Positions 1 through 64,000 of a stretch of 64,000 bases of DNA are shown here, piece by piece. The stretch comes from a candidate division FCPU426 bacterium (lineage in GTDB: Bacteria > Oederibacteriota > Muellerivitia > Muellerivitales > Muellerivitaceae). Position numbers and translations under genes: made by a program. Under the pieces are notes generated by a model. The model was not told the DNA's origin. It worked only from the letters and a program-made list of their open reading frames with translations, and ran no database searches. The stretch lies in the NCBI GenBank assembly GCA_963849245.1, contig CAWKIY010000029.1:3733-67732 (forward strand), written 5' to 3'. How positions within the stretch are numbered: the stretch's first letter is position 1; the number at the start of each line of letters is the position of its first letter.

Positions 1-1350
1 CCCCGGGAGAGATAATCGGGCCATTGTTTCTTCATCGATTCCAGGGTGTTGCGGTCGCCTTCATAAAGCATAATGTGATTAAAGCTGACACCCGCGTCCA
101 CAAACATCGCCGGGTCCTGCCCATGCTGATGGCCCATCTGCCAGCCGAGGGTAAAAGTGAAAACCGGCTTGTTCATTTTCGCCTCGTCCAAAATGCTCTT
201 AAGCGCTAACGCCACTTTGTGAGCCCTCCACCATTCGAAGAGCGAGACAACCTCCATATTTTCCTTGAGTTCAACAGTTCTAGCCAGCCAATGAATTCTT
301 TCCTGCTTGGACATGGTCCAATAATCCGCGGGACCCGGCACGTTTAAATCCCTCACGAACTCGTCCACCATTTCATATCCCGCGAAACCGGTTCTCACGT
401 AATCCAATCCCACCATGTCGATCAAAGGGTCCTCGTTCATTTCCTTCAGGAAATCAATAACATCTTGCCGGCGCTTAGAATCATTCAGGGAAATAAACCG
501 GGTTTGAACCACTTCATCGCTATCTGGGTCATACCCGAGCGAAAACTCATAGGGAGCCTGGTTCCAAGCGTCACCGACGACTTTAAATGTGGTCATATAA
601 CCAGCAAACTTGATTCCCTTTGCATGAGCGGCCTTGGCGTATTTATGTCCCACTTCAACATCGCCCCGGTTAAAGGGAAAATCTTTCGCGTTCAAGTGAT
701 CCCAAACGGAAGTTTGACCCATCAGATAGCAATAAATATTGGCTCCCATAAACTGGGCCCAATCGAGGGCGTTGGACGCGCGCATCGAGTCGCCGCCGTC
801 TAAAGCGGGCAATGCCCCGTTAATTAATTGTTTGCCGCCTTCCATGGTCAAAGCCGCGTATCCGGGATACAGCCCTTGAGGTTTCAAAGGTGGAATCGTA
901 AAAGCCGACTCGAAACTCTTAGGGACCTGCCAATCGCTGGAAGACACGGTGACTTCCGCGATATAAGTCCCTGGTTTTGGGTTGTAAGGGATCGGCCAAT
1001 TACCAATCAAACGCCCGCCCCCCGCGTCTTTCTTTAAGTTCAGCTTGGATCGCCCATCCACCATGGAAACCGGTTTTCCATCGCAATAGACTTCCACACT
1101 CGCGCGCATCTCGGCGAAACGCGTGGTTTCCTTGGGGTTTAATTTCACCTCAAAAGGCACCATTTCGTAGCGCAAAAAACTGCGGGCAGGCATCACCGCG
1201 ATCACATCGGGAATCATTTGAGAGACCGAGGGGGACAATGGGGAGGATTTTTTCATCAGGGGCGCCAAAGTCGCCTTGGCGATCAAAACCCCGCTGACCA
1301 GAAACGCCGCGGCTAAAACCCAGCGGACTTTCTTGGGTGCCAAGACCCAG
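1..1350 (-). CDS. Secreted or membrane-anchored glycoside-hydrolase-like (TIM-barrel-type) domain protein. Partial, continuing past the left edge of the window. It lies in the same reading frame as the upstream rlmD-like ORF with no intervening stop.
   Basis: Manual minus-strand translation runs from 3293 down to position 1 with no stop codon, which is why the ORF track omits it (no in-window stop). After the methyltransferase domain ends (~1860) there are hydrophobic segments (LFTLFLSLAAAVLNW; KKVRWVLAAAFLVSGVLIAKA, signal or anchor-like). A large hydrophilic domain follows (..GANIYCYLMGQTSVWDHL..GLDYVRTGFAGYEMVDEF..LGWQMGHQHGQDPAMFVDAG..) that resembles extracytoplasmic glycosyl-hydrolase-like families. 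A possible independent TTG start lies near 1350. Family assignment not verifiable here. Confidence 0.4.
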
Positions 1351-1851
1351 GTCAAAAAGAGTTCGAATCGGGGTCTGGGGAATGAAACGCGGGGCCATTT
1401 CCAAGTCCGCCGGATTTTGGGAAAAGCCGGTGGAGCGGGAGCGACGAGAGGCTGCTCCGCCTCAACCGAAGGGGCTCCCGTCACAATCGCGGCCACGGAA
1501 GCCGGAGTCTCTTGTTCGTTCTCAACCACCGTGGTTTCAACGGGTGAAAAAGTCGAGTCCAAATGAGGCTCGGAAGCCAGGGGAACGCCGGGAAGAGCTT
1601 CTTTCGCGGCCCGATCTGCGGAAGGGCGTTTGAAAAAAAGCTTGGGCCAGTTAAGAACCGCCGCCGCTAAGGAAAGAAACAGAGTGAATAACGATTGAAT
1701 CTGCCGTTTCAAAACAGTCCCTAAAGTTCGCGTCGTCTCCTTCAGGGTTGAGTAATTGGCCGAGATATTTAAAAGGGCTTCATTGGTCTGTTTCGGCAGA
1801 CGAAAAGGCTCAAGCTGGGCTTGATTCGCCTGGGACACAATTTCCGGCGGC

Positions 1852-3293
1852 AAAGGGGTTTCCCGGGTCAGCTTCACCACGGTTTCCACATGATAAGTTT
1901 GCGGAAACATATCTAACGGTTGAATCCAATCCACCGCGAAACCCTGTTTGGTTAACAAGGCCAAATCCCGGGCCAAGGTGGAAGGGTCGCAAGAAACATA
2001 GACTAAGCGTTCCGGGTGTAAAGCCGCGATGCGGGCCAAAATTTCGGGGCTGACCCCTTTGCGGGGTGGATCTAAAATCGCGGCGTCAATTTGGGTCAGA
2101 CCTTTTTCTTTGAGCCCTAAAAGAATTTGGGCCACATCCCCTTCTAAAAAATCAATGTTCGTTCGGTGGTTCGTTTCGGCGTTTAAACGGGCGTCTTCCA
2201 CCGCAGGGGCGATTTCCTCCACTCCCACCACATAGTCGGCTTTTGGGGAGACCGCTAAGGCCAGTGTTCCAATACCGCTGTAAAGATCGAGAACGGTTCC
2301 CCATTTTTTCTTGTGAACTGGATCCCCCAAGGCTTCCCGGACAATGGTGTGAAGCATATCCGCTTGCGGCGTGTTGACTTGAAGAAAAGAACGGAGAGAA
2401 ACTTTCAATTTCAGATCATCAATGATTTCAAAATAATGATCTCGTCCGGCCAGGACTTTCGTTTGGGGTCCAAAGACTATATTGGTCCGGGAAGGGTTGA
2501 TGTTTTGAAGGACTCCGACCAAATTGGGGTTTTCTTCCATTAATTCTTGGGCGAGACGGGGCAAAATCTGGTTCAATTCTTCCGCGATGGCTGTGGGCTT
2601 TTGCAGACGCTCCTCAGGAATCTCGGTACGGGTCACGAAAGCCAACAGAATCTCCCCAGTCTTAAATCCCTGGCGCAGGGTCAAATGGCGTAAAAACCCC
2701 GTGTGTTTCTTTTCCTGATAAGGCGTTAATCCGGAACGGTTGATCTTACTGAGTACTTTTTGAATGAGGTCATTGATCGCGTCGCCCTGAATGGGACAGG
2801 TATGATAAGGAACCAGGTGATGGGAACGGGGCTCATAAATACCCGAAATGAAATGACCATCTCGCATCGAGATGACCGGCATGGCTTTATTGCGGTAAGC
2901 GTAAGGAGAGGGCGACGGCAAACAAGGCTGTACTGTCAGATTCGTTAAACGGCCGATGCGCTCCAAAGCGTCCTGAACAAACTGCCGTTTGGTTTGAAGC
3001 TGGCGGGGATAGCTGAAATGCTGCCATTGACAGCCGCCGCATTCCTCAAAGATGGAACAAACCGGGGCTACCCGGTCCGGGGAATGCCGCAAGACTGACA
3101 GGATCTCGCCGGTAGCGTAATGATCCTTGACCTGGGTAATTTTGACTAAAACTCTCTCGCCGGGAAGTCCCCCCGGAACAAAAACAGCGAACTCCTGGTA
3201 ACGACCGACCGAATCACCGCCGAAAGCCAAAGCGTTAATTTCAATTTCAATTTGATCCCCGAATCGAACGGGTTTGGTCGTGTGGGTGTTCAT
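1852..3293 (-). CDS. rlmD: 23S rRNA (uracil-5)-methyltransferase RlmD/RumA-like (TRAM domain, Fe-S Cys cluster, SAM methyltransferase). Apparently degenerate: frame-scrambled motif and no stop codon.
   Basis: ATG at 3293 (cat on plus at 3291-3293). N-terminus MNTHTTKPVRFGDQIEIEINALAFGGDSVGRYQEFAVFVPGGLPGERVLVKIT is a TRAM domain. PVCSIFEECGGCQWQHFSY matches the RumA Fe-S Cys motif. ..VLDLYSGIGTLALAVSP.. is SAM motif I. ..LVYVSCDPSTLARDLALL..LDMFPQTYHVETVV matches the RumA C-terminus. The conserved FxQVN block (KFSLRSFLQVNTPQADMLHTI) is only readable in a different frame from both flanks. Confidence 0.8.
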
Positions 3294-3740
3294 GGTCGTC
3301 CTGATGAAAAAATATCCTGGGCCTCACTTGGATCCAAGGCATCGAATCGTCAATGAGCCCCCATCATCGATTGGTTAAATCACTTATGCTTCTCGAAAAC
3401 AGTGAGACGCCTGCTTTTGAAAAAACGAAGAGACTTTTTCTGGTCGCGCAAAAAGAAAAACCCTAAGAGTGGTTCTCTTAGTATTCTAACCCTTTTTCAA
3501 ACGGGGGCAACCGACTTTCCCTGTTATGCCCGCGGTTATCTTGATTTGAGGGATGACCCAAGATAAAAGTTCACCCCGAGGAAGAGACTGCGAACCATTA
3601 CGGCTGGCGACCCCCACCCAATTCCCACACGTAAACTAGCGGGCAAAATCCAACCGGACACTGACCCCTGGGTCGGACAAGCCCTTAATTAAATGTGTTT
3701 TTAAAAGAGAATGACTTAATTCTTAAAGCCTTCGCTGTCC

Positions 3741-3768
3741 CCCCTCTTTTGGGAAAAGAGGGGGTTAT
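3741..3768 (-). terminator. Rho-independent terminator-like hairpin downstream of the 3795..4556 gene
   Basis: Inverted repeat cccccctctttt / aaaagaggggg directly after the minus-strand stop at 3795. The T-tract on the transcribed strand is weak. Confidence 0.45.
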
Positions 3769-3794
3769 CTGGGGATTTTCAATCGCGGGTTAAG

Positions 3795-4556
3795 TTATTT
3801 CTTTTTCATTTCGGCGGGGTCCGCTTCCAGCCTTAAATAATCCAGATAGACCACAATCGGCTGTTCACCCGCGGGAATCGGGGTAGTCACGGCCGTCGGA
3901 GTCGTGGAAACGCTCATCGGCTTCACCATGGCCGGTTGGCTGGCGGCCGTCGTTGTCGCTAGGGGGGTCGAAATCATGGCGGCGGGAACCCCGTTCGCGT
4001 CGACCCTAAATCGGAAGGAACGGATCGAGGTCAAATCCAGCCGAGCCTTTTCCAAATCCTCCATGGAAATAGAAAGATTGGAGACTTTTTTCGGGTTCAA
4101 TACACCCGAAGTTTCATAGACAAAAGCCCTGGCGTCGGCGATTTGAATATGGTAATTCAGGGGCTGGTCTTGCGGGTTATAAACATCCAATTTCAAGCTG
4201 GTGTAATCCTGCCATTCAAAAACCGAAAGCCGTGTCACCGAATTGGTATCCAAAACCGCCTGAGGCTGCCAAACCGCGTCCGGGGTGGGCGTGGGGAAAA
4301 ACTGGCTGGCGGTTAAAAAGGTGACTTTGGCGCTGTGCTTGCCGTGAGTCTGGTTTTCCGTGGAGGATTCCATCTTGACGTATCCGCCCGTCGTCCAATC
4401 GAAATCATCCCGTTCATTCTCAAAGTCATCGATAACGAGGGTTTTCTTAACATCCTTATGGCGTTTGAAATTACGGGTGATACCTAAACCTACAGCCGCG
4501 GCGTAAAGCAGGGCCAAGACCAGAAGAATACCTAAAATTTGCATGAATCGTTGCAT
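3795..4556 (-). CDS. Hypothetical membrane-anchored protein with N-terminal TM helix and Thr/Pro-rich C-terminal region
   Basis: ORF track 253 aa. N-terminal hydrophobic ILGILLVLALLYAAAVGL. C-terminal TTPTAVTTPIPAGEQP. No recognised catalytic motif. Confidence 0.55.
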   Translation of the reverse strand: MQRFMQILGILLVLALLYAAAVGLGITRNFKRHKDVKKTLVIDDFENERDDFDWTTGGYVKMESSTENQTHGKHSAKVTFLTASQFFPTPTPDAVWQPQAVLDTNSVTRLSVFEWQDYTSLKLDVYNPQDQPLNYHIQIADARAFVYETSGVLNPKKVSNLSISMEDLEKARLDLTSIRSFRFRVDANGVPAAMISTPLATTTAASQPAMVKPMSVSTTPTAVTTPIPAGEQPIVVYLDYLRLEADPAEMKKK

Positions 4557-4690
4557 GTTCCGTCCTCAAATAGGGGGTCGAAGAAAAGCGAGGGCATTGT
4601 ATCAGTCAGGAAGGGCTCCCGCAACTTTAGCCGGAGGCTTAAAGCGTTTTCAAGCAAGACAGGCCCAACATTGAAACAAGAATCCCAAGT

Positions 4691-4815
4691 AAAACTGCTT
4701 TCACCGCCAAGACGCCAAGTCCGCCAAGAAAGGCAATAAACAATCAGTTTTAAAGAATTTTAACTTTTTTTGGTGTTCTTGGCGGACTTGGCGTCTTGGC
4801 GGTGGAAGCAGTTTT
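4691..4815. repeat. Long near-perfect inverted repeat (40-bp arms, 1 mismatch, 45-nt AT-rich spacer). Each arm carries three reiterated GCCAAG motifs at 8-9 bp spacing.
   Basis: Left arm 4691-4730 aaaactgctttcaccGCCAAGacGCCAAGtccGCCAAGaa. Right arm 4776-4815 is its reverse complement except one base. Lies between the 3795..4556 gene start and the LacI gene stop. Confidence 0.85.
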
Positions 4816-4843
4816 GATTAAAAGCCCAACCGGCCACAACTAC

Positions 4844-5869
4844 TTATTTTTTCACCCCAGAGGATTCACGGACGACCAGCAGGGTCGGCATAAACACCTG
4901 GCGGGTTTTCCAGGTATCTAAATGATGAATTTTCTCGATTAAAATTTTCGTCGCTTCCACGCTCAGTCCCCGGAAATCCTGTTTCATCGTGGTCAAAGAA
5001 TAGGGCGGCTTGGAAGCCTCGGCGATATCGTCAAAGCCCACCAGCGCGATATCTTTCCCCACTTTCAATCCCGCTTTTTCAATCTCATCCCAGGTGGCCA
5101 AGGCCATCAAGTCGTCCGAGGAGAAAATCGCCGTAGGCCGGTCGGATAAAGCCAATAATTTTTTAGCCGCTGCCGTTCCCGAAACCCGGGTAAAGGAACC
5201 TTCCACAATATAGTTTTCCGGAATATTTAGGCCGTGCTTTTTCATCGCGTTTTTATACCCTGTGAGGCGATCCATGGCGTCCGAGGACATTTTCACCGGA
5301 CCCGCGATAAAAGCGATTTTCTTGTGGCCCAGGCCGACCAGATAATCCACCATTTGGGCCGACGCGTTTAGGTTGTCGCAATCGACGAAATCAATGTCCG
5401 GGCTTTCCGTGCGGTGCCCGATCAACACGATCGGAACCTTATTTTCAGTGATATGTAAAATATCTTTTTCAGACAAAATGGGCGAAACCAGCAGGATGCC
5501 GTCCATCGCGTTATGAAACATCTTTTTATAAATTTCCACGGGATCGAAAACGCCGGCGATCGTATTTACCAGAAGACCGAAATCGTTTTCTTGAACTGTC
5601 TCGTTAATCCCGTTTAAAAGTTCCACATACCAATGGGCTTTAAAATCGCACTTAGTTTCAAACCAGGAAAAAAAGACTTGGATGAGATTCGTTTGGTTCA
5701 CCACTAACCCCCGGGCAATGGGATTAGGTTTGAATTCCAGTTCTTCGATGATTTTCAAGACCTTTTGCCGGGTCTCCTCTAAAACATTTGGATTTTTGTT
5801 GAGAACCCGGGAAACAGTGGAGATCGAAACCCCGGCTTTGTTCGCGACATCATAAATTGTGACGGACAT
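4844..5869 (-). CDS. LacI/GalR family transcriptional regulator
   Basis: N-terminal HTH MSVTIYDVANKAGVSISTVSRVLNKNPNV, followed by a periplasmic-binding-protein-like sugar-binding fold (..FDDIAEASKPPYSLTTMKQDFRGLS..). Confidence 0.9.
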   Translation of the reverse strand: MSVTIYDVANKAGVSISTVSRVLNKNPNVLEETRQKVLKIIEELEFKPNPIARGLVVNQTNLIQVFFSWFETKCDFKAHWYVELLNGINETVQENDFGLLVNTIAGVFDPVEIYKKMFHNAMDGILLVSPILSEKDILHITENKVPIVLIGHRTESPDIDFVDCDNLNASAQMVDYLVGLGHKKIAFIAGPVKMSSDAMDRLTGYKNAMKKHGLNIPENYIVEGSFTRVSGTAAAKKLLALSDRPTAIFSSDDLMALATWDEIEKAGLKVGKDIALVGFDDIAEASKPPYSLTTMKQDFRGLSVEATKILIEKIHHLDTWKTRQVFMPTLLVVRESSGVKK

Positions 5870-5894
5870 GGCGGCTCCTTAAGATCGCTTTCAA

Positions 5895-5904
5895 AGCGCT
5901 TTCA
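5895..5904. promoter_or_regulatory. Candidate LacI-type operator (10-bp perfect palindrome AAAGCGCTTT) in the divergent LacI/suhB intergenic region
   Basis: tcAAAGCGCTTTca lies 26 nt upstream of the LacI start. The central AAnCGnTT core fits LacI/GalR operator architecture. Not experimentally verifiable here. Confidence 0.3.
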
Positions 5905-6130
5905 TCACACTTCACACGAATCCCCGTTCGTTAAAACTAGCGGGGAGAAATAATTCTTCTAAACGAAACTTTCACCGTTGTTGAATGGTTCAACGAACGG
6001 AATTCATTGCGGCTGAAATGGATTTTAGCATGAATTAAATAAAAAAGCCGGGCTTTCCCCCGAACTTTTTCAGCTTTCCGAAGGTCTAAACGCTGTTACA
6101 ATCCACGGAATTTAATTCAAAGGATGAAGG

Positions 6131-6937
6131 ATGAACCTCTTTTTAAAAGCCGCGGTCCAGGCCGCTCAAGCCGCCGGAAAAATCCACAAAAAACACTACG
6201 GCAAAACTCTGAATATCCAATTCAAATCCAAAAACAACCAGAATCTCGTAACCCAAGTGGACAAACTTTCGGAAAAAGCGATCCTCTCCCTCCTCCAAAA
6301 GCGTTTTCCCGCCCATAACTTTTTAGGAGAAGAAAGCGGCGGGCAGGAAAATAACTCCCGCTACACCTGGGTGGTCGACCCTTTGGATGGCACCACCAAT
6401 TTCGCCCACGCCTATCCTTTCTTCTGCGTTTCCATCGCCCTTCTGAAAGATAAGAAGCCCGTGGCCGCGGTGGTTTACGACTCCCTCCGAAACGAGTGCT
6501 TCACCGCGGAAAAAGGCCGCGGCGCCTTCTTGAATGGCCGCCGGCTGAATGTTTCCAAAATCGGGACCTTAGAGGAAAGCCTTCTTTGCACCGGCTTCGC
6601 CTATGCGGTCCGCGAAACCCGCTACAACCTGGATAACTTTGAGAAATTCGTTTTAAAAGCTCAGGGGGTGCGCCGGGACGGCTCCGCCGCTTTGAATCTC
6701 GCCTATGTGGCAGCGGGCCGTTTTGACGGTTTCTGGGAAAGGGGCATCCAAGCCTGGGATATGGCCGCGGGTGTTTTGCTGGTCTGGGAAGCCGGAGGCC
6801 AAGTTACCGATCTCACAGGCAAGCCCTATGACTTGTTCAAGGAAAACGCCCTGGCCAGCAACGGCAAAATCCACAACCACTTATTCAAAATCCTGAAAAA
6901 CGGCCAAGACGAAAAAACCTGGGCGAAAAACCATTAA
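6131..6937 (+). CDS. suhB: Inositol monophosphatase family protein (SuhB/IMPase-like)
   Basis: WVVDPLDGTTNFAHAYPFFCVSIAL contains the IMPase DPLDGT motif. WDMAAGVLLVWEAGG matches the C-terminal motif. 268 aa. Confidence 0.85.
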   Translation: MNLFLKAAVQAAQAAGKIHKKHYGKTLNIQFKSKNNQNLVTQVDKLSEKAILSLLQKRFPAHNFLGEESGGQENNSRYTWVVDPLDGTTNFAHAYPFFCVSIALLKDKKPVAAVVYDSLRNECFTAEKGRGAFLNGRRLNVSKIGTLEESLLCTGFAYAVRETRYNLDNFEKFVLKAQGVRRDGSAALNLAYVAAGRFDGFWERGIQAWDMAAGVLLVWEAGGQVTDLTGKPYDLFKENALASNGKIHNHLFKILKNGQDEKTWAKNH

Positions 6938-6945
6938 ACCTTTTT

Positions 6946-7094
6946 GAACCACGAAGTGACACCAAGAGCACAAAGTAGAGAAATCACGAAGTAAAAAGCA
7001 TTTCCTAAAACATCGTTATAAAACCATGATTTTCCTGTTCCTGATTTACTTTGTGGCCTCCCTACTTTGTGCTCTTGGTGTCACTTCGTGGTTC
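6946..7094. repeat. Perfect 33-bp inverted repeat flanking an 83-nt AT-rich spacer. Each arm carries three reiterated CACnAAG heptamers.
   Basis: Left arm 6946-6978 gaacCACGAAGtgaCACCAAGagCACAAAGtag. Right arm 7062-7094 is the exact reverse complement. Starts 9 nt after the suhB stop and ends 66 nt before the downstream ATG (7160). Confidence 0.85.
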
Positions 7095-7159
7095 CTCCTT
7101 GGAACCTTTTCTTTTTTCCTGTGTCTTACCAGGTGAAGGTCAATCACCGGAGGTGTCAC

Positions 7160-8836
7160 ATGGAAGCGAGATTCAGAAAAGTTGGGTTTCTGTCGGTTTT
7201 ATTGTTTCTGGGAGTTCACGCCGGTTGGGGGGAAGTCACTGTTTCAACCCAACCCCGGCAGGTTACGGTATTTCCCGACAGCGCCCGGGTCGTTCGGGAA
7301 GGCTCGTTAAAACTGGAGGCGGGGCCGGAAAAAGTTCTCTTCCCCGACCTACCCGCCTCCGTCATTGAATCCTCCATCCGCCTCACGGTAGATGGCCCCC
7401 CGGGCACCAAACTCTTCGGCGTCGAACTGCGCAAGGAATATACCCCGGAAGTCGCAGAGGAGCGGACCCGGGTGTTGAAGAACCAAATCCAATCCCTCGA
7501 AGACGAACGCACCGCCTTTACCGACCGGGTCGACGCGCGTAAAACCGAAATGGACATTTTGAAGGGACTCGCCAAAGAAAGCGCCTCCACCGCCGCCTGC
7601 CAAGGCGCCACCCATGCCGGAACCATTGTGGACTTCACCCGCTCCGCCGGCGCGGTGGGCGCCCGAATCGCCAAACTCATGCTGGCTTCCCGCAAAGACG
7701 AGCGGGGCATCCGGAATTTGGATTTGAAACTCGCCGCCCTGAGAAAACAATTGTCCGAAGGCGGATCCCCCGACCGGGAAAAGAAAACCGCCTCCGCGGA
7801 CTTGGAATTAGCCCAACCCGGTATTGCCCGGTTTACGCTCACCTATCAGGTCTCGCAAGCCGGCTGGACTCCTCTTTACGATCTGCGGCTGAATACGACG
7901 GCTGAAAAACCCCAAATGGACCTGGTCTTCAACGCCGGGGTTCGCCAGAAGACTGGCGAGGATTGGAACGGAGTCGCCTTAACCCTTTCCACCTCCCGGC
8001 CCACCGAAGGCACCCAGGTACCCGACCCCACCGATTGGTGGCTGGACTTCTTCAATCACGAAGTATTCCGGGCCAAGAAACTAATGGGCATGGCCGCCTA
8101 TGCTCCCGCACCCGCCAGCTCGAATGCCGCCCTCTATGAGGAAAAAAATGACGATAGCCAGGACGCGAGCCTCGAGGCAGCCCAAGTCGAGACGGCCCAA
8201 ACAATTCAAGCCCCCTACGCTATGTCCTTTTCCATCCCCACCCACAAGGATATTCCCTCCGACGGGTCCGACCACCGGGTAGAGATCGCCGAGAACTCCC
8301 ACCCCGTCGCCCTGACCCTGGTGGCGGTCCCCCGCCTGTCCCAAGCCGCCTACCTAGAAGCCAAGATCACCTACGGCGGCGAGCAATCCCTGCTCCCCGG
8401 CCAAGCCCAGCTTTTCCGGGACGGTGATTTCGTGGGAACGACTTATCTGGAAGCCAAAGCCCCCGGCGAGGCCTTTGACCTAGGGTTTGGCCAGGATGAC
8501 CAAATCCGCGTGGAAAGAAAAATGGTGAACGAAACGACCGGCCAAGCGGGATTCCTTTTCACCAAGGGCGAACGCAAATACGACTGGGTGACAACCCTGG
8601 TGAACTATCACTCGGGCGTCCGCACGGTGGAAGTGAGGGAACAGCTTCCCCGGTCTCATCAAAAACAGATCACCGTGGAAAAAGACAACATTTCCCCGAA
8701 ACCCCAACCCGAAAACCCCGACAAGCCCGGCCTAGTTTGTTGGAAACTGGAGCTAACTCCAAAGGAAAAAACCAAACTGACCTTCGCCTATCATGTGAAC
8801 TTTCCGGAAGATATGCAAATTTCAGGACTGGAATAA
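7160..8836 (+). CDS. Secreted DUF4139/DUF4140 family protein (mucoidy-inhibitor MuiA-like)
   Basis: Likely true start MEARFRKVGFLSVLLFLGVHAGWG (signal peptide) with AGGTG RBS at 7151. The track start at 7067 is a TTG inside the inverted repeat. 558 aa, with coiled-coil and a beta-rich C-terminus typical of the DUF4139 family. Family call from memory, moderate. Confidence 0.6.
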   Translation: MEARFRKVGFLSVLLFLGVHAGWGEVTVSTQPRQVTVFPDSARVVREGSLKLEAGPEKVLFPDLPASVIESSIRLTVDGPPGTKLFGVELRKEYTPEVAEERTRVLKNQIQSLEDERTAFTDRVDARKTEMDILKGLAKESASTAACQGATHAGTIVDFTRSAGAVGARIAKLMLASRKDERGIRNLDLKLAALRKQLSEGGSPDREKKTASADLELAQPGIARFTLTYQVSQAGWTPLYDLRLNTTAEKPQMDLVFNAGVRQKTGEDWNGVALTLSTSRPTEGTQVPDPTDWWLDFFNHEVFRAKKLMGMAAYAPAPASSNAALYEEKNDDSQDASLEAAQVETAQTIQAPYAMSFSIPTHKDIPSDGSDHRVEIAENSHPVALTLVAVPRLSQAAYLEAKITYGGEQSLLPGQAQLFRDGDFVGTTYLEAKAPGEAFDLGFGQDDQIRVERKMVNETTGQAGFLFTKGERKYDWVTTLVNYHSGVRTVEVREQLPRSHQKQITVEKDNISPKPQPENPDKPGLVCWKLELTPKEKTKLTFAYHVNFPEDMQISGLE

Positions 8837-8851
8837 AGTCGAAGGGAAAAA

Positions 8852-8890
8852 GCAAAAAGCTAACCGGGAAAATTCCCGGTTAGCTTTTAT
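8852..8890 (+). terminator. Rho-independent terminator
   Basis: gctaaccggg aaaatt cccggttagc (10-bp perfect stem) followed by ttttattgttt, 16 nt after the stop at 8836. Confidence 0.8.
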
Positions 8891-8956
8891 TGTTTAAAAG
8901 GTTCTAAGTTCCACGCAAGATTTGGATGGGTTTATAGAACCAATGGTGGACAATTC

Positions 8957-9265
8957 CTAAAAGGAAAGGAATTTAAAACACATATAAATCAGCAACGGAA
9001 CATAAGTAACCATCATCCATTTATAGAATTTATAAACTGTTCGATCATTTGCGGCGTTAACACCATTCCTTATCCGCTTAATCAAATGATAAGTAAAAAA
9101 AATCCAAAAAAACACTAGTTCAAAAAAAGGTAACAAAATAAAAAGCGAAATATTTTTCTGAGGTGGCATGCAATAAACAATCAAGATTAAGGAAAACACT
9201 GATAAATGAAAAAAATGTCTGCCGTAAAAAGTTTCATATCTCTTTTTATTCTGCGTATTTTTCAA
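8957..9265 (-). CDS. Small (102 aa) hydrophobic membrane protein encoded in a ~30% GC islet
   Basis: ORF track. About three predicted TM segments plus basic residues. The surrounding 8950-9270 region is strongly AT-rich compared with the neighbouring genes. No recognisable family. Confidence 0.45.
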   Translation of the reverse strand: MKNTQNKKRYETFYGRHFFHLSVFSLILIVYCMPPQKNISLFILLPFFELVFFWIFFTYHLIKRIRNGVNAANDRTVYKFYKWMMVTYVPLLIYMCFKFLSF

Positions 9266-9311
9266 AATACTATCGTCTCCCCAATTGGCTTCGAGCCAGC
9301 TCTCTGCGTTA

Positions 9312-10223
9312 CTACTCCGCCCACCCCTTCAAAAACTCCTCAATCAAAAAAGGCAGATCATTGTCATATCCGCCTTCCAAAAGTGAAAACATCGGCAGAT
9401 CCATCTGCTTCAGCCATTGACCAATTTTCCGGTAGTCTTTTTTCTTGAGGCCGAATTGGGTCAGGGGGTCCTTCTCATAAGTATCAAAGCCCATCGAAAC
9501 CCCGACCAGGTCCGGTTGAAAATCCCGGATTCGTTTCATGGCGTTTTCCATGGCAGGAAAATAGTCTCCCTCTTCGGTGCCGGGCGGCAGGGGGTAGTTG
9601 ATACAGTTCTCCCGGGACGACCTTCCCGTTCCCGGATAAGCCGGAAACTGGTGCAGTGAAACGTAAAGAAATTCCTTTTTGCTGAAGCAGAAGTCCTCCG
9701 TGCCGTTGCCGTGGTGGCAGTCCAGGTCGAAGACCGCGATCTTTCGGGGCTTCTCCCCGCGCGCCACATCCTGAACCGCGACGGCCATGGAGTTGAAATA
9801 GCAGAAACCCATGGCCTTGTCCGGCCGGGCGTGATGGCCAGGCGGCCTCATGAGGGAGAAAACCTTCGTGCCGTCCAGGCATTCCCGGGCCGCCTGAAGC
9901 GCCGAGCCGGCGGACAGCATGGAAGCGTCATAGATGCCGGGAGCGCCGGGGGTATCCGGGTCAAAGTAAACCTCCCGCTCCACATCCGCTACCAGATTAG
10001 GTCCGTGGACGGCGTAAATTTTTTCCAGGGGGGCCGGAGCGGGTTCGGCGAATTGGTCCGCGGGGAGGATAGATTTTAAATGTTCCAGGGAGCGGAGCAC
10101 CCGGGCCGGCTGTTCGGGATGGCCGGGGATGTCGTATTGCCCGACTTTAGGGGTGGAAAGAATCTTGAGCTTACTTGCCGCCATTACGCTTCGAGATCTT
10201 CTCGGCCAAAAGAAACTTGTCAA
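9312..10223 (-). CDS. Histone deacetylase / acetoin-utilisation (AcuC) / acetylpolyamine amidohydrolase family protein
   Basis: HDAC signatures GFCYFNSMAVAV and DLDCHHGNGTEDFCF. Likely true start at Met14 (MAASKLKI, about 10184), which overlaps the PilZ stop. Confidence 0.85.
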   Translation of the reverse strand: MTSFFWPRRSRSVMAASKLKILSTPKVGQYDIPGHPEQPARVLRSLEHLKSILPADQFAEPAPAPLEKIYAVHGPNLVADVEREVYFDPDTPGAPGIYDASMLSAGSALQAARECLDGTKVFSLMRPPGHHARPDKAMGFCYFNSMAVAVQDVARGEKPRKIAVFDLDCHHGNGTEDFCFSKKEFLYVSLHQFPAYPGTGRSSRENCINYPLPPGTEEGDYFPAMENAMKRIRDFQPDLVGVSMGFDTYEKDPLTQFGLKKKDYRKIGQWLKQMDLPMFSLLEGGYDNDLPFLIEEFLKGWAE

Positions 10224-10632
10224 GCCGGATCACGTCTTTGCGGTTGATCGCGAGAATCTTAATACCCGCCCGATGAGTGGAGCCGGTGGCGCTTCCCGAG
10301 TTTTCTGATACGGCCCGGATAACCTCGGCGATCAGGGTGACCGGCGCCGGATAGCCGGGCAAATAAAGGTGGATTTCCAGGGCTGAGTCCTCGGGAAAGG
10401 ATTCCTGCCCCACCAGGGACATGCCCCCCATGGAAATATCCCGGGTCACCGCGTTCATCACTACGGATTTTTTGGAGAGTTCGGGTAATTGATCGGCCAT
10501 GGATTCCCGGTAAGAAGCGTCGGAAAGGGTTGTCACCAGGTCCGCCTTGGGAATTAGGCAATAGGTGACTTTAATGGAGGCGTCAATGCGCTCAAACTGC
10601 CGTTTTTCCATCCATCCGTTGTGAACCGCCAT
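10171..10632 (-). CDS. PilZ domain protein (c-di-GMP receptor)
   Basis: RQFERIDASIKV (RxxxR) and DISMGGMSL (D/NxSxxG) PilZ motifs. 153 aa. Confidence 0.8.
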   Translation of the reverse strand: MAVHNGWMEKRQFERIDASIKVTYCLIPKADLVTTLSDASYRESMADQLPELSKKSVVMNAVTRDISMGGMSLVGQESFPEDSALEIHLYLPGYPAPVTLIAEVIRAVSENSGSATGSTHRAGIKILAINRKDVIRLDKFLLAEKISKRNGGK

Positions 10633-10647
10633 ACCAAACCTCGCTGA

Positions 10648-10857
10648 TTACTTCTTCCAATGAATACAAGAAACCGGACAGCTGTGCATCGCCGACTGGA
10701 TATGTTCTTCGCTGTCCCCTTGGGCGTTATAAACTTCCGAAAGCCCGTCGCTGTTCATCCGGAAAACTTTAGGTGTTTCCACCACACAGGCCTCACAGCC
10801 GGTGCATTCGTTCTGGTCCACGTAAGAAATTCGATTTAACTTTTTGGTCTCACCCAT
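10648..10857 (-). CDS. Small ferredoxin (single Fe-S cluster, CxxCxxC...CP)
   Basis: MGETKKLNRISYVDQNECTGCEACVVETP...MHSCPVSCIHW. The track ORF extends upstream to 10950, but that stretch overlaps the next gene and the Met at ~10857 is a more plausible start. Confidence 0.65.
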   Translation of the reverse strand: MGETKKLNRISYVDQNECTGCEACVVETPKVFRMNSDGLSEVYNAQGDSEEHIQSAMHSCPVSCIHWKK

Positions 10858-10880
10858 AGATTCCCTATCGCCCGCTTCTG

Positions 10881-11867
10881 TTAAAACTGAACCCGGAAGC
10901 TGGTACTGCCAGCGATGTCCGTGCCGTTCGATTCGCCCACGATGGCCCAATGGAGCCCGACGCCAAAATCCAACCCCACCACAAACTTCGGTTCCAAAAG
11001 GGTCGGGGGCGCGGCGCTAACAGCTAATAAATTAAGGGATCCGCTGCCTGAGGGCACCCCGCCCGGATTTGTGGTCAAGGTGTAGTTACCATTGCCCGTT
11101 AAGGTTGTGGAAATAACTCCGGAATTTCGTTGGAAACCGATAGCCGCGAAAGGATAAACAACTCCCAAATCTTTTCCGACTTCTATTTTAGCGCCAAAGC
11201 TCTTACTGTTCCAATTCAGGTCATAAGCCGTCTTCCCGCTCACATTCACGTTATATTGCTGCCCCGAATCCGTATAAATGGAATTTTGATTGATATTAGA
11301 AGCGAGACCGACGTTTCCGTTCATTTGATCCCAACTGATACCCATCGTCACCGTCGGAAGTTGTATTCCATCCAATATCTTGTAGCGTAAGTCCAAACCC
11401 CATCCGGAATAATTAGCGCTCACACCGGCAACGCTAATAGAAGGCAGGGTCGTATACCGAAATCCGATATCCAATCCGTTCATCAGACCCAATCGGGCGG
11501 TAGCGATCGGAAAAGGAAGCGGAATACCTGAGGGAAAACTGATATTCGAATTGGCGACAATCGCCGGCAAACTTAGACTATTCAGATTCGGCAGGGTAAT
11601 GAAATCCGCTCCCGCTCCGACTCCTATCTCAAAATGAGGCCCCATCACAAAATCAAAAACGCCCGGCGGATTATCCCAGCCCAAGGTTGAGAAAAATCCA
11701 AGACTTTTAGAAAAGGGTCCATTCATGAAATTAGCGAGGGTCTTATAATCGGATTGGGCTTGATTGACAAAATCCTGGGCCGGAGTCTGCGCCTTAACCG
11801 GGCTCGTTGAGACTGCCCCCAAGACTAAAACAAATAAAATGGTCCAAAAAGTTTTTCGAAAAGCCAT
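10881..11867 (-). CDS. Outer-membrane beta-barrel protein (signal peptide, alternating amphipathic strands, C-terminal Phe)
   Basis: MAFRKTFWTILFVLVLGAVSTSPVKAQ signal peptide. Gly/Ser/Asn/Tyr-rich with C-terminal ...TSFRVQF. 328 aa. Confidence 0.65.
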   Translation of the reverse strand: MAFRKTFWTILFVLVLGAVSTSPVKAQTPAQDFVNQAQSDYKTLANFMNGPFSKSLGFFSTLGWDNPPGVFDFVMGPHFEIGVGAGADFITLPNLNSLSLPAIVANSNISFPSGIPLPFPIATARLGLMNGLDIGFRYTTLPSISVAGVSANYSGWGLDLRYKILDGIQLPTVTMGISWDQMNGNVGLASNINQNSIYTDSGQQYNVNVSGKTAYDLNWNSKSFGAKIEVGKDLGVVYPFAAIGFQRNSGVISTTLTGNGNYTLTTNPGGVPSGSGSLNLLAVSAAPPTLLEPKFVVGLDFGVGLHWAIVGESNGTDIAGSTSFRVQF

Positions 11868-11987
11868 TCTTTTCCTCGTTCACATCAGGTTAAATGGAAA
11901 AACGTTTCAATTACTTTAAGTCAGGTCGTTCTAAATGAAAAGCATTTACATAAATCCACGGAAAACACCTCTTTCCAGGAGCGGCTT

Positions 11988-12716
11988 TTGAAATGGCCTG
12001 AGTCTTCACTGGTTTTAGGCACCTTTGTTGAACGCCTCCACCGGTTTGGCGCGACAGTAAAAGTCAAAGGCCGGGAAGAATACTGCCATGTGACCAACTC
12101 AGGCCGGCTTCGGGAACTCTTATGTCCCGGCGCCAAGGTGGCTCTCGTCGATCATCGGGATGATCCCCTCGCCAATTCCAAAGCCCCTCGCAAAACCCGT
12201 TACGCCGTCCGCCTAGCCTATTACCGGAAAAAGTGGGTTTGCATTGAGGCCAATATCGCCCCGAAGTTGTTGAAAGAAGCCTGGGAAAAGCACAAGGTTC
12301 CCTCTTTATCCCGTTACGATGAACTTCAGGCTGAAGTCCCATTGAATACCCACACCCGCTTTGATTTTCAAGCCCGTAACTCCAAAACCGGAGAGAAAGC
12401 TTGGATTGAGGTGAAGTGCGTGACCCTGGTGGATGAGAAAGGCGCGGGACTTTTCCCCGACGCGCCCTCGGAAAGGGCCTCCAAACATTTGCGGGAATTA
12501 AAAACTTTGTCTCATAAGGCCAAAACTAAATGTTATGTCTTTTTTATCCTGCAGAATCCTTACGGCCGGGGAGTCGCTCCCAAGGATGAGACCGACCCCA
12601 TTTTTGGAAAAACTTTGCGCTTGGTTTCTAAAACTCAGGTCCGTCTTCAAGCTTTCCGCGCCAGGATTGATCTCCAAGGCGCGGAATTGGATCAGGAAAT
12701 CCCGATTTTTTTATAA
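11988..12716 (+). CDS. sfsA: Sugar fermentation stimulation protein A (SfsA family, nuclease-like DNA-binding)
   Basis: N-terminal LVLGTFVERLHRFGATVKVKG..YCHVTNSGRLRELLCPGAKV matches the SfsA signature. 242 aa. Confidence 0.8.
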   Translation: MKWPESSLVLGTFVERLHRFGATVKVKGREEYCHVTNSGRLRELLCPGAKVALVDHRDDPLANSKAPRKTRYAVRLAYYRKKWVCIEANIAPKLLKEAWEKHKVPSLSRYDELQAEVPLNTHTRFDFQARNSKTGEKAWIEVKCVTLVDEKGAGLFPDAPSERASKHLRELKTLSHKAKTKCYVFFILQNPYGRGVAPKDETDPIFGKTLRLVSKTQVRLQAFRARIDLQGAELDQEIPIFL

Positions 12717-13658
12717 GGAGTATTTAACAACCCGGGCGTTTCCCGTGTCCGTCACATAAATGTTGCCGTTGGAATCCACAGCCACTCCGTAGGGGTTCTT
12801 CACCGAATCCGCGGCAGAGAGATTGCTATCGGATTGGGCGGCCAGCGTGTTTCCAGCTGGATTAAAAACCTTGATCGAGTTGTTTCCCGAATCAACGATG
12901 TAAACATTTCCGTTTTTATCTAACTTCACGTCATTGGGTTTGTTTAACTTAACGGTAGAGCTGTTGCCCCAGGTGATCGTGCTGTTTTGAGTTGGGTTGA
13001 GTCCCGTAATGCTGTTCCCGGCGAAATCAGCGACCAGTAAGTTCCCGTTCCCGTCACTACCCATGCCAGTGGGTCCGGAAAAGTTGCTCTGGCTTCCCAA
13101 TTGGGTGATGGGATTCCCGTCGGCGCTAAACTTCCAAACCTTGTTATTGCCGCTATCCGAAACATACACATTTCCGTTGCCGTCCACCACGACTCCCTGG
13201 GGCGAGACAAAGGGCGAACCGCCGTTGGAAGTTGGTGTAAATTGGTTCAACCAGATCCCCGTAGAGCTCATTTCAGTAACCCTCAGGTTTCCAGCGTCCA
13301 CCACATAAATATTGCCGTTGGTATCCACCGTCAGCCCCGTGGGGCGGCTGGTGGCGAATGAGGCGCTTTTCTCATCGGCATATCTCATCTGAGCCAGGCT
13401 ATTTCCGTTCGAATCGAACTTGATGACCATGTTGAGTCCGGCATCCGCGACGTAAATGTTGTTGCTGCTGTCAACCGCGATTCCAACCGGGGTTACCAGA
13501 GCCCCATTTCCGCTTTGATTCCATTGGGAAACCATTTGAAGGGTAAGCGTGGAGGAGGTGGCCATCGCCGTCGGAGCGAGCGGGGCAAGTCCCTTTCCAC
13601 AACCGGTCATTTCGACCAGAGCCAGAATCAAAGCCAGATTTAAAAGTCCCTTTTTCAT
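12711..13658 (-). CDS. NHL-repeat beta-propeller lipoprotein
   Basis: Lipobox MKKGLLNLALILALVEMTGCG. Repeated NGNIYV(V/T)D.GN.R(V) NHL-type blades. Confidence 0.75.
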   Translation of the reverse strand: MKKGLLNLALILALVEMTGCGKGLAPLAPTAMATSSTLTLQMVSQWNQSGNGALVTPVGIAVDSSNNIYVADAGLNMVIKFDSNGNSLAQMRYADEKSASFATSRPTGLTVDTNGNIYVVDAGNLRVTEMSSTGIWLNQFTPTSNGGSPFVSPQGVVVDGNGNVYVSDSGNNKVWKFSADGNPITQLGSQSNFSGPTGMGSDGNGNLLVADFAGNSITGLNPTQNSTITWGNSSTVKLNKPNDVKLDKNGNVYIVDSGNNSIKVFNPAGNTLAAQSDSNLSAADSVKNPYGVAVDSNGNIYVTDTGNARVVKYSL

Positions 13659-13898
13659 ATTTCACCTTTTCTCCCCTCGCGGGGTTCATCGTATTGTTCT
13701 ATTAGTAAAAGCAACCGGAGTGCCAAGAAAAAAAGGGCAAAAACCTTGAAAAAAGCGCTTTCCAATCATTTGTAAAGGTTGGAAAAACGGCTCTAAATGA
13801 CCCAGTTGGGTAAATAAAACCCAATGGACGAATGCGGAAATGAATAAAAACGGGACACTCGGAAGGGATTATAAAAAACGACGGTGAAAAATTGAGCC

Positions 13899-14171
13899 TT
13901 AGGGAATTTTCGAATCAGCTGTCGGCGGGGCGTCCTTATCTTCAATAAAAGCCTTTCGCATCTGCTGATCTAAAAGACAGCAATCAGGACAATCCTGAAC
14001 GTGCTTCGAAATCCAGTCCATCTGAGCCGGCAGAAGTTCTTCTTGCAAAAAAGCGTTATAAAGTTGGTGAACCTGACGGCAATCCATAAATCCCATTTCT
14101 TGACCAGACTTCCCTTGGAAGGAGAAGCAGCAAATCAGTCTTTCAAGTACCCTACTCCTGCCGCAACCCAT
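13899..14171 (-). CDS. Putative zinc-finger (zf-HC2) anti-sigma factor-like small protein, with no adjacent sigma gene
   Basis: MDCRQVHQLYNAFLQEELLPAQMDWISKHVQDCPDCC has the C...H...CxxC pattern of zf-HC2 anti-sigma N-termini. The true start is probably the internal Met (~65 aa product). Confidence 0.4.
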   Translation of the reverse strand: MGCGRSRVLERLICCFSFQGKSGQEMGFMDCRQVHQLYNAFLQEELLPAQMDWISKHVQDCPDCCLLDQQMRKAFIEDKDAPPTADSKIP

Positions 14172-14565
14172 TTTAACAACAAAAAATGACCCGAGGGGCG
14201 ACTCCCACCAACCTCGGCCTTCCGATTCGAAAAGTCACGACCGGCAAGACTTCAAAAAGCTGATTCATGATATTTTAAGAGGCTTCCAGGGACTGTTGAA
14301 TCACGGCATTTTCCGAGGAATAAAGAAAAAAATCAGAGAGATCGACTGGAAGTTACCAAACCGCCGCGAAAGCCGTTTGAATTTGCCCAGGCTTGGCTGC
14401 GGAATGCCTTTTCTTTTGGAGATGAAATTTTGATCGAAACATCGGCTTTTATTGTATGGGTGCCGCATTCTCCAAAAACAGTCCGCCCGATCCTGTTAAA
14501 ATCGGCCACTTTTTGTACAAAAATTGGCATCTTATCGTCTTCAGAAAATAGCTCAAAAACTAAAA

Positions 14566-14600
14566 AGGGGGCTCCTTTTCAGGAAGCCCCCTTTTCAAGG
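14566..14600 (-). terminator. Rho-independent (bidirectional) terminator after the pilin gene
   Basis: aagggggctcc ttttcag gaagccccctt hairpin with flanking T/A tracts, 10 nt downstream of the pilin stop (14610). Confidence 0.8.
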
Positions 14601-14609
14601 CAAACTAAA

Positions 14610-15065
14610 TCATTCAAAGCCATAGAACGAGTAAGGAATCGACTTCGAATCCTTAACCGTGCTATTGACGTAAACGCTTCCCAGGTTACTGTCATACATC
14701 CAACCAGTTCCAGCGCCCGTCGGGACCGAACTTTGGTTTGTCATAGTCACCTTATTCCCAACTGGACTCGTTGAACCAACCGTAAACGCTCCAGTTACTT
14801 TCACATTTTGGAGATTATCCAAATAACGGCTAAAAGCGTAACCAGTGAAAGATTGCAGAGTTTGCGGCCAAACCCCTTGATAGTCTCCATAATAAATCGA
14901 GGCGGCGGACTTGATCGCGCCCAGATTTCCTTTGGTCGACCCTTCTCTTGATTTTTCCAACATTTGGGCGAACCGCGGAATCGCGATAGCCGCCAAGATA
15001 CCGATAATCGCGACAACGATCATCAGCTCAATTAATGTAAATCCTTTTGCTTTCAAACGAATCAT
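14610..15065 (-). CDS. Type IV pilin-like protein (prepilin-type N-terminal cleavage/methylation domain)
   Basis: MIRLKAKG|FTLIELMIVVAIIGILAAIAIP is a class III leader with G-1, F+1 and E+5. GGAGG RBS 8 nt upstream of the ATG. Confidence 0.9.
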   Translation of the reverse strand: MIRLKAKGFTLIELMIVVAIIGILAAIAIPRFAQMLEKSREGSTKGNLGAIKSAASIYYGDYQGVWPQTLQSFTGYAFSRYLDNLQNVKVTGAFTVGSTSPVGNKVTMTNQSSVPTGAGTGWMYDSNLGSVYVNSTVKDSKSIPYSFYGFE

Positions 15066-15148
15066 TTAGTCCTCCGTTTTTTCTAAACCGAACGCTGCCT
15101 GTGACCCCAAAGGCAGTCGATGTTGAAAATAAACTATACCCGTCTACG

Positions 15149-15340
15149 TCAATGTCCTTTTTCAGGCAGCTTTTTTATTTCGATCTTTTGGGACTTCACA
15201 TCAATTCTCCGGGTGTTGTCGGTAAAATCCGAAGCCCATGTGTTTCCCTCGGAAACAGACTTTGGATGTTCACCCGCGACCCAGAAAATAGAACCAAAAA
15301 CCAAAAGCCCAAGAAAGATTAATAAAAAATAAGACTTCAT
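15149..15340 (-). CDS. Small (63 aa) secreted or membrane-anchored protein between the sigma-54 promoter and the pilin gene
   Basis: MKSYFLLIFLGLLVFGSIFWVAGE... hydrophobic N-terminus. Located downstream of the candidate sigma-54 promoter. Coding status unverified. Confidence 0.35.
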   Translation of the reverse strand: MKSYFLLIFLGLLVFGSIFWVAGEHPKSVSEGNTWASDFTDNTRRIDVKSQKIEIKKLPEKGH

Positions 15341-15381
15341 TGATTTTTCCGGATACAGATTTAATTTACTGTAATAAGTAA

Positions 15382-15400
15382 AAGCACGAACTGTGCCAGT
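15382..15400 (-). promoter_or_regulatory. Candidate sigma-54 (-24/-12) promoter reading toward the small ORF and pilin gene
   Basis: Minus-strand sequence TGGCACagttcGTGCt. GG and GC elements are at the canonical spacing of TGGCAC-N5-TTGC. It lies ~45 nt upstream of the 15340 start codon and immediately downstream of a sigma-54-dependent response-regulator gene. Confidence 0.5.
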
Positions 15401-15539
15401 AAAAGGTAAATGATTTCCTTAAATTCCAGGCAATTGGACAGTCCAATCTGCATCAAAAAGAATGCAGTGGAACCTTTCTTATGCATTGATCCCAGAAAGG
15501 TACTGCTGTGAAAGTATCATCGGCAGAATGAAAAAAGAT

Positions 15540-16913
15540 TTATTTTTTTCGAAAGAAATCGGCTTTCAAACGATATTTTTTCAGAAGGAGTTGAAAATTT
15601 CGACGGGCAAGTCCCGCTTGACGGGCCGCGTCCGAAACATTCCCTTGAGATTTTTTTAAAAGTTGAACCAGATAATTCTTTTCGAACGCTTGAACTTGAA
15701 GGCGTTTGGCCTCCCGAAAAGGTCCTTCGGGCTGATACTTTTCAGAACTTTGGGGCAGCGCCATATCTTGCGGCCCTATTTCAAACCCGCTCGACATTAA
15801 AGCCGCACGCTCGAGAATGTTTTTAAGTTCCCTGACATTTCCAGGCCAGCTTTGAGAAATCAGCCATTTGAGAGCCTGAGGCGAAAGCTTTTTAATGTCC
15901 TCGGTATTTTTAGAGAATCGTTTTAGAAAAAAGTCAGCCAAAAGGGGAATGTCAGCCATTCTTTCCCGCAAAGGGGGAATCGGCAGAAGTAAAACAGAAA
16001 GCCGGTAAAATAAATCTTTACGAAATCTTTTTTGCTCCACCATTTCCTCTAAATTTTGGTTCGTAGCGGCGATCACCCGCACATCCACCTTTCGGGCGCG
16101 GGCGTCGCCCAAAAGACGAACCTCGCCGGATTCCAACACTCTTAAAAGTTTGGCCTGTGATTCCAAGGGAACTTCCGCGATTTCATCTAAAAATAAAGTA
16201 CTTCCATCCGCCGCTTGAAAAAGTCCGTCGCGGGTTTCTTGGGCTCCGGTATAAGCGCCTTTCTTAACGCCAAAAAGCTCCGCCTCGAATAAATTGGCGG
16301 GAAGCGCCCCCGCGTTCACTTGAACTAAAGGACCTTTCGCTCGCGGTGAAGCCTCATGGATAGCCCGGGCCGCCAATTCCTTTCCAACCCCTGATTCTCC
16401 CACAATAAGAACATGCGCGTCGCTCGGGGCGAACTTATGGATGAGTTGGGATACTTTTTGAATCGCGGAAGATCCGCCTACCATCGGACCATTCAGGGAA
16501 GCGGAAACCTCTTGGCGTAATCTCTCATTTTCTTCAAGTAAGCGTCCTTTCGCTAGAGCCTTAAAAACCACGACTTCCAGATCCTCCGCCGTAAAGGGCT
16601 TTGGAAGATAGTCTTCCGCTCCTTTCTTAATGACATCCACGACATTTTTAGTGCTTCCATAACCGGAAACCACGACAACCGGCAGATGGGGGCTTACTTT
16701 TTTCAGTTTTTCTAAAAAATGCTCGCCGGACAATCCGGGCAGGCGTAAATCCGTAATGACCAGGCTGAAAGCTTCCCGATTCAATACTTCCAGAGCTTTT
16801 TCAGCGTCTTCCACACAAAAGGCGTCATAACCTTTTTGATCCAACATGGCGTTTAAAAGATTGCGGACCCCCTTTTCATCATCGACAACGAGTATCCTCT
16901 GTTTTTTAGTCAT
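15540..16913 (-). CDS. Sigma-54-dependent response regulator (NtrC/PilR family: REC, AAA+ sigma-54 activator, Fis-type HTH)
   Basis: REC domain (ILVVDDE...[11 protein letters not shown]). Walker [15 protein letters not shown]-like loop (KKGAYTGAQ) and ESELFGH-like ([10 protein letters not shown]). C-terminal HTH ...[23 protein letters not shown]. Confidence 0.92.
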
Positions 16914-16932
16914 TTCGATCCCTTTGAGACAA

Positions 16933-18693
16933 TTAGGCGCTGGGCCATTCTAAAATAATTCTCGTTCCGTGAGGCCTGTTTGCCCTGACTTGGATGCGGC
17001 CCCCATGGGCTTGAAGAATTGAGCGGGCAATCACCAATCCTAAACCTGTCCCGCTGGGTTTCGTGGTAAAAAAGGGCCGAAATAGCTGGGCCGCGTCTTT
17101 TTTCAAAATCCCTTTTCCCGTATCGGTTACCCGGACCCAAATCGATCCCTTATTTTTCTTTAATTCAATAAGAACAATTCCTCCCTGAGGCATCGCTTCC
17201 ACCGCGTTCCGCATGACATTCAACAGCACCTGCTTCACCCGGTCTTTATCCGCGGAGACCATAAAGGGCTTTGACACACATTTTAACTGGTATTTCAGCT
17301 CTCCTTTGGGAATTTGAGCCCAAGTTTCCCTCGCCAAAAAAGTCAAATCAAAACGTTGAAACCGTAATTGAATCGGCTTGGCAAAAGTTAATAGATCTGA
17401 AACCAGTCTCCGGCAGCGGTTGGCTTCCTGATAAATTTCATCCAACCAATTTTTGAATTTGACGCCTTTGGCGTTCCGGGCCATTTGGGCCGACCCTAAA
17501 ATCACCGTTAATGGATTATTTAACTCATGGGCCAATCCGGCTGAAAATTGTCCAATAGTCGCCAAACGCTCTGACTCCGCCAGCTTTCGTTCGGCTTGAA
17601 GCGTTCGGCGGTGGGCTCTTTCCCTGGAATGGGTTTGGGCTTTAATATTTTGGGCCATCCGCCCAATCGCCTGTCCTAAAATTTCCACCTCGTCGGTCGG
17701 TTTCAAGGATTCCCATTTTTTAGAATCCAATTGACCCGATTCATACCGGCCCACTTGAGTCGCTAAATTTAAAATAGGACGAACGACTCTCTCGGAAAGA
17801 GTTAAGGCTAAAAGTAAACTCGCAATGAGGGTCAAGGCTAAGAAAAGGGACATAAACTTCAACATTCGCGCCGCTGGTTCATAACATTCCTCAGCCGTTT
17901 GGCGCACAATCACACCCCAGGACGCGGATTCCACCGTGGCGAAAGCCGCTAAGACCTCTTCGCCCGCCCGGTTTTTAAATTGGATGACGCCTTCTTTTTG
18001 GGTTTTAAGTTTTTGAACCGCGGGACTTCCATTGACCGTTCCCAGCAGCCGGGTTTTATCCGGATGCACAATGGCAAATCCCTGTTGATTGACCATATAA
18101 GCGTAGCCGGTTTTTCCGAAATGCGCGGTTTCTAAGTTTTTAATGCTGTGATTGGGCAGGTAAGTAACTCCCACCAAGACTCCGACCAAATGCCCATCCC
18201 GGAAAACAGGAGCGCTGACCGCGACCCCCACCTCATCGGATTTGGTTTTATAAACGTCGACCAAAACCGAGCTTTTCAATTCCTCCGCGCGCTTAATGTT
18301 TTCGATAAAAAAAGAGGACGGTGGTAGATTTTGAGGATTGACACTGGGCTGGCCCTGCGCGAAAAGGTGGCCCTGAGGCGTGAATAGGAGTAAACCATCA
18401 ATGAGTTCGGTCGCGTTCGTGACAAGGGTCATTTCCCGGATGACGGAAGAGCGGACCATAAGGGTTATTTCAGGCCGTTTTGAAAGAACCTCAATCGCTT
18501 GAAAAGTATTGGAAAGACTTTGATCCACCTGCCAGGCCAGGGTTTTAGCCAAAGTCAACTGGGCTTGTTGTGCTTGCAGCCGGAGGGATTGATACGATTT
18601 CCAAACCAAATAGCCGCCCAAAAAACCGGTAGTACCCGTGGAAAGAAGAACCGTCAAAAGGGTGATTTTGGTCTTTAAACTGATAAATCTCAA
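16933..18693 (-). CDS. Sensor histidine kinase with periplasmic Cache-type domain, HAMP, HisKA and HATPase
   Basis: N-terminal TM, then a periplasmic double-Cache-like region (..GYAYMVNQQGFAIVHPD..), second TM, HAMP, H-box LAHELNNPLTVILG, then G1/G2 boxes (DTGKGI...GTGLGLVIARSIL). Confidence 0.9.
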   Translation of the reverse strand: MRFISLKTKITLLTVLLSTGTTGFLGGYLVWKSYQSLRLQAQQAQLTLAKTLAWQVDQSLSNTFQAIEVLSKRPEITLMVRSSVIREMTLVTNATELIDGLLLFTPQGHLFAQGQPSVNPQNLPPSSFFIENIKRAEELKSSVLVDVYKTKSDEVGVAVSAPVFRDGHLVGVLVGVTYLPNHSIKNLETAHFGKTGYAYMVNQQGFAIVHPDKTRLLGTVNGSPAVQKLKTQKEGVIQFKNRAGEEVLAAFATVESASWGVIVRQTAEECYEPAARMLKFMSLFLALTLIASLLLALTLSERVVRPILNLATQVGRYESGQLDSKKWESLKPTDEVEILGQAIGRMAQNIKAQTHSRERAHRRTLQAERKLAESERLATIGQFSAGLAHELNNPLTVILGSAQMARNAKGVKFKNWLDEIYQEANRCRRLVSDLLTFAKPIQLRFQRFDLTFLARETWAQIPKGELKYQLKCVSKPFMVSADKDRVKQVLLNVMRNAVEAMPQGGIVLIELKKNKGSIWVRVTDTGKGILKKDAAQLFRPFFTTKPSGTGLGLVIARSILQAHGGRIQVRANRPHGTRIILEWPSA

Positions 18694-18714
18694 AATTCAC
18701 TTCCCTTAACGCTG

Positions 18715-19323
18715 TTATTTTTTAACCAAGCTCTTCGCCCCAAAAGCCCCAACCGCGGCCCCGACAAGAATCAATCCAAGCCATACCAAAAAACGCCCGC
18801 TGCCCGCGCCAAATCGAATCCCAAATTGTTGGTCGACAAACCTTCCCATTAAAAAACCGATAAACCCGCCAAAAGCGGAAAAAAGAAGAACCCAAACAAG
18901 TTGACCCAGTGAATAGTATTTTCGGCTGATCCCCCAGAGCGGTTGAATTAAGGGGAAATAGACGAAGATAAATAAAAACCCCAGGGCAATCTCGTGCTGG
19001 CGCATAGCGGTTGAAAAAGGATTTCCCGTGAAATAAAGAAGATAAACCGTCCAAAGGTAAGCGCAGACGCCTAAAGCCCAGCTCAAAACAAAACTCACGG
19101 GCCAAAGAATCGTTCCCAAACAACCTTCCGGCAATTTCCAACGGTAAACATAAAGCAGCGGATAAGCCACGACGAAAAATAAGGCGTTATGGAAAAAATG
19201 AAGACCTAACAATTCGCTGGCGGTTGGATGAATTTGAATATGCAAAAGACCGGCGACTCCCAACGCTTCCCAGAATAACAATCTGAAAAAAGACCGGTCT
19301 TCAGCGGCGGCTTTCTTGCCCAC
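18715..19323 (-). CDS. Polytopic membrane protein, paralog 1 of a tandem pair (unknown family)
   Basis: 202 aa, about 6 TM. Shares with the upstream paralog the blocks FxR(F/L)(I/L)(L/F)WE(I/A)LGV(V/A)G(F/L)LHI, NA(V/L)xFV(L/V)xYP(V/L)(V/L)Y and Q(H/P)LWG(V/I)S. Confidence 0.5.
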   Translation of the reverse strand: MGKKAAAEDRSFFRLLFWEALGVAGLLHIQIHPTASELLGLHFFHNALFFVVAYPLLYVYRWKLPEGCLGTILWPVSFVLSWALGVCAYLWTVYLLYFTGNPFSTAMRQHEIALGFLFIFVYFPLIQPLWGISRKYYSLGQLVWVLLFSAFGGFIGFLMGRFVDQQFGIRFGAGSGRFLVWLGLILVGAAVGAFGAKSLVKK

Positions 19324-19326
19324 AGG

Positions 19327-19953
19327 TCAGCCTTTCCGGGTACGGGCGTTAAACCACACCACAACCCCTACCCCGATAAACACGAAAATAACCCAAACTA
19401 AAACCCTCACTTCATTCCCGCCGAAAAACATTCCCCATTTCGTGTCTAAAGTATGGCCAAGTCCAAAACCAACGACGACTCCGCTGACCGCGTCGGAAAG
19501 AATGGCCGCGGTTGACCAGAAAGTGTGCTCGTGCCCGCTGACACCCCATAAGTGCTGAAAAAAGAAGAAATAATTCATCATAAAAAGGGGAAAGACCGCC
19601 CAATAATAATCGGCGAAAACTTGATAGCAATAAACGTGATCAAGGGAATAACCCGTCGCGTAAAGCACATCCGTAATCCAAATATAAGTGCTGATAAGCA
19701 GCAGCACCTGTAAAAAAGCGTGCAGGGGTGAAATCAAAAACTTTAAAAAAACAGGCATCTTCAGCTGTTGATAAAAATAAACAACCGGATAAGTCAGGAC
19801 AAAAATCACGGCGTTGGCTAAAAAAATGAGCGGAACCGGGTCATTTGCCGGACCGTAATAAAGAATATGCAGAAATCCAACCACTCCTAAAATTTCCCAA
19901 AGAATAAACCGGGCGAAAGAAGGCGGCTTGGAAATAACGGGGTCTTTACCCAT
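19327..19953 (-). CDS. Polytopic membrane protein, paralog 2 of the tandem pair. Carries GVSG and AVSGVVVGF Ser motifs plus His residues that paralog 1 lacks.
   Basis: 208 aa. ...QHLWGVSGHEHTFWSTAAILSDAVSGVVVGFGLGHTLD. The 3-nt gap to paralog 1 suggests a tandem duplication. Confidence 0.5.
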   Translation of the reverse strand: MGKDPVISKPPSFARFILWEILGVVGFLHILYYGPANDPVPLIFLANAVIFVLTYPVVYFYQQLKMPVFLKFLISPLHAFLQVLLLISTYIWITDVLYATGYSLDHVYCYQVFADYYWAVFPLFMMNYFFFFQHLWGVSGHEHTFWSTAAILSDAVSGVVVGFGLGHTLDTKWGMFFGGNEVRVLVWVIFVFIGVGVVVWFNARTRKG

Positions 19954-19954
19954 T

Positions 19955-20302
19955 TCAATCCTCTTTCTTAACTTTTATTTTTTCTGTCATATGGCCGCAT
20001 TTCGAGCAGGCATAAATGACAATCCAACTGGCTTTAGCCTCGTCGTATTTCATCTCGTGGGCCGTTACCCGGGCCATACACCAGGAACAATGGGCCTTTT
20101 CCCAGCGGGGCCTTGTCGTGGCCCAAAGCAGTCCTGCCCCGGTCGCCAAAAGCAACAAGCCCATGGGCTCTAATATCCGCAGGCTCAGACCATAGTTCAA
20201 CCACAAAAGACTGGTTCCCATTAATAAAGCGAGGAACCATAGAAGAAAAAATTTTTCCCAAGGCACCCGCCGAAGGAACGATTGAAGGAGAAAAGGTTTC
20301 AT
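19955..20302 (-). CDS. Membrane protein with C-terminal zinc-ribbon (CxxC...CxxC)
   Basis: About three N-terminal TM helices, then CSWCMARVTAHEMKYDEAKASWIVIYACSKCGH. 1-nt gap to the next gene. Confidence 0.5.
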   Translation of the reverse strand: MKPFLLQSFLRRVPWEKFFLLWFLALLMGTSLLWLNYGLSLRILEPMGLLLLATGAGLLWATTRPRWEKAHCSWCMARVTAHEMKYDEAKASWIVIYACSKCGHMTEKIKVKKED

Positions 20303-20361
20303 GAGAAGACTATGTTACACCAACAAACTGGCATCCCAAACGAGGTTCTATAAGACAGGCC

Positions 20362-21621
20362 TTACTGAATCTTTGGCTTTTGGAAGGAAGACATCTGGCT
20401 TTTTTGAGCGCGGGATTCTTCATGGGGATCTAACGAAGCCGCCTTTTCCAGCTTATGAAAACCGTATTTGCGTTTGATGGCGTCAACGCTTTTATAAAGC
20501 GCGTCTTTCTTTTGAGAGCTCATCTCAGGGAACAACCAGCTGGCTTCTTCCCCTTTCTCGAATTTAGAAAGAGAAACACCCAAAAGCCGAATCTTTCGTT
20601 TTCGAACATGGGATTCCTTAAAAAGCTCATAAGCGGTTTGCATCACCGCCGTATCATCATTGGTTTCCGGAATGGTTTTAGCGTGAGTAATGGTTTGAAA
20701 ATCATCGTATCGAAGTTTTAAAGTCACCGTCCTGGCTTTTTTGCCGATGCTTCTCAAACGGTAGCAGCCCTTTTCGGAAAGCCAGGCGAGGGTTTGTCGG
20801 ATTTGTTCGATATTGTCCGTATCCGTTCCAAAGGTCGTCTCATGCCCAATGCTCTTGGCGTTGTGAAAGGGATGAACTTCCGTATCGCCCATTCCCCGGG
20901 CCGCTTCATAAAGCCAAGTCCCCGCCGAAGGCCCAAAAGCTTTTTGTAGTTTGGGCAGGGGAATAGAAAGAATATCCCCGATTTTGTGGATCCGCATTTC
21001 CTTGAGTCTCGGCAGAGTCTTCTCCCCGGCCCCATGTAAACGCTCCACCGGAAGACGGGCGAGAAAAGTCTGCTCCTGTCCCTCGGGCACCACCACAATC
21101 CCCGTATCCGCGGTCCATTTTTTACCGAGCATCGCGGGATCCGGCTTAACGGTCTTCCCCGCGATCTTCGCCACATACTTATTGGACGCGATCGCCACCG
21201 TGCAGGAAAGCTTCGCGCGGTCCCAAACCGCGTCCCGCACCTTTCGGGCCATCGCCATCAAGTCATGGCCGTAAAGAGCTTCGCATCCCGTGAAATCCAA
21301 ATAGAACTCGTCAATGGAGGCGTATTCGACTACCGGCGCGACTCGTTTGAGCAGAACATAGGCTTTACGGGAATACTTGGAATAGAGTTTATGATTGCCG
21401 GGGACAAAAAGGGCTTGGGGGCAGAGTTTTTCAGCGGTCAGGATCGGCATGCCCGATTTCACGCCGAACTTGCGCACTTCGTAGGAAGCGGAGGCGACGA
21501 CTCCCCTTTCGCCTTTTCGCCCCCCTACGACCACCGGCTTTCCGTTCAAGGCCGGATTCACCAGTCTTTCACAGGAAACAAAAAAGGAATTCATGTCGAT
21601 ATGGGCAATTAAACGCTGCAT
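20362..21621 (-). CDS. dinB: DNA polymerase IV (Y-family, DinB) with C-terminal extension
   Basis: MQRLIAHIDMNSFFVSCERLVNPALNGKPVVVGG...ASYEVRKFGVKSGMP matches the Y-family palm motifs. Confidence 0.9.
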   Translation of the reverse strand: MQRLIAHIDMNSFFVSCERLVNPALNGKPVVVGGRKGERGVVASASYEVRKFGVKSGMPILTAEKLCPQALFVPGNHKLYSKYSRKAYVLLKRVAPVVEYASIDEFYLDFTGCEALYGHDLMAMARKVRDAVWDRAKLSCTVAIASNKYVAKIAGKTVKPDPAMLGKKWTADTGIVVVPEGQEQTFLARLPVERLHGAGEKTLPRLKEMRIHKIGDILSIPLPKLQKAFGPSAGTWLYEAARGMGDTEVHPFHNAKSIGHETTFGTDTDNIEQIRQTLAWLSEKGCYRLRSIGKKARTVTLKLRYDDFQTITHAKTIPETNDDTAVMQTAYELFKESHVRKRKIRLLGVSLSKFEKGEEASWLFPEMSSQKKDALYKSVDAIKRKYGFHKLEKAASLDPHEESRAQKSQMSSFQKPKIQ

Positions 21622-21687
21622 AGTATACTAGCGTATACTTCCCCTCGCGCTTCGTCCAGGGGATAAATAATCTTAAAATCCAAACTT

Positions 21688-22164
21688 TTATTTAACGAAG
21701 GTCAGGTCGGGGTTTTGGGTTCCGTATTGGGTCGAGCTTAAATCCACATCCTCTGACGGATTTTGTTTGAAAAGCCGATAGGCGGTGGCCCGGCCCTTAT
21801 AAACCCCGTAACCAATTCCACCGCCTTCAACATTGAGTTTTTCAAAGACAACCGCGTTGGCGCCGATTTCAGCGGCTTTCTTTTGAAACTCTTGGATGAT
21901 GTCCTGGTAAGACCAATTGGTATTCAGGGGCGAAAAAAGATATCCCACCGGAACCGATTGAAGGCCGGGCGGAAAAGCTTCTTTCGAGATAAAAAAGTAA
22001 ACCTCATCCGGCTTCAACGCGGCAAAAGAAGCTTCGGGATCAAACGTCTGGGCCGTAGCCGGATAGTGATAAAAAGTTAACGCGCAGCCGCAGAGGCCCA
22101 GCGCGAACCCGGCACCCAAAATTAAACTCAATAGTTTCTGAAACAAACCCGCTTTAAAAGACAT
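21688..22164 (-). CDS. Hypothetical lipoprotein
   Basis: Lipobox-like ...ALGLCGCALTF. 158 aa, no recognisable domain. Confidence 0.5.
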   Translation of the reverse strand: MSFKAGLFQKLLSLILGAGFALGLCGCALTFYHYPATAQTFDPEASFAALKPDEVYFFISKEAFPPGLQSVPVGYLFSPLNTNWSYQDIIQEFQKKAAEIGANAVVFEKLNVEGGGIGYGVYKGRATAYRLFKQNPSEDVDLSSTQYGTQNPDLTFVK

Positions 22165-22213
22165 TGTCGTTCCTTTGGGTGAATGAATTCACGCGTCATC
22201 AATTGGATTTATT

Positions 22214-23488
22214 CTAGGACAACCCAGGAGCGGACTTGAGGGTATCGAGATGGAGAACTAGGGATAAAATATGATTTTTTCCATGAACATCCTTGAAGGA
22301 ACGCGCGAAAGTCGCGCAAAAATGGCCCGTCGATGGGGAAACATAGGGCTCCCCGGTAAAAGTCAGGTTTGAATCCCCGCTTTCTTTCAAGCGCGAATAA
22401 TAATCCCTAAACTGATGATCCGATCCCATCGGGGGCGGTCTTAAAATCAAACGCTTTTTCGAGAACTCCTCCGAAGGGCCGAAGATCGCTCCCGAAACCT
22501 GCCTTCCCTTCTCATCCAAGATAAAAAGATATTCCGCGGAAGGAAAATGAGAAATCATTTCCAACGACTTTTGCTCAAAGTTCTCCGACGGAACCTGAGA
22601 AAGCGTTTTGGCTATTTCAGCCGCCATGAGTTGATATTTCTCAAGATCAAGATTCTTAATTTTGTTTTTTTCAAGAATCCTTTCCCTAAACCGAACCGAA
22701 AGCGGTTGAAGTTTCGACTCGACTTCCTGCGGCTTAAACTGTTCAACCGGCAGAGGCTTGGAGAAATAAAAACCCTGCATCAGGTCGACTCCCATTTCCA
22801 GGATCGTCACAGCCTCCTCTTCGCTCTCCACTCCTTGGGCGATGATCAAGGCCCCCATCTCACGGGCGACCCCGACGAGTGATTTGAAAACTTCTTGTTG
22901 ATGAAAATCCTTTGAGATATCCCGAACCAAAGCCTTGTCGATTTTGAGGATGTCGGGTTTTAAAAGAGCGATTCGATTGAGGTTCGAGCGCCCCGCTCCC
23001 ATATCATCCAAGGCGATTAAAAAACCATTGTTTTTATGAACTTCAATAAACTTTTGCAGCAGTTTGATATCTTTAAAATTAGATTCGATCACTTCCAACA
23101 CAATACTGGAGGGTTTTAATCCCAAGGAAGTCACTTGTTCCATCAGCTTGCCCGAGGACACCATTTCCCAATTAATCGCCGCCGCGTCAAAGTTGAGAGA
23201 TAAAAAGTAATCGGGGTGGGATTTATCGACCGTGAGGTAACAATCCAAAATCTTCTTCCGGCAAAGACGATCCAATTCGCGGGTCAATCCAACCAGGTCG
23301 GCTTTATCAAACAAAAGCAAAGGATTGATGGTCTGCAGATCCCGGGGATCAAGCGCCCGGGATAAACCCTCATAACCCACAATGGCCTGCCTTGAAACCG
23401 AGACAATCGGTTGAAAGTAGGCGACGACAAAATCGCCTTCCATGATTTTTTGCAGATCAAACGGATTGGGAGACTGCGGCTCGGGCAT
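22214..23488 (-). CDS. EAL-domain c-di-GMP phosphodiesterase-like protein with C-terminal Cache/PAS-like sensor fold
   Basis: N-terminal EAL domain (FQPIVSVSRQAIVGYEGLSRAL; DDMGAGRSNLNRIALLKPDILKIDKALV). C-terminal ..RDYYSRLKESGDSNLTFTGEPYVSPSTGHFCATFARSF..HILSLVLHLD resembles the Cache/PAS-like consensus. Confidence 0.75.
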   Translation of the reverse strand: MPEPQSPNPFDLQKIMEGDFVVAYFQPIVSVSRQAIVGYEGLSRALDPRDLQTINPLLLFDKADLVGLTRELDRLCRKKILDCYLTVDKSHPDYFLSLNFDAAAINWEMVSSGKLMEQVTSLGLKPSSIVLEVIESNFKDIKLLQKFIEVHKNNGFLIALDDMGAGRSNLNRIALLKPDILKIDKALVRDISKDFHQQEVFKSLVGVAREMGALIIAQGVESEEEAVTILEMGVDLMQGFYFSKPLPVEQFKPQEVESKLQPLSVRFRERILEKNKIKNLDLEKYQLMAAEIAKTLSQVPSENFEQKSLEMISHFPSAEYLFILDEKGRQVSGAIFGPSEEFSKKRLILRPPPMGSDHQFRDYYSRLKESGDSNLTFTGEPYVSPSTGHFCATFARSFKDVHGKNHILSLVLHLDTLKSAPGLS

Positions 23489-23579
23489 TCAAAAATTCCC
23501 TTCACTGGCCTCGAATGACTTGAAACCTGATTCCGCTTAAAGCGGCGGACAACAAATGATAAATCAATCCTACCACTGG

Positions 23580-26138
23580 TTACAGATGATTTGCCCGGTC
23601 ACGGTATTCCACCGCCAAATCCCTGCGCCAATAGGGATAAAGATCGCTGGAAATCCGCAAAAGAAGCTTTTTCAACTCCGCGTGATTTTGGGTGGAGACC
23701 CATTGGGTCGGATCCGTTTGGTACTTACGCACTTCCATCAAATCCTCGTAATAGGTATTGCGGTAAAAGCTCAAGGGCGCCGAGAACTCAATCAAGGCGT
23801 TGTCGTCCAAATTGAGCGGACCTTTCCCCTCAAAAGAGCTGACGTCCGAAGGCCCCAGCCGTAAAAGGCTCAAGAGGTCTCCGCTCTGTTCCAAACCGAT
23901 GCGCTTGATCGCCGCCTGTATTTTCGGCTCTCGGACTACCTGATCCAGCGCCGAAAGACGGGGATTCAAAGGACGGGAAGACCCGAGCAAAATGAGATCC
24001 GCGCCCGGCGTCTTCTCCCCTTTTTTAGGCGGCGTCGCGAAAACATAGGTATTGGGAAAAACCGAGTGAAAGGTGCGGACAATGGTTTTCACGTCCTCAA
24101 GTTTCATCTCATAGATCTGCACCCATTGGCAGAAAACTCCGTCCGGCGTCAGGGAATCCTGCGCCGTCTCAAAACTTTCACGCGTAAACAGGTTCGAAAC
24201 ACCGGAAAGCCAGGGATTGCTCGGTTCGGAAATAATCACGTCGAATTGCCGGGGATGGGTCTTCAAATAATGCCGTCCATCATCCGAGACAAACTTGAAC
24301 TTCGGGTCGGCAAGAACGGCAAAGTTATAGTCCTGAAATAGGGCCGCCGCCTGGGGCATAAAAGGCTCAATATCGACCACCGTCAATTGATCGAGGGAAT
24401 GCTGCAAGGCCGCTCCCGCGGAAATCCCGCTGGCCAAACCAATCAATAGTCCCTGACGGGCGGGTCGAAGCCGGGTGCTTTCAAACCAAAAAAGTGGGAG
24501 TTCAGCGATGAGCTGCTGCGTGGGTAAATCTCCGTAGGTCGATGCCTCAGGCTTTCCGTTATTGGACAAAAACAACGTATTACGGGCCAAATTTTTCTCA
24601 ACCGTCACTGTCGTAGCGACGCCTTCCCGGTAGAACAATAAATTTGTCATGTCTACCCGGCCGTCAATCGCCGGATGAATCGGCGCCGTTTCCGAAAGAA
24701 AACTCACTTGGACATAAGGCCCAATCGCCATCCGGTGCCGGTTCCAAGAAGGTAAAAAAGAGAGGAGAATAAATAGCCCCAAAAGACCCGCGGCAAAAAA
24801 GGACAAGCGGAAAAAAGAGGAGATTTTAATTCTAAAAAGCACCACGATTAAGGCGCCCGCCAAATGAAGAAGAGCCCCCAAAGTCAGCGCGGTTTGAAGG
24901 CCGACAAAAGGCACCAACAAAAAGGCCGCGGTAAAAGAGCCTAAAATAGCCCCCAGCGTATTCCAGGAATAAACCCGGCCCACCCATCGGCCTCCCTCTT
25001 TGAGAGAAACGGTCCCGAGTTTAAGAATGAGGGGAAAAGCGCCTCCCAGAAATAACGCCGTCGGCATCATCACTGCCGCCGAAACAAAAAATTGAATGGT
25101 TCTCTGGCTTTGTCCCACATCCCATCCAAAATGGCCTAAAAGCTCGGTCAGCCAAAAGAAAAAATAGCCAAGACGGTCAAAAAGAAATCCCGTCCCCAGC
25201 GCGGTGAGTCCCGCTCCCGCCAAAACACCCGCCAATTTGGTTTCTAAGTTCTTTTTAAAAAGGATTCCGCAAGATGAAACCACTAAAGCGCCTAAGCTGA
25301 TGCCGACAAGAAAAGTCGCCAGCATCGTGGAAAAGGCGTAAACCGAACCGCCCAAGGTCATCGCCAGAATACGGTTGTAACAGGTTTCATACACCATGGC
25401 GGAGAAACCGGAAAGCGCGGTGAGAAAAATCGCCAGAGTCACCCAAGGGGACCTTTTACTTTTTGGAACAAACCGCGGTTTTAATTCGGGCTTCGATTTC
25501 GCGAAAAGATCCCGGCTGAGAAAAAGGGCCGCGGCGCCCAAGATTAAATTAAGACATGCCGCTCCCCAAGTGGTTTTGAGTTCTCCTAGAAGCGGAATTA
25601 AGGCGAATCCAGCTAAAAGCACCCCTAACACGGCTCCCACCGTATTAACCCCGTAAAGTTTGCCCACATCCCATCCGCCCTGCTGTTCGTCCCGCACAAT
25701 AACCTTGGATAAAAAAGGCAGAGTCGCGCCCATACAAGCCGTTGGAATGAGAAGTAATAAAACCGCCGCGATAAAGCGGATCATGAGGGAGGCGAAAGGG
25801 GTTAAAGCGAAATGAATCTCGAGCGGAATATAAAGTTGATAAGCCAGATGAAAAAGGAAAGGAAAAACCCAGGCATAAAGACCAATCACCGTTTCTAACC
25901 AACCATAAGCTCTCAGGGGATTTTTAGACCCATCGGCTTTCTGGCTCGCGGCCCAGCTCCCCAGCCCCAATCCCCCCATAAAAGCCGTTAACACCGCCCC
26001 CACCGCGTAGGTGCTGGCCCCAAAAACGACCTCAAATTGTCTTACCCAAATCACCTCATAAAGAAGCCCGCTTAAACCGGAAAAGAAAAAACAAAACCAG
26101 ACAATCCATCGTTTGGAGGCGGGCAAAAGGGTTGGCAT
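23580..26138 (-). CDS. Spermidine-synthase-family aminopropyltransferase fused to a large N-terminal polytopic membrane domain
   Basis: 852 aa. At least 12 N-terminal TM helices. C-terminal SpeE-type domain with the ..PRQFDVIISEPSNPWLSGVSNLFTRESF.. motif. Confidence 0.8.
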   Translation of the reverse strand: MPTLLPASKRWIVWFCFFFSGLSGLLYEVIWVRQFEVVFGASTYAVGAVLTAFMGGLGLGSWAASQKADGSKNPLRAYGWLETVIGLYAWVFPFLFHLAYQLYIPLEIHFALTPFASLMIRFIAAVLLLLIPTACMGATLPFLSKVIVRDEQQGGWDVGKLYGVNTVGAVLGVLLAGFALIPLLGELKTTWGAACLNLILGAAALFLSRDLFAKSKPELKPRFVPKSKRSPWVTLAIFLTALSGFSAMVYETCYNRILAMTLGGSVYAFSTMLATFLVGISLGALVVSSCGILFKKNLETKLAGVLAGAGLTALGTGFLFDRLGYFFFWLTELLGHFGWDVGQSQRTIQFFVSAAVMMPTALFLGGAFPLILKLGTVSLKEGGRWVGRVYSWNTLGAILGSFTAAFLLVPFVGLQTALTLGALLHLAGALIVVLFRIKISSFFRLSFFAAGLLGLFILLSFLPSWNRHRMAIGPYVQVSFLSETAPIHPAIDGRVDMTNLLFYREGVATTVTVEKNLARNTLFLSNNGKPEASTYGDLPTQQLIAELPLFWFESTRLRPARQGLLIGLASGISAGAALQHSLDQLTVVDIEPFMPQAAALFQDYNFAVLADPKFKFVSDDGRHYLKTHPRQFDVIISEPSNPWLSGVSNLFTRESFETAQDSLTPDGVFCQWVQIYEMKLEDVKTIVRTFHSVFPNTYVFATPPKKGEKTPGADLILLGSSRPLNPRLSALDQVVREPKIQAAIKRIGLEQSGDLLSLLRLGPSDVSSFEGKGPLNLDDNALIEFSAPLSFYRNTYYEDLMEVRKYQTDPTQWVSTQNHAELKKLLLRISSDLYPYWRRDLAVEYRDRANHL

Positions 26139-26244
26139 TCATTCTCCTGAAAAGAACTGGCTCAAGATTCAATACAAATCATAAACGAACTCGCTCTTGA
26201 AACCAGAATTTTCATGGGAACTTGATTTGAAAAGAGGGAGAAAA

Positions 26245-26260
26245 CCGGGTGAGAGCCCGG
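26245..26260 (-). terminator. Terminator-like hairpin after the giant adhesin gene
   Basis: ccgggtgagagcccgg stem-loop followed on the minus strand by a T-rich tract (ttttctccctctttt). Confidence 0.5.
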
Positions 26261-26316
26261 CCTTATCCATGAAAAATTCAAATGGATCCCTTTATTTCTC
26301 TTTAACACAAGCACTT

Positions 26317-29300
26317 TTAGCGGAGGACTAAGACCTTAAGGATTTTACTGGATTTCACCGGGCCTGTGACCTGGACTTTTAAATAGTAAATACCGTTGGC
26401 TACTGTATTTCCCCACGCGTCATTTAGATTCCAATCGAGAACCGCGTTATTTCCGAAATTAGTGTCCGTATGATCCTGAACCTTTCGGAAGGCGGTCGTA
26501 TAAACAGTCCATTCAACCGTGGAACCGGCGGGAATCTGTAACTGGATAGACACCGGCCCCGCATGGACCGGATTAGGATAGGGCAGCCCAATTACGACAG
26601 TCGAGCCTGGATTAGACGAAGCCGTCGCGGTCGAAGTCGGTGTGGAGGTATAGGTGAGGATGGGCGTTAAGGTCAAGGTAAGCGTTGAGGTAGGGCTGCT
26701 CGAAGGAGTGGAAGTCGCTGTAGCCGTAAGCGTATTGGTCAAAGTAGCGGTGAACGTATTCGTCGGGGTATTCGTTGAAGAATAAGTCGGGGTGGCCGTA
26801 TTGGTCGCGATAGGGGTCGGCGTCATCGTGGAAGTACTGGAGGCCGTCGGCGTTAACGTATCCGAAGCCGTGGCGGTCAGGGTTTGAGTCGACGTGGCCG
26901 TAGCACTGGGAGTATTGGTTGCCGTATTGGCCGCCGTAGGGGTATAGGTCCCCGGCAGGAAGGTATTTGTCGGTGTAATACTCAAAGTCATCGTCGCCGT
27001 CCCCGTTAAATTCAAAGTTGGGGTGAAGGTCACCGTTGGCGTAGCCGTGGGCGATCCCGCTGTTGGGGAAATCGTAATCGTCGGGGTGGCCGTCGGCGCG
27101 GCTGGCGTGGATGTATCCGTAGCCGTGTACGCCACCGTCAGGGTAGCGCTCGGAGTCATTGTCGCTGTCCCCGTTAAATCAAAGGTTGGAGTCAAGGTAA
27201 CGGTGGACGTGGAAGTCGGTGATCCCGCCGTTGGGGAGACCGTAATCGTCGGGGTGGCCGTAGGCGCGGCTGGCGTAGACGTATTCGTAGCCGTGTACAC
27301 CGCCGTCAGGGTAGCGCTCGGGGTTATTGTCGCCGTCCCGGTTAAATTCACAGTCAAAGTAAAGGTTGGAGTAGCCGTAGGCGCAACAAACGTAGATGTA
27401 TTCGTAGCCGTGGAAGTCACCGTTGGCGTGGCCGTAGGCGATCCTGCCGTTGGGGAAATCGTAATGGTCGGTGTTGCCGTCGGTAGAGACGGAGTGAATG
27501 TATCCGTAACGGTGTAAGTCGCCGTCGATGTGTTTACCAATGTCAGGGTAGCGCTTGGGGTCATCGTCGCTGTCCCGGTTAAATTCACAGTGGGAGTAGG
27601 GGTTACCGTTGGCGTGGCGGTAGGCGATCCTACTGTTGGAGAGACTGTAATCGTCGGGGTGGCCGTAGGCGCGGCTGGCGTGGATGTATTCGTAGCCGTG
27701 TACACCACTGTCAGGGTAGCGCTTGGGGTCATCGTCGCCGTTCCGGTTAAATTCACAGTCGGAGTGAAGCTGAAGGTTGATGTAACCGTAGGCGATCCCG
27801 CCGTTGGGGAAATTGTAATCGTCGGGGTGGCCGTAGGCACAACCGTGGTAAATGTACCCGTAACGGTGGATGTCACCGTCGACGTAGATACCGCCGTTAA
27901 GGTGAAAGTCGGAGTAGCCGTTGGGCTTCCCGGGGTCGGAGTGACCGTACTAGTTAAAGTCGGCGTGGCGGTCGGAGGCGCGTTCTCAAAATAAATATCA
28001 TCATAATCAATCGTCTCGTTCGATCCGCCTGTAGCCGGGCCGGCCACTAAAAAGCCCACATCCAAAACGGCCGCCCAATTGAACGTGCCGATACTCGAAT
28101 CCCAATTCGTCGAGTTGATCGGCAATACCACGTTCACCCAGGTATTCAGCATTGTGACTGAATATAAAACCGGCGAACCCGTTCCCCCGGTGTAGTAGCT
28201 CGTATCCGCCACTGAGTAACTACTGTTACTTGTCGCGCTTTGCATAAATACTTTGAACGTGACTGGAGAACTCGTATTGATCCAGAAGCTTAAGGACGCT
28301 GGGGCTGAAGGCGCGATACTTACCGCGTCCCCATAGTTATTGATTTGGGCGTAACCGGACTCGAAAGCGTATGCCGCTGTACCATTAGACCCGGTCCATG
28401 TTACGGCCATCTGGATTCCCCAGCTGCCTGAATGGACTTGGGTATTTTCCAAATACCCTGTTACCGCAGAATTAACTTCCCCAAAAGTTTGATCCATACT
28501 AGAAGAGACGACTGCCCCATTCGTATCGCCGTAGGGATCTCCTCCCTCGGGATAACTCGGATATTCCCAGTTCTCAAACACCATGCCCGAAATCGAAGGA
28601 GTTGGTGTAGCCGCAAAAGTGGAAGTACTCGTAGGAGTCAGGCTGATCGTGGCTGTCGACGTCATCGTTGATGTGGAACTGGATGTCATCGTAAACGTGG
28701 ATGTACCTGTTGGAACCACGGTATTAGTCAGTGAAGGCGTAAGCGTCGCCGTAACCACCAACGTCGGGGTATAGGTTCCCGGCAGGAAGGTATTTGTCGG
28801 CGTGGCGCTGGGGGTTATTGTCGCCGTCCCGGTTAAATTCAAAGTCGAAGTAAAGGTAAAGGTTGGAGTAGCCGTAGGCGCGGCAAACGTAGATGTATTC
28901 GTAGCCGTGGAAGTCACTGTTGACGTGGCTGTAGGCGAGCCTACTGTTGGGGAAACCGTAATCGTCGGTGTTGCCGTCGGTAGAGACGGTGTAAATGTAT
29001 CGGTAACTGTGTACGTCGCCGTCGAAGTTTCCACTGCTGTCAGGGTAGCGCTCGGGGTTATTGTCGCCGTCCCGGTTAAATTCGCAGTCAAAGTAAAGGT
29101 TGAAGTGGCCGTAGGCGATCCTGCCGTTGGGGAAATCGTAATGGTCGGTGTTGCCGTCGGTAGAGACGGAGTGAATGTATCCGTAACGGTGTAAGTCGCC
29201 GTCGATGTGTTTACCAATGTCAGGGTAGCGCTTGGGGTCATCGTCGCTGTCCCGGTTAAATTCACAGTGGGAGTAGGGGTTACCGTTGGCGTGGCGGTAG

Positions 29301-31116
29301 GCGATCCTACTGTTGGAGAGACTGTAATCGTCGGTGTTGCCGTAGGCGCGGGCGGCGTGGATGTATTCGTAGCCGTGTACACCGCCGTCGGGGTATAGGT
29401 TCCCGGAAGGAAGGTGTTCGTTGAGGTAAAAGTAACCGTGAAAGTACCCGTATTAGTCGGCGTAAAACTGCTGGTTAGGGTGGGCGTAAAGGTCGGCGTC
29501 GTAGTACTGGTTAGGGTTGTGGTCGAAGTAGCCGTAGTGGTTCCAGTCGCCGTGTTGGTAGAAGTAAGCGTCTTGGTCGGGGTGGAGGTCACCGTGGGGG
29601 CGACGTAACAAAAATTTAAATTATCGAAAAGAACCGTGGAAGAATAAGGGAATGTAGTAACCGACGCGGGACTCATCATCTCAAAATCTAAACTACGAAC
29701 GCCGGTGCCGTCATAGGTAATGGAGCTTAAATCCGCTATAACATTTGTCCACTGTCCGGCTGGCAGGCTTTGGGTAATGGTCACTACATGACTGGTCGTA
29801 TCGTAAATAACCACGTAGGATAAATTGATCGTTTGGGAAGGATTGATGTCAAAACTCAATTGAGTCGGATTGGAACCCATAGACTGGACATTAACGGCGG
29901 AGCCTCCACCGGCAACCCCGTCATAAACCTCCAATTGGGCCAAACCGCTGGGACCCGTGAAAGTAATCGCGTCCTGAAGACTGCCAACCGAGCCTCCATA
30001 GGTTTGAAGGGTATTCGTGTTCAACGTAACCGTTTGTGTCACAGAAGAGCTGACGACGAAATAACCGGTCGAGGGATTTGTCGTCCAAGGCGCCTCGTCA
30101 AAATCATCAAAATCAAAACAATTAGTCAAAACCGGAGTGCTGCTAGCCGTAGGAGTCGCTGTTGTTGTAGGTGTGGGAGTGCTTGTTGGAAGAGGCGTGA
30201 GGGTGTAAGTTCCAGGGGCGAAAGTATTAGTCGGGGTAAAGGTCGCCGTATTCGTCGGCGTTAACGTGGGAGTAGGCGCCGCAAAGCAAAAATTAAAGTT
30301 GTCTAAAAGAACCGTCGAAGAATAGGGATAAGTGCTCACCGATCCTGGGCTGGTGATGCCGAAATAAACCTGCACAACATCTGTGCCGTTGTAAGTGATC
30401 GAACTCAAGTCTACAACCACATTAGTCCATACACCGGCCGGAAGGGTTTGGTTCACGGGAACCGTATGTAAGGATGTGTCATAAACACCCACATTCGATA
30501 AGGTAATCACTTGGGAAGGATTGATATAAAAACTAAGTTTGGTTGGATTCGAACCCAGGTACTGCACATTAACGGCACCGCCAAAAGAAGCCCCGTTACC
30601 CACTCCCAACAATGCCAGATTACCAGCACCCGTGAAAGTAATTGCGTCCTGAAGGCTTCCTAAGGAACCACCATAGGTTTGAAGGCTATTGGTGTCCAAT
30701 GTAACGGCTTGAGTCGTGGAAGTATTAATTGGCTGGCACAAATAAGATGGGAAGCCCCCGCCAATCCATGGACTCTCGTCAAAATCATCAAAATTAAAAC
30801 AATTGGCCAAAGCGACCGTATTGGTGAAGGTAGGCGTATAGCTTCCGTTCGAGGTATTCGTGGGAGAAGGGGTGAAAGTCGCAGTTGGAGTACCCGTATT
30901 GAAAGGCGTAAAAGTAATCGTGGAAGTATAAGTCACCGTACCCGTAGCCGTCGGGGTAGCGGTAAGTCCCGGGGTATTGGTGGACGTACTGGTTGAAGTG
31001 AGGGTAGGCGTATTGGTGGCAAAGACAGGCAAGGCCCAACCCATGAAAAAAACAACCACGAAGCAGGCAAAAATGCCGGCATTCCAAAACAAAAATTTAT
31101 TTCCAAACGCTCTCAT
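26317..31116 (-). CDS. Giant (1599 aa) Thr/Pro-rich repetitive cell-surface protein. It has two CBM-like ~175-aa domains (xNCFxFDDFDExPW...) and a type-IX-secretion-like C-terminal sorting domain.
   Basis: Signal peptide. Two copies of the ..NCF(N/D)FDDFDE(S/A)PW...LQTYGGS(L/V)[11 protein letters not shown].. domain. Dozens of ~60-aa [23 protein letters not shown] repeat units. C-terminal [15 protein letters not shown]...TAFRKVQD...GIYYLKVQV...KILKVLVLR. Confidence 0.85.
27428..27656. repeat. 229-bp perfect direct repeat, copy 1, inside the adhesin gene. It is part of a longer array of ~180-bp coding repeats.
   Basis: Identical base for base to 29105-29333 by manual line-by-line comparison. 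Confidence 0.9.
29105..29333. repeat. 229-bp perfect direct repeat, copy 2, inside the adhesin gene
   Basis: Identical to 27428-27656. Flanking repeat units are related but diverged. Confidence 0.9.
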
Positions 31117-31348
31117 TTATATAACTTTCCTTTAAAACAATACCCCGCCCACGGCGGTTATTTCTTATTCATAGAACCAACAGGGAAAGGATTTTATCAC
31201 AAACCCCTAAAAGCATATCCCGTTTGTCCCCGCCCAGTTGAAATAGGCGAAAAAAGCGATTTCTTGATTCAATTTTTTACAGCTTCTTAACCCCAACCGC
31301 GTCACTCCTCAACATTTATCTCCAAGCACACTGGCCATCGTTTTCATA

Positions 31349-32704
31349 CTAGGGTGTAGCCTCCGGTACCACGCCTTTATACTTCTCAAGCCAATCCGCC
31401 AGGGACTTGGCTTCAGGTTTTAATTTGAGAACCTGCTCAAAACATTGAATGGCATAAGCCTTTTGATTGACACGGTAATACAAGTTCGCCAGCTGCCACC
31501 AAGCCTTAGCGTCTTGGGGATTCTCTTTGATTGCGGCTCGATAGGCTTCCGAGGCCTGAGTCCATTGGCCGTCCTGTTCCAATTTTTCACCGTTAGCCAC
31601 TTGGGGCGACAGCATGTCAAAGTGGACAGTCAGGGATTGTCCCCCAGCCCCGGCGGAAGACCCCGTAACCGGTTCGGGCTTCACCCCGGCTGTTACAGAC
31701 TGCGCCGTTGAAGCTTTCACCGACTGAGTCGCAGTGGATGTCGGCTGGGAAGGTCCGCCGAAACGATAAGTCAGGCTGATCCGGTTTGTGGCGCCTAAGT
31801 CGCCGAAGGGCACAAAGGCATAATCCAAACACAGCCCTGAGAAATCCACTCCGCCTCCGGCGCTAAAACCTTGAAGACCGTTGAGTCCGGTATCTTGTAA
31901 GACTCCCTGATAGCCTGCCCGGATAAAGTAGGTGGATTTGTAGGAAGCTTCCGCACCCAGATTGAACTCGCTCCCGTATTGGGGTTCATAGGAATAAGCG
32001 ACGGCCGTTAATACCGAGAAAGGGCCCTTGCTCGAAAAAAGTTTCGAAATCCCTAGTCTCAAGATAGAAGAGGCGGAAGCGCTGTTGGTCGTCGTACCGA
32101 AGTTCTCAAAAGAAGCCCCAAAGCGCCATCCCCCGGGGACAGCAAAGAGAAATCCCGCGTCCGCGTCAAAGAGATTGTAGGTATAAGAAGCCAATTGCTG
32201 GGAAGTGCCCCGCAAATCGAGCCCGATAGAAAATCCTTTGAAAAGCTCTAGGCCCATGCCCGCGCCCAAACCAAACTGATTGGCGCTACTCGAGGCCGCC
32301 AAGGTCCCATCCGCGTTACGACCCTGAAAGGTTCCGTAGTTCACCATCTGGGCGGTAAATCCCAACCCCATTCCCTTCATCAGGGGCAGACCCATGGTGA
32401 AAATATCCTGGGATATCCCATCCAAGCCAATAAGGTGATCCAACCCCAAATCATTTCCGCCCAAAGTCGCCAATCCGGCCGGGTTATAAAAAAGGGCTGA
32501 GGAATCATCCGCCACCGCGACGAAAGCGTTCCCCATCGCCACATCCCGGGCCGAGGCCCCGGCGCTTTCGAAGGGATCTTGAATAGAAGAGGTGGAAAGT
32601 GTCTGCGCCCCTATTGAACTAAAAGAGGCTGTCCCCAAGAACACGAAGAGGCCTAGCATAACTTTCATCGCTAACCCTTGCGGGCACTTCATGACGGGGC
32701 GCAT
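31349..32704 (-). CDS. FadL/PorV-like outer-membrane beta-barrel protein with C-terminal TPR extension
   Basis: Signal peptide MKVMLGLFVFLGTASFSSIGAQ. N-terminal block ..ARDVAMGNAFVAVADDSSALFYNPAGLA.. is typical of the FadL/PorV-like family. C-terminal ..AKAWWQLANLYYRVNQKAYAIQCFEQVLKLKPEA.. is a TPR repeat. The start ATG overlaps the stop of the upstream cargo gene (TAATG). Confidence 0.55.
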   Translation of the reverse strand: MRPVMKCPQGLAMKVMLGLFVFLGTASFSSIGAQTLSTSSIQDPFESAGASARDVAMGNAFVAVADDSSALFYNPAGLATLGGNDLGLDHLIGLDGISQDIFTMGLPLMKGMGLGFTAQMVNYGTFQGRNADGTLAASSSANQFGLGAGMGLELFKGFSIGLDLRGTSQQLASYTYNLFDADAGFLFAVPGGWRFGASFENFGTTTNSASASSILRLGISKLFSSKGPFSVLTAVAYSYEPQYGSEFNLGAEASYKSTYFIRAGYQGVLQDTGLNGLQGFSAGGGVDFSGLCLDYAFVPFGDLGATNRISLTYRFGGPSQPTSTATQSVKASTAQSVTAGVKPEPVTGSSAGAGGQSLTVHFDMLSPQVANGEKLEQDGQWTQASEAYRAAIKENPQDAKAWWQLANLYYRVNQKAYAIQCFEQVLKLKPEAKSLADWLEKYKGVVPEATP

Positions 32705-35580
32705 TAACGCGCCACCAGGAACTTCGACACGGGCACCGAGTCGGCACCGCCTGAGTCATAGTTCATGTTAATCAAGTACAAATACACCCCCGGCGCGTAA
32801 CCGGCGAAATTCAGGGTGCTGGTTTGGGCTCCGGCAGACTTGGTTTCCTGCTGAGTGCAAACCAATTGGCCGATGGCGTTAAAGATGCGAATTTTCACGG
32901 TTCCCGAATTGGCCATCCAATAGGCCAAGGTACCCGTCGTTCCCGTCACCGGCTCAGGGGCTATATAAGAACCTCCTGTTGGCGGCAGTTCTTTCAGGGG
33001 AAAGCCGGACGAAATGATAGGCGTAGCTGTCAGGGTCGGTGTGGGAGTAACGGAAACCGTTGGCGTAATCGTATTGGTAGGACTACTGGTTAAAGTAGCT
33101 GTTGAAGTAATAGAAGGTGTATTAGTCGGAACAGGGCTAAAAGTACCGGTAACTGTGGCTGTAAGAGTATTGGTAGATGTACTAGTTGGAGTATTCGTAA
33201 TCGAATTCGTGGGAGTGCTGGTCGGAATGTTGGTGGGTGTAATCGTGACAGTGTTGGTGACGGTTGGAGAGCTTCCTGGGCCAGGTGTATAAAAATCCGA
33301 CGCGTCGAATTTAGCTACGAAGGCATGTCCATAACTGCTAGTAGGGTCGCTAGTTTGATAGGCGCCGGAGGTCGTTGGGAAATTACTGGAATAAGCGTTC
33401 CCAGTCAAATAAATGTTTCCACTTCCGTCCATCGCCAAACCTGAACCCGAATCGGATTTATTCCCGCCCAAATAGGTCGAATAAGCTAGACTCGTACCCA
33501 GGGGACTCAATTCAGTGACAAAAGCATAGCTATTACCGCTGGAAGGACCGATAGTTTGGAAGGCCCCAGTTGTCGTCGGGAAATTAGTGGAGAAAGTTTG
33601 CCCCCCTACATAAATATCACCATTCCCGTCCAGTAGGATGCCATAACCTGAATCAGAGGTATTTCCGCCTAGGAAAGTGGAAAAGACCAACTGGGCGCTA
33701 CCGCTCGCCGAGGGGTTCAACTCGAGGACGAACGCAGGAACCCCTCCTGAGGGAAAGCTCGTTTGATAGGCTCCGGAAGTCGTTGGGAAATTGGATGAAC
33801 CGGTGCCTCCAGTCACATAAACATCATCGTTCCCATCCAAAGCCATGCCACGGAATATGTCATCATTACTTCCTCCTAAATAAGTGGAATAGACCAAGCC
33901 AGTTCCTGTTGGGTTCAACTCGGTTATGAAACCATGGTCCTTTCCAACAGCTGGATCACTGGTTTGATAGGCGCCGGAGGTCGTAGGAAAATTGCTGGCG
34001 AGAGTGCTCCCTATCACAAAAGCGTTTCCGCTCCCATCTACCGCAATCCCATTACAGGCATCCACCTCAGTATCAGTTCCACTGTAACTCCCCGTCAAAA
34101 AGGTGGAATAGACGAGGGCCGTTCCCGCCGGGTTGAATTCAAGAACAAAACCATGTTCATTGCCACTGGTAGGGGCGTCGGGATAACTAGTTTCGTAGGC
34201 CCCCGTCGTAGTCGGGAAATCATGGTTCGAAGTGTATCCCGCCACATAGGCATCTCCATTGGCATCCACCACAATGGCACTGCCGTCTTCATAATTACCG
34301 TCCAACGAAATATAGGTCGAATAAACCAACCCCGAGCCGGTTGAATTCAGTTCGGTCACAACACCATGGAAATTAACTGCGGTAGCGTTGGTTTCAAAGG
34401 CCCCTGCCGTCGTGGGATAGTCGACGGCAGAAGAGTCCCCCGTGATATAAGCGTTTCCACCATGCAATGCCAAAGCATTACCATCACAATAACCGTTTCC
34501 ACCCAAATAGGTGGAATAGACCAGGTTCGTTCCACTGGAATTCATTTCACTCACAAAAATTTGATAAGTGCCGCTGGTAGGATCGTTGGGTTGTTCAGCC
34601 CCCAAGGTCGTCGGAAAATTGGTAGAAGTGGTCGTGCCAACCACATAGGCGTCCCCGCTTCCGTCCACCGCAATACCCTGTCCAACGTCCAGATTATTCC
34701 CACCCAAATAAGTGGAATAATCTAATTGTGGGTCAATGATGAGTGGCTTGGATTTATCATAGACTCCAGCCTCAAAACCGATCATACTTTCGTTCTTCGG
34801 GGAGAACTTCCCTTCCACAGGAGTCCGGGTTCCCCCTTCCTCCTGGTAAAGAGTGGGAGCGTGAAAGACCAACTTCCGGGCTCCCACCGAAATTTCCAGG
34901 TTCCCCTCGGCGCTGACCTCTACCTTATCCGCACCCTCCACCTTCATGCGGATCGCGCCAGGGTCCGCTCCCGGTTTGACCGTGAAGTCATATTCCAACC
35001 TGCCCTGGTGGCCGTAATAGATCATGTCCACGCCCGGATAAACTTCCGAGGCCCGGATCTTAGCGTATTGGGGAATGTTGGCATGCCATTTGGAACGATC
35101 GTTACCGATGAAGTAATTGCTGATACCAGAAAGTTTTTCCAGACCCTGGAAGGACAGATTCTTTTGGACACCGGAAAGGGTAAGCCGCACCACGTCGTGG
35201 GACCCTGGCTTGGGGTGGAATTTCGAAAACTTTTGTCCTTTAGACTGGGGGTCGCCTGAAGATTTGGCTTCCGTCTTGTGAAGCGACAGCACAGCGCCCG
35301 AACCTGTTAAAAAGAGAGTGTAACCGGCTCCCTGGCTCAAAAATTGGACCCGGGAATCAGTCTGGCCTTCATTGGGCTCAAAGGCCAAAGGTAGTTTTCC
35401 ATAGTTTTGATTGAGATGGATTTGTTGGCTGGTAGGAACAGGAGCACGTTTTAATTTATTGGTTAGGACGTTACCCGAAGGGCCAAAACCAAACAAGAAC
35501 ATAGGAAGGGCCAGGAGGATAACAAGAGTACTGAATAAACGACGTGTCATTAATGATGCTCCCTCAAATAAAACTTTCAA
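32704..35580 (-). CDS. Secreted beta-propeller-repeat (SBBP-type) protein with Thr/Pro linker and type-IX-like C-terminal sorting domain
   Basis: About ten repeats of YSTYLGG..xD.G.GIA(V/L)D.SGNAYV.G.T.S.NFPTT. A TPTxT linker. C-terminal ..KIRIFNAIGQLV...PGVYLYLINMNYD...KFLVAR beta-sandwich tail. Confidence 0.8.
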   Translation of the reverse strand: MKVLFEGASLMTRRLFSTLVILLALPMFLFGFGPSGNVLTNKLKRAPVPTSQQIHLNQNYGKLPLAFEPNEGQTDSRVQFLSQGAGYTLFLTGSGAVLSLHKTEAKSSGDPQSKGQKFSKFHPKPGSHDVVRLTLSGVQKNLSFQGLEKLSGISNYFIGNDRSKWHANIPQYAKIRASEVYPGVDMIYYGHQGRLEYDFTVKPGADPGAIRMKVEGADKVEVSAEGNLEISVGARKLVFHAPTLYQEEGGTRTPVEGKFSPKNESMIGFEAGVYDKSKPLIIDPQLDYSTYLGGNNLDVGQGIAVDGSGDAYVVGTTTSTNFPTTLGAEQPNDPTSGTYQIFVSEMNSSGTNLVYSTYLGGNGYCDGNALALHGGNAYITGDSSAVDYPTTAGAFETNATAVNFHGVVTELNSTGSGLVYSTYISLDGNYEDGSAIVVDANGDAYVAGYTSNHDFPTTTGAYETSYPDAPTSGNEHGFVLEFNPAGTALVYSTFLTGSYSGTDTEVDACNGIAVDGSGNAFVIGSTLASNFPTTSGAYQTSDPAVGKDHGFITELNPTGTGLVYSTYLGGSNDDIFRGMALDGNDDVYVTGGTGSSNFPTTSGAYQTSFPSGGVPAFVLELNPSASGSAQLVFSTFLGGNTSDSGYGILLDGNGDIYVGGQTFSTNFPTTTGAFQTIGPSSGNSYAFVTELSPLGTSLAYSTYLGGNKSDSGSGLAMDGSGNIYLTGNAYSSNFPTTSGAYQTSDPTSSYGHAFVAKFDASDFYTPGPGSSPTVTNTVTITPTNIPTSTPTNSITNTPTSTSTNTLTATVTGTFSPVPTNTPSITSTATLTSSPTNTITPTVSVTPTPTLTATPIISSGFPLKELPPTGGSYIAPEPVTGTTGTLAYWMANSGTVKIRIFNAIGQLVCTQQETKSAGAQTSTLNFAGYAPGVYLYLINMNYDSGGADSVPVSKFLVAR

Positions 35581-35581
35581 A

Positions 35582-36304
35582 TTAACGAATCATTACTTCT
35601 TTACTCATCGAGTTGCCGTTCCCCTTGACCTCGATGTGGTATATCCCGGACGTCGCGGCCCGGTTTTGATCCAATAAACCATCCCATGTAAAGGCCCACT
35701 TCCCCACGGCCAGCGGCCCCTCATACAAACGCCGAACCTCGGTTCCATCCGGGCCCGTGATCCGCACCAAAATTGACCCTGCCGCCTCTTGATCCACCAC
35801 CACCCTGAGGTTTCGATAATCCGTATCGAAACCAGGGTTAGGAGGAGCCTGATCCATCCCCGCTGGCACCGGCGTGGCTCCATTCGGTATCGAAGGCGTC
35901 AACACCACGCTTTCCGTCGGGACCGGCGGAGGCCCGATCGGCTTTTCCGCTTTCCTAGAAACAGGAGCGATGATTTTCAATTCCGTCTGCGCGGGTACAG
36001 GCGCCATCACCGGTGACGAAACCACCACCGGCAAAGGCTGACTTTCAACCTGGGGCCAATAATGCCAAACACCCACTCCGCTCAAAACCACAACTGGCGC
36101 CCATCGGCCCCAGGACGATTTCAGAAACCGGGCCAGCTTTCCAGGCGCCTTGGGTTCGGGTAATCCGAATCCAAAATAAACCTTCTCCGCCTTTTGGGCG
36201 AAGCGCTCGGCGGCGTCCTCAGAGGAAGCTAACAGCTTCGCCAGGGCCTGGTCTTCGGCCTCGGTCAATTCGGAACGGAAGAATTTTTCGATCAGGTCAG
36301 CCAT
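35582..36304 (-). CDS. Anti-sigma factor (single-pass). Its periplasmic C-terminal domain resembles the cargo C-terminal sorting (FlgD-Ig-like) domain.
   Basis: N-terminal cytoplasmic anti-sigma segment, then TM WAPVVVLSGVGVWHYW, a Pro-rich linker, and a C-terminal ..GSILVRITGPDGTEVRRLYEG..WAFTWDGLLDQNRAATSGIYHIEVKGNGNSMSKEVMIR. Overlaps the sigma gene by 8 nt. Ends 1 nt before the next gene start. Confidence 0.6.
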   Translation of the reverse strand: MADLIEKFFRSELTEAEDQALAKLLASSEDAAERFAQKAEKVYFGFGLPEPKAPGKLARFLKSSWGRWAPVVVLSGVGVWHYWPQVESQPLPVVVSSPVMAPVPAQTELKIIAPVSRKAEKPIGPPPVPTESVVLTPSIPNGATPVPAGMDQAPPNPGFDTDYRNLRVVVDQEAAGSILVRITGPDGTEVRRLYEGPLAVGKWAFTWDGLLDQNRAATSGIYHIEVKGNGNSMSKEVMIR

Positions 36305-36875
36305 CGATAATCCCCCTTCTCCGGGCCGTCTTCAGCACCCTCTGTTTCAACTCGTCCTTACACCGGGCCAGCCGGGACATCACCGTTCCGATGGGAACCT
36401 TCAGGAATTTGGATAATTCGGCGTAATTTTTGTTCTGCCGGTCCCTCAGGTCCAAAATTTCACGGCAACGGTCCCCCAAAGCCTCAAGTTCAGACTTCAC
36501 AATTTGAAGAAGATCCCGCTTGTCCCCTTCCCTGACCTTTTCCGCGGCTTTTTCCACCGCGATTCCGTTGGTCAGGTTTTCCAGTTCCTCGTTAGCGTTC
36601 GCGACCTGGCGCTTTCGGCGCCGGATTCGGTCATAACAGCGGTAAACACAGATGCGGCGAAGCCAATGTAAAAAAGTGGAACGGAATTGAAATTTCGAGA
36701 GATCCTGAAGGGCCGCCAGGAAGGTTTCCTGGACCACGTCTTCCACTTCCGGGTCGCCATTTCCCAGAATGAAAGTCGCGATGCGGTAGAGTTTAGGGCG
36801 GTAGGTACGAAAGAAAAACCGCTCGGCGGAGCTGTCCTTTTCCAGGAGCCCCCGAACCAAGTCACGATCATCCAA
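36297..36875 (-). CDS. ECF-type RNA polymerase sigma factor (sigma-70 regions 2 and 4)
   Basis: ..ERFFFRTYRPKLYRIATFILGNGDPEVEDVVQETFLAALQDL.. is region 2. ..YAELSKFLKVPIGTVMSRLARCKDELKQRV is the region-4 HTH. 192 aa. Confidence 0.85.
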   Translation of the reverse strand: MDDRDLVRGLLEKDSSAERFFFRTYRPKLYRIATFILGNGDPEVEDVVQETFLAALQDLSKFQFRSTFLHWLRRICVYRCYDRIRRRKRQVANANEELENLTNGIAVEKAAEKVREGDKRDLLQIVKSELEALGDRCREILDLRDRQNKNYAELSKFLKVPIGTVMSRLARCKDELKQRVLKTARRRGIIDG

Positions 36876-36989
36876 TAGTGATCCCCCATCGCCATAATCC
36901 CTCCCCTCTATCTACTAAGGGTGGGAAGCTCGTTATTTATTCCAAAAAAATATTAAGTCTTTAAATATTCATGAAAATATCAGAAAAAC

Positions 36990-37020
36990 CCCATTTTTAA
37001 ACCCTGAAAATGGGGACTTT
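36990..37020 (-). terminator. Rho-independent terminator after the 37086..37712 gene
   Basis: ccccatttt taaaccctg aaaatgggg hairpin followed on the minus strand by tttttctgatatttt. Confidence 0.7.
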
Positions 37021-37085
37021 TAAAAGGATTATTTGGTGATAAGGAGTTTTACAGGGAATTTAATGTAGGTTGAAAATGAATCTTT

Positions 37086-37712
37086 TTAGGTGAAAACCTT
37101 GGAAAGACTGGGCAAAACATTGATGGGGGTAAGTTCACGCACTTGGGCGCCTTCGTTTTCCCATACTTTTAATCGATTTTGGTGTTCCTCAATAATCGGC
37201 TGGGCCGCGACGGCGGCATAAACCGCCTTAAGATGAAGGGAAAGCTGTTTTTCGCTGGGACGGTTCGGACCTGTTAAAAGCTTGGCGGCCCCGTCCTGGG
37301 CACAGGCGGTCAAAATGAAAGAATTTCCATCAAAGGAGTAAATCTCCAGATTACTGATCACGACTTTACCCGCTTCTTTTCCTTCTACCCAATTCACCAA
37401 AAGAAGAACTGATTTTTTGTCTGGCGCGATGAACACCCGGGCCCAAAAGAAGAGCGTAGAGGCGTAAGAGTAATCCCCGATAAAAACATAACCCTGTTCT
37501 TGCAGCTTTTGGCTGTACTGGGCCTGCCAAGCGGGGGTCAGCCGTTCGGTCATGTCTTGCGGGGCTTTGACTAAATTGACTGAAATTTTAGGAAGATGGG
37601 CGAACGGAGAATCATCGATAGCATTTTTAGGGCGAAATAGCTTTTCGGTGAACAGGATATACCCGATCACAAGAAACAAAAGAATGATAATAACAATTCC
37701 ACCAACACCCAT
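37086..37712 (-). CDS. Hypothetical membrane-anchored protein
   Basis: N-terminal TM GIVIIILLFLVIGYILF. 208 aa. No recognised domain. Confidence 0.5.
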   Translation of the reverse strand: MGVGGIVIIILLFLVIGYILFTEKLFRPKNAIDDSPFAHLPKISVNLVKAPQDMTERLTPAWQAQYSQKLQEQGYVFIGDYSYASTLFFWARVFIAPDKKSVLLLVNWVEGKEAGKVVISNLEIYSFDGNSFILTACAQDGAAKLLTGPNRPSEKQLSLHLKAVYAAVAAQPIIEEHQNRLKVWENEGAQVRELTPINVLPSLSKVFT

Positions 37713-37805
37713 AAAAATCCTTAAAAATAATTTTCGACCTTAGGTTCAATAAAATAAAAAGCCGCGGTCAATTAAGATGACCGCGGCTTTGAGGACTATA
37801 AGCTT

Positions 37806-38369
37806 TTAAAACTCAACTTTCGGAGGCTCTTGAGCCGCTTCCTTCGCCTTAAAATACGCGTCCTTCACCTTGAAGTTACAGATGGAGGCGATCAGGTTGG
37901 TCGGAAAGCTTTGTACTTTCACGTTGTACTCCAGAACCGCGTCGTTGTAGCGTTTGCGTTCCACCGCGATGCGGTTTTCCGTTCCGGCCAATTCATCCTG
38001 CAAACGCAGAAACCCTTCGTTAGCTTTCAAATCCGGATATTGCTCGACCACCACCATCAAATGGTTCAAGGCGCTTCCCAAATCGTCGGAGGACTTGGCC
38101 TTCTCAGCCGGCGTCTTCGCCGCTCCCCATTGGCTGCGCAAGCGGGTGACTTCTTCCAGCACATCCTTTTCATGCTTCGCGTAGCCTTTAACCGTCGCGA
38201 CCAAGTTCGGAATCAAGTCATACCGGCGCTGCATATCGTTTTCAACCTGGGCCCAGCTGGCGTCAATGGCCTGGCTGGTGGAAACCAACCCGTTATAAGA
38301 CCCAATCAACATGAGAAAAAAAACCGCGACAAATCCGAGTAAAGCCCACAGCCAAATTTTCGACGACAT
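37806..38369 (-). CDS. LemA family protein
   Basis: N-terminal TM plus ..YNGLVSTSQAIDASWAQVENDMQRRYDLIPNLV..EVTRLRS.. characteristic of LemA. Confidence 0.85.
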   Translation of the reverse strand: MSSKIWLWALLGFVAVFFLMLIGSYNGLVSTSQAIDASWAQVENDMQRRYDLIPNLVATVKGYAKHEKDVLEEVTRLRSQWGAAKTPAEKAKSSDDLGSALNHLMVVVEQYPDLKANEGFLRLQDELAGTENRIAVERKRYNDAVLEYNVKVQSFPTNLIASICNFKVKDAYFKAKEAAQEPPKVEF

Positions 38370-38423
38370 AAAAACCCCCGTTTTTAATTTTTCATCTAAT
38401 ACCTGAATTTAAAAAACCATCTC

Positions 38424-38984
38424 TTAATTTCCGTACAATCCCATGATCTGTGTCTTCGCCAAAATATGACCCTTCATCGCCTTCACTAACAGATCTTTCG
38501 GCATCCCCGCGGATAAGCTTAAAGTCGAATCCAGGGCGTAAAGCTCAAAGTAATATCGGTGCATTCCGCTGGGAGGGCAAGGCCCGTCATAACCCACTTT
38601 TTTAAAGTCATTCGACCCCTGCAGAATTCCGTTATCCATCTTATCCACCCGGGGGAAAGCCTCTAAAAGCTCATAGGTATTGTCAGAAATACCCGCGGGT
38701 TTCACCGGGATATTGTAAATCACCCAATGAATCCAGGTTTGGATGGAAGCGTCCGGGTCTTCCACGACCAAGGCGAAACTTTTCGTTTTCGGCGGAGCGC
38801 CTTTCCAGTTCAACTCCGGGGACTCATTTTTACCATTGCAGGCATAAAGACTGGGAATCATTCCCCCATCTTTAAAGGAAGTGCTTTCCAAATGAAGCGT
38901 CGATTTGACCTTCGGGGCCGCCCAAACCGCGGAAAAAATCAAACCGCCCAGTGATGCCGTTAGGATCAAAACAAACTTGTTCAT
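38424..38984 (-). CDS. YbhB/YbcL (PEBP / Raf-kinase-inhibitor-like) family protein, secreted paralog
   Basis: Signal peptide. ..PELNWKGAPPKTKSFALVVEDPDAS...WIHWVIYNIP...GYDGPCPPSGMHRYYFELYALD matches the PEBP bacterial subfamily. Confidence 0.8.
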   Translation of the reverse strand: MNKFVLILTASLGGLIFSAVWAAPKVKSTLHLESTSFKDGGMIPSLYACNGKNESPELNWKGAPPKTKSFALVVEDPDASIQTWIHWVIYNIPVKPAGISDNTYELLEAFPRVDKMDNGILQGSNDFKKVGYDGPCPPSGMHRYYFELYALDSTLSLSAGMPKDLLVKAMKGHILAKTQIMGLYGN

Positions 38985-38994
38985 GCCCTTCTCC

Positions 38995-39702
38995 TTAACC
39001 TAATCGATCGACGTTATTGACGATGGCCTCGACTGAACCTAGATATTTTTGGAAGGTTTGCGACACATCCAAACCCGGAACTTTTTCGCCTCGTTTTAAC
39101 CGATCCACAACTTCAAAAACCTCTAAATCAAAAGCCACATGGGTTTTTAATATTTGAAGCGCTTCCAGTTTTTTTAAAGGGGGTTTAACACCATAAAGCC
39201 AAAGGCTATGTTTGAATAAAATCAGAAAAGAGGAGAGAGAATCAACCATGAGCTTTTGAACCAGGCTCGGCCTGGATTCGGTGAGCATGTAATGAGTCTT
39301 GAGCCGGATCAATTTCGCCTGAAGTTCGTGCTGCAGCTGCACCTTTAAATGATCGTTCGAAACCGAAAAGCCCTCCACTGGATCGATTCCAAAAAGAACC
39401 TGGTGGCTGTTTTGAATATCCAATATCTCTATCGGGAAAACGCTGACGAATTCTTTCAAATGATTTTGGGTTAAAAAGAGGGGCGGATGATTACCCTGCT
39501 TGACCCAAGGCATCACCGCTTTGGAAAGACTTTGAAGTTCGGGCATCATTAAATGCCGTGTTACGACCAAAAGATTAACGTCGGAATTTTTACCCGCGTG
39601 GTCCCCGGACGCCATGGACCCGTAAAGGACGACCGAAACCAACCGTTCCCCTAAAAGGATTTTGAGTTCTTTCACCATTTTTTCTGTTGTCCACTTTGCC
39701 AT
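38995..39702 (-). CDS. Nucleotidyltransferase-domain protein (Pol-beta superfamily, KNTase-like with C-terminal helical domain)
   Basis: ..LVSVVLYGSMASGDHAGKNSDVNLLVV.. has the GS...D.D nucleotidyltransferase motif. About 130 aa C-terminal helical region. Confidence 0.7.
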   Translation of the reverse strand: MAKWTTEKMVKELKILLGERLVSVVLYGSMASGDHAGKNSDVNLLVVTRHLMMPELQSLSKAVMPWVKQGNHPPLFLTQNHLKEFVSVFPIEILDIQNSHQVLFGIDPVEGFSVSNDHLKVQLQHELQAKLIRLKTHYMLTESRPSLVQKLMVDSLSSFLILFKHSLWLYGVKPPLKKLEALQILKTHVAFDLEVFEVVDRLKRGEKVPGLDVSQTFQKYLGSVEAIVNNVDRLG

Positions 39703-39738
39703 CTCGACATCTCCCCGCTTTATTATGAATAACCTCTT

Positions 39739-40473
39739 CTACCAGCCGCCGCTGGCCCCGCCGCCGCCTGATCCGCCGCCACCAAAACCTCCAAATCCCC
39801 CGCCGCCGCCACCTCCGCCAAAACCGCCGCCCCAGCCGCCTCCGTAAAAACCGCCGCCCCCATAACCCCTGCGGCGGAGGGAAAAAATCAGAGAGAAGAT
39901 CACAAAAAATAAAATCAGTGTTCCCCAAAAACCCAAACCGTTTTGCTCCTGCCCGCCGTAGGCAACGGGAGCATCGCCGTTCAAAGTAACCCCTTCACTG
40001 GCCGCGATGAGCTGCGCGACCGCGGCCGCCCCATTGCTAAGCCCGGCGCCGTAATTGCCCTGCTTGCAAAGAGGGCTGATGTATTGACGGATAATACTTC
40101 CCGACTGGCCGTCTGTAATAACGGCTTCCAGGCCGTAACCCACCTCAATACGAACCCGGCGGTCTTGAATGGACGCGAAAATCAGAACCCCGTCATCTTT
40201 TCCTTTTTTACCGATACCCCAGGTTTTAAAAAGATCTACCGCCGCGCCGTCCACATCTCCACCCTCCACCGAGGGCGTGGTCACCACCGCGATTTGGGCG
40301 CCAGTCTTGAGCTGAACCTGGGTTAAAAGGGATTCAAGGAGTTGGGCTTGATCCGCGGGAATAACATGGGCGAAGTCATTAACGTAGCCGGAGGGCGAAG
40401 GCCACGAAGCGGCGGAGAAAACAGGTAAAGCGGTAAAAAAAATAAAAACAAACGAAACGATAATTTTTTTCAT
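39739..40473 (-). CDS. TPM-domain (YgcG-like) protein with Gly-rich C-terminal tail
   Basis: Signal peptide. ..SGYVNDFAHVIPADQAQLLESLLTQVQLKTGAQIAVVT...GVLIFASIQDRRVRIEVGYGLE.. is a TPM domain. C-terminal TM plus a (GGGF) tail. Confidence 0.8.
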   Translation of the reverse strand: MKKIIVSFVFIFFTALPVFSAASWPSPSGYVNDFAHVIPADQAQLLESLLTQVQLKTGAQIAVVTTPSVEGGDVDGAAVDLFKTWGIGKKGKDDGVLIFASIQDRRVRIEVGYGLEAVITDGQSGSIIRQYISPLCKQGNYGAGLSNGAAAVAQLIAASEGVTLNGDAPVAYGGQEQNGLGFWGTLILFFVIFSLIFSLRRRGYGGGGFYGGGWGGGFGGGGGGGGFGGFGGGGSGGGGASGGW

Positions 40474-40503
40474 AGATGAAAGATGAGCTTTCGAGGAAAT
40501 GGA

Positions 40504-40968
40504 CTAACTTGAGCGCTGGTATTTTCCCATTAGTTGGGCCTGGGCCACAAGTCGTCTTTGCATCATTTTTTCAAGCGGGGCCCTGGCGACGCCCGGCTCC
40601 AGGTCTAAAAGAGCGCTTAAAGCGTAGAGTTTAAAATAATAGCGATGGATTCCATCCGGGGGCGCCGGACCCTTGTAATAAGACTGCCCAAAATCATTAA
40701 CACCCTGTTTCGTTCCATTGGGAAGCGCCTTGAGTGAAGGAAAGGCCTCCTGAAAAGAATTGATACTCGCGGGAATGTTAAAAACAAGCCAATGGGTAAA
40801 CACAGCGCCGGGCGCGTCCGGATCCTCACAAATCAACGCGAAACTTTTCGTTCCCACCGGCGCGTCAGCCCAATCCAGGGGGGGCGAGACATCTTCCCCA
40901 TCCGCGGTGTAGTGCGCCGGAATCATTTCTCCATCTTTAAAAACCCGGCTCGTCACTCGAAAGGCCAT
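40504..40968 (-). CDS. YbhB/YbcL (PEBP) family protein, cytoplasmic paralog
   Basis: ..SPPLDWADAPVGTKSFALICEDPDAPGAVFTHWLVFNIP...GPAPPDGIHRYYFKLYAL. No signal peptide. Confidence 0.8.
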   Translation of the reverse strand: MAFRVTSRVFKDGEMIPAHYTADGEDVSPPLDWADAPVGTKSFALICEDPDAPGAVFTHWLVFNIPASINSFQEAFPSLKALPNGTKQGVNDFGQSYYKGPAPPDGIHRYYFKLYALSALLDLEPGVARAPLEKMMQRRLVAQAQLMGKYQRSS

Positions 40969-41091
40969 TGTTCCCCCCTAAAAGGAAGATGCCTCATCTT
41001 AGTCGAACCCAGGCGATTTAAATTTTAAATCTCGAAAAACAAAAACAAGCGTCTGAATAACCCAATTAAAACGCTTTGTAAGAACTTGCGA

Positions 41092-41880
41092 CTAAGAAGA
41101 GGTCCATCTTCTTGGCGGCTGATCCCAGCGGGGATTATTAAAGTAGCGTTCCGTGCGAACCGAAAAAATCCGATGAAGATCAACTAATCCTATTTGGTTT
41201 TCTTTGGCGAGTTCCGCTAAACGATCGTTATATTGTTCCAAAACTTTTAGCCCGTCCGGCCAGCCCCACTTAGTAAATCCTCTGCCGTTGGTAAAATCGT
41301 AAAGATTAGCGATTAAAATCTGCTTTGACTTTTTTCTCGTTAACGCTTTCAAGATAATCTGAATCCGTTTCTTAAACTGATGGGAGTAAATCATTCCTTC
41401 GGAAGCGTTACAGCCAAAAGGATGAAGCGCGTCTGGCGGACCGGACGGATTGGTTTTCACTAAATCATTCAAGCCGACAAAAAGGGTAACGAAGTCGGCG
41501 CCGTCAGGAACTTCGGGTAGCTCACGGTCAATCACCACCAGCGTATTGGCGAATCCAATACCCAAAATCTTCTTATCTTTAAAACCCGCCCGATTCGCTA
41601 GAATTTCCGCGTAAGTCGGGTGGAATTTGTCCCCCGTAAAATGGGTGACGCTATCACCCAACGCGCAATAAACCTCCCGTTTATTTTTTTGTAGTTGGGC
41701 TAAAAAAGCTTCAGCCATCAAAAAATGGCCGCGGCTGTTGGGATGGACTTCCCCGTCAAAAGGAAGGAAATCAGCGGAAGAAAAAGGCTTCGGGCCGCAG
41801 CCCGCTAAAAGCAGGATCAGAAAAAGAGTTCTTTTCAGTAGAATCCCCTGACTAAATTTTGGGCCTAACCCGGGCGGCAT
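41092..41880 (-). CDS. SGNH/GDSL-family hydrolase lipoprotein
   Basis: ..VYCALGDSVTHFTGD (GDS block), ..LFVGLNDL.. (block III). Lipobox LLLAGCG. The track start is likely too far upstream and overlaps the previous gene. Confidence 0.7.
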   Translation of the reverse strand: MPPGLGPKFSQGILLKRTLFLILLLAGCGPKPFSSADFLPFDGEVHPNSRGHFLMAEAFLAQLQKNKREVYCALGDSVTHFTGDKFHPTYAEILANRAGFKDKKILGIGFANTLVVIDRELPEVPDGADFVTLFVGLNDLVKTNPSGPPDALHPFGCNASEGMIYSHQFKKRIQIILKALTRKKSKQILIANLYDFTNGRGFTKWGWPDGLKVLEQYNDRLAELAKENQIGLVDLHRIFSVRTERYFNNPRWDQPPRRWTSS

Positions 41881-42280
41881 AAACCCCTAAACAAGCGTCC
41901 GCGACGACTTTGAATCCCGCTTTTTCCAGTTTGGCTTCCGCTTCCGGATGGGTAATGCCCGTTTGAAGCCAAACGACTTTCGGCCGTTTTTCTTCAGGGA
42001 GGGCGATAATTTCATCCGCTAGCTCCGGAATGGCGTCGCTGCGGCGGAATACGTCCAGAATATCCACCTTCACCGGCAAATCGGCCAAGCTAGCCAAAGC
42101 CTTTTGACCCATAGAAGATTGAATCTTCGGATTCACGGGATAAAGCTGAATGTCCCTTTCGTGGAGCATGGCCGGTATCTGAAAAGCGGGGCGGTCCATA
42201 TGGGCCTCATCCTGCATACCGTAAACGGCGACGGTCTTGGCGTCTTTGGCGGCTTGAAGCGCTTCTTGTTCAGAAAGCAT
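41852..42280 (-). CDS. CoA-binding domain protein (YccU-like)
   Basis: ..AKTVAVYGMQDEAHMDRPAFQIP...YPVNPK...VWLQTGI.. Rossmann-like CoA-binding fold. Confidence 0.7.
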   Translation of the reverse strand: MLSEQEALQAAKDAKTVAVYGMQDEAHMDRPAFQIPAMLHERDIQLYPVNPKIQSSMGQKALASLADLPVKVDILDVFRRSDAIPELADEIIALPEEKRPKVVWLQTGITHPEAEAKLEKAGFKVVADACLGVYAARVRPKI

Positions 42281-42295
42281 GGAACCCTCCTAAAA

Positions 42296-42709
42296 TTACA
42301 CGGAATAAAGCATGAGATAAACAATCACACCCGTAACTGAGACATAAAGCCAGATAGGAAAAGTGATCCGGGCCAGTTTTCGGTGTTTCGCGAAATTGCC
42401 CTTTAAAGCCTGCCGAAGGGTCATGATGGCCAAAACCGGTACCAAAACCGCCAGCGGGGTATGCGTCCAAAGAATCGTGAAATAAAGAATACGGATGAGA
42501 CCCTGGCCTTGAAAATAAACAATGCCCGCGTTGGCGTGGTAATAAAGATAGCAGCCTAGAAAAATAATCGAAATGGAAAAGGCCGTGATCATGCAAAACC
42601 GGTGGGCCTTTTGATTTTTATTTTTAATAAACCAAAAACCCAGTAATAAAAAAAACGCGCTGGCCCCGTTTAAACAGGCGTTCAAGGTGGGGAAAAAAGA
42701 AAGACTCAT
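42296..42709 (-). CDS. DUF420 family membrane protein (commonly linked to heme-copper oxidase biogenesis loci)
   Basis: 137 aa, 4 TM. Overlaps the SCO gene by 4 nt. Confidence 0.6.
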   Translation of the reverse strand: MSLSFFPTLNACLNGASAFFLLLGFWFIKNKNQKAHRFCMITAFSISIIFLGCYLYYHANAGIVYFQGQGLIRILYFTILWTHTPLAVLVPVLAIMTLRQALKGNFAKHRKLARITFPIWLYVSVTGVIVYLMLYSV

Positions 42710-43329
42710 GATTTGCTCCTGAATTTCATAAGATAACGGATATCCTGCTTCAGCTTTTTCACCTCATCCTGCTCTTGCCCGTCATAAAAACCGCGGATAA
42801 CGCCCTTCCCATCCACCAAAACCAGCCGGGTGGAATGGATAAAATCAAACCCCGGCCCGCCTTGGGGGTCATCCTGGGCGGTCAGCTTAAATCCCTCCCG
42901 AATAACCTGATAAAGGTCTTTCTTCTTTCCGGTTAGGAAGAACCATTGGTTTTCATCCGCTTGCAGATTACCCGCGTATTCCTTTAAAACCGGGGGGGTG
43001 TCTTTTTCCGGGTCGACGCTGAACGAAACGAGTTTAAACTCACTGTTATTTTTCCAGTCATCCTGTAAAAGTCTTAATTCTTGGCTCAGCAGGGGGCATT
43101 GACCGGCACAACTGGTAAAAATAAAATCGGCCACCCAAACCTTGCCTTGAAGCTGAGCACTGGTGAAGGTTTTTCCATTTTCATCCTCAAAAGAAAAATC
43201 CGGCGCTTTTGCGATCATCTTTTGAAGTTTGTCCGAAGGCCGGCCCATCCAAACGCGATAGCTTAAAAAGACCAGCCCCAAGAGGGCCAGAAGAGCTAAA
43301 AGCCACTGCTTCCAAGCAGAAACTTTCAT
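42706..43329 (-). CDS. SCO1/SenC family copper chaperone (thioredoxin fold)
   Basis: N-terminal TM. FIFTSCAGQCP is a CxxxC motif. Downstream conserved H in ..FIHSTRLVLVD... Confidence 0.85.
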   Translation of the reverse strand: MKVSAWKQWLLALLALLGLVFLSYRVWMGRPSDKLQKMIAKAPDFSFEDENGKTFTSAQLQGKVWVADFIFTSCAGQCPLLSQELRLLQDDWKNNSEFKLVSFSVDPEKDTPPVLKEYAGNLQADENQWFFLTGKKKDLYQVIREGFKLTAQDDPQGGPGFDFIHSTRLVLVDGKGVIRGFYDGQEQDEVKKLKQDIRYLMKFRSKS

Positions 43330-43331
43330 AC

Positions 43332-44078
43332 TTATCGCCTTTCCTTACTCTTCGCGACAACCCAAGAAGATAGTCCGTAAAAGAAAATTGAAAAACCAAG
43401 CAACACGATCAAACACAAGGATAAAGAAGGGACCTGGCTCAAATCCGATGTGGGGAAAAGTCCCCGGCGGACTCCCGCCACTCCATAAGTAAAGGGATTC
43501 ACGAACATGAAGGCTTTCAACCAAGGAGAAGCGCTCACCGCGAAAATGGCGCCCGAGGCCATCCACATCGGCAGAAGAACCATGTTCATGATGGCGTGAA
43601 ATCCCGGAGGCGAATCAATTTTCCAGGCCAGCCAAAAGCCCATCGCCGTGACAACAAAGGAAATTAAAAAAAGCGAAAGCAAAAGTCCCAAAAAGGGAAT
43701 AACCACAAAAACCGCTCCAACGCTCCAGGCGAATGCCAAAATGAGGAGCCCTTGAAGGGTCGCTAACGTAGCGCCTCCCAGTATCTTACCCATCACAATC
43801 GCCGCCCGGCTGACCGGCGCGACCATGACCGATTGTAAAAAACCCGCTTGTCGGTCTTCAATGATGGATGCCGTGGAAAAAATACAGGAAAACATCATAC
43901 TCATGACAATAGTCCCCGGAAAAAAATAAGCCCGGTAAGCCGCTCCGCCGATGCCTGTCCCCAACACCGCCCAAAACAAAAGTGCCGTTCCCAAAGCCCC
44001 GAACCAACGGCTGGGAACCCGGTAAAACCGGACCAGTTCTCTTTGCCATAAGGTATAAACCGCCATCCCAAAGTTCAT
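43332..44078 (-). CDS. ABC-2 type transporter permease
   Basis: 6-TM ABC-2 topology. 4-nt overlap with the ATPase gene. Confidence 0.75.
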   Translation of the reverse strand: MNFGMAVYTLWQRELVRFYRVPSRWFGALGTALLFWAVLGTGIGGAAYRAYFFPGTIVMSMMFSCIFSTASIIEDRQAGFLQSVMVAPVSRAAIVMGKILGGATLATLQGLLILAFAWSVGAVFVVIPFLGLLLSLFLISFVVTAMGFWLAWKIDSPPGFHAIMNMVLLPMWMASGAIFAVSASPWLKAFMFVNPFTYGVAGVRRGLFPTSDLSQVPSLSLCLIVLLGFSIFFYGLSSWVVAKSKERR

Positions 44079-45004
44079 TCCTTGTCCTCCGAAAAACGCC
44101 GTCCGGTTTTATGGATAAAAACGTCCTCCAGCGTAGGAGGACCCAGCGTCAGGGACAATATCTGATCATGAAAAGCTTCCATCAGTGGTTCGATAAGGCG
44201 GTGTACTTTCGGTTGCTCAATTTGAATAAGATCGCCGACCAGCTTCGTTTTCACATTGAGTTTCGTTTCAATTTGAACGGAGAGCCTGTCCGGCTGGCGG
44301 CTCTTTACCCTTAAAACTTCGCCGCTAATTTGAGCTTTGAGCTCTTCGGGCCCGCCTAAAGCGACTTTCTCTCCCTGATCCAGAATAAGAAGCCGGTCGC
44401 ACCGGTCCGCTTCCTCAAGATAATGGGTCGTTACCAAAACGGTCATGCCTTCGGATTTTCGAAGTTCTTCCAGATGACCCCAAAATTCTTTGCGGGCAGC
44501 GGGGTCAAGTCCGGTAGAGGGTTCATCCAAGATCATCAGTTCGGGATCATTTAAAAGAGCCTTCGCTAACTCCACCCGGCGCTGCAACCCACCGGAAAGA
44601 GTTTCTACCTTATCCTTAGCCCGGTCCCTTAAGCCTAACCGTTCCAAATCCCGGTCGATACGGTATTTCAAATCTCGGCCCATCAATCCGTAAAGGTGAC
44701 CCTGATGCTGAAGGTTTTCACGAACTTTCAACTTTTTATCTAATGCGGGAAGCTGAAAAACAATCCCCATTTTCCGCCGGATGGTCATTTTATCTTTGGT
44801 TAAATCAAGGCCAAAGAGTTTGACTTGGCCTGGCTGGGGAGAAAAAAGGGTGGAGAGAATTTTAAAGGTGGTGCTTTTGCCCCCGCCGTTGGGACCTAAA
44901 AAACCGAAAATTTCTCCTTTCTCGACTGAAAAGGTAAGGTTATGCAGGGCGGTTTTGGCGCCATATTGGTAGGTCAAATTTTCAACTTCAACTAGGTTTT
45001 CCAC
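44075..45004 (-). CDS. ABC transporter ATP-binding protein
   Basis: Walker A GPNGGGKST, signature LSGGLQRRVELAKAL, Walker B LMILDEPSTGLD, H-loop VLVTTHY. Confidence 0.9.
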   Translation of the reverse strand: MENLVEVENLTYQYGAKTALHNLTFSVEKGEIFGFLGPNGGGKSTTFKILSTLFSPQPGQVKLFGLDLTKDKMTIRRKMGIVFQLPALDKKLKVRENLQHQGHLYGLMGRDLKYRIDRDLERLGLRDRAKDKVETLSGGLQRRVELAKALLNDPELMILDEPSTGLDPAARKEFWGHLEELRKSEGMTVLVTTHYLEEADRCDRLLILDQGEKVALGGPEELKAQISGEVLRVKSRQPDRLSVQIETKLNVKTKLVGDLIQIEQPKVHRLIEPLMEAFHDQILSLTLGPPTLEDVFIHKTGRRFSEDKE

Positions 45005-45029
45005 TTCACGCCTTCACTTTCAGTTCAAC

Positions 45030-45884
45030 TTATTTTTTATCGATCGCCATCACCAGAAAAAGAAGGGGTAAATAGGTAATGGAAAACCAAAATAAACCCT
45101 TCGCGTAGCGCATGGTTTTGTACCGGGCCAGCGCCAAACTGTAGCCGAGGAAAACCAAACTTAGCACCAGAGCGCACCAAAAATAAAGGGGCCCGGCAAG
45201 GTGAAGATAGGTCGGCAAAAGGGAAACCGGCACCAGCGCCATGGCATAAGCCACCGCCATAAGCCCGGTGGTTTCGCCTTGGGGGTCAATAACCGACAGC
45301 ATGGGAAAGCCCGCCCGGGCGTAATCTTCCCGGTAGATCCAGCCAATAGCTAAGAAGTGTGGCATCTGCCACAAAAAAAGGATGGAAAAAAGCATCCAGC
45401 CGCCTGGCCCGATTTCATTTTGTACCGCGGCCCATCCCATTAATGGAGGAATCGCCCCCGGAATGGCGCCCACCACCGTGCAAAGCGAGGTTATTCTTTT
45501 AAGCGGTGTATACATAATGACGTAGCTGATCAAAGCCGCCAAACCTAATAGCGCCGAAAGATCGTTCACCTTCCAAAATAAAAGCCCCACTCCCGCGGCG
45601 GAAAGACTGAGTCCAAACCAGAAGGCCTTCAGATTGGAGATTCGTCCCGAGGGCAAAGGCCGCTTTTGGGTTCGGCGCATTTTACGGTCGGCTTCCACTT
45701 CCAGCCATTGATTCAGCGCTCCGCAGCCAGCGGCCACTGCGGTGGAACCTAAAAGGGTAAAAAAAAGTAAAACCCCATCCAACGGTTTCGGACTTCCCAA
45801 ATAAAAACCCGCTAAAGTGGTGACAATGGCTTCGGAATTTAACCGGGGTTTGGTGAGAGTGATATAGTCCCTAAAATTCTTCAA
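45030..45884 (-). CDS. ctaB: Protoheme IX farnesyltransferase (heme O synthase, UbiA family)
   Basis: UbiA motif ..GCGALNQWLEVEADRKMRRTQKRPLPSGRIS... 9 TM. Overlaps ctaA by 4 nt. Confidence 0.9.
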   Translation of the reverse strand: MKNFRDYITLTKPRLNSEAIVTTLAGFYLGSPKPLDGVLLFFTLLGSTAVAAGCGALNQWLEVEADRKMRRTQKRPLPSGRISNLKAFWFGLSLSAAGVGLLFWKVNDLSALLGLAALISYVIMYTPLKRITSLCTVVGAIPGAIPPLMGWAAVQNEIGPGGWMLFSILFLWQMPHFLAIGWIYREDYARAGFPMLSVIDPQGETTGLMAVAYAMALVPVSLLPTYLHLAGPLYFWCALVLSLVFLGYSLALARYKTMRYAKGLFWFSITYLPLLFLVMAIDKK

Positions 45885-46813
45885 ACGGGGCTTCCCTTCT
45901 TAAAAACATGAAAGCTATTCAAGGTTAGAACTAGCATAGAAGCCAAAAGGGCTGCGCCCGTAATCACATGTACCGAAGTAGGGATGATTGATTTTTCAGT
46001 AGCAATTACCAAAATTCCCAAAAAACACTGCAGCCAAACCAATAATCCCGCCAAAGCCGCCGGCCAAAAGAGGCTCTTTTCCTCGGGATAATATTTGCAA
46101 ACGCGAAACGCGGTAAAGTTTACTAGAACGAGAACGATAAACGCCCCCACCCGGGTATGACTAAATTGCAAAATGATAAAAGAAGACCATTGCTGGGGTA
46201 AAAAATTGCCGAAAGAGAGGGGAAAATCCGGAATCGCCAGTCCCGCTCCGCTATGGCGGGTCACGGCCCCTACCACAATTTGAAAATAAATAACGAGAGT
46301 CGCCGCGAGAGCGATCTTAGGAATAAAAGGAACAGGCGCTAAAAGCCTTTGTGGTTTCTCTTCGATCCACAACCTTGAAGTTACGAGCGTCAAAGTGATG
46401 ATAAGACAAAAGAAAATCTGGGCCAGCCCCGCGTGGCTCACTGAAACCGCTGTGGGCAGATGCAGTAGCACCGTCACTCCTCCCAGTACCGCTTGAAGCA
46501 GTACCGCTCCCATGGCGCACCAGGCTAATTTTTTAACTGAGGAGCGTTGTTCCACTTTTTGGGTATAAACGGCCAGACCTAGCATTAAAATCGCCACCGT
46601 ACCAGCGACCATGCGGTGACCATGCTCAAACAAAACGCCGCCAGTCATGGGTGGAAAAAACTTTCCGAATGAAAGCGGCCAGTCCGGAACCGCCAAACTC
46701 GAACCCGTGCTGGTGACCAGAGCCCCCGCCAACAACAACACAAAAGTACAGCCCGCCGTTATTAGAGCGTAACGGTAAAGAGTGGGTTGAAAACGGATAG
46801 GGGCACCGATCAT
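45881..46813 (-). CDS. ctaA: Heme A synthase (CtaA/COX15 family)
   Basis: 8-TM protein with conserved His pairs (..FEHGHRMVAG.., ..VSHAGLAQ.., ..TRHSGAG..) in CtaA-like arrangement. Confidence 0.8.
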   Translation of the reverse strand: MIGAPIRFQPTLYRYALITAGCTFVLLLAGALVTSTGSSLAVPDWPLSFGKFFPPMTGGVLFEHGHRMVAGTVAILMLGLAVYTQKVEQRSSVKKLAWCAMGAVLLQAVLGGVTVLLHLPTAVSVSHAGLAQIFFCLIITLTLVTSRLWIEEKPQRLLAPVPFIPKIALAATLVIYFQIVVGAVTRHSGAGLAIPDFPLSFGNFLPQQWSSFIILQFSHTRVGAFIVLVLVNFTAFRVCKYYPEEKSLFWPAALAGLLVWLQCFLGILVIATEKSIIPTSVHVITGAALLASMLVLTLNSFHVFKKGSPV

Positions 46814-46900
46814 TGGCTTTTAGTCCCTCAAGATGTTTAAAAAAAGATGGCCCCGGGGGTTTTCCCCGGAGCCATCAAAATCTCGAATAAAATCTTTAAC

Positions 46901-47716
46901 TTACTGGGCGGTAAAAGCGAAAGTCAGGCTCTTGGCTTCGCCGTCCTTGATATCCACCTTTTGCGGAGCGGATTCGCCGTACTTTTCTTGCCAGGCCACA
47001 ATCGTGTAGCTGCCGGCGGGAAGGCCGGAAATTTTGAAGGAACCGTCATCGCCGGTCACGGCGAAGAAGGGATGGGTAAAGACCCCCGCGAAGCAATGCA
47101 TCCAGCTATGGACGTCGCACTTGAACTTCACCGGCATCTCCGCCTTGGTGAACTTCTTTTCGGTCTTCATACCCTGATTCGGCTGACCAACGTTGAAGCT
47201 TTCATTAGTAACTGGCTGAGCGTGGACGTTATGCAGAGTCGCGTCGCTGTTTTGGATTTCCAAAGCTTGCCCGACTTGAATCCCGAACACATGCGGGTTG
47301 TACATACAGCCTTTTTGGTCCAGCAAAACGGAAGTCGCTGGAGCCGGGTAATTGCCAGCGCCGTCCTTAACGTAAACCAGAACGTTTTTCAAATCGCCCT
47401 TGGCGTCGACCACGATCGTCGGGTCGGCCATGGTGCCCGAATGCTGGGCTTTACAAACCGGATCGGCATCAAAGCTGATCATAGAAGGCGCCGGAGCCTT
47501 GCCCATCAAAGTGACCTTACCAGCCACTGAGGCCGTTCCCATCACCGCCGCAGTCTTGGAACCCCCGCCGCCCGCTAGCAAATCGTCATCGTCTTTTTGT
47601 CCGCAACCGGTCGTCGCGATGAGTCCCGCGATCGCCATCAAAGCCAAATACTTTCTGAAATCCATCTCATGTCTCCTTCGGTTTAAAAGAATAGTTAGAA
47701 AAAAGAAAGCCTTCAA
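46901..47716 (-). CDS. Cupredoxin-like (type-1 blue copper) lipoprotein with C-terminal carboxypeptidase-regulatory-like beta-sandwich
   Basis: Likely start MDFRKYLALMAIAGLIATTGC (lipobox). Candidate T1 Cu ligands ..LHNVHA.. and ..KCDVHSWMH.. (C-x2-H-x2-M as in amicyanin or pseudoazurin). C-terminal ..DGSFKISGLPAGSYTIVAWQEKYG... Confidence 0.55.
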   Translation of the reverse strand: MKAFFFLTILLNRRRHEMDFRKYLALMAIAGLIATTGCGQKDDDDLLAGGGGSKTAAVMGTASVAGKVTLMGKAPAPSMISFDADPVCKAQHSGTMADPTIVVDAKGDLKNVLVYVKDGAGNYPAPATSVLLDQKGCMYNPHVFGIQVGQALEIQNSDATLHNVHAQPVTNESFNVGQPNQGMKTEKKFTKAEMPVKFKCDVHSWMHCFAGVFTHPFFAVTGDDGSFKISGLPAGSYTIVAWQEKYGESAPQKVDIKDGEAKSLTFAFTAQ

Positions 47717-47851
47717 AAGACCCTCTTCGGCGTCGAAAACAGGATTTCCAAAACTGGTTCAGCTTCGAGGATAAAATCCACTGAATTTCTAGAATGGAAA
47801 TCGATACGTCAATCTACTCCCGCTCACTTTGGAAAAGCAAGCGGGGAGGAT

Positions 47852-50656
47852 TTAGTTGGCTTGTTGTCCCATCATGAAGAGATAGTCGCGCAAAACTTCC
47901 CGCTGTTTCACGGAGTCGCCATGGAAATACTGCGGCACAGGCGAAACATCCTGCGGCTGGGGCCAAAAGCCCGGCATACGGGTCCCCGGCATTAAGTCGT
48001 CCGGATTCTTGAGCCATTCCACAATCCAATCCGGCTTCAAGCGTTCATGAACTTTGAGCAAGTCCGGCGCGGCAGAAGCCAGATCCGCAGGAGACTTACT
48101 CCCCACGATATGACATTTCGCGCATTGCAATTTACTGAAGAGCGCTTGAGCTTGGCTTAAATCGGCGCCATTAAGCTTCTCTACTTTGATATCCTTGAAA
48201 GGATAAACCTGGTTTTCTTTATAGTTGAAATAAGTAATCACGTTGCTGATTTCCTCATCCGTCCAATGGAAGCTCGGCATGCGGATATGCAGCCAAGGAC
48301 GGATCGGATGAACATTCAGCAGGAAGTTATGGAGCCACTCGATCTGAACCTTCGCGCCTTCTTTGTTTAAGTTCGGCGGAGCCAATGAAAGGTCAATGCC
48401 ATCTTTCTCGTACATCTCACGTATTTTACCGCCCTGACCCTCAATCAAATGGCAACCGCGACAGTTGTAGTTAGCGATAACCCGGCGGCCCTTCTCCAAG
48501 AGCGGACCATATCCATGCAATCCAGCCGTCATGTCATCAGGAATATAGGTTTTAGTTAAACCCAAAACCGCGGTCGCGATCGCTTCCCTGTCTTCTTCGC
48601 TCAAGTTAAAGTTCGGCATCTTCAGACGGTCTTGGAAAGCAACCATTTTATCTTTATCGAATTGGCGCGGGTTCTCCAGCTTGGCGTTGATAAAGGTTTC
48701 GTGAGAATGTTCCAAATCAGTCAATCCGAAATCCAATTGGCTGACCTGCTTGGTTCCCCAATCAGAAAGTTCCGTCCCGATACCTTGAGCCGTCTCGAAC
48801 CCTTGAATCATGTGACAGCCAAAACAGCCATACTTGGTCAAACTCTTCTGGCCTAAGAATTGATCGCGGGCCTTGTCGTCCATCTGGGCCAACTGCGTTT
48901 TAGCGCCATCAAGACCATATTGGGGTTTCAAATAGTCCTCAATCAAACCATCCCGAACCGCGGCATCAAATTCCGGCACAGAAGTTTGTTCGAAATCTTT
49001 GTTCTTTTTGGACATCAAATAAGCGGTGATATCCGAAGCTTCCTGATCAGACAAGCGCAAAGAAGGCATACGGGTATCCGGGTTAAAGTGGCGCGGATTC
49101 TTGATCCAAGTATAAACAAAAGCGCTTGAGAGCTTGCTTCCGGTCCCGGATAAATCCGGCGCGAAGTCCGCGTGATGCGACGTTACATCATCAATACCGT
49201 GGCAGGCCAAGCAGCCGGTCTCTTTAAAAAGTTTCTTTCCATTGGAAACACTACCAGCACCCGGCGCTTCATTTGGTGTGTAATCACCCGAATGTTCGTA
49301 GAGATATTCCACGATAGAATGCAATTCCGCTTTGGTCTTCGCCAAAGATTCGTCATCCGAGTTATTGGTTTGTTGGAAGAAGCTGGGCATACGGGCAGCG
49401 GCATTAAAGGATTTTGGGCTCCACACCCATTTCTCCACGAATTCTTTTTTCAACTTACCCTTAACGCGAACTAAGTCCGGACCAGCCTTAGTTAAGCCTT
49501 CCAAATTCTTGACCTTATGACAACCCACGCAGCCGCGAGTTACCATCAGTTCACGCCCACGGTTCAACTTCGGTGCGAAATTAACTTGCTCTTGCGTTCC
49601 GTGGCACTTTAAGCAGGAACCTTCGGTATATTTCAAAGGCAGCATCATGCTCTGCATGCCCTCCGGATGGCTCCAGCCATACTTCCTGGCCCACTTCTTA
49701 GCTTGATCTTCGTCATTCGCCATATGAGCGCAGGTGTTGAAGTCCAACGCCGCTCCCATACCGCCATGACAGATCGTGCAGCCCACTTTATCCATTGGAT
49801 GAGCGCTGTTGGAGCCGACATAAAGCTCCAGATGGGGATGAGTTTTAAAAGGCTCCGGAGCGTCTTCGTAACCCTTTTTATCGATACTCATATGACAAGT
49901 CATACAACGGTCAACCCGCATCGACTTGGCGAAATAAAGATCTTCCGGCAAATTCTTCAAAACTACCTGCTGAATTTGAATAGTGGGCGCCATAAAATCC
50001 AAGAGCATGGCGTTGCGGAAATAAAAGAGGAAATTAAAGGACATCTTTTGAATCTTGGTTTTGAGCAGATTATAATCCGTCAACATTTTGGTGATCTTGC
50101 TGTTGATTTCATCCCGTTTGGCGTAAATATCCGCCAAGTCTTTGGTGGTCTGATCTTTTTGCTGACCTAAATCGAAAAGCTGCTGCGTGAAAGCGCTGGC
50201 CTTGTCGATCTCATCGCTTAATTTCTTTTTGAAGTCCGCGGTATTTTTGCCTTCTTTATTCTCTTCGGAATATGTGTATTTGTCCGCGTCAACATTGGCT
50301 TTCACCATTTGATAATCGGATTTAATTTTAAAAATTTGGGCGTCTAGCTTGGCGGCTTTTGATTCCAAATCGCTGATTTGATCCTGGCGGGATTTCAAAT
50401 CTTGATTGGCTTCTTTTAAGTCAGCCTTTAATTGTTTGTACTGGGCGATATCCAAATCGGAGACAACTTCAGATTTTTTCTCAATCGCGCGAGAGCGCTC
50501 CATTTGCATAAACTGGCGTTGATAGCCTTTCCAAGGGCGGTGATAGTCTTTATAGGCCATCCAGATTACGCAAACCAAAAGGGCCAAACTGGACCAAAGA
50601 AATACTTTGGTCAACTTATTGCTATCGTAAGCTCGTTCGTCTTTGAAGTCCGCCAA
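47852..50656 (-). CDS. Membrane-anchored octaheme c-type cytochrome with N-terminal coiled-coil
   Basis: Eight CxxCH motifs: CMTCH, CTICH, CLKCH, CVGCH, CLACH, CFGCH, CRGCH, CAKCH. N-terminal TM LWSSLALLVCVIWMAY followed by ~200 aa of heptad-rich sequence. Confidence 0.85.
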   Translation of the reverse strand: MADFKDERAYDSNKLTKVFLWSSLALLVCVIWMAYKDYHRPWKGYQRQFMQMERSRAIEKKSEVVSDLDIAQYKQLKADLKEANQDLKSRQDQISDLESKAAKLDAQIFKIKSDYQMVKANVDADKYTYSEENKEGKNTADFKKKLSDEIDKASAFTQQLFDLGQQKDQTTKDLADIYAKRDEINSKITKMLTDYNLLKTKIQKMSFNFLFYFRNAMLLDFMAPTIQIQQVVLKNLPEDLYFAKSMRVDRCMTCHMSIDKKGYEDAPEPFKTHPHLELYVGSNSAHPMDKVGCTICHGGMGAALDFNTCAHMANDEDQAKKWARKYGWSHPEGMQSMMLPLKYTEGSCLKCHGTQEQVNFAPKLNRGRELMVTRGCVGCHKVKNLEGLTKAGPDLVRVKGKLKKEFVEKWVWSPKSFNAAARMPSFFQQTNNSDDESLAKTKAELHSIVEYLYEHSGDYTPNEAPGAGSVSNGKKLFKETGCLACHGIDDVTSHHADFAPDLSGTGSKLSSAFVYTWIKNPRHFNPDTRMPSLRLSDQEASDITAYLMSKKNKDFEQTSVPEFDAAVRDGLIEDYLKPQYGLDGAKTQLAQMDDKARDQFLGQKSLTKYGCFGCHMIQGFETAQGIGTELSDWGTKQVSQLDFGLTDLEHSHETFINAKLENPRQFDKDKMVAFQDRLKMPNFNLSEEDREAIATAVLGLTKTYIPDDMTAGLHGYGPLLEKGRRVIANYNCRGCHLIEGQGGKIREMYEKDGIDLSLAPPNLNKEGAKVQIEWLHNFLLNVHPIRPWLHIRMPSFHWTDEEISNVITYFNYKENQVYPFKDIKVEKLNGADLSQAQALFSKLQCAKCHIVGSKSPADLASAAPDLLKVHERLKPDWIVEWLKNPDDLMPGTRMPGFWPQPQDVSPVPQYFHGDSVKQREVLRDYLFMMGQQAN

Positions 50657-50671
50657 GGCTTTATCCTTACG

Positions 50672-51772
50672 TTAAATGTTAAAGAAGAATTCCGGTATCG
50701 CCACAATGTACTTTAAATTGAAAACCCAGCGCAAAACCATCTTGATGGGCAAAGCGGCCATCGTCAGCATCAAAAACATCAAAATGCCGTATCGAACCAC
50801 ACCCAGTTTTTCCAGCAGTTCCTGTAGCTGTGAAACTTTCTTGGTTAGAAGCGGCGGAAGGGCGATTAAATAAAGCCCCAGAATCAAGAATCCGGGCAAT
50901 TCACGTAATAGGAAGAATTTCGGAAGACCAGGGTAAAGCCCGAACCATCCCGGCACTTTCACCCAGAAAATCTCAGACAAGTTAATGTTATTCAACACCA
51001 CTACCTTATGCGGATCCCAGTTCTCAAAAGGCCCGAAAAAGTTCCAGCCCGGACCACGAAGAAAAGTTCCCAGGAAGATAAGCGTGACCCAAAGAATAAA
51101 AAAACCAAAAAGGAAAGGAATGAGCGCGAACTTTCTCTCGTTAAAGGTGTAATAACCGGAACCTTTAGGATTTTTATCGATGTAGGGAATCGCCATCAAT
51201 CCGACAATAATGATACTGGGGAAAACTACTCCGGCCAGCCAGGGATCGTAATAGACCAGCATTTCTTGCAGGCCCAAAAAGTACCAAGGTGCCTTCGAAG
51301 GATTCGGCGTCCAAGCGGGCGTCGCGGCTTCTTCCAACGGGGCGTGCAGGCACAAAGACCAAACGAGAAGCGCCACACCCCCAATAATCGTCGCGAGAAA
51401 TTCAACATAAACCAAATCCGGCCAAACATAGACTTTCTTGTCAGACGTTTCTTTTTCAACCGGAGGCTGGCCCTGAGCCAAACGCCGGTCATTTATCACG
51501 CCTTGGCGGAAAGAGAGCCAAGTGAAAAAACCAACCGAAAAGACCATCAAGAAAATCGGAACGTTGTCCGCTTTGGTTGAGATGTCGCGAAAGTGATCAT
51601 CAAACATGGAAAGAGCGAGAACCCCGAGGGCGCCCAAAAGAATTCTCAGAGCGAACTTCGGCTCAGTCCACTTATCCCGGTACTTGATCATCGCCCAAAA
51701 AGCGATAACAGAGAAAATGAAGTACGACCAAGGTTGGATAATAAAATCGATCGCGTCAGTTAAATAATGCAT
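50672..51772 (-). CDS. Cytochrome b C-terminal domain / b6f subunit IV-like protein (extended, 366 aa)
   Basis: ..APWYFLGLQEMLVYYDPWLAGVVFPSIIIVGLMAIPYID.. matches the PEWYFL motif region of cytochrome b / PetD. Additional TM helices. Confidence 0.75.
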   Translation of the reverse strand: MHYLTDAIDFIIQPWSYFIFSVIAFWAMIKYRDKWTEPKFALRILLGALGVLALSMFDDHFRDISTKADNVPIFLMVFSVGFFTWLSFRQGVINDRRLAQGQPPVEKETSDKKVYVWPDLVYVEFLATIIGGVALLVWSLCLHAPLEEAATPAWTPNPSKAPWYFLGLQEMLVYYDPWLAGVVFPSIIIVGLMAIPYIDKNPKGSGYYTFNERKFALIPFLFGFFILWVTLIFLGTFLRGPGWNFFGPFENWDPHKVVVLNNINLSEIFWVKVPGWFGLYPGLPKFFLLRELPGFLILGLYLIALPPLLTKKVSQLQELLEKLGVVRYGILMFLMLTMAALPIKMVLRWVFNLKYIVAIPEFFFNI

Positions 51773-51812
51773 GATCCCTCAAAACTTAACGTATTTTCCG
51801 CTCAATAACCGA

Positions 51813-52646
51813 TCAAAGCGGCCCTGAAATGCCCCCGTCTTTACGCACGCGCCAGAAATGGATCGCCATCAAAGTCGCGGCCACGATGGGAATAAACACA
51901 CAATGAAGCACGTAGAACCGAAGAAGCGTGGCTTCCGAAACGAAATGACCCGCCAACAAGAGCGAAATGGATGTCCGAACCGCCGTGCACCAAATGAACT
52001 CCGCCGATTTGAATCATCGAGGCACCAGGGCCTTCATATCCCATGAAAGGAGTTGCGCGGGCCATGTTGGTTCCGACCGTGATAGCCCACATGGCCAGCT
52101 GATCCCAAGGCAACAAGTAACCGGTGAAGGAAAGCATTAAGGTTAAAACCAAGAAGAAGTACACCGATCACCCAGTTAAATTCGCGGGGCGGTTTATAGG
52201 AACCGGTCATGAAAACACGGAACATATGAAGCCAAACCGCAATGACCATGGCATGGGCGCCCCAGCGGTGAATTTCACGCATAATTCCCAGCGGCACATG
52301 TTCCCGCAAAGCCACGATATCGTAATAAGCGTATTCCGCCGTCGGGCGGTAATAAAACATCAAAAGGATGCCGGTAACCGTGAGGTTTAAGGAACAAGAA
52401 GAAGGAAAGACCGCCCATGCACCAGGTGTAGCTCATCTTCACGCCCGAATGGCGGGCCTTGACCGGATGCAAATGAAGAAACACGTTGGAAAGAACCGCC
52501 ATAACGCGGTTACGGGGAGTATCCGGGTAACCGTGGCGGAAAATGGATTTCCAAACCTGGCCTTCCGCGATGGCTTTTTTAACCGCTTCGGGCGAAGGCT
52601 GTTGCGCTTGCCACTCAGCGATTGTTTTTTTCAGTTTGTCCAACAT
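51813..52646 (-). pseudogene. Cytochrome b6-like (N-terminal heme-binding half of a split cytochrome b), interrupted by three +1 frameshifts
   Basis: Homology to cytochrome b6 runs through four successive frames: ..[17 protein letters not shown] | [79 protein letters not shown] | [37 protein letters not shown].. | ..[64 protein letters not shown]. Frame changes at about 52386-52390, 52145-52151 and 52005-52017, each consistent with one extra base in a short homopolymer. The ORF track shows these as fragments 52275..52646, 52034..52363 and 51841..52164. Confidence 0.7.
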
Positions 52647-52681
52647 GCTTGAAGCCCCTTTCGCGTCGTTCGGCTATTCAA

Positions 52682-53464
52682 TTAACCTTTATATTCTAAG
52701 AAGGATCCCGGCAATCCCCATTGACCCAACTCTTGTTGGAATTTAATACTCTCATCGATCTGAATTTGACCGTCATCGGCCAAGGTAATTTGGAAGCGCT
52801 CCAAAGGCCGCGGAGCGGGCCCCTCAAAGTTAATGCCCGTTATATAGAATCCGCTACCGTGGCAGGGACATTTAAATTTTTGTTCCGCGGATAACCAGTT
52901 CGGAGTGCAGCCCAGATGGGTGCAAATAGTCGAAAGAGCGTAAAAGCCTTGGGTATCACGGACAATCCAAACCCGGTGTCCCTCTTTATAGCGCTCATCT
53001 ACTCCAATGGAATAAGTATCCGGTAACCCTGCGGCGAATTTTAGAGGCGGCTCAAAAGTAACGTTCGGGAAAGCGAAACGAAGCAGGGTACTCAGGGCGC
53101 CCATGGTCGCGGCCGTGAAAGCCACCCAAGCCCAGCCCAACAAGGAAAGAAAAGAACGACGACTCATTTCCGGATTTAAAGTAAGTCCCTCAACTCCGGC
53201 TACCTCAGAAGGCCCATGGGCTTTGTGTTCCGCTTTGGCTTCGGCGGATTCCTTAAAGGCTTGAACCAAAAAGAGAATGGTTAGAAAAAGAACGTAGACC
53301 GACAATAAAGCGAGCATCGTAAAACCTGTAGTGATAATGGCGGTGCTGAGGGAAACTGTAGCGGAAAGATCTCCGTTATCAGCCAATGAAATGCCGGTTA
53401 GAAGGAAACAAGCCGACAGGGCCAAAAGGGAAAAACGATATCGCCTTACCCAACGAGAGATCAT
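52682..53464 (-). CDS. Rieske [2Fe-2S] iron-sulfur protein with N-terminal membrane extension and internal Tat motif
   Basis: CTHLGCTPNWL and CPCHGSGF Rieske boxes. SRRSFLSLLG twin-arginine motif. N-terminal TM helices. Confidence 0.9.
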   Translation of the reverse strand: MISRWVRRYRFSLLALSACFLLTGISLADNGDLSATVSLSTAIITTGFTMLALLSVYVLFLTILFLVQAFKESAEAKAEHKAHGPSEVAGVEGLTLNPEMSRRSFLSLLGWAWVAFTAATMGALSTLLRFAFPNVTFEPPLKFAAGLPDTYSIGVDERYKEGHRVWIVRDTQGFYALSTICTHLGCTPNWLSAEQKFKCPCHGSGFYITGINFEGPAPRPLERFQITLADDGQIQIDESIKFQQELGQWGLPGSFLEYKG

Positions 53465-53514
53465 TCAAAACACTCCGGTAATAACGAGAAATTAGGGATG
53501 CTCACAAAAAAAAT

Positions 53515-53541
53515 TCCACCCTTAAGACGAAGCGTGGAATC
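53515..53541 (-). terminator. Rho-independent terminator after the dehydrogenase gene
   Basis: attccac ...13 nt... gtggaat stem followed on the minus strand by tttttttt. Confidence 0.7.
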
Positions 53542-53741
53542 GGGGTAAAGCTGAAAAACAAGCCGTATTTTAGACGAGGGTTTTTTCGAGGTCAAGGAAG
53601 ATTATGAGTCGAAAAAGACACTAAGCGATCAATATCTTGCTAAATATAACGCTCCTTGTATCTATACCTCTTATTTTTCTACATTCCGAATAAGCCATTT
53701 TCGTTGAAACTAAAATGCTTTCTCAATTTCCAAAACTCGTT

Positions 53742-54899
53742 TTAATTTTCAGCATAAGTTACCTTGAAAATTCTTCCCCCATGATCATCTGAGACGAACA
53801 ACTCACCTTGAGGCCCGGTGATCACATCCACGGGCCGGCCTATTCTCTCCGCCCCTTGTAGAAATCCGCTTAAAAAATTCAAAGGTTTTCCGGGTTTATT
53901 TTTAACATCCAAAGGAAGAAATACCACTTTATACCCCACAGGAATACTGCGATTCCAGCTGCCATGAAAACAGATAAAAAGACCTTGCCGGTACTTTTCG
54001 GGAAAAACGGTTCCATCATAAAATGTAATACCTAAAGGCGCTGAATGGGCCTGATATTCAAAAACAGGGAAAGCGTTTTGCCTCACACCTAATCGCCCTA
54101 GATCCGGGTCTGGAACCGCTTTACCTTTATCCGTGTATGAATTAGGCCATCCGTAATTTTGTCCTTGCCGCACCAGATCAATATCCTCAGGCGGCGTATC
54201 GTCTCCCAGCCAATCGCGTCCATTTACCGACGCCCATAAGTCTTGAGTTCCCGGCCGAAAGGCGATTCCTACAGCGTTTCTTAACCCCTTGGCGAAAATT
54301 TCAAACTGTGACCCATCTGGGTTACAACGGCAAATCGTGGCGCAACGCTCATCTTCTTCCACGCAATGGTCGCAGGAGCTTCCGATGGAAATATAAAGTT
54401 TGCCGTCCGGACCGAACAAAATCGTACGGGTAAAGTGTCCGCCACCAGTCGGTAAAGACGCGATCGTCTTTCCATCCTCCTCGAACAGACGGTGATCAGC
54501 GGGAATAAACCGGGAAACTCGATCGGTTTCCCCTACGTAAATGAAACCCTGGTTGAAAGCCAAGCTATGCGGCCGATGAAGCCCTTCGATAACAACTTTT
54601 ATCGTCGCAACAATGGAGCCTTGGTCTAGAAGCTCCAAAACACGCCCGCCCTTCATGTCACAGACATAAAGATGTCCGTCAGGCGCGAGCGCCATTCCCC
54701 TGGCGTTTCCTAGATTTGAAGCGTAAACCGAAACTTTAAACCCCGCTGGAACGGTAAGGCGGGAAGCCGCGTCCGCCCATGAGAAAGATGGAGTCAAAAT
54801 CATCATAAAAAACAAAAAGCCCATCGAGCTCACCCTATTCCGTTTTTCCAAGACACACCTCGTTAAATTGGATGAGCAAAAGCTTAACGTTTTCTTCAA
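53742..54899 (-). CDS. PQQ-dependent soluble sugar (glucose/sorbosone) dehydrogenase family beta-propeller protein
   Basis: Signal peptide. ..GHLYVCDMKGGRVLEL.., ..GLHRPHSLAF.., ..GGGHFTRTILFGPDGKLYISIGSSCDHC.., ..GLRNAVGIAF.. match SGDH/YliI-type motifs. Confidence 0.8.
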   Translation of the reverse strand: MKKTLSFCSSNLTRCVLEKRNRVSSMGFLFFMMILTPSFSWADAASRLTVPAGFKVSVYASNLGNARGMALAPDGHLYVCDMKGGRVLELLDQGSIVATIKVVIEGLHRPHSLAFNQGFIYVGETDRVSRFIPADHRLFEEDGKTIASLPTGGGHFTRTILFGPDGKLYISIGSSCDHCVEEDERCATICRCNPDGSQFEIFAKGLRNAVGIAFRPGTQDLWASVNGRDWLGDDTPPEDIDLVRQGQNYGWPNSYTDKGKAVPDPDLGRLGVRQNAFPVFEYQAHSAPLGITFYDGTVFPEKYRQGLFICFHGSWNRSIPVGYKVVFLPLDVKNKPGKPLNFLSGFLQGAERIGRPVDVITGPQGELFVSDDHGGRIFKVTYAEN

Positions 54900-54968
54900 G
54901 AATGAATCAACTAGGATGAAAGAGTTTTTTGAGGCGTTTGGAGGAGGACCTTTAAAATCTCGCCCTAA

Positions 54969-56267
54969 TTATCTGAGCACTAACAGTTTAACTATAAAAC
55001 GACCTTGATTTGTTTGGGCCACCACATAGTAAAGTCCATTGGCTAAAAGATTTCCCGCGCTGTCCATCGCCGAAAAAGTTAAATCCTTGCCTGGCGCCAC
55101 TTGATTAAAAGATAAATCCTGAACCTTTCGGTAAGAAACTGTAAAAATTTGAACCCGTATGTCGCTGGAACCCGTCCTCTGCGGTAAATACAAATTCACC
55201 GGCTGAGTTCCATTAGCGGGGTTCGGATAAACAACCGGCACAGTTGTCACAACCAACGGAGTATTAGTCAAAGTCGGCGTGGGTGGACAAGTGCTGCAAG
55301 GCGTGGGGGTTGGGGTCGGCGTTGACGTGGGTACAGGCGTCGGAGAAAAAGTCGGTGTCGGGGTATTGGGCTGATAGACCCGGACATAATCCACCAGCAT
55401 GGTTTGAGGAAAAGAAGTCGTCGCGTTCGGCGAGCCGGGATAGCTTCCACCCACAGCCAAGTTCAAGAGAAAGAAAAAGGGATGATTAAATTCCCAGGTT
55501 CCCCCTGACGATGTCGCGTTCGAAGCCGTATCCGTTTCATACAGGTTATTATCCACGTAAAACTGTACTTGGTCCTGCTGCCACAGAACGGAGAAAGTGT
55601 GATAGGAATTATAAAAATATTGTCCGGCGGGAAGGTCATAAAGAGCGGTGCCATTGTAACCCGGGGCGTGGAGAGAACCCTGGTTTTGGCCAGCCCATCC
55701 CCCGTCTCCAACGCTTTCCATAATGTCAATCTCGCCACAGGTAGGCCAGCCAACCGTATTGAAATTACTTCCCAGCATCCAATAAGCGGGCCAAAAGCCT
55801 TGACCTGTGGGAAGCTGAATCCGGGCTTCCATCCAGCCGTATTGAAAGGATTGAAGGCCCGAAGTATTCAACCGCGCGGAGGTATACCGTCCCACTGTGC
55901 TGTAGCTGGAACTTCCGGGAGTAGTATCAATCGCGATAATAGCTAAAGACGATCCATCCGTGGCCCCTGGATCTGAAACAATTTGGGAATTATTGGTGCT
56001 ATTGGTGTAATACTCGAGTTCGTTGTTTCCCCAACCGCTGTCGCCTATGTCATATCCCCAATTAGCGGAATTAGGAGCGCTGCCGATAGGGCCGTTAAAT
56101 TCATCACTCCATACCAGGCTGTAACCCGCTGGCGGAGTGGCCTGGGACAAATTAGCGCCTAAAAACAAGCAAATAAAAGCGGCCGATAATCCCGCTAAAC
56201 CCGTTCGTAATTTAAAAATTCGCACCCAATAATCTCCCCGGCCCGGGTCAAACAATACATTTCCCAA
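54969..56267 (-). CDS. Glycoside hydrolase family 16 (beta-glucanase/laminarinase-like) with Thr/Pro linker and type-IX-like C-terminal sorting domain
   Basis: GH16 catalytic block GEIDIMESVG (ExDxxE). ..WPAYWMLG.. C-terminal PVVYPNPANG...IFTVSYRKVQD...GLYYVVAQTNQGRFIVKLLVLR. Confidence 0.85.
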   Translation of the reverse strand: MGNVLFDPGRGDYWVRIFKLRTGLAGLSAAFICLFLGANLSQATPPAGYSLVWSDEFNGPIGSAPNSANWGYDIGDSGWGNNELEYYTNSTNNSQIVSDPGATDGSSLAIIAIDTTPGSSSYSTVGRYTSARLNTSGLQSFQYGWMEARIQLPTGQGFWPAYWMLGSNFNTVGWPTCGEIDIMESVGDGGWAGQNQGSLHAPGYNGTALYDLPAGQYFYNSYHTFSVLWQQDQVQFYVDNNLYETDTASNATSSGGTWEFNHPFFFLLNLAVGGSYPGSPNATTSFPQTMLVDYVRVYQPNTPTPTFSPTPVPTSTPTPTPTPCSTCPPTPTLTNTPLVVTTVPVVYPNPANGTQPVNLYLPQRTGSSDIRVQIFTVSYRKVQDLSFNQVAPGKDLTFSAMDSAGNLLANGLYYVVAQTNQGRFIVKLLVLR

Positions 56268-56430
56268 AACCGCGATTTCAAAACCTTTGGCATAAGGTTC
56301 TCTGTCGCAAAGTCTATCAATGGTTTTGAATTTTCGCCAAGGCTAACGGGATCAAGAATATCTTTTAAGCGGTTAAAACGCGCGAATCCGAATGGATTGA
56401 TCTAAAAATATTTTCATTTCAAGAAAAATT

Positions 56431-59400
56431 TTACCGAAGAAGCAGAAGTTTGGTCACGGTTCGGCCCTGCGGCGTCGTGACAACGACATAGTAGAGCCCG
56501 CTGGCCAAAGGATTTCCCCACCGATCATCCATCTTTACCACGACATCTTCTCCCACAGGCGTTTGAGAGAAAGTCTGGTCTTGAACCTTTCGGAAAGCCA
56601 CTGTGAAAAGTTCCACTTGGACATCACAAGTCTTGTTATGCGGAACATGAATGGAAACTGGCCCGCCTTTTCCAGGATTGGGATAGATCACGGGTGTCGA
56701 GATAGTCTCTTTCGTCGCCGTCGAAGTAAATGTGATGGTGGGCAGAGGAGTTGAGGTACGGGTGATCGTAGGCGTACTAGTCGGGGTTGAACTCGAAGTT
56801 GAGGTCGCGGTAAAGGTGGCCGTCCGAGTATCCGTCAAAGTCATGGTGAGGGTCGATGTCGCCGTGGGGGTCTTCGTTGAAGTAACCGTAAAAGTGAAGG
56901 TAGGCGTTGGCGTAGATATCGGGGTGAATGTGTTCGTACTCGTAGCTGTAGAAGTCGAAGTAGTCGTAAACGTTTTGGTGGGGCTCGGCGTAAAAGTCTG
57001 TGTCACCGTAGATGTCGATGGGGGTGTCAGGGTGGTCGTGGAAGTAGACGTTCCCGTGAATGTCGGGGTTGCGGAGAAAAACGGCGTATTGGTAATGGTT
57101 GACGAGAGTGTGGGCGTACCAGTGAAAGTCGGTGTTCCCGTATTCGTCATTGTATAAGTGGAGGTGAAACTCGGGGTAAAAGTATTGGTCATTGTCGGGG
57201 TTCGGGTGGGTGTTGGAGTTCCCGTGTTGGTCGCTGAAGAGGTGACCGTCATGGTCAACGTATGGGTCGCCGTATTGGTCAAAGTTCCCGTAAAGGTAGG
57301 CGTATAAGAAAAAAGCGGCGTATTGGTTATTGTCGTCGTGAAAGTAGGCGTGCCGGTAAAAGTAGCCGTAAGGGTTTTGGTCGGAGTCCAGGTGGGCGTA
57401 AAACTGGGAGTTGAGGTTGAGGTAACCGTGAACGTTTTAGTATTGGTGGGCGTACCTGTATTGGTCAGTGAAGGGGTCAATGTCAGCGTAACGGTCGCTG
57501 TTTTTGTCGGACTATAAGTAGCGGTCATTGTGGAAGTAAACGTTGAGGTAAAAGTTCCGGTATTCGCAATTGTATTAGTCGGAGTAATCGTAATGGTTTT
57601 GGTTGGACTGTTGGTCATGGTTGAGGTAAAGGTTGCGGTGTTTACAGCGGTATTCGTCGGGGTAATGGTAGAGGTTTTAGTTGGACTATTGGTGGGGGTC
57701 ACTGTCGAGGTAGGCGAGTTGGTCGCGGTTGGAGTCCGGCTTGGCGTAGGGGTCACGGTTTTCGTCGGAGTCATCGTAGGCACGGGAGTAAAAGTAGGGG
57801 TCGACGCGGACGCGCAGGTAAACCAAACGTCATCCACCGTAAAATCATACGTGCCACCCCAGTAACCCACACGCCAGGCGATATATTGCAGGCTGGTGGG
57901 GTCAAAGGTATAAGGGGTCCCAGTGGAGGGCGCTGTTAACGAGGTAAAAGGTATGGTCACCAGCATCTCTTGATTAGCCGCCGTAACCACAACGTTGTAA
58001 TAATACTCGGCCCAGTTCACGGGCGTAACCTTCTGACCCGCGTTGGAATAAACCAAAGCCGTCACTGTCGCGGGAAAAGAAGGCGCAGAGCCCAATTTGA
58101 TCCTAAATTGAAGCCCCGTAGCGCCATTGGTAGTGCCGTTATACGCGGGCGCGGTACCTGCCCCAAAACTACAAATAAGCGCGGGCGAACCATAGCATAG
58201 TGTTGAACTTCCCGCGGCCGCGTTGGTCCCATAAAGACGGGCTCCAATATCCGAACCGCCTAAACCGTAACCATAAGAGGGAAACCATTGGGTAGCCCCG
58301 CTGCTTGGAATGACATAAAGAGGATTCATGGTCGGCGGACCACCGCAGTCCCCCGCCGGAGGCATAGAAGCGGTCCAAATACCTCCCAAATAATTGGTGA
58401 ACATCCCGCTCTCAAGATCGTCCACTTTAACACCGCAGGCGGGCGTAGCCGTTGGAACCGGTGTCGGCGTACAGCCGGTCGTTTTACAACCACCCGTAAC
58501 ACAACTGGTATTTCCCCCGACTGTATCCCAAATGGCGGACACTCCGGCGTTAGCGTTGATCGGCAGGGCCATTCCGGCGTCCCAAAGTCCAATCCCGGCG
58601 ATTCCTTTGTTTTTGGCCCAAGTGATCTTGGTACAGAAAGATTGGGCGTCATCGGCACCGTATTGCGTCCCGCCGTAAGTGTAAGTAATTTCATCACCAC
58701 TGGCGTCCCGAGCTCCCGCCGTACCGGTAAGCACATTAACAATGGGCGAGGAAGGAGTGCCGTCAGCGCCACGGGCATAAAGGGGACATCCCAAAACCAT
58801 TTGAGCTGCGGGGAGACCTAAATTGATATAACCATTGACAAGCGAACTGACGTCTAGATTTAACGTGCCCTCACAGCCGCTATTGGTGGAATATCCCGTC
58901 TGGGTTAACGGCCCTTGGCAAAGATCACCGCCGACTCCGATATTGAAATCGTATCCGCCGACAAAACCCCAGTCCGCGGAGGAAGCCGAACCGCTTCCCG
59001 GCGACAATCCGTAATTGCACATATTGGCCGCCCCAGGAAGGAAGAAGGTGAGACCCACATGACTTGTGTTAGCCGCTAAACTTGTTTCCACCGGATAACT
59101 ACCGGAAGGCGCTAGACCCGGGGTAATGGCGTTTAATCCCGTTCGTAAATCACTCAAAAGGGCCGTGAAAACAGCCGCGTTGGTTGGATACTCCCAGTCA
59201 ATATCAACTCCATCATATTTCGCGACGGTCCCGTTCGTGTCCGTTCCTTGATTCATGAGTGCGACAATGGCGTTCGCCAAAGTTTGAGCTTGGGCTGTAC
59301 TGGTCGGCCAGGAAGTACTGCTGGCGCCTCCAACGGAAAGATAAACCCTCACTCCGTGGTTATGAGCTTCTTCAATAACTCCGATACGCCGTTGAAAGGT

Positions 59401-59613
59401 AAGCGTGGTGCCGTTGACCACAGCGAAGGATTCATAAATATGTGAAATGTCCCCCCATGGAATATCTTCTATTCTAAAAAGGTAATTGGGATTGGAATTG
59501 TAGTCATTAGGAACATAAGCGACGACCACATAAGGAGGCGCGGCGGAAGCAACAGCGGAAAAAAGAAAGCCGCAGACCATTATAGTTAGGACAATTTTAA
59601 AGAATCGATTCAT
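56431..59613 (-). CDS. Glycoside hydrolase family 18 (chitinase-like) with very long Thr/Pro/Ser linker and type-IX-like C-terminal sorting domain
   Basis: GH18 motif YDGVDIDWEYP (DxxDxDxE). 1060 aa. C-terminal VIYPNPGKGGPVSIH...LFTVAFRKVQD...GLYYVVVTTPQGRTVTKLLLLR. Confidence 0.8.
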   Translation of the reverse strand: MNRFFKIVLTIMVCGFLFSAVASAAPPYVVVAYVPNDYNSNPNYLFRIEDIPWGDISHIYESFAVVNGTTLTFQRRIGVIEEAHNHGVRVYLSVGGASSTSWPTSTAQAQTLANAIVALMNQGTDTNGTVAKYDGVDIDWEYPTNAAVFTALLSDLRTGLNAITPGLAPSGSYPVETSLAANTSHVGLTFFLPGAANMCNYGLSPGSGSASSADWGFVGGYDFNIGVGGDLCQGPLTQTGYSTNSGCEGTLNLDVSSLVNGYINLGLPAAQMVLGCPLYARGADGTPSSPIVNVLTGTAGARDASGDEITYTYGGTQYGADDAQSFCTKITWAKNKGIAGIGLWDAGMALPINANAGVSAIWDTVGGNTSCVTGGCKTTGCTPTPVPTATPACGVKVDDLESGMFTNYLGGIWTASMPPAGDCGGPPTMNPLYVIPSSGATQWFPSYGYGLGGSDIGARLYGTNAAAGSSTLCYGSPALICSFGAGTAPAYNGTTNGATGLQFRIKLGSAPSFPATVTALVYSNAGQKVTPVNWAEYYYNVVVTAANQEMLVTIPFTSLTAPSTGTPYTFDPTSLQYIAWRVGYWGGTYDFTVDDVWFTCASASTPTFTPVPTMTPTKTVTPTPSRTPTATNSPTSTVTPTNSPTKTSTITPTNTAVNTATFTSTMTNSPTKTITITPTNTIANTGTFTSTFTSTMTATYSPTKTATVTLTLTPSLTNTGTPTNTKTFTVTSTSTPSFTPTWTPTKTLTATFTGTPTFTTTITNTPLFSYTPTFTGTLTNTATHTLTMTVTSSATNTGTPTPTRTPTMTNTFTPSFTSTYTMTNTGTPTFTGTPTLSSTITNTPFFSATPTFTGTSTSTTTLTPPSTSTVTQTFTPSPTKTFTTTSTSTATSTNTFTPISTPTPTFTFTVTSTKTPTATSTLTMTLTDTRTATFTATSTSSSTPTSTPTITRTSTPLPTITFTSTATKETISTPVIYPNPGKGGPVSIHVPHNKTCDVQVELFTVAFRKVQDQTFSQTPVGEDVVVKMDDRWGNPLASGLYYVVVTTPQGRTVTKLLLLR

Positions 59614-59739
59614 TGAACTGGTTTCTCCTAGGAACTGCCATTCCCCAAATCTTGAATTTTATCCGAAAAAATTATTTTCAACGCCGCCATCCGGGCAAAA
59701 AACGGCCGAACTTCTTTTAAAGCTTCCTAATCAAACCTT

Positions 59740-62340
59740 TTATCGAATTAACAACAGCTTCGTGATAACCCGTCCTTTATAAGTGGTGACAACAACGTAA
59801 TACATTCCGCTGGCTAACGGGTTTCCCCACCGGTCATTCATCTGAAGGACCACATCCTCTCCCACCGGCGTTTGAGGAAAAGTCTGATCCTGAACCTTTC
59901 GGAACGCCACCGTAAAGAGCTGCACCTGAATGTCACTGGGCCTATCCATCAAAACATGAAGTGAAACTGGCCCGCCTTTACAAGGATTAGGATAAATAAT
60001 CGGCCCGGTTGAGGGAACTTTTGTGACCGTCGAAGTAGAGGTCGCGGTCGGCAAAGCCGTTGCCGTCCGAGTCACCGAGGGCGTATTCGTTGATGTCGAA
60101 CTGAACGTGGAAGAAGCGGTTATCGTGAAAGTGGGGGTCATCGTCCAAGTTGACGTGAAAACAGGTGTGCTCGTTAAAGTATTCGTGGAAGTCGGGGTCG
60201 AGGTAAAGGTCACCGTGGATATGGGCGTAAATGTGGAAGTTCCGGTCAAAGTCGCTGTCAACGTGGGCGTTCCCGTGAAAGTCGGAGTCGAAGAGGAAAT
60301 CGAAGTATTCGTGGAGGTTAGCGTAACCGTGGGAGTATCAGTCGCGCTGGGCGTCCCCGTATTCGTCGCGGAACTAGTAGCGGTCAGGGTGGATGTTTGG
60401 GTTGCCGTACTCGTAACCGTTCCTGTAAAGGTAGGTGTATAGGAAAAAAGCGGGGTATTGGTAATCGTCGAAGTAACAGTGGGAGTGCGGGTAGGCGTTT
60501 GCGTCAGCGTGTCCGTAGGGGTTGGAGTAATCGTCGGGCTTGACGTGGAAGTCCGGGTGGTCGTTGGTGTTCCAGTATTGGTCGCGGAGGAAGTCGCTGT
60601 CACAGTGGCCGTATGGGTGGCTGTACTTGTCATTGTGGCCGTAAAGGTAGGGGTATAAGAGAAAAGCGGGGTATTGGTAATCGTCATGGTGGCCGTAGAA
60701 GTTCGAGTAGGTGTAGTTGTAAAGGTGTTTGTCGCTGTGTGGGTAGTCGTCAAAGTAAACGTAGAAGTCGGCGTGGAGCTCGAAGTGAAGCTATAGGTAG
60801 AAGTCACTGTTGCGGTATGGGTGGCTGTATTGGTGGACGTTCCCGTCAAGGTAGGTGTATAGGAAAAAAGCGGAGTATTAGTCATCGTTAAGGTCGCCGC
60901 GGGAGTTCCCGTATTGGTGGTTGAGGGAGTGATGGTCAAGGTCTCGGTGCGAGTCGGACTATTGGTGGTCGTAGACGTCGCCGAATTGGTGGCCGTAGCC
61001 GTCGGGGTCTTCGTCGGACTGTTGGTAGCGGTGAAGGTTGATGTGCTAGCAGGCGTGTTAGTCATAGTCACTGTGAGAGTCCGGGTAGAACTATTCGTGG
61101 CTGTAAGCGTAGCCGAATTGGTGGCCGTAGTCGTCGGGGTCTTGGTGGGGCTATTCGTTGAGGTAAAGGTCGAGGTACTGGCGGGTGTATTGGTTGAGGT
61201 CGGCGTGCGGCTGTTAGTGCCCGTCGGTGAATTAGTAGTGGTTGTAGTCGCGGTCTTGGTCGCCGTATTCGTCGGGGTAAAGGTTCCGGTGAAGCTCAAG
61301 GTACTCGTCGGCGAAAAAGTCGGCGTCGAACTAGTCGTGGCTGTCGCGGTTTTGGTCGGGGTGTTGGTCGCGGTAAAAGTTTTGGTGGAGGTAAATGTAC
61401 TCGTAGGGGTATTAGTGAATGTTTTGGTCGGAGTACTCGTAAAGGTTTTCGTAGGACCTGTCACGCATCCTGGAAACTGGACGCCCGTGTTCGCGATGGC
61501 CGTCCCATTGGTAACCGCGCAAAAAGAGGGTTGGAGTGTGCCCGAAAAGCAGGGATCGTTTCCGGTCGCTAAAGGAAGGGTCGCCGTAACGGCGTCGCCT
61601 CGGGCATCCGTCAAAACAAATTGCATATTTCCGGTTCCCCAAGCCGCGGCGGCCTGCCAACGGTTATCCACCTCATGAGTGAGCGCCGAACCCCCGGCTG
61701 TCACCGATTGAATGGGGAACAACATGTCGTAAAAAAAGATCCCTGAGTTTTCTCCAGGGTCAAAATAATAGGTAATCGTTCCATTGGGATTTGAGTTATT
61801 GAGATTGTTCAGGATGCTCATGGGACATTGCACCATATTCCAGGTCATGGCCACATTACCGGCCGAAGTTCCTCCGGTTAAGTCAATAAAATCCTGTGTG
61901 CTCAGGTCTAAATGATTATCCGTGGTACTGGTGCAGCCGGCGCATTGGTCCACAATCGGAACAACGAGAGTTTGAGAGTTATACATTATCTGCGCGCAGG
62001 CGCCGCAAACCCCTGCCGCAGCAGTTCCGTTGTAATCCGGGGCTGAAATGGCGGCGAAGTTTCCATCATAAAAACTGCCATGAATCGTCGCGCATTCCGA
62101 GAAAGGAATCGTACAGTTAAAAACCCCGGTCGGAGGAGATACGGGTTGGTAATAGGTCATGTCACCGCTAAAAGTCGGGGAGAGGGGCGGGCAATAGGAG
62201 GCTGTCGCAATATTGATTTGTCCCCAAACATGGGAAAATCCAATGGTTAAAAAGAAAAGAACCGTTAGAAAGAACGGGGAAAGAACGGAAGTGAGTTTAA
62301 GTTGTTTTCCTGAAAACGTTTTCAATGGTTCTCCATACAA
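59740..62340 (-). CDS. Expansin / RlpA-like double-psi beta-barrel (DPBB) domain protein with Thr-rich linker and type-IX-like C-terminal sorting domain
   Basis: N-terminal ..GVCGACAQIMYNS...VDQCAGC...NHLDLSTQDFIDL.. resembles expansin/DPBB signatures (CxxC, HxDLS). 866 aa. C-terminal sorting domain is ~85% identical at protein level to that of the GH18 gene. Confidence 0.6.
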   Translation of the reverse strand: MYGEPLKTFSGKQLKLTSVLSPFFLTVLFFLTIGFSHVWGQINIATASYCPPLSPTFSGDMTYYQPVSPPTGVFNCTIPFSECATIHGSFYDGNFAAISAPDYNGTAAAGVCGACAQIMYNSQTLVVPIVDQCAGCTSTTDNHLDLSTQDFIDLTGGTSAGNVAMTWNMVQCPMSILNNLNNSNPNGTITYYFDPGENSGIFFYDMLFPIQSVTAGGSALTHEVDNRWQAAAAWGTGNMQFVLTDARGDAVTATLPLATGNDPCFSGTLQPSFCAVTNGTAIANTGVQFPGCVTGPTKTFTSTPTKTFTNTPTSTFTSTKTFTATNTPTKTATATTSSTPTFSPTSTLSFTGTFTPTNTATKTATTTTTNSPTGTNSRTPTSTNTPASTSTFTSTNSPTKTPTTTATNSATLTATNSSTRTLTVTMTNTPASTSTFTATNSPTKTPTATATNSATSTTTNSPTRTETLTITPSTTNTGTPAATLTMTNTPLFSYTPTLTGTSTNTATHTATVTSTYSFTSSSTPTSTFTLTTTHTATNTFTTTPTRTSTATMTITNTPLFSYTPTFTATMTSTATHTATVTATSSATNTGTPTTTRTSTSSPTITPTPTDTLTQTPTRTPTVTSTITNTPLFSYTPTFTGTVTSTATQTSTLTATSSATNTGTPSATDTPTVTLTSTNTSISSSTPTFTGTPTLTATLTGTSTFTPISTVTFTSTPTSTNTLTSTPVFTSTWTMTPTFTITASSTFSSTSTNTPSVTRTATALPTATSTSTVTKVPSTGPIIYPNPCKGGPVSLHVLMDRPSDIQVQLFTVAFRKVQDQTFPQTPVGEDVVLQMNDRWGNPLASGMYYVVVTTYKGRVITKLLLIR

Positions 62341-62545
62341 GGAAACCTATTCAGTCGCGGGTGATTAAAAAAATTCAGATTATGAATTGTGGTGTAGAAG
62401 ATATGCCTCATTTAAATTGTTAGATATTATACCACTGCTTTTCTTATGCTAATTTTTTGCCCCTCACAATAGGTCTTGTCTTAAAAAAGCTCAAAATAAA
62501 AGGCTTTTGCCGTCCCTGGTATATAAGTCGAATATCCTTCGGCTT

Positions 62546-64000
62546 CTAACGCACAGGAAGATAGCTAAATACCCGTTGAGCTTGGCTATTACGTGGATCA
62601 TCTTCTAAAACTCGGGTCAGGCAAATTCGGCTGTAATCATATTTCTTGGCGAAAAAGTACATTAGACCCGCCTCGAAATAAAAATCATCATACTGTCCCC
62701 TGCTCCGGCGAATACATTCCAAAAAAAGCGGCTCAGCGATACGAAAATTTTCCAGGTGATAATTAAAAAGTGCCATGGATAAAAGCCCTCTTGGAAATAT
62801 AGCAGGCCTGTAAAATCCCTCAAAGAAATTTTTCCAAACTGCCGGGGAAGGCTTCTCAAGCAGCGTCAAATCCTCTTCGGAAGAAAAAACAATTCCTCTT
62901 TCCGGCAATAGCTGGTTTTCATTCAGAAGGGGAATCTGAGGAGCGTAATGGTTTCTAAGATAAATGGCGACGGACTCATCCAGGTAGACCAAACGCCAAT
63001 CTTGCATTTTACGCAGTTCAAAAATCCATTGGCGGGCTGAGATAGGATTAAAGAAGATAATATCAAACCCATATTTTTCAATCAGCGGTTTCAGGCCCCC
63101 CGGAGCGAAGGAAGCCATGTCTTCTTTATATAAATCCTCGCCCATCACATCCGCTGTCCGTCCGTCAATAAACACCTTTTGGGGACCTTTCCAATCTAGC
63201 CAGCCTCCCGCGTCGATTTGGTTTAAGATTTTCCCGTCCAGCTGGTTTTGAACCAAAAACTCGGCGGCTCGGACCGGAAGATACTCCTGGTCCAAACCCC
63301 ATCCGAATCGATCCAATCGGCGGTCTGAAATATAGTAAGCGTTGGTGATAATTCTCAAGGACATTCCCAATAGAAGAAAAGCGAACCCCCAGGCAAAAAT
63401 CGGCTTGTTAAAAAGAATTTTTTGAGTTTTTTGGAATCGATCCCATGGCAGATCTTTCCAGCAAATAGCCGCCAAGGGAAGAGTCGCGATCATGAAGAGA
63501 GGGATGTTTCTAAACGAGGTGCCGGAGAGATAAAAAAAAGAGCCGGCAATAAGAAACTCATGAATTTTCCGGTGTCGGAAAGTGGCCAGCAAAAGCAAAA
63601 GAAGAAAAAAGCTAAATACTCGGTAGAAGATCAGGCCGACTTCCGGCATCAGCGCGGACGAGAACGGCATGAACCAGGAAGGCTGAAACTCCGCGATGGT
63701 TTGTTTAAAAATATTGGACGTGCCAATGATCGAAAGCAGTTGAAATGGAAAAACCGCCCCCTGTATAAAATGGGGATTTGCCAGACAAGCGACGACGGCC
63801 AAACCGGAAAACAGAAAAAGTTTTTTATCCGGCTGAGCGCCATGACAATAACTTGAAAGAATATAAAAACCCATCAAAACCAACCCTAATGGAAAAAGAC
63901 CCTCCACATTGACCCAAACCAGCTGGAGGATCGGAAGTAAAAAAAGGGCGTCTCTTTGGTGGTTTGCTCTTTCTTCCAGAACCCAAAGGGTCAAACCCAG
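62546..64000 (-). CDS. Polytopic membrane protein (possible glycosyltransferase/DUF2079-like), N-terminus beyond the window
   Basis: At least 11 predicted TM helices followed by a hydrophilic C-terminal domain. The ORF is open to the right edge. Confidence 0.4.
   Translation of the reverse strand: MGLTLWVLEERANHQRDALFLLPILQLVWVNVEGLFPLGLVLMGFYILSSYCHGAQPDKKLFLFSGLAVVACLANPHFIQGAVFPFQLLSIIGTSNIFKQTIAEFQPSWFMPFSSALMPEVGLIFYRVFSFFLLLLLLATFRHRKIHEFLIAGSFFYLSGTSFRNIPLFMIATLPLAAICWKDLPWDRFQKTQKILFNKPIFAWGFAFLLLGMSLRIITNAYYISDRRLDRFGWGLDQEYLPVRAAEFLVQNQLDGKILNQIDAGGWLDWKGPQKVFIDGRTADVMGEDLYKEDMASFAPGGLKPLIEKYGFDIIFFNPISARQWIFELRKMQDWRLVYLDESVAIYLRNHYAPQIPLLNENQLLPERGIVFSSEEDLTLLEKPSPAVWKNFFEGFYRPAIFPRGLLSMALFNYHLENFRIAEPLFLECIRRSRGQYDDFYFEAGLMYFFAKKYDYSRICLTRVLEDDPRNSQAQRVFSYLPVR

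Follow-up and report, generated by a model that had tools for sequence, protein, structure and literature searches.

The minus strand of the window (the whole 64,000-nucleotide stretch of DNA that was analysed) carries at positions 3-3293 the first 1097 codons of one intact gene of 1317 codons, in which a complete RlmD module is continued in frame into a region belonging to a family of exported proteins, and there is very little doubt that this fusion reading frame is real and conserved. The proposal as a whole, which we favour with moderate confidence, is that the gene is a two-compartment fusion. The N-terminal 478 amino acids, an RlmD (a SAM-dependent m5U methyltransferase with a four-cysteine Fe-S site), would remain cytoplasmic; a linker of about 170 residues, largely disordered and bearing an EPFRLPK motif and a hydrophobic helix, would lead to an internal Sec-type signal; and this signal would send the C-terminal part of about 640 amino acids across the inner membrane, where in the likeliest sequel signal peptidase I would cut after Ala674. 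One gene would then give rise to two proteins, a membrane-tethered RlmD, which might be released later, and a periplasmic glycosidase-like enzyme.

Direct translation of the minus strand from the ATG at 3293 yields 1097 codons with no stop before the frame leaves the window at base 3, compared with 60 and 44 stops in the two alternative frames from the same position. The complete protein, P0019, is 1317 amino acids long and is 100% identical to the window's ORF across the 1097 residues, with its final 220 residues falling beyond the window edge. The fusion ORF is absent from the program's ORF listing for the window only because it runs off the end. An earlier note on this DNA had correctly recognized that the ATG at 3293 opens a textbook RlmD/RumA, with TRAM, Fe-S cysteines (on checking, a CX5CX2C...C set), SAM motif I and a C-terminal LDMFPQTYHVE, that there is no stop at about 1860, where RlmD homologues end, that the frame stays open from there for more than 600 further codons to the window edge, and that the extension holds hydrophobic signal-like segments and a glycoside-hydrolase-like domain. 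Its further claim of compensating frameshifts flanking the conserved FLQVN block, consisting of an extra T at 2398-2401 and a missing base at 2336-2340, stems from a frame that slipped in translation by hand, and neither correction is needed. The block KLKVSLRSFLQVNTPQADMLHTIV is read in the same frame as the ATG at 3293, with FLQVN at residues 303-307 (nt 2373-2387), and in the alignment its residues and length are the same in orthologues such as P0016 and P0017. The TIGR00479 model aligns with the module from end to end in a single stretch without a frameshift (410.1 bits against a cut-off of 183.55; residues 24-470 on positions 3-432 of the 432 in the model).

The RlmD module (residues 1-478, nt 1860-3293 on the minus strand) is thus intact in one frame, and it is predicted by AF2 with a pLDDT of about 90. 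Its Pfam matches are TRAM and tRNA_U5-meth_tr, and its closest solved relative is RlmCD of S. pneumoniae (5xj1, E 6e-70), with which the alignment stops at residue 476. The TRAM RNA-binding domain occupies residues 12-65 (3099-3260; PF01938, E 7.8e-12). A presumed [4Fe-4S] site is formed by Cys79-X5-Cys85-X2-Cys88 (3030-3059) together with Cys166 as the fourth ligand (2796-2798); the four predicted ligands are invariant in 48 fusion orthologues, and their spacing is that of the cluster ligands in E. coli RumA (1UWV). The same 48 sequences share F303, Q305 and N307 of the FLQVN block, L335, D336, L337, G340, G342 and T343 of the SAM-binding motif I LDLYSGIGT (residues 335-343, 2265-2291), all four residues of SCDP (S434, C435, D436 and P437, 1983-1994), which contains the catalytic nucleophile Cys435 and pairs with ISCN of RlmCD, and H468 and E470 of HVE (1884-1892), in which Glu470 is the presumed general base. 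The motifs LDLYSGIGT, DPPR, SCDP and HVE, all of them invariant, were aligned to 5xj1. The module therefore has the TRAM domain, the four-cysteine central domain and the SAM domain with catalytic Cys and Glu of RlmD/RumA, the 23S rRNA (uracil1939-C5)-methyltransferase represented by E. coli 1UWV/2BH2, and judged by these residues it is probably complete and active. Neither the window nor any of the fetched loci contained a second rlmD. An ordinary RlmD, however, is a soluble protein of 430-480 amino acids that ends about six residues past HVE, whereas the window protein continues for 840 more through a linker, a signal and an exported domain.

The fused architecture recurs as a conserved protein across the candidate phylum FCPU426. 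RlmD, linker and C-region form one ORF in 15 of 17 traced loci, whose MAGs carry the label FCPU426 or just “bacterium”; the 15 comprise 13 full-length genes (1380-1473 amino acids), L006, which is cut by the contig start, and L001. About 45 protein clusters of 1204-1509 amino acids carry TRAM, PF05958 and the C-domain together, and proteins of 1260-1509 amino acids go by the plain name “RlmD” in databases. Estimates of dN/dS are 0.04-0.09 in RlmD (from five orthologue pairs with estimable dS, dS being saturated in three more), 0.15-0.35 in the linker and 0.04-0.18 in the C-region, so that purifying selection on the RlmD module is as strong as on the C-terminal domain. Because orthologues share the same fused architecture, a finding that the earlier note had itself named as one that would refute its reading, the genuine chimera that the earlier note had offered as an alternative is the correct description, and because the same unbroken ORF recurs in independent MAGs from different studies that were built with different assemblers (contigs named NODE_, k141_ and contig_), its other alternative of an assembly error is excluded.

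The same data refute the note's own preferred reading, in which rlmD is a pseudogene in decay that has lost its stop and gained compensating frameshifts; this reading, like that of an assembly or chimeric-contig artefact, is improbable in the extreme. A few relatives do carry lesions (L001, L002, L036 and L037), but no point in favour of decay or artefact survives checking. L001 is continuous through the junction between RlmD and C-region and has a 1-nt frameshift further into the C-domain, L002 has a 1-nt shift in a TTTT run within the linker, L036 is a fragmented nanopore contig, and L037 has a single in-frame TAG in the DMFPQ of DMFPQTYHVE; other broken genes are also seen in the assemblies of L001, L002 and L036. 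The window gene itself has neither frameshift nor stop, its HMM alignment is continuous, its catalytic and cofactor residues are invariant in the 48 orthologues, and its dN/dS is not near 1. Adjacent separate genes were also considered as an ancestral state in close relatives and rejected, since these four loci are the only splits and homology crosses each break.

Between the two modules lies a linker (residues 479-650, nt 1344-1859) that is mostly disordered, with an AF2 pLDDT of about 30 over residues 547-644, and that varies in both length and sequence while always remaining open in frame. Among orthologues it measures 127-373 amino acids; among loci it has diverged to 31-50% identity with many indels, yet in all 15 loci it contains no stop in frame compared with 2-16 in each of the other frames. 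A short motif, EPFRLPK (residues 495-501, 1791-1811), is conserved in every fusion and present in all 15 loci, with F497, R498 and L499 each found in at least 90% of the 48 sequences. The motif is followed by a long helix, H1, which AF2 places at residues 510-547 (1653-1766) and whose C-terminal half is hydrophobic. The hydropathy of its 19-mer is 1.55 in the window protein and ranges from 0.9 to 2.6 across orthologues; this spread rules out H1 as an obligate second membrane span, and the helix is probably membrane-associated. Since its hydrophobicity is too variable for an obligate span, a one-span topology with the N-terminus inside and the C-terminus outside is the only one that would fit all orthologues. 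In many orthologues the hydropathy of H1, at up to 2.6, nevertheless equals that of a membrane helix, and a membrane-spanning H1 would make for a more complex topology.

The predicted internal signal peptide (residues 651-674, nt 1272-1343) has the features expected of a signal peptidase I substrate: a basic n-region (K654, R657 and W658), an h-region of 13 residues (10-15 being the expected length), a small residue at both -3 and -1, and a free -2 position. The A-x-A element is A672-K673-A674 (nt 1272-1280). Position 672 is Ala in 43 of the 48 sequences and G, S, V or T in the rest, position 673 is variable, position 674 is Ala in all 48, and T-L-[SA]-P follows directly after it in the alignment. 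AF2 predicts a helix at residues 654-680, and the 15-residue flanks of the signal peptide contain 3.0 Lys and Arg on the N side compared with 1.8 on the C side, which is a modest bias. Because topology and cleavage are read from sequence patterns alone, we infer both: an N-in/C-out arrangement with an exported C-region is quite probable, while cleavage by signal peptidase I at the A-x-A stands at about an even chance. The usual substrates of signal peptidase I are signal peptides at the N-terminus, and bacteria offer few natural cases of cleavage at an internal one. The segment in question lies 650 residues inside the ORF and not at the N-terminus of the translated product; because it is internal and no conserved start codon precedes it, we describe it by its signal-peptide-like action and do not class it among the canonical signal peptides.

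If the exported enzyme were instead translated from its own start just upstream of the hydrophobic segment, as in the earlier note's suggestion of a separate downstream gene with a TTG near 1350, then two proteins would arise by internal initiation and the read-through product would be a by-product. The segment does look like an ordinary N-terminal signal peptide, and in the window two TTG codons lie in frame 28 and 24 codons ahead of the A-x-A, but no start codon ahead of the segment is conserved in frame among orthologues, and in five loci (L007, L009, L012, L015 and L016) the 46 codons upstream of it include no ATG, GTG or TTG at all. Candidate starts elsewhere mostly have no Shine-Dalgarno-like sequence, and only two TTG codons of L005 reach five of six matches to AGGAGG. 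Internal initiation further predicts an unconstrained linker frame, contrary to the uniformly open linkers described above, and we consider it very improbable. Programmed -1 frameshifting of the dnaX kind, which would release a free RlmD, was also considered and rejected: the window contains a CCCTTTG heptamer, but no slippery site is conserved. With neither an internal start nor a slippery site conserved, the exported part must be made within the fusion.

The exported region itself is predicted to consist of a β-sandwich, a (β/α)8 TIM barrel and a second β-sandwich. In the window the first β-sandwich corresponds to residues 690-800 (nt 894-1226; AF2 strands, pLDDT 90-94), and relatives give weak Ig-like Pfam matches (MG2, CARDB) for it; the glycoside-hydrolase-like barrel corresponds to residues 801-1097 (nt 3-893) and is cut by the window edge. 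The fold was assigned from an AF2 model of the homologue P0002 (pLDDT 85, pTM 0.81), for which a structure search returned 359 PDB matches at E <= 1e-3. The best 50 of the 359 are all glycoside hydrolases, led by the GH66 dextranase 5axh (E 4e-13), although the TM-scores of the matches are only 0.2-0.3. The predicted likeness to GH66, GH2, GH13 and GH14 lies in a TIM barrel with flanking β-sandwiches. At the level of sequence the nearest family is GHL10 (PF02638), which includes E. coli DigH/YddW and which is matched weakly in four of 37 relatives (best E 0.002). A Pfam and NCBIfam search with the window C-region and P0002 found no match at accepted thresholds, and a search of PDB sequences with the C-region found none. 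The earlier description of a secreted glycosyl-hydrolase-like domain is borne out by the predicted fold and by the export signals of relatives. The C-region has no Pfam family.

The C-domain family is a small one without a name and amounts to 216 representatives (at 50% identity) among 1.84 billion. In its members β4 ends in a GLDY[VI]R motif (GLDYVR in the window protein, residues 962-967, nt 393-410) and conserved acids at the ends of barrel strands (E214, D360, E370, D456, D505, D545 and E561 in P0002 numbering). An N-terminal hydrophobic signal is present in 77 of 92 full-length members. Thirteen free-standing relatives were traced in MAGs labelled Zixibacteria, Coatesbacteria or “bacterium”; their exported region has the same three domains, with 28-39% identity, but they are proteins of 600-750 amino acids that start with a lipoprotein or Sec signal peptide, mostly with a lipobox (…LLSCGPCGKK), and have no RlmD nearby. 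The data thus establish the continuous ORF and its conservation, purifying selection on both modules, the C-region fold and the export signals of free-standing relatives, whereas topology, cleavage, the activities of both enzymes and the C-domain's substrate are inferences.

The same C-domain is found in two distant fusions, P0208 (GCA_030621225.1) and P0204, which are 36% identical to one another over 811 residues and share with the window protein the order of RlmD-like module, hydrophobic segment and C-domain. The module of P0208 covers positions 3-427 of the 432 in TIGR00479, although at 77 bits (E 1e-21) it is far under the family cut-off, and it keeps the TRAM domain and the four cysteines. 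In these proteins, however, the RlmD-like module is dead: SAM motif I and DPPR are lost, SCDP is replaced by AESA and HVE by GMR. The linker is also just 30-50 residues or so, compared with 127-373 in the fusion orthologues, and there is no clear A-x-A, the residues there being AFGG and then RG in P0208 and S-I-A in P0204. The absence of a clear A-x-A in these two proteins counts against the cleavage reading. Metagenome scans yielded no further members of this clade.

The main alternative to cleavage is that the protein stays whole, as a bitopic enzyme held by a type II signal anchor as a single polypeptide of about 145 kDa, with RlmD at the cytoplasmic face, the glycosidase-like domain at the periplasmic face, and the RlmD fold serving at least in part as an anchor or stopper. 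The evidence for the ORF, the topology and export applies to this arrangement just as it does to the cleaved one, and an RlmD-like module of about 460 residues has been kept in both distant fusions despite the loss of its catalytic motifs, a retention which argues for a non-catalytic role within an intact fusion. The close orthologues point the other way, because an invariant Ala at -1, an always small residue at -3 and a free -2 position are the signature of signal peptidase I and have no obvious use in a permanent anchor, and because the h-region, just 13 residues long and with GGG at its core, would make a short stable span. We regard the uncleaved form as unlikely, though it deserves serious consideration, and continue to favour cleavage into two proteins.

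An alternative in which the fusion is functional and not incidental would have the periplasmic domain, which would bind or cleave glycans, and the cytoplasmic RNA-binding RlmD-like module communicate across the membrane, or would have the module dock RNA or ribosomes there to the advantage of the exported enzyme. It is consistent with the persistence of the fusion across clades whose C-domains are only about 33% identical, and beyond the catalytic death of the module, as well as with the conserved EPFRLP of the linker and with a conserved gene neighbourhood that includes a LacI-family regulator and several envelope-type genes lacking annotation. A disordered and fast-evolving linker of 130-370 amino acids would nonetheless be a poor conduit for conformational signalling, and AF2 gives no fixed contact between the modules (pTM 0.51), so that we judge such coupling quite improbable. 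No families were found for the neighbouring genes, and the window contains neither an Rfam family at the gathering score nor a tRNA. The 500-nt gap upstream of the gene (3294-3794) has a promoter-like site at 3510-3483 and a terminator-like hairpin at 3481-3463 on the minus strand, both from a consensus scan that performed no better than shuffled controls, and both are mentioned for context only.

The closest parallels to the cleaved form that we propose are polyproteins. The cytochrome b-c1 precursor FbcH of Bradyrhizobium japonicum is split at an internal signal peptide by signal peptidase. In the hepatitis C virus the core protein ends in the signal peptide of E1, and signal peptidase separates core from E1 (PMC5402940). 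In the fusion, as in both of these systems, the N-terminal protein faces the cytoplasm and has at its end the signal peptide for the exported protein after it, with a site of the A-x-A type ending the hydrophobic core. The fusion differs from them in that its cleavage is predicted from sequence, in that its host is an uncultured bacterium, and in that no functional relationship is known between its partners, one an rRNA methyltransferase and the other a glycosidase-like enzyme. No fusion of RlmD to a membrane protein was found in the literature at the level of titles and abstracts.

Enzymes that modify rRNA are regarded as soluble cytoplasmic proteins, but here RlmD, its catalytic residues all under strong purifying selection, is kept in one polypeptide with an internal secretion signal and a predicted periplasmic enzyme in each of the close relatives that were traced, many of which bear the label FCPU426. 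If the A-x-A is cut by signal peptidase, the gene would join the rare natural examples in bacteria of two proteins made from one gene by processing at an internal signal peptide; an uncut A-x-A would instead make it the first RlmD known to be anchored in a membrane. The joining of RlmD to an exported enzyme may be selectively neutral. A bolder and improbable idea is that the RlmD-like module is a working RNA- or ribosome-binding part of an undescribed two-compartment class, catalytically active in FCPU426 and dead in P0208 and P0204, and joined to an exported glycan-active enzyme either for good or until signal peptidase cuts the polyprotein; the class would link ribosome or rRNA status at the membrane with envelope glycan metabolism, and the fusion would then not be a neutral accident. 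For annotation, both the label of some 45 “RlmD” clusters and that of a 640-residue exported family without a Pfam model deserve correction. As a natural experiment, the relatives with a dead RlmD could show whether the N-terminal module has a role other than methylation.

The open reading frame that begins with the ATG at window position 3293 on the minus strand stays open for 1097 codons until it leaves the window at base 3, and the two alternative frames of the same stretch contain 60 and 44 stops. It is missing from the window's ORF listing solely because it does not close inside the window. The earlier note had recognized a textbook RumA starting at this ATG, and the match of the window ORF to the NCBIfam RlmD model TIGR00479 bears this out: it scores 410 bits (cut-off 183.55), it runs in a single stretch from aa 24 to 470 (model positions 3-432 of 432), and it is accompanied in the RlmD module by the Pfam matches TRAM and tRNA_U5-meth_tr. 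The block KLKVSLRSFLQVNTPQADMLHTIV, with FLQVN at aa 303-307 (nt 2373-2387), lies in the main frame, and because that frame is open and the TIGR00479 alignment unbroken, the two compensating frameshifts that had been read into the block are a slip of hand translation. The observations that no stop codon occurs near 1860, the frame staying open to window base 3, and that more than 600 further codons lead through hydrophobic segments to a hydrolase-like domain were correct. The missing stop of the window's rlmD is real, and it marks a conserved fusion in which an intact RlmD is joined through an internal signal peptide to an exported enzyme that is glycosidase-like.

The earlier note had itself allowed that a fused architecture conserved among orthologues would count against its reading, and this is what is found: TRAM, PF05958 and the C-domain occur together in ~45 clusters (1204-1509 aa) returned by a profile search, and several of these clusters carry the plain name 'RlmD' at NCBI or JGI. 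The full-length protein (P0019, 1317 aa), whose gene lies on a 72.6-kb contig, matches all 1097 window residues with 100% identity, so the window misses just the final 220 aa. The C-terminal 618 aa have close homologues, several with RlmD domains too, and when one genome per species was scanned, 29 MAGs proved to encode the C-domain, 7 of them titled 'candidate division FCPU426', a taxon with the rank of phylum. The FCPU426 MAGs considered stem from palsa and MFD soil datasets. When the loci of close relatives from the species scan and two ENA contigs (n=17) were traced by tblastn and ORF tracing, one continuous ORF extended from RlmD through the linker into the C-domain in 15 of the 17, and 13 of these 15 loci carried full-length fusions of 1380-1473 aa; at one further locus (L006) the ORF is truncated by the contig start. 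At the last of the 15, L001, the junction is continuous and a 1-nt frameshift lies deeper in the C-domain (~12740); outside the 15, at L002, the frame shifts at a TTTT run inside the linker (~9985), with homology running on directly past the break in both cases, and at L036 the fusion gene (6700-11000) is broken by single-base shifts. In these three ENA assemblies the genes adjoining the fusion are fragmented as well, and the breaks look like homopolymer assembly errors rather than biology. At a fourth locus (L037, ENA k141_1451159, ~2080) an in-frame TAG stands where the invariant DMFPQTYHVE has its Gln codon, and homology resumes in frame; either a nonsense mutation arose very recently or the sequence is in error.

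The residues on which RlmD function depends can be followed across 48 aligned fusions, in which the Fe-S-type cysteines (C79, C85, C88 and C166), F303, Q305 and N307, SAM motif I, DPPR, the SCDP nucleophile Cys435, H468 and E470 are all invariant and align with the solved RlmCD. Nei-Gojobori dN/dS values for orthologue pairs, which are rough because dS is close to saturation, span 0.04-0.09 in RlmD, 0.04-0.18 in the C-region and 0.15-0.35 in the linker. Neither half of the fusion is decaying; the invariant catalytic residues and the low RlmD ratio contradict the proposal of a decaying rlmD pseudogene, and the frameshift and pseudogene reading of the gene is wrong. The linker shows 31-50% identity between the compared orthologue pairs and varies in length from 127 to 373 aa, yet it contains no in-frame stop in any of 15 loci (each other frame has 2-16), and the persistence of a stop-free frame despite this divergence indicates that the continuous frame is under selection. 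The otherwise unalignable linker contains one motif, EPFRLP[KR] (window 1791-1811, aa 495-501), which occurs ~25 aa past the end of the RlmD fold in all fusions examined and might serve in docking or in processing.

Pfam has no match for the C-terminal 618 aa, and a profile search of PDB sequences with the C-region gave no match. An AlphaFold2 model of a C-region homologue (P0002), built from a 47-sequence alignment (pLDDT 85, pTM 0.81), starts with a helix, followed by a β-sandwich, then a (β/α)8 barrel and finally a second β-sandwich at the C-terminus. Foldseek comparison of this model with the PDB gave 359 matches at E ≤ 1e-3, of which the best 50 are all glycoside hydrolases, led by the GH66 dextranase 5axh (E 4e-13) and followed by GH14, GH2, GH13 and GH123; since the TM-scores are just 0.2-0.3, the resemblance is evidence at the level of fold. 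Conserved acidic residues lie at barrel strand ends, such as the D of GLDY[VI]R at β4, which is D964 in the window protein, and weak GHL10 matches were obtained for 4 of 37 diverse relatives scanned (best E 0.002). The C-domain family is small: clustered at 50% identity, it accounts for 216 of 1.84 billion representatives.

Members of this family are exported, as the N-terminal signals of the relatives indicate: a hydrophobic signal is present in 77 of 92 full-length members, and most of the 13 free-standing relatives traced (600-750 aa, from MAGs labelled Zixibacteria, Coatesbacteria or just 'bacterium') start with a lipoprotein signal peptide (…LLSCGPCGKK); no RlmD was found near these 13. 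In the fusions, the segment directly before the C-domain is built like a Sec signal peptide, with a basic n-region (K/R at 654 in 37 of 48, R/K at 657 in 36 of 48, and W658), an h-region of 13 residues with a GGG core, and T-L-[SA]-P after A674. A672 is present in 43 of 48 fusions (otherwise G, S, V or T), 673 varies freely, and A674 is found in 48 of 48, a pattern that by sequence obeys the -3/-1 rule for signal peptidase I. The 15 aa on either side of the signal peptide differ in charge, with 3.0 K+R on the N side versus 1.8 on the C side. The hydrophobic helix H1 of the linker (aa 510-547 in the AF2 model) ranges in 19-mer hydropathy from 0.9 to 2.6 among orthologues and is therefore no obligate membrane span, and a single-span topology, N-in and C-out, is the sole predicted arrangement that fits every orthologue. 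As to the separate start that had been suggested before the signal peptide (TTG ~1350), no conserved in-frame start codon precedes the signal peptide, and 5 loci lack any within 46 codons; since there is likewise no conserved slippery site after RlmD, the exported part must be made within the fusion.

The RlmD module would fold in the cytoplasm, the internal signal peptide would bind Sec and thread the C-region outward, and signal peptidase I would probably cleave after Ala674. The ~145-kDa precursor would then give two products of similar size: RlmD, the linker and the signal peptide, 674 aa in all, would stay at the membrane, and a periplasmic glycosidase-like enzyme of 643 aa would be freed. 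The main rival to this scheme is that the segment before the C-domain acts as an uncleaved signal anchor. Cleavage at an internal signal peptide has precedent in the B. japonicum FbcH precursor, which is processed by the same logic. The HCV core/E1 junction is processed along the same lines (PMC5402940).

Long N-terminal extensions occur in two representatives of the C-domain family. The first (P0208, 1135 aa, MAG GCA_030621225.1) is co-linear with the window RlmD module (24% identity, E 1e-25) and aligns to positions 3-427 of the 432 in the TIGR00479 model with just 77 bits; it retains the TRAM domain and the four cysteines and lacks SAM motif I, DPPR, the catalytic Cys (SCDP is AESA) and HVE (GMR). 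A hydrophobic segment and then the C-domain (33% identity) follow its RlmD-like module directly. The second (P0204, 1102 aa) shares 36% identity with the first over 811 aa, starting inside the RlmD-like module. This architecture implies that the fusion predates the clade of close relatives traced and can outlast RlmD catalysis, and it hints that the RlmD-like module has a non-catalytic role or decays slowly. Two metagenome scans found nothing to add to this lineage. Two genes upstream of the P0208 gene, separated from it by a DUF374 gene, lies a signal peptidase I gene (Peptidase_S26; L034 4268-5044, contig JAUXIB010000064.1), a proximity that may be coincidence.

The fusion lies in a conserved syntenic order of a LacI-family regulator (window 4844-5869, minus strand), a protein of ~230-250 aa that belongs to no family and has a hydrophobic segment at its N-terminus (3795-4556, minus strand), the fusion, and then several large genes; the two upstream genes recur at L001 7390-9302, L002 3822-5798 and L004 3921-5882. 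The large genes downstream, beyond the window (~255, 840, 750 and 800 aa), have no Pfam or NCBIfam match. Two intergenic inverted repeats, unlike each other in sequence, flank the LacI-family gene (4691-4740/4766-4815, loop 25 nt, and 6946-6995/7045-7094, loop 49 nt, each with 50-nt arms that are 90% complementary) and give sub-threshold matches to miRNA-precursor models on both strands; the 64-kb window (1-64000) contains neither a tRNA gene nor any Rfam family at gathering score. No second, free-standing rlmD was found in the window or in the relatives' loci examined. An ordinary free-standing RlmD of 466 aa, with 42% identity to the fused module, is encoded directly after gatC-gatA-gatB and before polA in another FCPU426-labelled MAG (L032 5001-6401, GCA_040756875.1, JBFLYH010000002.1), which makes one ask whether orthologue or paralogue is the right term for the fused copy.

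Near the fusion locus of a palsa MAG, a gene at L004 95-3685 encodes a 1196-aa autotransporter with a β-barrel domain and PATR repeats, which suggests an outer membrane in these organisms, in which case 'exported' would mean to the periplasm or beyond. A fusion of RlmD to an exported enzyme has apparently not been described previously; its parts are of known kinds, and it is their combination, together with the biogenesis that this combination implies, that is new.

Follow-up and report, generated by a model that had tools for sequence, protein, structure and literature searches.

By our comparison, the described systems that probably come closest to the elements analysed here are the intervening sequences (IVS) of 23S rRNA, with MITEs second. 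IVS have terminal inverted repeats of about 28 bp and an ORF in the loop, are excised by RNase III and are viewed as selfish (PMC4990558). Those of Coxiella, Leptospira and Salmonella share with our elements the form of a stem-loop that encloses either a small ORF or nothing, and they are sporadic and horizontally transferred. The ORFs reported within IVS or close to them encode small 'four helix bundle' proteins and GxxExxY proteins. MITEs and REPINs are alike in being short, non-coding intergenic hairpins with an ORF-bearing relative and presence/absence polymorphism. The STRR heptamer repeats and the small dispersed repeats of cyanobacteria are likewise tandem heptamer-scale intergenic units, and the iterons read by ribbon-helix-helix proteins (omega heptads, ParG boxes, MetJ metboxes) are motifs of 4–8 bp at a spacing of 7–11 bp. 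The iterons recall our elements in their direct and inverted sets and in their conservation at motif positions only. The TAACTGA repeats of Beggiatoaceae are heptamer-scale intergenic repeats that span lineages and have no known function (PMC4679880). Integron attC sites offer a further likeness, being imperfect inverted repeats at the 3' end of a promoterless cassette, with AAC...GTT outer ends and a variable sequence.

The locus described here lies in a 64-kb window, by which we mean the whole stretch of DNA that was analysed. It contains an element downstream of suhB, referred to as E2, and a sibling element 2.3 kb upstream, E1. The features to which the text refers are as follows; model R1 is defined below.

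4691–4815, no strand: E1, of the CGCCAAG subtype, with core arms at 4703–4729 and 4777–4803 (ACCGCCAAGACGCCAAGTCCGCCAAGA)
6935–6937, plus strand: suhB stop codon TAA, 8–9 nt upstream of E2
6946–6978, plus strand: E2 left arm, head GAACCAC and three units; R1 match at 6945–6975, E 0.0028
6950–6956, 6960–6966 and 6969–6975, plus strand: E2 left-arm units CACGAAG, CACCAAG and CACAAAG, respectively
6979–7061, no strand: E2 spacer, AT-rich, holding an inner fourth unit pair
7062–7094, minus strand: E2 right arm, exact reverse complement of the left arm; R1 match at 7065–7093 (minus strand), E 0.0065
7090–7117, plus strand: small canonical intrinsic terminator from the terminator scan, GGTTCC-TCCTT-GGAACC and then TTTTCTTTTTT
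7149–7162, plus strand: ribosome-binding site and start of the DUF4140/DUF4139 gene, GGAGG at 7149–7153 and ATG at 7160

E2 is a 149-bp inverted repeat (6946–7094) whose arms, 83 nt apart, are complementary at 33 of 33 positions, in agreement with the original prediction of an element of this length with perfect 33-bp arms. Three CACNAAG iterations per arm at roughly a helical turn had also been predicted, and the spacings are 10 and 9 nt; the array reads GAACCACGAAG-TGA-CACCAAG-AG-CACAAAG. Inside the arms, a fourth pair of units, CACGAAGTAAA at 6985–6995 and TTTACTTTGTG at 7045–7055, contains one G·U on the plus strand, and pairing goes on imperfectly to 50 nt (6946–6995 with 7045–7094, 90%). 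As RNA, E2 folds with an energy of −81.1 kcal/mol, compared with −30.9 ± 3.9 kcal/mol in shuffled sequences (z −13.0). A search of the 64-kb window for clustered heptamers, of the kind that had been proposed, found two-unit patterns in E1 and E2 only, where shuffles lead one to expect 0–0.04. The window holds just four inverted repeats of at least 20 nt, and E1 and E2 are the strongest two. Rfam searches of the window region and of typical family members at permissive thresholds returned only sub-threshold matches to generic miRNA hairpins.

The repeats are genuine. L001, a Logan contig assembled from a different run, matches window positions 4775–6975 exactly and breaks inside both inverted repeats; since it ends within them, E1 and E2 are present in a second sample, and ends of this kind are the behaviour expected of a k-mer assembler at a true inverted repeat. 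An assembly artefact is ruled out by this independent contig and by the degenerate elements at orthologous loci described below.

Pfam identifies an Inositol_P (SuhB-like) gene at 6131–6937 and a DUF4140/DUF4139 gene next to it, so that the placement of E2 between suhB and a DUF4139-like gene is confirmed. The alternative start of the downstream gene that had been noted inside the right arm (TTG at 7067) is an artefact of the ORF caller, the likely start being the ATG at 7160. Because GGAGG precedes this ATG, E2 is entirely intergenic and outside coding sequence. The terminator scan called a small hairpin (7090–7106) with a T-tract, separate from E2. The 5' strand of the terminator stem overlaps the final 5 nt of the right arm of E2 (GGTTC), residues for which the two stems compete. 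There is no T-tract directly after E2, which is followed by CTCCTTGG. E2 is an additional structure between the suhB stop codon and the suhB terminator, and a stem of 33–50 bp in the suhB 3' UTR should alter 3'-end formation or be an RNase III substrate. The ordinary terminators of the window, for example that at 8855–8888, are without periodic substructure.

E1 lies 28 nt downstream of the stop codon of the LacI-family gene, on the minus strand, and upstream of the promoter-like block of a 253-aa gene (4594–4627), which is conserved in all relatives. Its RNA fold has an energy of −77.6 kcal/mol (z −11.4), and it is flanked by AAAA...TTTT. E1 and E2 have only the motif in common and differ in unit type. 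The shared architecture that had been proposed for the two nevertheless holds, in that both belong to one three-unit family and both are matched by model R1. One arm of E1 is identical at 29 of 31 positions to an arm beside a GxxExxY gene in a Chloroflexi MAG.

Comparison with SuhB orthologue loci at 74–77% amino-acid identity and with conserved gene order reveals how the two sites vary. These relatives share the order 253-aa gene, LacI, SuhB, then HDAC, PilZ, Fer4, DUF6588 and SfsA; they keep the LacI–suhB pair and have no DUF4139 gene. The best out-group SuhB matches, from Omnitrophota and others, are at about 52%. No long perfect inverted repeat is present in the orthologue loci. At the sites after suhB and after the LacI gene, elements are present, degenerate, of another unit type or absent, depending on the locus. 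After suhB, one relative (L005) has AACCACAGAGT beginning 3 nt past the stop codon, with CACAGAG/CACGGAG units; a second (L003) has decayed CACAAAG/CACGAAG arrays; and loci in which the next gene abuts suhB have no element there. The site after the LacI gene holds CGCGAAG units in L091, ACAAAGG/ACGAAGG in L087, CGCCGAT and a remnant, TTTTCACCGCCAAGAAA, in L003, and no element in three loci. In L002, this site, the position of E1, carries an arm almost identical to that of E2 (TTTACTTTGTGCCCTTAGCGTCCTTCGTGGTTC). Units inside a single element tend to change jointly. Since orthologous sites differ in presence, type and decay, we conclude that the elements are dispensable and turn over fast; the comparative analysis that had been suggested thus yields presence, absence and decay and not a conserved plain terminator. 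A composite transposon carrying LacI–suhB was considered and rejected, the synteny being conserved without the elements.

To define the family, we used the search pattern AACCACNAAG-N1-4-CRCNAAG-N1-4-CRCNAAG, in which only the head and the motif positions are specified. It matched at least 120 stretches in metagenome contigs, which come from sources such as peat, soil, sediment and microbial mats. The viral contigs likewise gave at least 120. The structured intergenic family envisaged in the original prediction therefore exists, is very large and spans phyla. It had been reasoned that a simple conserved terminator with no more copies would speak against the idea; many additional copies were found, and the sites are variable. 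The module consists of a head, AACC(A/G)C, and C(A/G)CNAAG units at 8–10-nt spacing with 1–4-nt spacers. E2 has the head, exactly three units, spacers of 1–4 nt and a T-poor composition, and so falls within the family definition. Among the matches listed, exactly three units are present in 300 of the 328 arrays with at least three, and the arrays are composed of 48% A, 28% C, 22% G and 2% T. The exact 26-nt E2 arm has 0 other copies in metagenome contigs.

An inverted partner occurs within 130 nt in 42 of the 88 metagenome matches listed; about half of the listed metagenome arrays are solo and few are head-in. Solo arrays without a hairpin are as common as hairpins. The paired elements are 53–151 nt in length, typically 70–80 nt, and their loops share neither sequence nor length. 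For 36 hairpin members, the arm found by the pattern was compared with its partner arm, which is unconstrained by the pattern. Mismatches affect 4.5% of motif positions (CAC, AAG), 43% of N positions and 47% of spacer positions (Fisher p = 2e-44). Because the mismatches avoid the motif positions, conservation is at the level of the heptamer and not of base pairing per se, though this pattern is no proof that both arms are recognised: one constrained arm and a partner held by pairing only can yield the same. E2 is complementary at every N and spacer position, which is unusual within the family and points to recent gene conversion between its arms or to a recent inverted duplication.

The arrays have a characteristic position. 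Among the matches listed, a same-strand ORF ends within 30 nt of the head in 30 of 88 arrays and a TGA or TAA stop codon overlaps the head in 16 of 88, the overlap arising because TTG, TTT or ATT usually precedes the array. E2 and E1 lie in the same stop-adjacent position, 8–9 nt and 28 nt past stop codons, respectively. A divergent-promoter context was seen in only 2 of 23 cases.

The enrichment is also apparent in a background set of 1.3 Mb of unrelated loci, taken from the matches listed in the contig scan with the SuhB alignment (43–55% identity). Here, 20 three-unit arrays of a looser kind were counted, where shuffles give 3.2 ± 1.6, a sixfold excess. These background loci include look-alikes of E1 (L036, with CGCCAAG units) and of E2 (L044, GGAACCAC...GTGGTTCC). 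The three multi-unit motif strings that were searched for have no occurrence in the papers covered, single-unit strings appearing only in unrelated ones, and literature on the motif, on GxxExxY and on STRR-type hairpins yielded no description of such an element. BLAST of the consensus hairpin against cultured phages (INPHARED) and plasmids (PLSDB) gave no match, a result to which the low-complexity filter may contribute. The three-heptamer hairpin family is apparently widespread and undescribed so far.

A screen for ORFs situated between a left arm and a right arm gave two proteins of 130–145 aa, which match TIGR04256, 'GxxExxY protein' (E 9e-36 and 2e-43), and Pfam PF13366, PDDEXK_3. Three further GxxExxY genes in loci from the array search are bracketed, two of them by unit types outside the search pattern. 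Bracketing by arms was found for 10 of the 10 GxxExxY genes examined, a count which may hold for a subfamily only, because the five reached by homology are close relatives of the array-locus proteins. The array search provided L113, L135, L125, L170 and L175; L332 (a viral contig), L333 (the Chloroflexi MAG), L334, L335 (a Verrucomicrobiota MAG) and L346 were reached via protein homology alone. As a baseline, an array is rare in ordinary intergenic regions, at a few per cent. In the GxxExxY cassettes, the left array ends 0–10 nt before the ATG; in L113, a single base separates the left arm from the ATG, and the right arm begins at the stop codon. In both L333 and L135, a left arm is followed by a spacer, a right arm, the ORF and a second right arm, and the two right-arm copies of L333 are identical over 27 nt. 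This order looks like the outcome of a Campbell-type integration, in which a circular unit of ORF and arm would have inserted at an arm.

The relation of E1 and E2 to these cassettes was assessed with a model, R1, built from 14 GxxExxY-flanking arms only and run on the 64-kb window. R1 ranks the two E1 arms first and second (E 1.9e-7 and 5.4e-7) and the E2 arms third and fifth (E 0.003 and 0.007); the sole other match below 0.01 is a coding-sequence look-alike at 42235–42255. There is no GxxExxY gene in the 64-kb window or in 10 related loci, and E1 and E2 are without an ORF.

In the GxxExxY protein, a D...ExK signature is invariant. The AlphaFold model (pLDDT 93.7) has lambda exonuclease and Cas4 as its nearest folds, with TM values of about 0.5, and the protein models as a minimal PD-(D/E)XK core, a predicted nuclease fold. 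Sequence searches found no relative of solved structure. In the only systematic mention found, PDDEXK_3 is listed as of unknown function, with 'multiple transfers' between divisions (PMC3424549).

The family is set apart from the systems outlined at the outset by several features. IVS reside in helix 9, 25 or 45 of 23S rRNA, whereas E2 follows a protein-coding gene and the 64-kb window contains no rRNA; the E2 arms are three-heptamer arrays with a conserved head, and the ORF in the full version of the E2 family is GxxExxY (PF13366) and not S23p. In contrast to the STRR and TAACTGA repeats, the arrays are fixed at three units with 1–4-nt spacers and a head motif, lie on stop codons, often form inverted pairs and bracket a specific gene family. 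An integron attC site was rejected as an identity for E2: the R''/R' boxes, RYYYAAC and GTTRRRY, are not matched by its ends, TTTGAAC and GTTCCTC, and the arms of the family flank the ORF on both sides. No integrase occurs among the Pfam-called neighbour genes of E2, and no cassette array is seen. Iterons differ in that they are found at promoters or centromeres of single loci, where they are read by the product of a known adjacent gene.

The reading that we favour, and to which we would give about an even chance, is that E2 and E1 are gene-less copies, similar to MITEs or IVS, of a cross-phylum family of GxxExxY cassettes. Each arm is one module, two inverted modules make the hairpin, and in other bacteria such inverted modules stand directly around a gene for a GxxExxY protein of about 130 aa. 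The relation of E2 to the cassette would then be that of a MITE to the parent transposon, or that of a 23S rRNA intervening sequence lacking an ORF to one that bears it. A trans-acting factor, most plausibly the GxxExxY nuclease, would read the heptamers and would propagate or exchange the cassette through cutting and recombination at the arms. In the present genome, E2 would be a passive passenger, its perfect arms presumably left by the recent duplication or conversion event. Its local effect would be that of a stem-loop in the suhB 3' UTR, potentially an ideal RNase III substrate or a barrier to 3' exonucleases, the base of which would compete with the terminator stem.

A stronger version of this proposal, which we put forward tentatively and with the chances clearly against it, is that the arrays are recognition and recombination sites of GxxExxY nucleases and that together they form a minimal mobile or homing cassette of a new class. 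Such a cassette would comprise two arms of 27–30 nt and one nuclease of about 130 aa, and the class would have abundant gene-less derivatives. It would target the stop-codon edge of genes and would have spread over bacterial phyla and into phage genomes, with E1 and E2 as empty or decayed sites of the nuclease–array system.

Several observations count against a simple mobile element. There is no target-site duplication at E2, at E1 or at 36 family members. Loops and unit spacers vary between copies on one contig (L125, L161); since copies differ within a contig and E1 and E2 share the motif alone, copying and pasting from a master element is not seen. Identical GxxExxY proteins occur on several contigs (P0167, P0154), always in the same context, so that they do not provide direct evidence of recent movement. 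The absence of a GxxExxY gene near E1 and E2, and its near absence from array-rich viral contigs, also counts against such an element.

The viral contigs bear on another possible role. Among the matches listed, many of these contigs hold 3–9 array copies and about 70% of the arrays are solo; the solo arrays are sense-oriented past a same-strand stop codon in 43 of 104 cases, compared with 13 of 104 in the mirror configuration. The array fills the entire gap from stop to start in 22 of the 102 viral cases listed, ending 2–25 nt before the ATG, and the genes that follow are ordinary structural ones for capsid, terminase and tail. One GxxExxY gene was found in the viral contigs, despite the abundance of arrays. 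These strand-biased, gap-filling solo arrays fit an RNA-level role at least as well, and it is their strand bias that chiefly supports such a role.

On this alternative, which we regard as possible though on balance unlikely, the array would be an RNA module useful to host or phage and read on the mRNA, and the GxxExxY genes would merely ride on it. The module would be a U-free signal, rich in A, C and G, that works between cistrons or in 3' UTRs. It might be an unstructured pad with Shine–Dalgarno-like AAGG or AAGGA for re-initiation at the next gene, an inverted pair might act as a processing or stability stem (an RNase III site or exonuclease barrier) and E2 would be a functional hairpin of the suhB 3' UTR. 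The fixed length of three units is consistent with this, as are the short distance from the left array to the ATG in the GxxExxY cassettes and the start of E2 so soon after the suhB stop codon. An RNA module is harder to reconcile with the antisense-oriented arm, in which the motif is retained but complementarity at N and spacer positions is not, and with the dispensability of the elements at orthologous sites. Moreover, there is no sense-strand bias by folding energy or by G·U versus A·C counts (6 sense-better versus 13 antisense-better), so that the strand test does not discriminate an RNA role from one of DNA. In E2 itself no single-stranded pad is available, because both arrays are locked in a perfect stem.

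It is improbable that E2 is a plain bidirectional intrinsic terminator, grown by motif slippage and palindrome-templated correction, which would have no sequence-specific role and only a convergent likeness to the family. E2 is not followed by a T-tract, nor are 20 family members; a canonical terminator that does have one lies separately at 7090–7117, and the window's normal terminators look unlike E2. Conservation is about 10 times higher at motif positions than elsewhere, the head and the length of three units persist from phylum to phylum, and solo arrays are as frequent as hairpins. These features outweigh the location right after a stop codon, the very stable stem of E2, the A- and T-rich flanks of E1 and the occurrence in other phyla of hairpins with tandem-unit arms of many unit types.

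A classical MITE or REPIN, moved by an IS transposase or a RAYT, is very improbable. E2 and its relatives are small and intergenic, have terminal inverted repeats, vary in presence and absence and frequently have extended termini of the form TG...CA, and the description 'REP/MITE-like' in the original prediction remains a fair analogy. It fails in its specifics: target-site duplications and GTAG REP palindromes are lacking, the arms are not self-palindromic, and near-identical copies are absent from the 64-kb window, just as the exact E2 arm is unmatched in metagenome contigs. The arms of the family are motif arrays and not unique terminal repeats, loops are unrelated, solo arms are common, and no transposase or RAYT was found between them. 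No kb-scale element with ends of the E2 family was found, and the sole ORF found between arms encodes the GxxExxY nuclease-like protein.

Finally, the arrays were also suggested to be binding sites for a shared regulator; in this reading, a local protein, either that of the LacI family or a response regulator, would control suhB, the DUF4139 gene or both. In its favour are the periodicity of the heptamers at about a helical turn, their inverted arrangement at a distance of 65 nt from the DUF4139 start, on its upstream side, and the two similar elements that flank the LacI–suhB pair. It can hardly be right, given that arrays of this kind are found behind unrelated genes in many phyla and in phages, that relatives retain LacI–suhB yet lose or change the elements and have no DUF4139 gene, that the units of E1 and E2 differ, and that a LacI/cre-type palindrome, TGAAAGCGCTTTGA, is located instead at 5881–5905, giving the LacI-family gene a site of its own. 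An operator of the LacI-family type (a 14–18-bp palindrome like TGNAANCGNTTNCA) is absent from both elements.

For the suhB locus itself, the consequence of E2 is modest, and any effect that it has is not essential, because relatives manage without it. More generally, the arrays break de Bruijn assemblies, as seen in the Logan contig that ends inside E1 and E2, create false alternative start codons and put long stems of the RNase III type in 3' UTRs. If the cassette reading of E1 and E2 is correct, the arrays make up a class of non-coding DNA that is very common in uncultured bacteria of soil, sediment and freshwater and in their phages, yet has gone unnamed. This array family would, moreover, have a connection with PF13366/TIGR04256, a large group of proteins listed as being of unknown function; through its link to CACNAAG and CGCCAAG arrays, the function of GxxExxY becomes testable. 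The same link offers an account of hairpin insertions that occur both with and without an ORF, such as the intervening sequences of rRNA.

The strongest match to the arm model in the window, a model built only from 14 arms that flank genes for GxxExxY (a PD-(D/E)XK-fold protein of about 130 aa), is E1, the sibling inverted repeat 2.3 kb upstream of the 149-bp inverted repeat E2. The E1 arm is identical at 29 of 31 positions to a GxxExxY-flanking arm from a Chloroflexi MAG (L333). E1 and the other window features considered here are as follows.

4594-4627: promoter-like block preceding the 253-aa gene, GGCATTGTATCAG...CTCCYGCAACTT (TTGCRG...TGATACAAT when read on the minus strand)
4691-4815: E1, arms of CGCCAAG type, ACCGCCAAGACGCCAAGTCCGCCAAGA
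5881-5905: LacI/cre-type palindrome, minus strand TGAAAGCGCTTTGA; the LacI-family gene starts about 12 nt downstream of it
7026-7142: very hydrophobic 36-codon ORF, MIFLFLIYFVASLLCALGVTSWFLLGTFSFFLCLTR, running out of the E2 loop across both the right arm and the terminator
7090-7117: canonical intrinsic terminator, GGTTCC-TCCTT-GGAACC plus a T-tract
7160-8836: DUF4140/DUF4139 gene, followed by a perfect bidirectional terminator of its own (8855-8888)
26986-29390: three tandem-repeat blocks, repeat 168-180 bp, 79-85% matches
42235-42255: array look-alike AAGCCGCCAAAGACGCCAAGA, in coding sequence near the 5' end of ORF 41852-42280

The last of these encodes AAKDAK and was rejected as an array member, being a coding-sequence false positive of the arm model. 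The tandem-repeat blocks presumably correspond to domains that recur within a large protein.

On the 3' side of E2, the terminator shares the final 5 nt of the right arm; at this GGTTC, pairing in the large E2 stem excludes pairing in the stem of the terminator, and vice versa. The overlapping 36-codon ORF, for which there is no Shine-Dalgarno sequence, is probably a side effect of the E2 arm, whose pyrimidine-rich sequence encodes Leu/Phe/Val/Cys.

Around E1, the promoter-like block is kept in all eight related loci compared, while the intergenic DNA surrounding it is not conserved. The palindrome, within the LacI-suhB divergent region, is probably the LacI-family gene's own operator. In the relative L087, an rve-family (integrase/transposase) gene adjoins sfsA, at 14515-15564; it occurs neither in the window nor in the other relatives. 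The DUF4140/DUF4139 gene lies between suhB and the HDAC-family gene in this genome only and is missing there from all relatives examined, which implies an insertion or deletion adjoining E2.

Other unit types are found in other loci. Two viral contigs contain composite repeats, each about 170 nt long, in intergenic DNA:

L274, about 990-800, 5364-5170 and 8224-8030
L230, 623-800

In these repeats a CACGAAG array is joined with G+C-rich hairpins and with another array, whose units are CACAGAG or CACAGAT, so that several unit types co-occur within one repeat. Many other hairpins, in Acidobacteriota and Omnitrophota loci (L025, L036, L049, L028, L020 and L033), have arms built from 7-8-nt units in tandem, and these units are unrelated in sequence (GCAGTTG, CAGTGGT, ATTGCCG, GGATGAA, ATCGTGA and GTCACAAA). 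This suggests that tandem-unit hairpins form a broader class than the CRCNAAG family alone. In the AT-rich viral contig L332 (1300-2013), tandem hairpin copies with ATCAGCG / CGCAGAT arm units flank a GxxExxY gene, and the association between gene and array thus reaches a different unit sequence.

Follow-up and report, generated by a model that had tools for sequence, protein, structure and literature searches.

The 64-kb stretch of DNA analysed here (the window), from an uncultured soil bacterium of the candidate phylum FCPU426, holds seven genes that probably make up two separable units lying side by side. The first, Unit A (15095-18693 together with the pilin gene), is a predicted sensor/sigma-54/pilin switch that includes a kinase, a regulator, an enhancer-like site, a promoter, a small ORF and a pilin gene. 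Unit B (18715-20302) is a trio of genes for a zinc-ribbon protein and two paralogous six-helix membrane proteins. In Unit A, the sensor kinase and the sigma-54 activator most likely turn on the genes for a small membrane protein and a pilus subunit. In this circuit a well-known type of pilin control takes a lineage-specific form, as the first-pass annotation had supposed. The approximately 45 related loci that we compared all come from candidate division FCPU426 or from unclassified MAGs.

All features of the two units lie on the minus strand. The ORF calls agreed with the seven ORFs that had been annotated earlier, and the -24/-12 element, hairpin, GGAGG site and terminator were also found where they had been placed. 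The short intergenic gaps are likewise real, with 1, 3, 21 and 19 nt separating the first five genes in transcription order. The proposal that all seven genes form one module did not hold, since the trio is found in related loci with or without kinase, regulator or pilin. A narrower proposal fared better, namely that the locus resembles pilS-pilR-pilA in its logic while using a Cache sensor; in the six FCPU426 lineages whose DNA was read (the window, L010, L028/L034, L031, L037 and L038), the kinase gene is followed by the regulator gene, the -24/-12 promoter and the pilin gene. A seventh contig, seen in the gene table only, has the order kinase, regulator, small ORF, pilin. Judged from these comparisons, the conserved functional unit appears to be the dCache kinase, the NtrC-type regulator, a palindrome, the sigma-54 promoter, usually the small ORF, and the pilin.

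The sensor histidine kinase (16933-18693, 586 aa) has a TM helix, a periplasmic dCache domain, a second TM helix, and HAMP, HisKA and HATPase_c domains. Its Pfam match to dCache_1 scores 58.8 bits (cut-off 45), and HAMP, HisKA and HATPase_c match as well. The start codon is a TTG giving MRFISLKTK, a start that is kept in the orthologs. These are 49-60% identical, and the regulator gene comes next wherever the sequence runs beyond the kinase. PilS takes its input through approximately six N-terminal TM helices and a PAS domain, monitoring pilin in the membrane, and has no periplasmic ligand-binding domain. We therefore rejected PilS as an identity for the window kinase, whose dCache_1 is flanked by TM segments and precedes HAMP, and in which no PAS domain was found.

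The adjacent gene (15540-16913, 457 aa) encodes an NtrC-family response regulator, or sigma-54 enhancer-binding protein, with Pfam matches to Response_reg (E=2e-27), Sigma54_activat (E=4e-67), AAA_lid_14 and HTH_8 (E=1e-5). Its translation contains the phospho-acceptor D55, the Walker A motif GESGVGKE, a GAYTGA loop and a Fis-type HTH. The canonical loop is GAFTGA; the L037 ortholog likewise has GAYTGA, and this Phe-to-Tyr variant is reportedly still active in other enhancer-binding proteins. Regulator orthologs are 62-72% identical. The regulator reached no NCBIfam equivalog cut-off. AtoS, AtoC, ZraS and ZraR were the top-scoring named NCBIfam families for the pair, at scores well under their cut-offs (202 versus 646 bits for AtoS, 403 versus 714 bits for AtoC). 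The pair shares its transmitter and regulator architectures with AtoS-AtoC and ZraS-ZraR (dCache-HAMP kinase, NtrC-type regulator), although its predicted target is a pilin rather than a metabolic or metal-stress operon.

PilS-PilR controls sigma-54-dependent pilA in Pseudomonas aeruginosa, Myxococcus xanthus and Geobacter sulfurreducens (reviewed in PMC8657755). From its sequence, the window circuit would work like PilS-PilR-sigma-54-pilA, even though its kinase is not a PilS. Shared with that system are the NtrC-family regulator (REC, sigma-54 AAA+ domain, Fis-type HTH) and a -24/-12 promoter 5′ of a type-IVa-like pilin gene, with an upstream repeat placed as an enhancer would be; the contiguity of the kinase, regulator and pilin genes is as in Myxococcus and Geobacter. 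The differences are several. In place of the six-TM PAS input, the kinase combines a pair of TM helices with a periplasmic dCache and HAMP, and the regulator carries GAYTGA and reaches no equivalog cut-off. A small membrane-protein gene lies between promoter and pilin, and the pilin is one among many near-identical dispersed copies, the majority of them outside control by the circuit.

The sigma-54 element TGGCACAGTTCGTGC, of the form TGGCAC-N5-GTGC, lies at 15384-15398, with an inferred transcription start near 15372. The earlier call of this element is upheld by its rarity in the window, its placement and its conservation in six lineages. The pattern TGGCAC-N6-TGC occurs twice in the 64 kb, versus 0.32 expected, and both sites are intergenic and immediately 5′ of a same-strand gene. 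The window element TGGCACagttcGTGC is kept as TGGCA[CT]-N5-xTGC[TC] in the other five lineages, and a -24/-12 element can also be read within four over-long gene calls (P0205, P0206, P0208 and P0209). Upstream is a candidate enhancer (15449-15485), consisting of a TGCAT-N8-ATGCA palindrome at 15449-15466 and a third TGCAT half-site 14 nt further upstream at 15481-15485. The palindrome is unique in the window, whether searched exactly or with one mismatch, and is centred approximately 86 nt upstream of the inferred start. We take it as a putative enhancer that the regulator would bind. A 41-aa ORF reported by the gene caller at 15361-15486 (L001) is probably spurious; it overlaps enhancer and promoter and has no counterpart in relatives.

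Pilin leaders that adjoin a regulator gene all have the -24/-12 element together with a [TC]GC[AG]T-N8-A[TC]GC[AG] palindrome 67-86 nt upstream (7/7, from six lineages), while neither was found at pilin copies lacking a regulator (0/14), which also have lower sigma-54 scores; the loci share ancestry, so the events in this contrast are not independent. It is very improbable that the -24/-12 match arose by chance or is a relic, with transcription of the pilin coming from read-through out of the regulator gene or from a leader promoter near the hairpin. There is indeed no terminator between regulator and promoter, so the pilin may also be expressed by upstream read-through, and regulator-less copies (L008a, L016) have leaders of their own, with sigma-70-like boxes beside a GGGT motif. 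Yet in every regulator-to-pilin spacer of the six lineages the element persists amid diverged, unalignable surroundings, each time accompanied by the palindrome, and it disappears along with the regulator; at L008, a remnant of the regulator C-terminus remains 5′ of a pilin copy and the promoter is lost. At L037 the pilin ATG comes 120 nt after the element, and nothing intervenes. The 576 kb searched (window plus loci) contained no RpoN-box. Use of sigma-54 in the phylum is indicated by further consensus -24/-12 sites just 5′ of genes (in L004, L016 and L030, and at 13711-13725 of the window) and by a second type of enhancer-binding protein, XylR_N-V4R, at L041.

The sequence comparison shows the domains and motifs of the switch, that they are conserved, and that regulator, enhancer-like site and promoter strictly occur together. 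Its operation can be proposed as follows. The membrane kinase would sense an extracytoplasmic ligand through its periplasmic dCache domain and phosphorylate the regulator at D55. The regulator would then bind the TGCAT-N8-ATGCA enhancer approximately 86 nt upstream of the start, and its AAA+ domain, by means of the GAYTGA loop, would open the complex of sigma-54 holoenzyme at TGGCAC-N5-GTGC. The resulting transcript would encode the 63-aa single-helix membrane protein, followed by the leader hairpin and the 151-aa pilin-like subunit, and would stop at the strong terminator after the highly conserved pilin-like gene.

The first gene of this predicted transcript is the small ORF (15149-15340, 63 aa), with a hydrophobic helix at the N-terminus of its product and a conserved SQKIEIKxL motif at the C-terminus. 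It matched nothing in Pfam or NCBIfam, and its homologs form eight clusters among 5.8 billion proteins. Lack of conservation had been named as a ground for refutation, and the ORF is conserved: L010, L028/L034 (44% identity to the L028 homolog), L031 and L038 have homologs at the corresponding place, and L037 has none. Being kept at the protein level, with ribosome-binding sites, in five of six lineages, it is a real gene. The earlier description of its product as secreted is not borne out, as the single hydrophobic helix has no obvious AXA cleavage site. Roles as a co-secreted pilin partner or a leader peptide, suggested at the same time, are less likely; the ORF never lies beside pilin copies that lack the kinase-regulator pair. 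It tracks the pair and not the pilin, and because of this co-occurrence it is more likely a product associated with the two-component system.

MgrB (PhoQ), MzrA (EnvZ) and SafA (PhoQ) are small membrane proteins that are induced by two-component systems and feed back on the kinase. The window ORF resembles them in its length (approximately 60 aa), its single helix, its place in a predicted regulator-dependent transcript, and its phylogenetic association, which is with the kinase-regulator pair and not with the output gene. It has no sequence similarity to them, and it is dispensable in L037; the analogy serves as a hypothesis only. Speculatively, the small protein may be a feedback modulator of the kinase, as MgrB is for PhoQ.

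The type IV pilin-like gene (14610-15065, 151 aa) follows a GGAGG at 15071-15075, 5 nt 5′ of the gene. Its N-terminus, MIRLKAKG|FTLIELMIVV, has an 8-residue leader, G-1, F+1 and E+5, and matches Pfam N_methyl and TIGR02532, as expected of a class III signal peptide. NCBIfam matches cover the N-terminal helix only and fall under every equivalog cut-off, and PDB sequence matches, to type IVa pilins and geopilin, are confined to residues 6-67. The alpha-beta globular head of type IVa major pilins usually contains a D-region closed by a disulfide; for this protein, the AF2 model (pLDDT 44) gave an unusable globular domain. Relatives number more than 120 clusters at ≥75% identity, nearly all of 151 aa. 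The window has no PilB, PilC, PilD, PilM-Q or PilT gene, nor do the neighbourhoods of the pilin copies that were examined.

Instead of the major subunit of a type IV pilus for motility or adhesion, the 151-aa product might, tentatively, be a pseudopilin or a pilin-like surface protein of another sort (such as a subunit of a secretion-type or metal/redox-associated fibre), in which case the switch would control that function. Some sources call close homologs GspG, and copies are scattered among unrelated operons, next to a TonB-dependent receptor, flanked by rhodanese genes, or following CzcCBA/HMBD metal genes. Geopilins are the top PDB sequence matches for the helix. The protein has no cysteine and thus no disulfide-bonded D-region, and counting from the sequence gives approximately 12.6% aromatic mature residues. 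GspG itself was rejected, however, as the score with TIGR01710 is 43.6 bits, under the cut-off of 88.85, and only residues 7-70 align; moreover, secretion-system genes are not adjacent, and the E5, short leader and size match type IVa pilins. Other bacteria also have tandem, near-identical major-pilin paralogs, which counts against a pseudopilin. We take the product as a putative pilus subunit. Many of its dispersed copies are evidently expressed without the kinase-regulator switch.

The leader hairpin upstream of the pilin gene (15095-15116) has a CTGCCT/AGGCAG stem and the loop TTGGGGTCAC. It is not an intrinsic terminator, since no T-run follows it. Many FCPU426 pilin leaders have hairpins whose loop contains or adjoins a (T)TGGGTC(A) motif, on stems of differing sequence, and the motif is approximately 30-fold enriched in pilin leaders. 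The intrinsic terminator past the pilin gene (14560-14598) has a 16-bp stem with seven GC pairs, followed by a T-run.

Unit B begins with the zinc-ribbon membrane protein (19955-20302, 115 aa), which has two predicted TM helices (residues 18-36 and 43-61) and a C-terminal CxWC...CxxCG motif whose four Cys are invariant among homologs, the sole exception being a degraded copy at L029. The polytopic membrane protein TM1 (19327-19953, 208 aa) belongs to an orphan family: a set of 5.8 billion proteins yielded 67 homologs, every one from an uncultured MAG and without Pfam domains, and a set of 1.84 billion proteins yielded only 16 representatives. Its AF2 model (pLDDT 85, pTM 0.80) has seven helical segments, six of them long enough to span the membrane; it matched no PDB sequence, and among PDB folds the top TM-score was ≤0.30. 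Its paralog TM2 (18715-19323, 202 aa; 32% identity, E=3e-23) follows TM1 in every related locus. None of the three proteins matched Pfam or NCBIfam, and the trio matched no described family by PDB sequence or PDB fold. By these searches the trio appears to be an FCPU426-restricted orphan set.

Conservation of these upstream genes together with the kinase had been proposed as a check. The trio is present at nearly every related locus irrespective of a downstream kinase, regulator or pilin, and at seven loci (L002, L007, L012, L019, L021, L023 and L024) it has none of these within 10 kb. We consider it unlikely that all seven genes are one system, with the zinc-ribbon protein and the paralogs as accessory sensor or transport parts, supplying input to the Cache kinase and thereby governing the pilin. 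In the window, gaps of 1-21 nt and no terminator make co-transcription likely, and wherever the kinase-regulator pair can be traced far enough, the trio is found upstream of it and on its strand. In other genomes, however, variable cassettes of 0.6-7 kb, often for heavy-metal efflux (CzcCBA-type efflux, HMBD proteins, a 150-aa protein, a monooxygenase-like protein), come between the trio and the kinase, regulator or pilin, and the 21-nt trio-kinase junction is thus a local arrangement and not a conserved coupling. Where both are present, trio and pair are usually kept apart: by 0.6-0.9 kb with unrelated genes, by the genes for an HMBD and the 150-aa protein (L040), or by approximately 7 kb of CzcCBA/HMBD/150-aa protein genes. 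The order of trio and pair looks like backbone synteny, as DinB on one side and SfsA, DUF6588, PilZ and a deacetylase on the other are also conserved. The trio would thus be part of a chromosomal backbone whose conserved order is DinB ... trio ... variable cassettes ... pilin ... zf-HC2 ... SfsA. Here it probably just lies next to Unit A, co-transcribed with the kinase and regulator.

ORF calling on the window gave seven minus-strand genes in the order and with the spacing proposed by the first-pass annotation: a zinc-ribbon protein (115 aa, 19955-20302), the polytopic membrane proteins TM1 (208 aa, 19327-19953) and TM2 (202 aa, 18715-19323), a histidine kinase (16933-18693), a response regulator (15540-16913), a 63-aa small ORF (15149-15340) and a pilin (14610-15065). 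Pfam agreed with the proposed Cache kinase (dCache_1-HAMP-HisKA-HATPase_c), NtrC-type regulator (Response_reg-Sigma54_activat-AAA_lid-HTH_8) and pilin (N_methyl prepilin). The zinc-ribbon protein, both polytopic proteins and the small ORF matched nothing in Pfam or NCBIfam. TM1 and TM2 are true paralogs, as supposed (32% identity, E=3e-23). The pilin has an 8-residue leader, carries the expected G|FTLIE site and GGAGG ribosome-binding site, and is followed by a terminator with a 16-bp stem.

These seven genes had been taken as a single module; comparison of loci instead divides them into two units. The split was made by tblastn of the window proteins against related loci (designated L001, L002 and so on, from FCPU426 or unclassified MAGs), together with gene tables. 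TM1 is rare, with only 67 homologs among 5.8 billion proteins and 16 representatives among 1.84 billion. A scan with one genome per species found 21 loci, most labelled candidate division FCPU426 and a few labelled as Firestonebacteria, 'proteobacterium' or plain 'bacterium' MAGs; the window accordingly comes from an uncultured FCPU426 genome. Their shared backbone runs from DinB to the trio of zinc-ribbon protein, TM1 and TM2, then through a variable region to one or two pilin copies and a zf-HC2 protein, and on to (in some cases) an NHL protein, SfsA, DUF6588, PilZ, a deacetylase, an inositol phosphatase and LacI. The variable region is empty in some genomes; elsewhere it holds a CzcCBA-type RND efflux system with HMBD domains, a small HMBD protein, a 148-153-aa single-helix protein, a monooxygenase-like protein, a YHS-like lipoprotein, or the cassette of kinase, regulator and small ORF. 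In many loci that carry the trio, neither kinase, regulator nor pilin lies nearby, so the 21-nt TM2-kinase junction in the window is a local arrangement. By gene arrangement the trio is apparently a separate, phylum-restricted module, lying beside the kinase-to-pilin switch and not part of it.

In the zinc-ribbon protein there are two TM helices and four cysteines, the latter invariant in all homologs but one degraded copy. The TM1 model (pLDDT 85) has seven helical segments, six of membrane-spanning length, and neither by sequence nor by fold is there a relative of TM1 in the PDB. In L004/L031, L008, L016, L018, L020 and L036 the efflux system with HMBD domains lies between TM2 and the pilin, filling the slot held in the window by kinase and regulator, with a small secreted HMBD protein alongside. 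The 148-153-aa single-helix protein, conserved and without a Pfam match, follows the efflux genes in L031, L018, L020 and L036, and occurs without them in L002, L023, L026 and L040. Such frequent metal-gene neighbours give the sole functional hint for the trio, a weak one, of metal handling.

The -24/-12 element proposed upstream of the small ORF is present as TGGCACagttcGTGC at 15384-15398 (minus strand); the window has two matches to TGGCAC-N6-TGC, where 0.32 would be expected. A candidate enhancer, the palindrome TGCAT-N8-ATGCA at 15449-15466 (minus strand), is the sole copy in 64 kb, even at one mismatch. A 41-aa ORF at 15361-15486 (minus strand), a gene call in the Logan assembly (L001), overlaps both elements; it lacks a conserved counterpart and is probably spurious.

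The order kinase-regulator-pilin recurs in L010, L028 (and the near-identical L034), L031, L037 and L038, as well as in a JGI contig known from its gene table alone. The seven regulator-to-pilin spacers, window included, are too diverged for alignment, yet each holds a -24/-12 element of the form TGGCA[CT]-N5-xTGC[TC] and, 67-86 nt upstream of it, a palindrome of the form [TC]GC[AG]T-N8-A[TC]GC[AG]. In four lineages a half-site, N14 and the palindrome follow one another at equal distance from the -24 element; in the remaining two the palindrome comes first, then the half-site. The palindrome was found in none of 14 pilin copies not preceded by the regulator, and sigma-54 scores there are lower; as the loci are related by descent, this contrast of 7/7 with 0/14 is a count and not a formal probability. 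One of the 14, a pilin copy in L008 (L008b), still has a remnant of the regulator C-terminus upstream, so promoter and regulator were lost together. The remnant, NFQLLLKKY...KKK* at about 18700-18900 between two pilin copies, remains while the other parts of the gene and a sigma-54 promoter are missing, and is the trace of a lost kinase-regulator cassette. It is chiefly this co-variation of regulator, promoter and palindrome that argues for action of the regulator on the pilin promoter. The promoter is itself translated in several over-long gene calls, TGGCACGGTTCCTGCTTT giving PWHGSCF; its conservation thus reaches further lineages.

The small ORF had been suggested as a co-secreted partner of the pilin or a leader peptide, and its conservation proposed as a check. 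Homologs of 56-63 aa follow the promoter in five of six lineages, usually with a ribosome-binding site in front, and a profile search of the whole protein collection found eight clusters. The ORFs behind the promoter share a basic N-terminus, a single hydrophobic helix and, conserved at the C-terminus, the motif SQKIEIKxL or SQKIAIKDLK. The exception is L037, with 120 nt between promoter and pilin start. By tblastn of the related loci, the small ORF was never found beside pilin copies that lack the kinase-regulator pair. Since it is conserved and tracks that pair, it is a real gene whose link is to the two-component system and not to the pilin, which speaks against the partner or leader reading. 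Our preferred guess, made by analogy alone, is that its product would feed back on the kinase. A degenerate HMBD protein, which takes a similar position elsewhere, was considered and ruled out, the ORF having no Cys and no tblastn match.

The small hairpin noticed before the pilin (15095-15116, minus strand) is present, with TTGGGGTCAC in its loop. The motif (T)TGGGTC(A) recurs in many further pilin leaders of FCPU426, whether or not these have a sigma-54 promoter (L010, L011, L028, L031, L032 and L038), mostly 44-66 nt before the ATG and mostly inside a hairpin, usually in the loop; the stem sequence differs between lineages. The 7-mer TTGGGTC occurs 6 times in 19 leaders against 0.18 expected, an enrichment of about 30-fold for a motif picked post hoc. 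When six leader hairpins were folded together, RNAalifold gave a weak consensus (5 pairs, 3 with compensatory changes, -2.3 kcal/mol), too weak to claim a structured RNA family, and that claim was dropped. Rfam over 14400-15600 returned chance matches only, below gathering scores. We treat the motif as a lead and not a finding: it may act as an RNA element of the leader or as a site bound by protein.

The pilin itself belongs to a family of more than 120 clusters at 75% identity or above, nearly all of 151 aa; an exact look-up of the window's own pilin sequence found no record. About half of the alignment columns are invariant, and a variable patch is confined to about residues 95-120. The gene occurs in multiple copies, some grouped as tandem pairs or triplets and others dispersed singly (L008 18158-19599, L028 15726-16723, L031 9434-10456, L032 10001-11941, L041 10001-10456), and their neighbourhoods are unrelated, among them a TonB-dependent receptor next to the pilin, rhodanese genes on both sides, and metal-efflux genes ahead of it. 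Between genomes whose other proteins share 50-65% identity, the copies share 75-85%, a uniformity that suggests unusually strong constraint or gene conversion. Known pilins are matched over the N-terminal helix only, and NCBIfam does not place the protein in GspG. Structure prediction gave pLDDT 44 from too shallow an alignment, leaving the head domain without a usable model. No pilus assembly genes were found in the window or beside any pilin copy examined. The zf-HC2 (anti-sigma-like) protein at 13899-14171 (minus strand) has its likely true start at MDCRQVH near 14087, giving a protein of about 60 aa that lacks a TM segment. In L016, L020, L028, L031 and L037 its conserved place is directly after the pilin gene(s), and it keeps the same backbone position in L018 and L023, which lack the pilin.

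The suggested resemblance to the PilS-PilR-sigma-54-pilA circuit holds for how the switch works and does not extend to the trio, which lies outside it. The kinase is not assigned to PilS because its input is a Cache domain. A periplasmic ligand sensor replaces the pilin-sensing input of PilS, implying an external chemical cue rather than pilin inventory, and a small membrane protein gene is added. A literature search turned up no Cache-type kinase reported to control a sigma-54 pilin promoter. No member of FCPU426 is in culture, and the phylum has almost no described biology and no experimental biology, published information being essentially abundance surveys; this locus offers a concrete, testable circuit, with promoter, candidate enhancer, sensor with screenable ligand and output all defined, and the orphan trio, small ORF family and leader hairpin are leads for new families. 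A bolder joint reading, which we hold to be improbable, is that FCPU426 pilin biology would be an unrecognised system and not a PilSR copy: the small ORF would encode a new two-component-induced membrane peptide feeding back on the Cache kinase, the UUGGGUCA-loop hairpin would be a new post-transcriptional control element of the phylum's whole pilin family, and the pilin would have a metal/redox-linked role. Behind the last idea are the near-invariant, cysteine-free and aromatic-rich nature of the 151-aa pilin and its repeated position next to CzcCBA/HMBD genes and the orphan trio.

A second perfect sigma-54 consensus, TGGCACTCCGGTTGC at 13711-13725 (minus strand), lies 53 nt upstream of an NHL-repeat/SBBP beta-propeller lipoprotein gene (12711-13658, minus strand), and L016 has the same arrangement (site at 20014, NHL gene at 20106). 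Use of the same enhancer there was rejected: the TGCAT-N8-ATGCA palindrome is absent, so a different activator probably acts at this site. Across some 650 kb of FCPU426 DNA there are four strict-consensus -24/-12 sites, all just upstream of a same-strand gene, and a second type of enhancer-binding protein was found in L041. No RpoN-box was found in the 576 kb searched (window and related loci). The four sites before genes, one of which (the NHL site) is kept in L016, and the second activator type are indirect indications of sigma-54 in the phylum. A PilZ-domain protein (10171-10632) and an EAL-domain protein (22214-23488), both on the minus strand, flank the region, placing cyclic-di-GMP signalling genes on both sides of the pilin locus; L030 has an EAL paralog with a consensus sigma-54 site upstream.

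Elsewhere on the minus strand of the window, an ORF at 26317-31116 encodes 1599 aa with no Pfam match. A 958-aa DUF7948/SBBP beta-propeller protein (32704-35580) has a weak match to Por_Secre_tail, the type IX secretion sorting domain (26.3 bits against the Pfam cut-off of 27), and its gene is adjoined by those for an ECF sigma factor and an FlgD_ig protein. A respiratory cluster at 42296-53464 encodes a 934-aa multi-haem cytochrome c, a cytochrome b-like protein, a Rieske protein, haem A/O synthesis proteins (CtaA, UbiA-type), SCO1 and DUF420; these genes point to aerobic or microaerobic life for the FCPU426 bacterium concerned.
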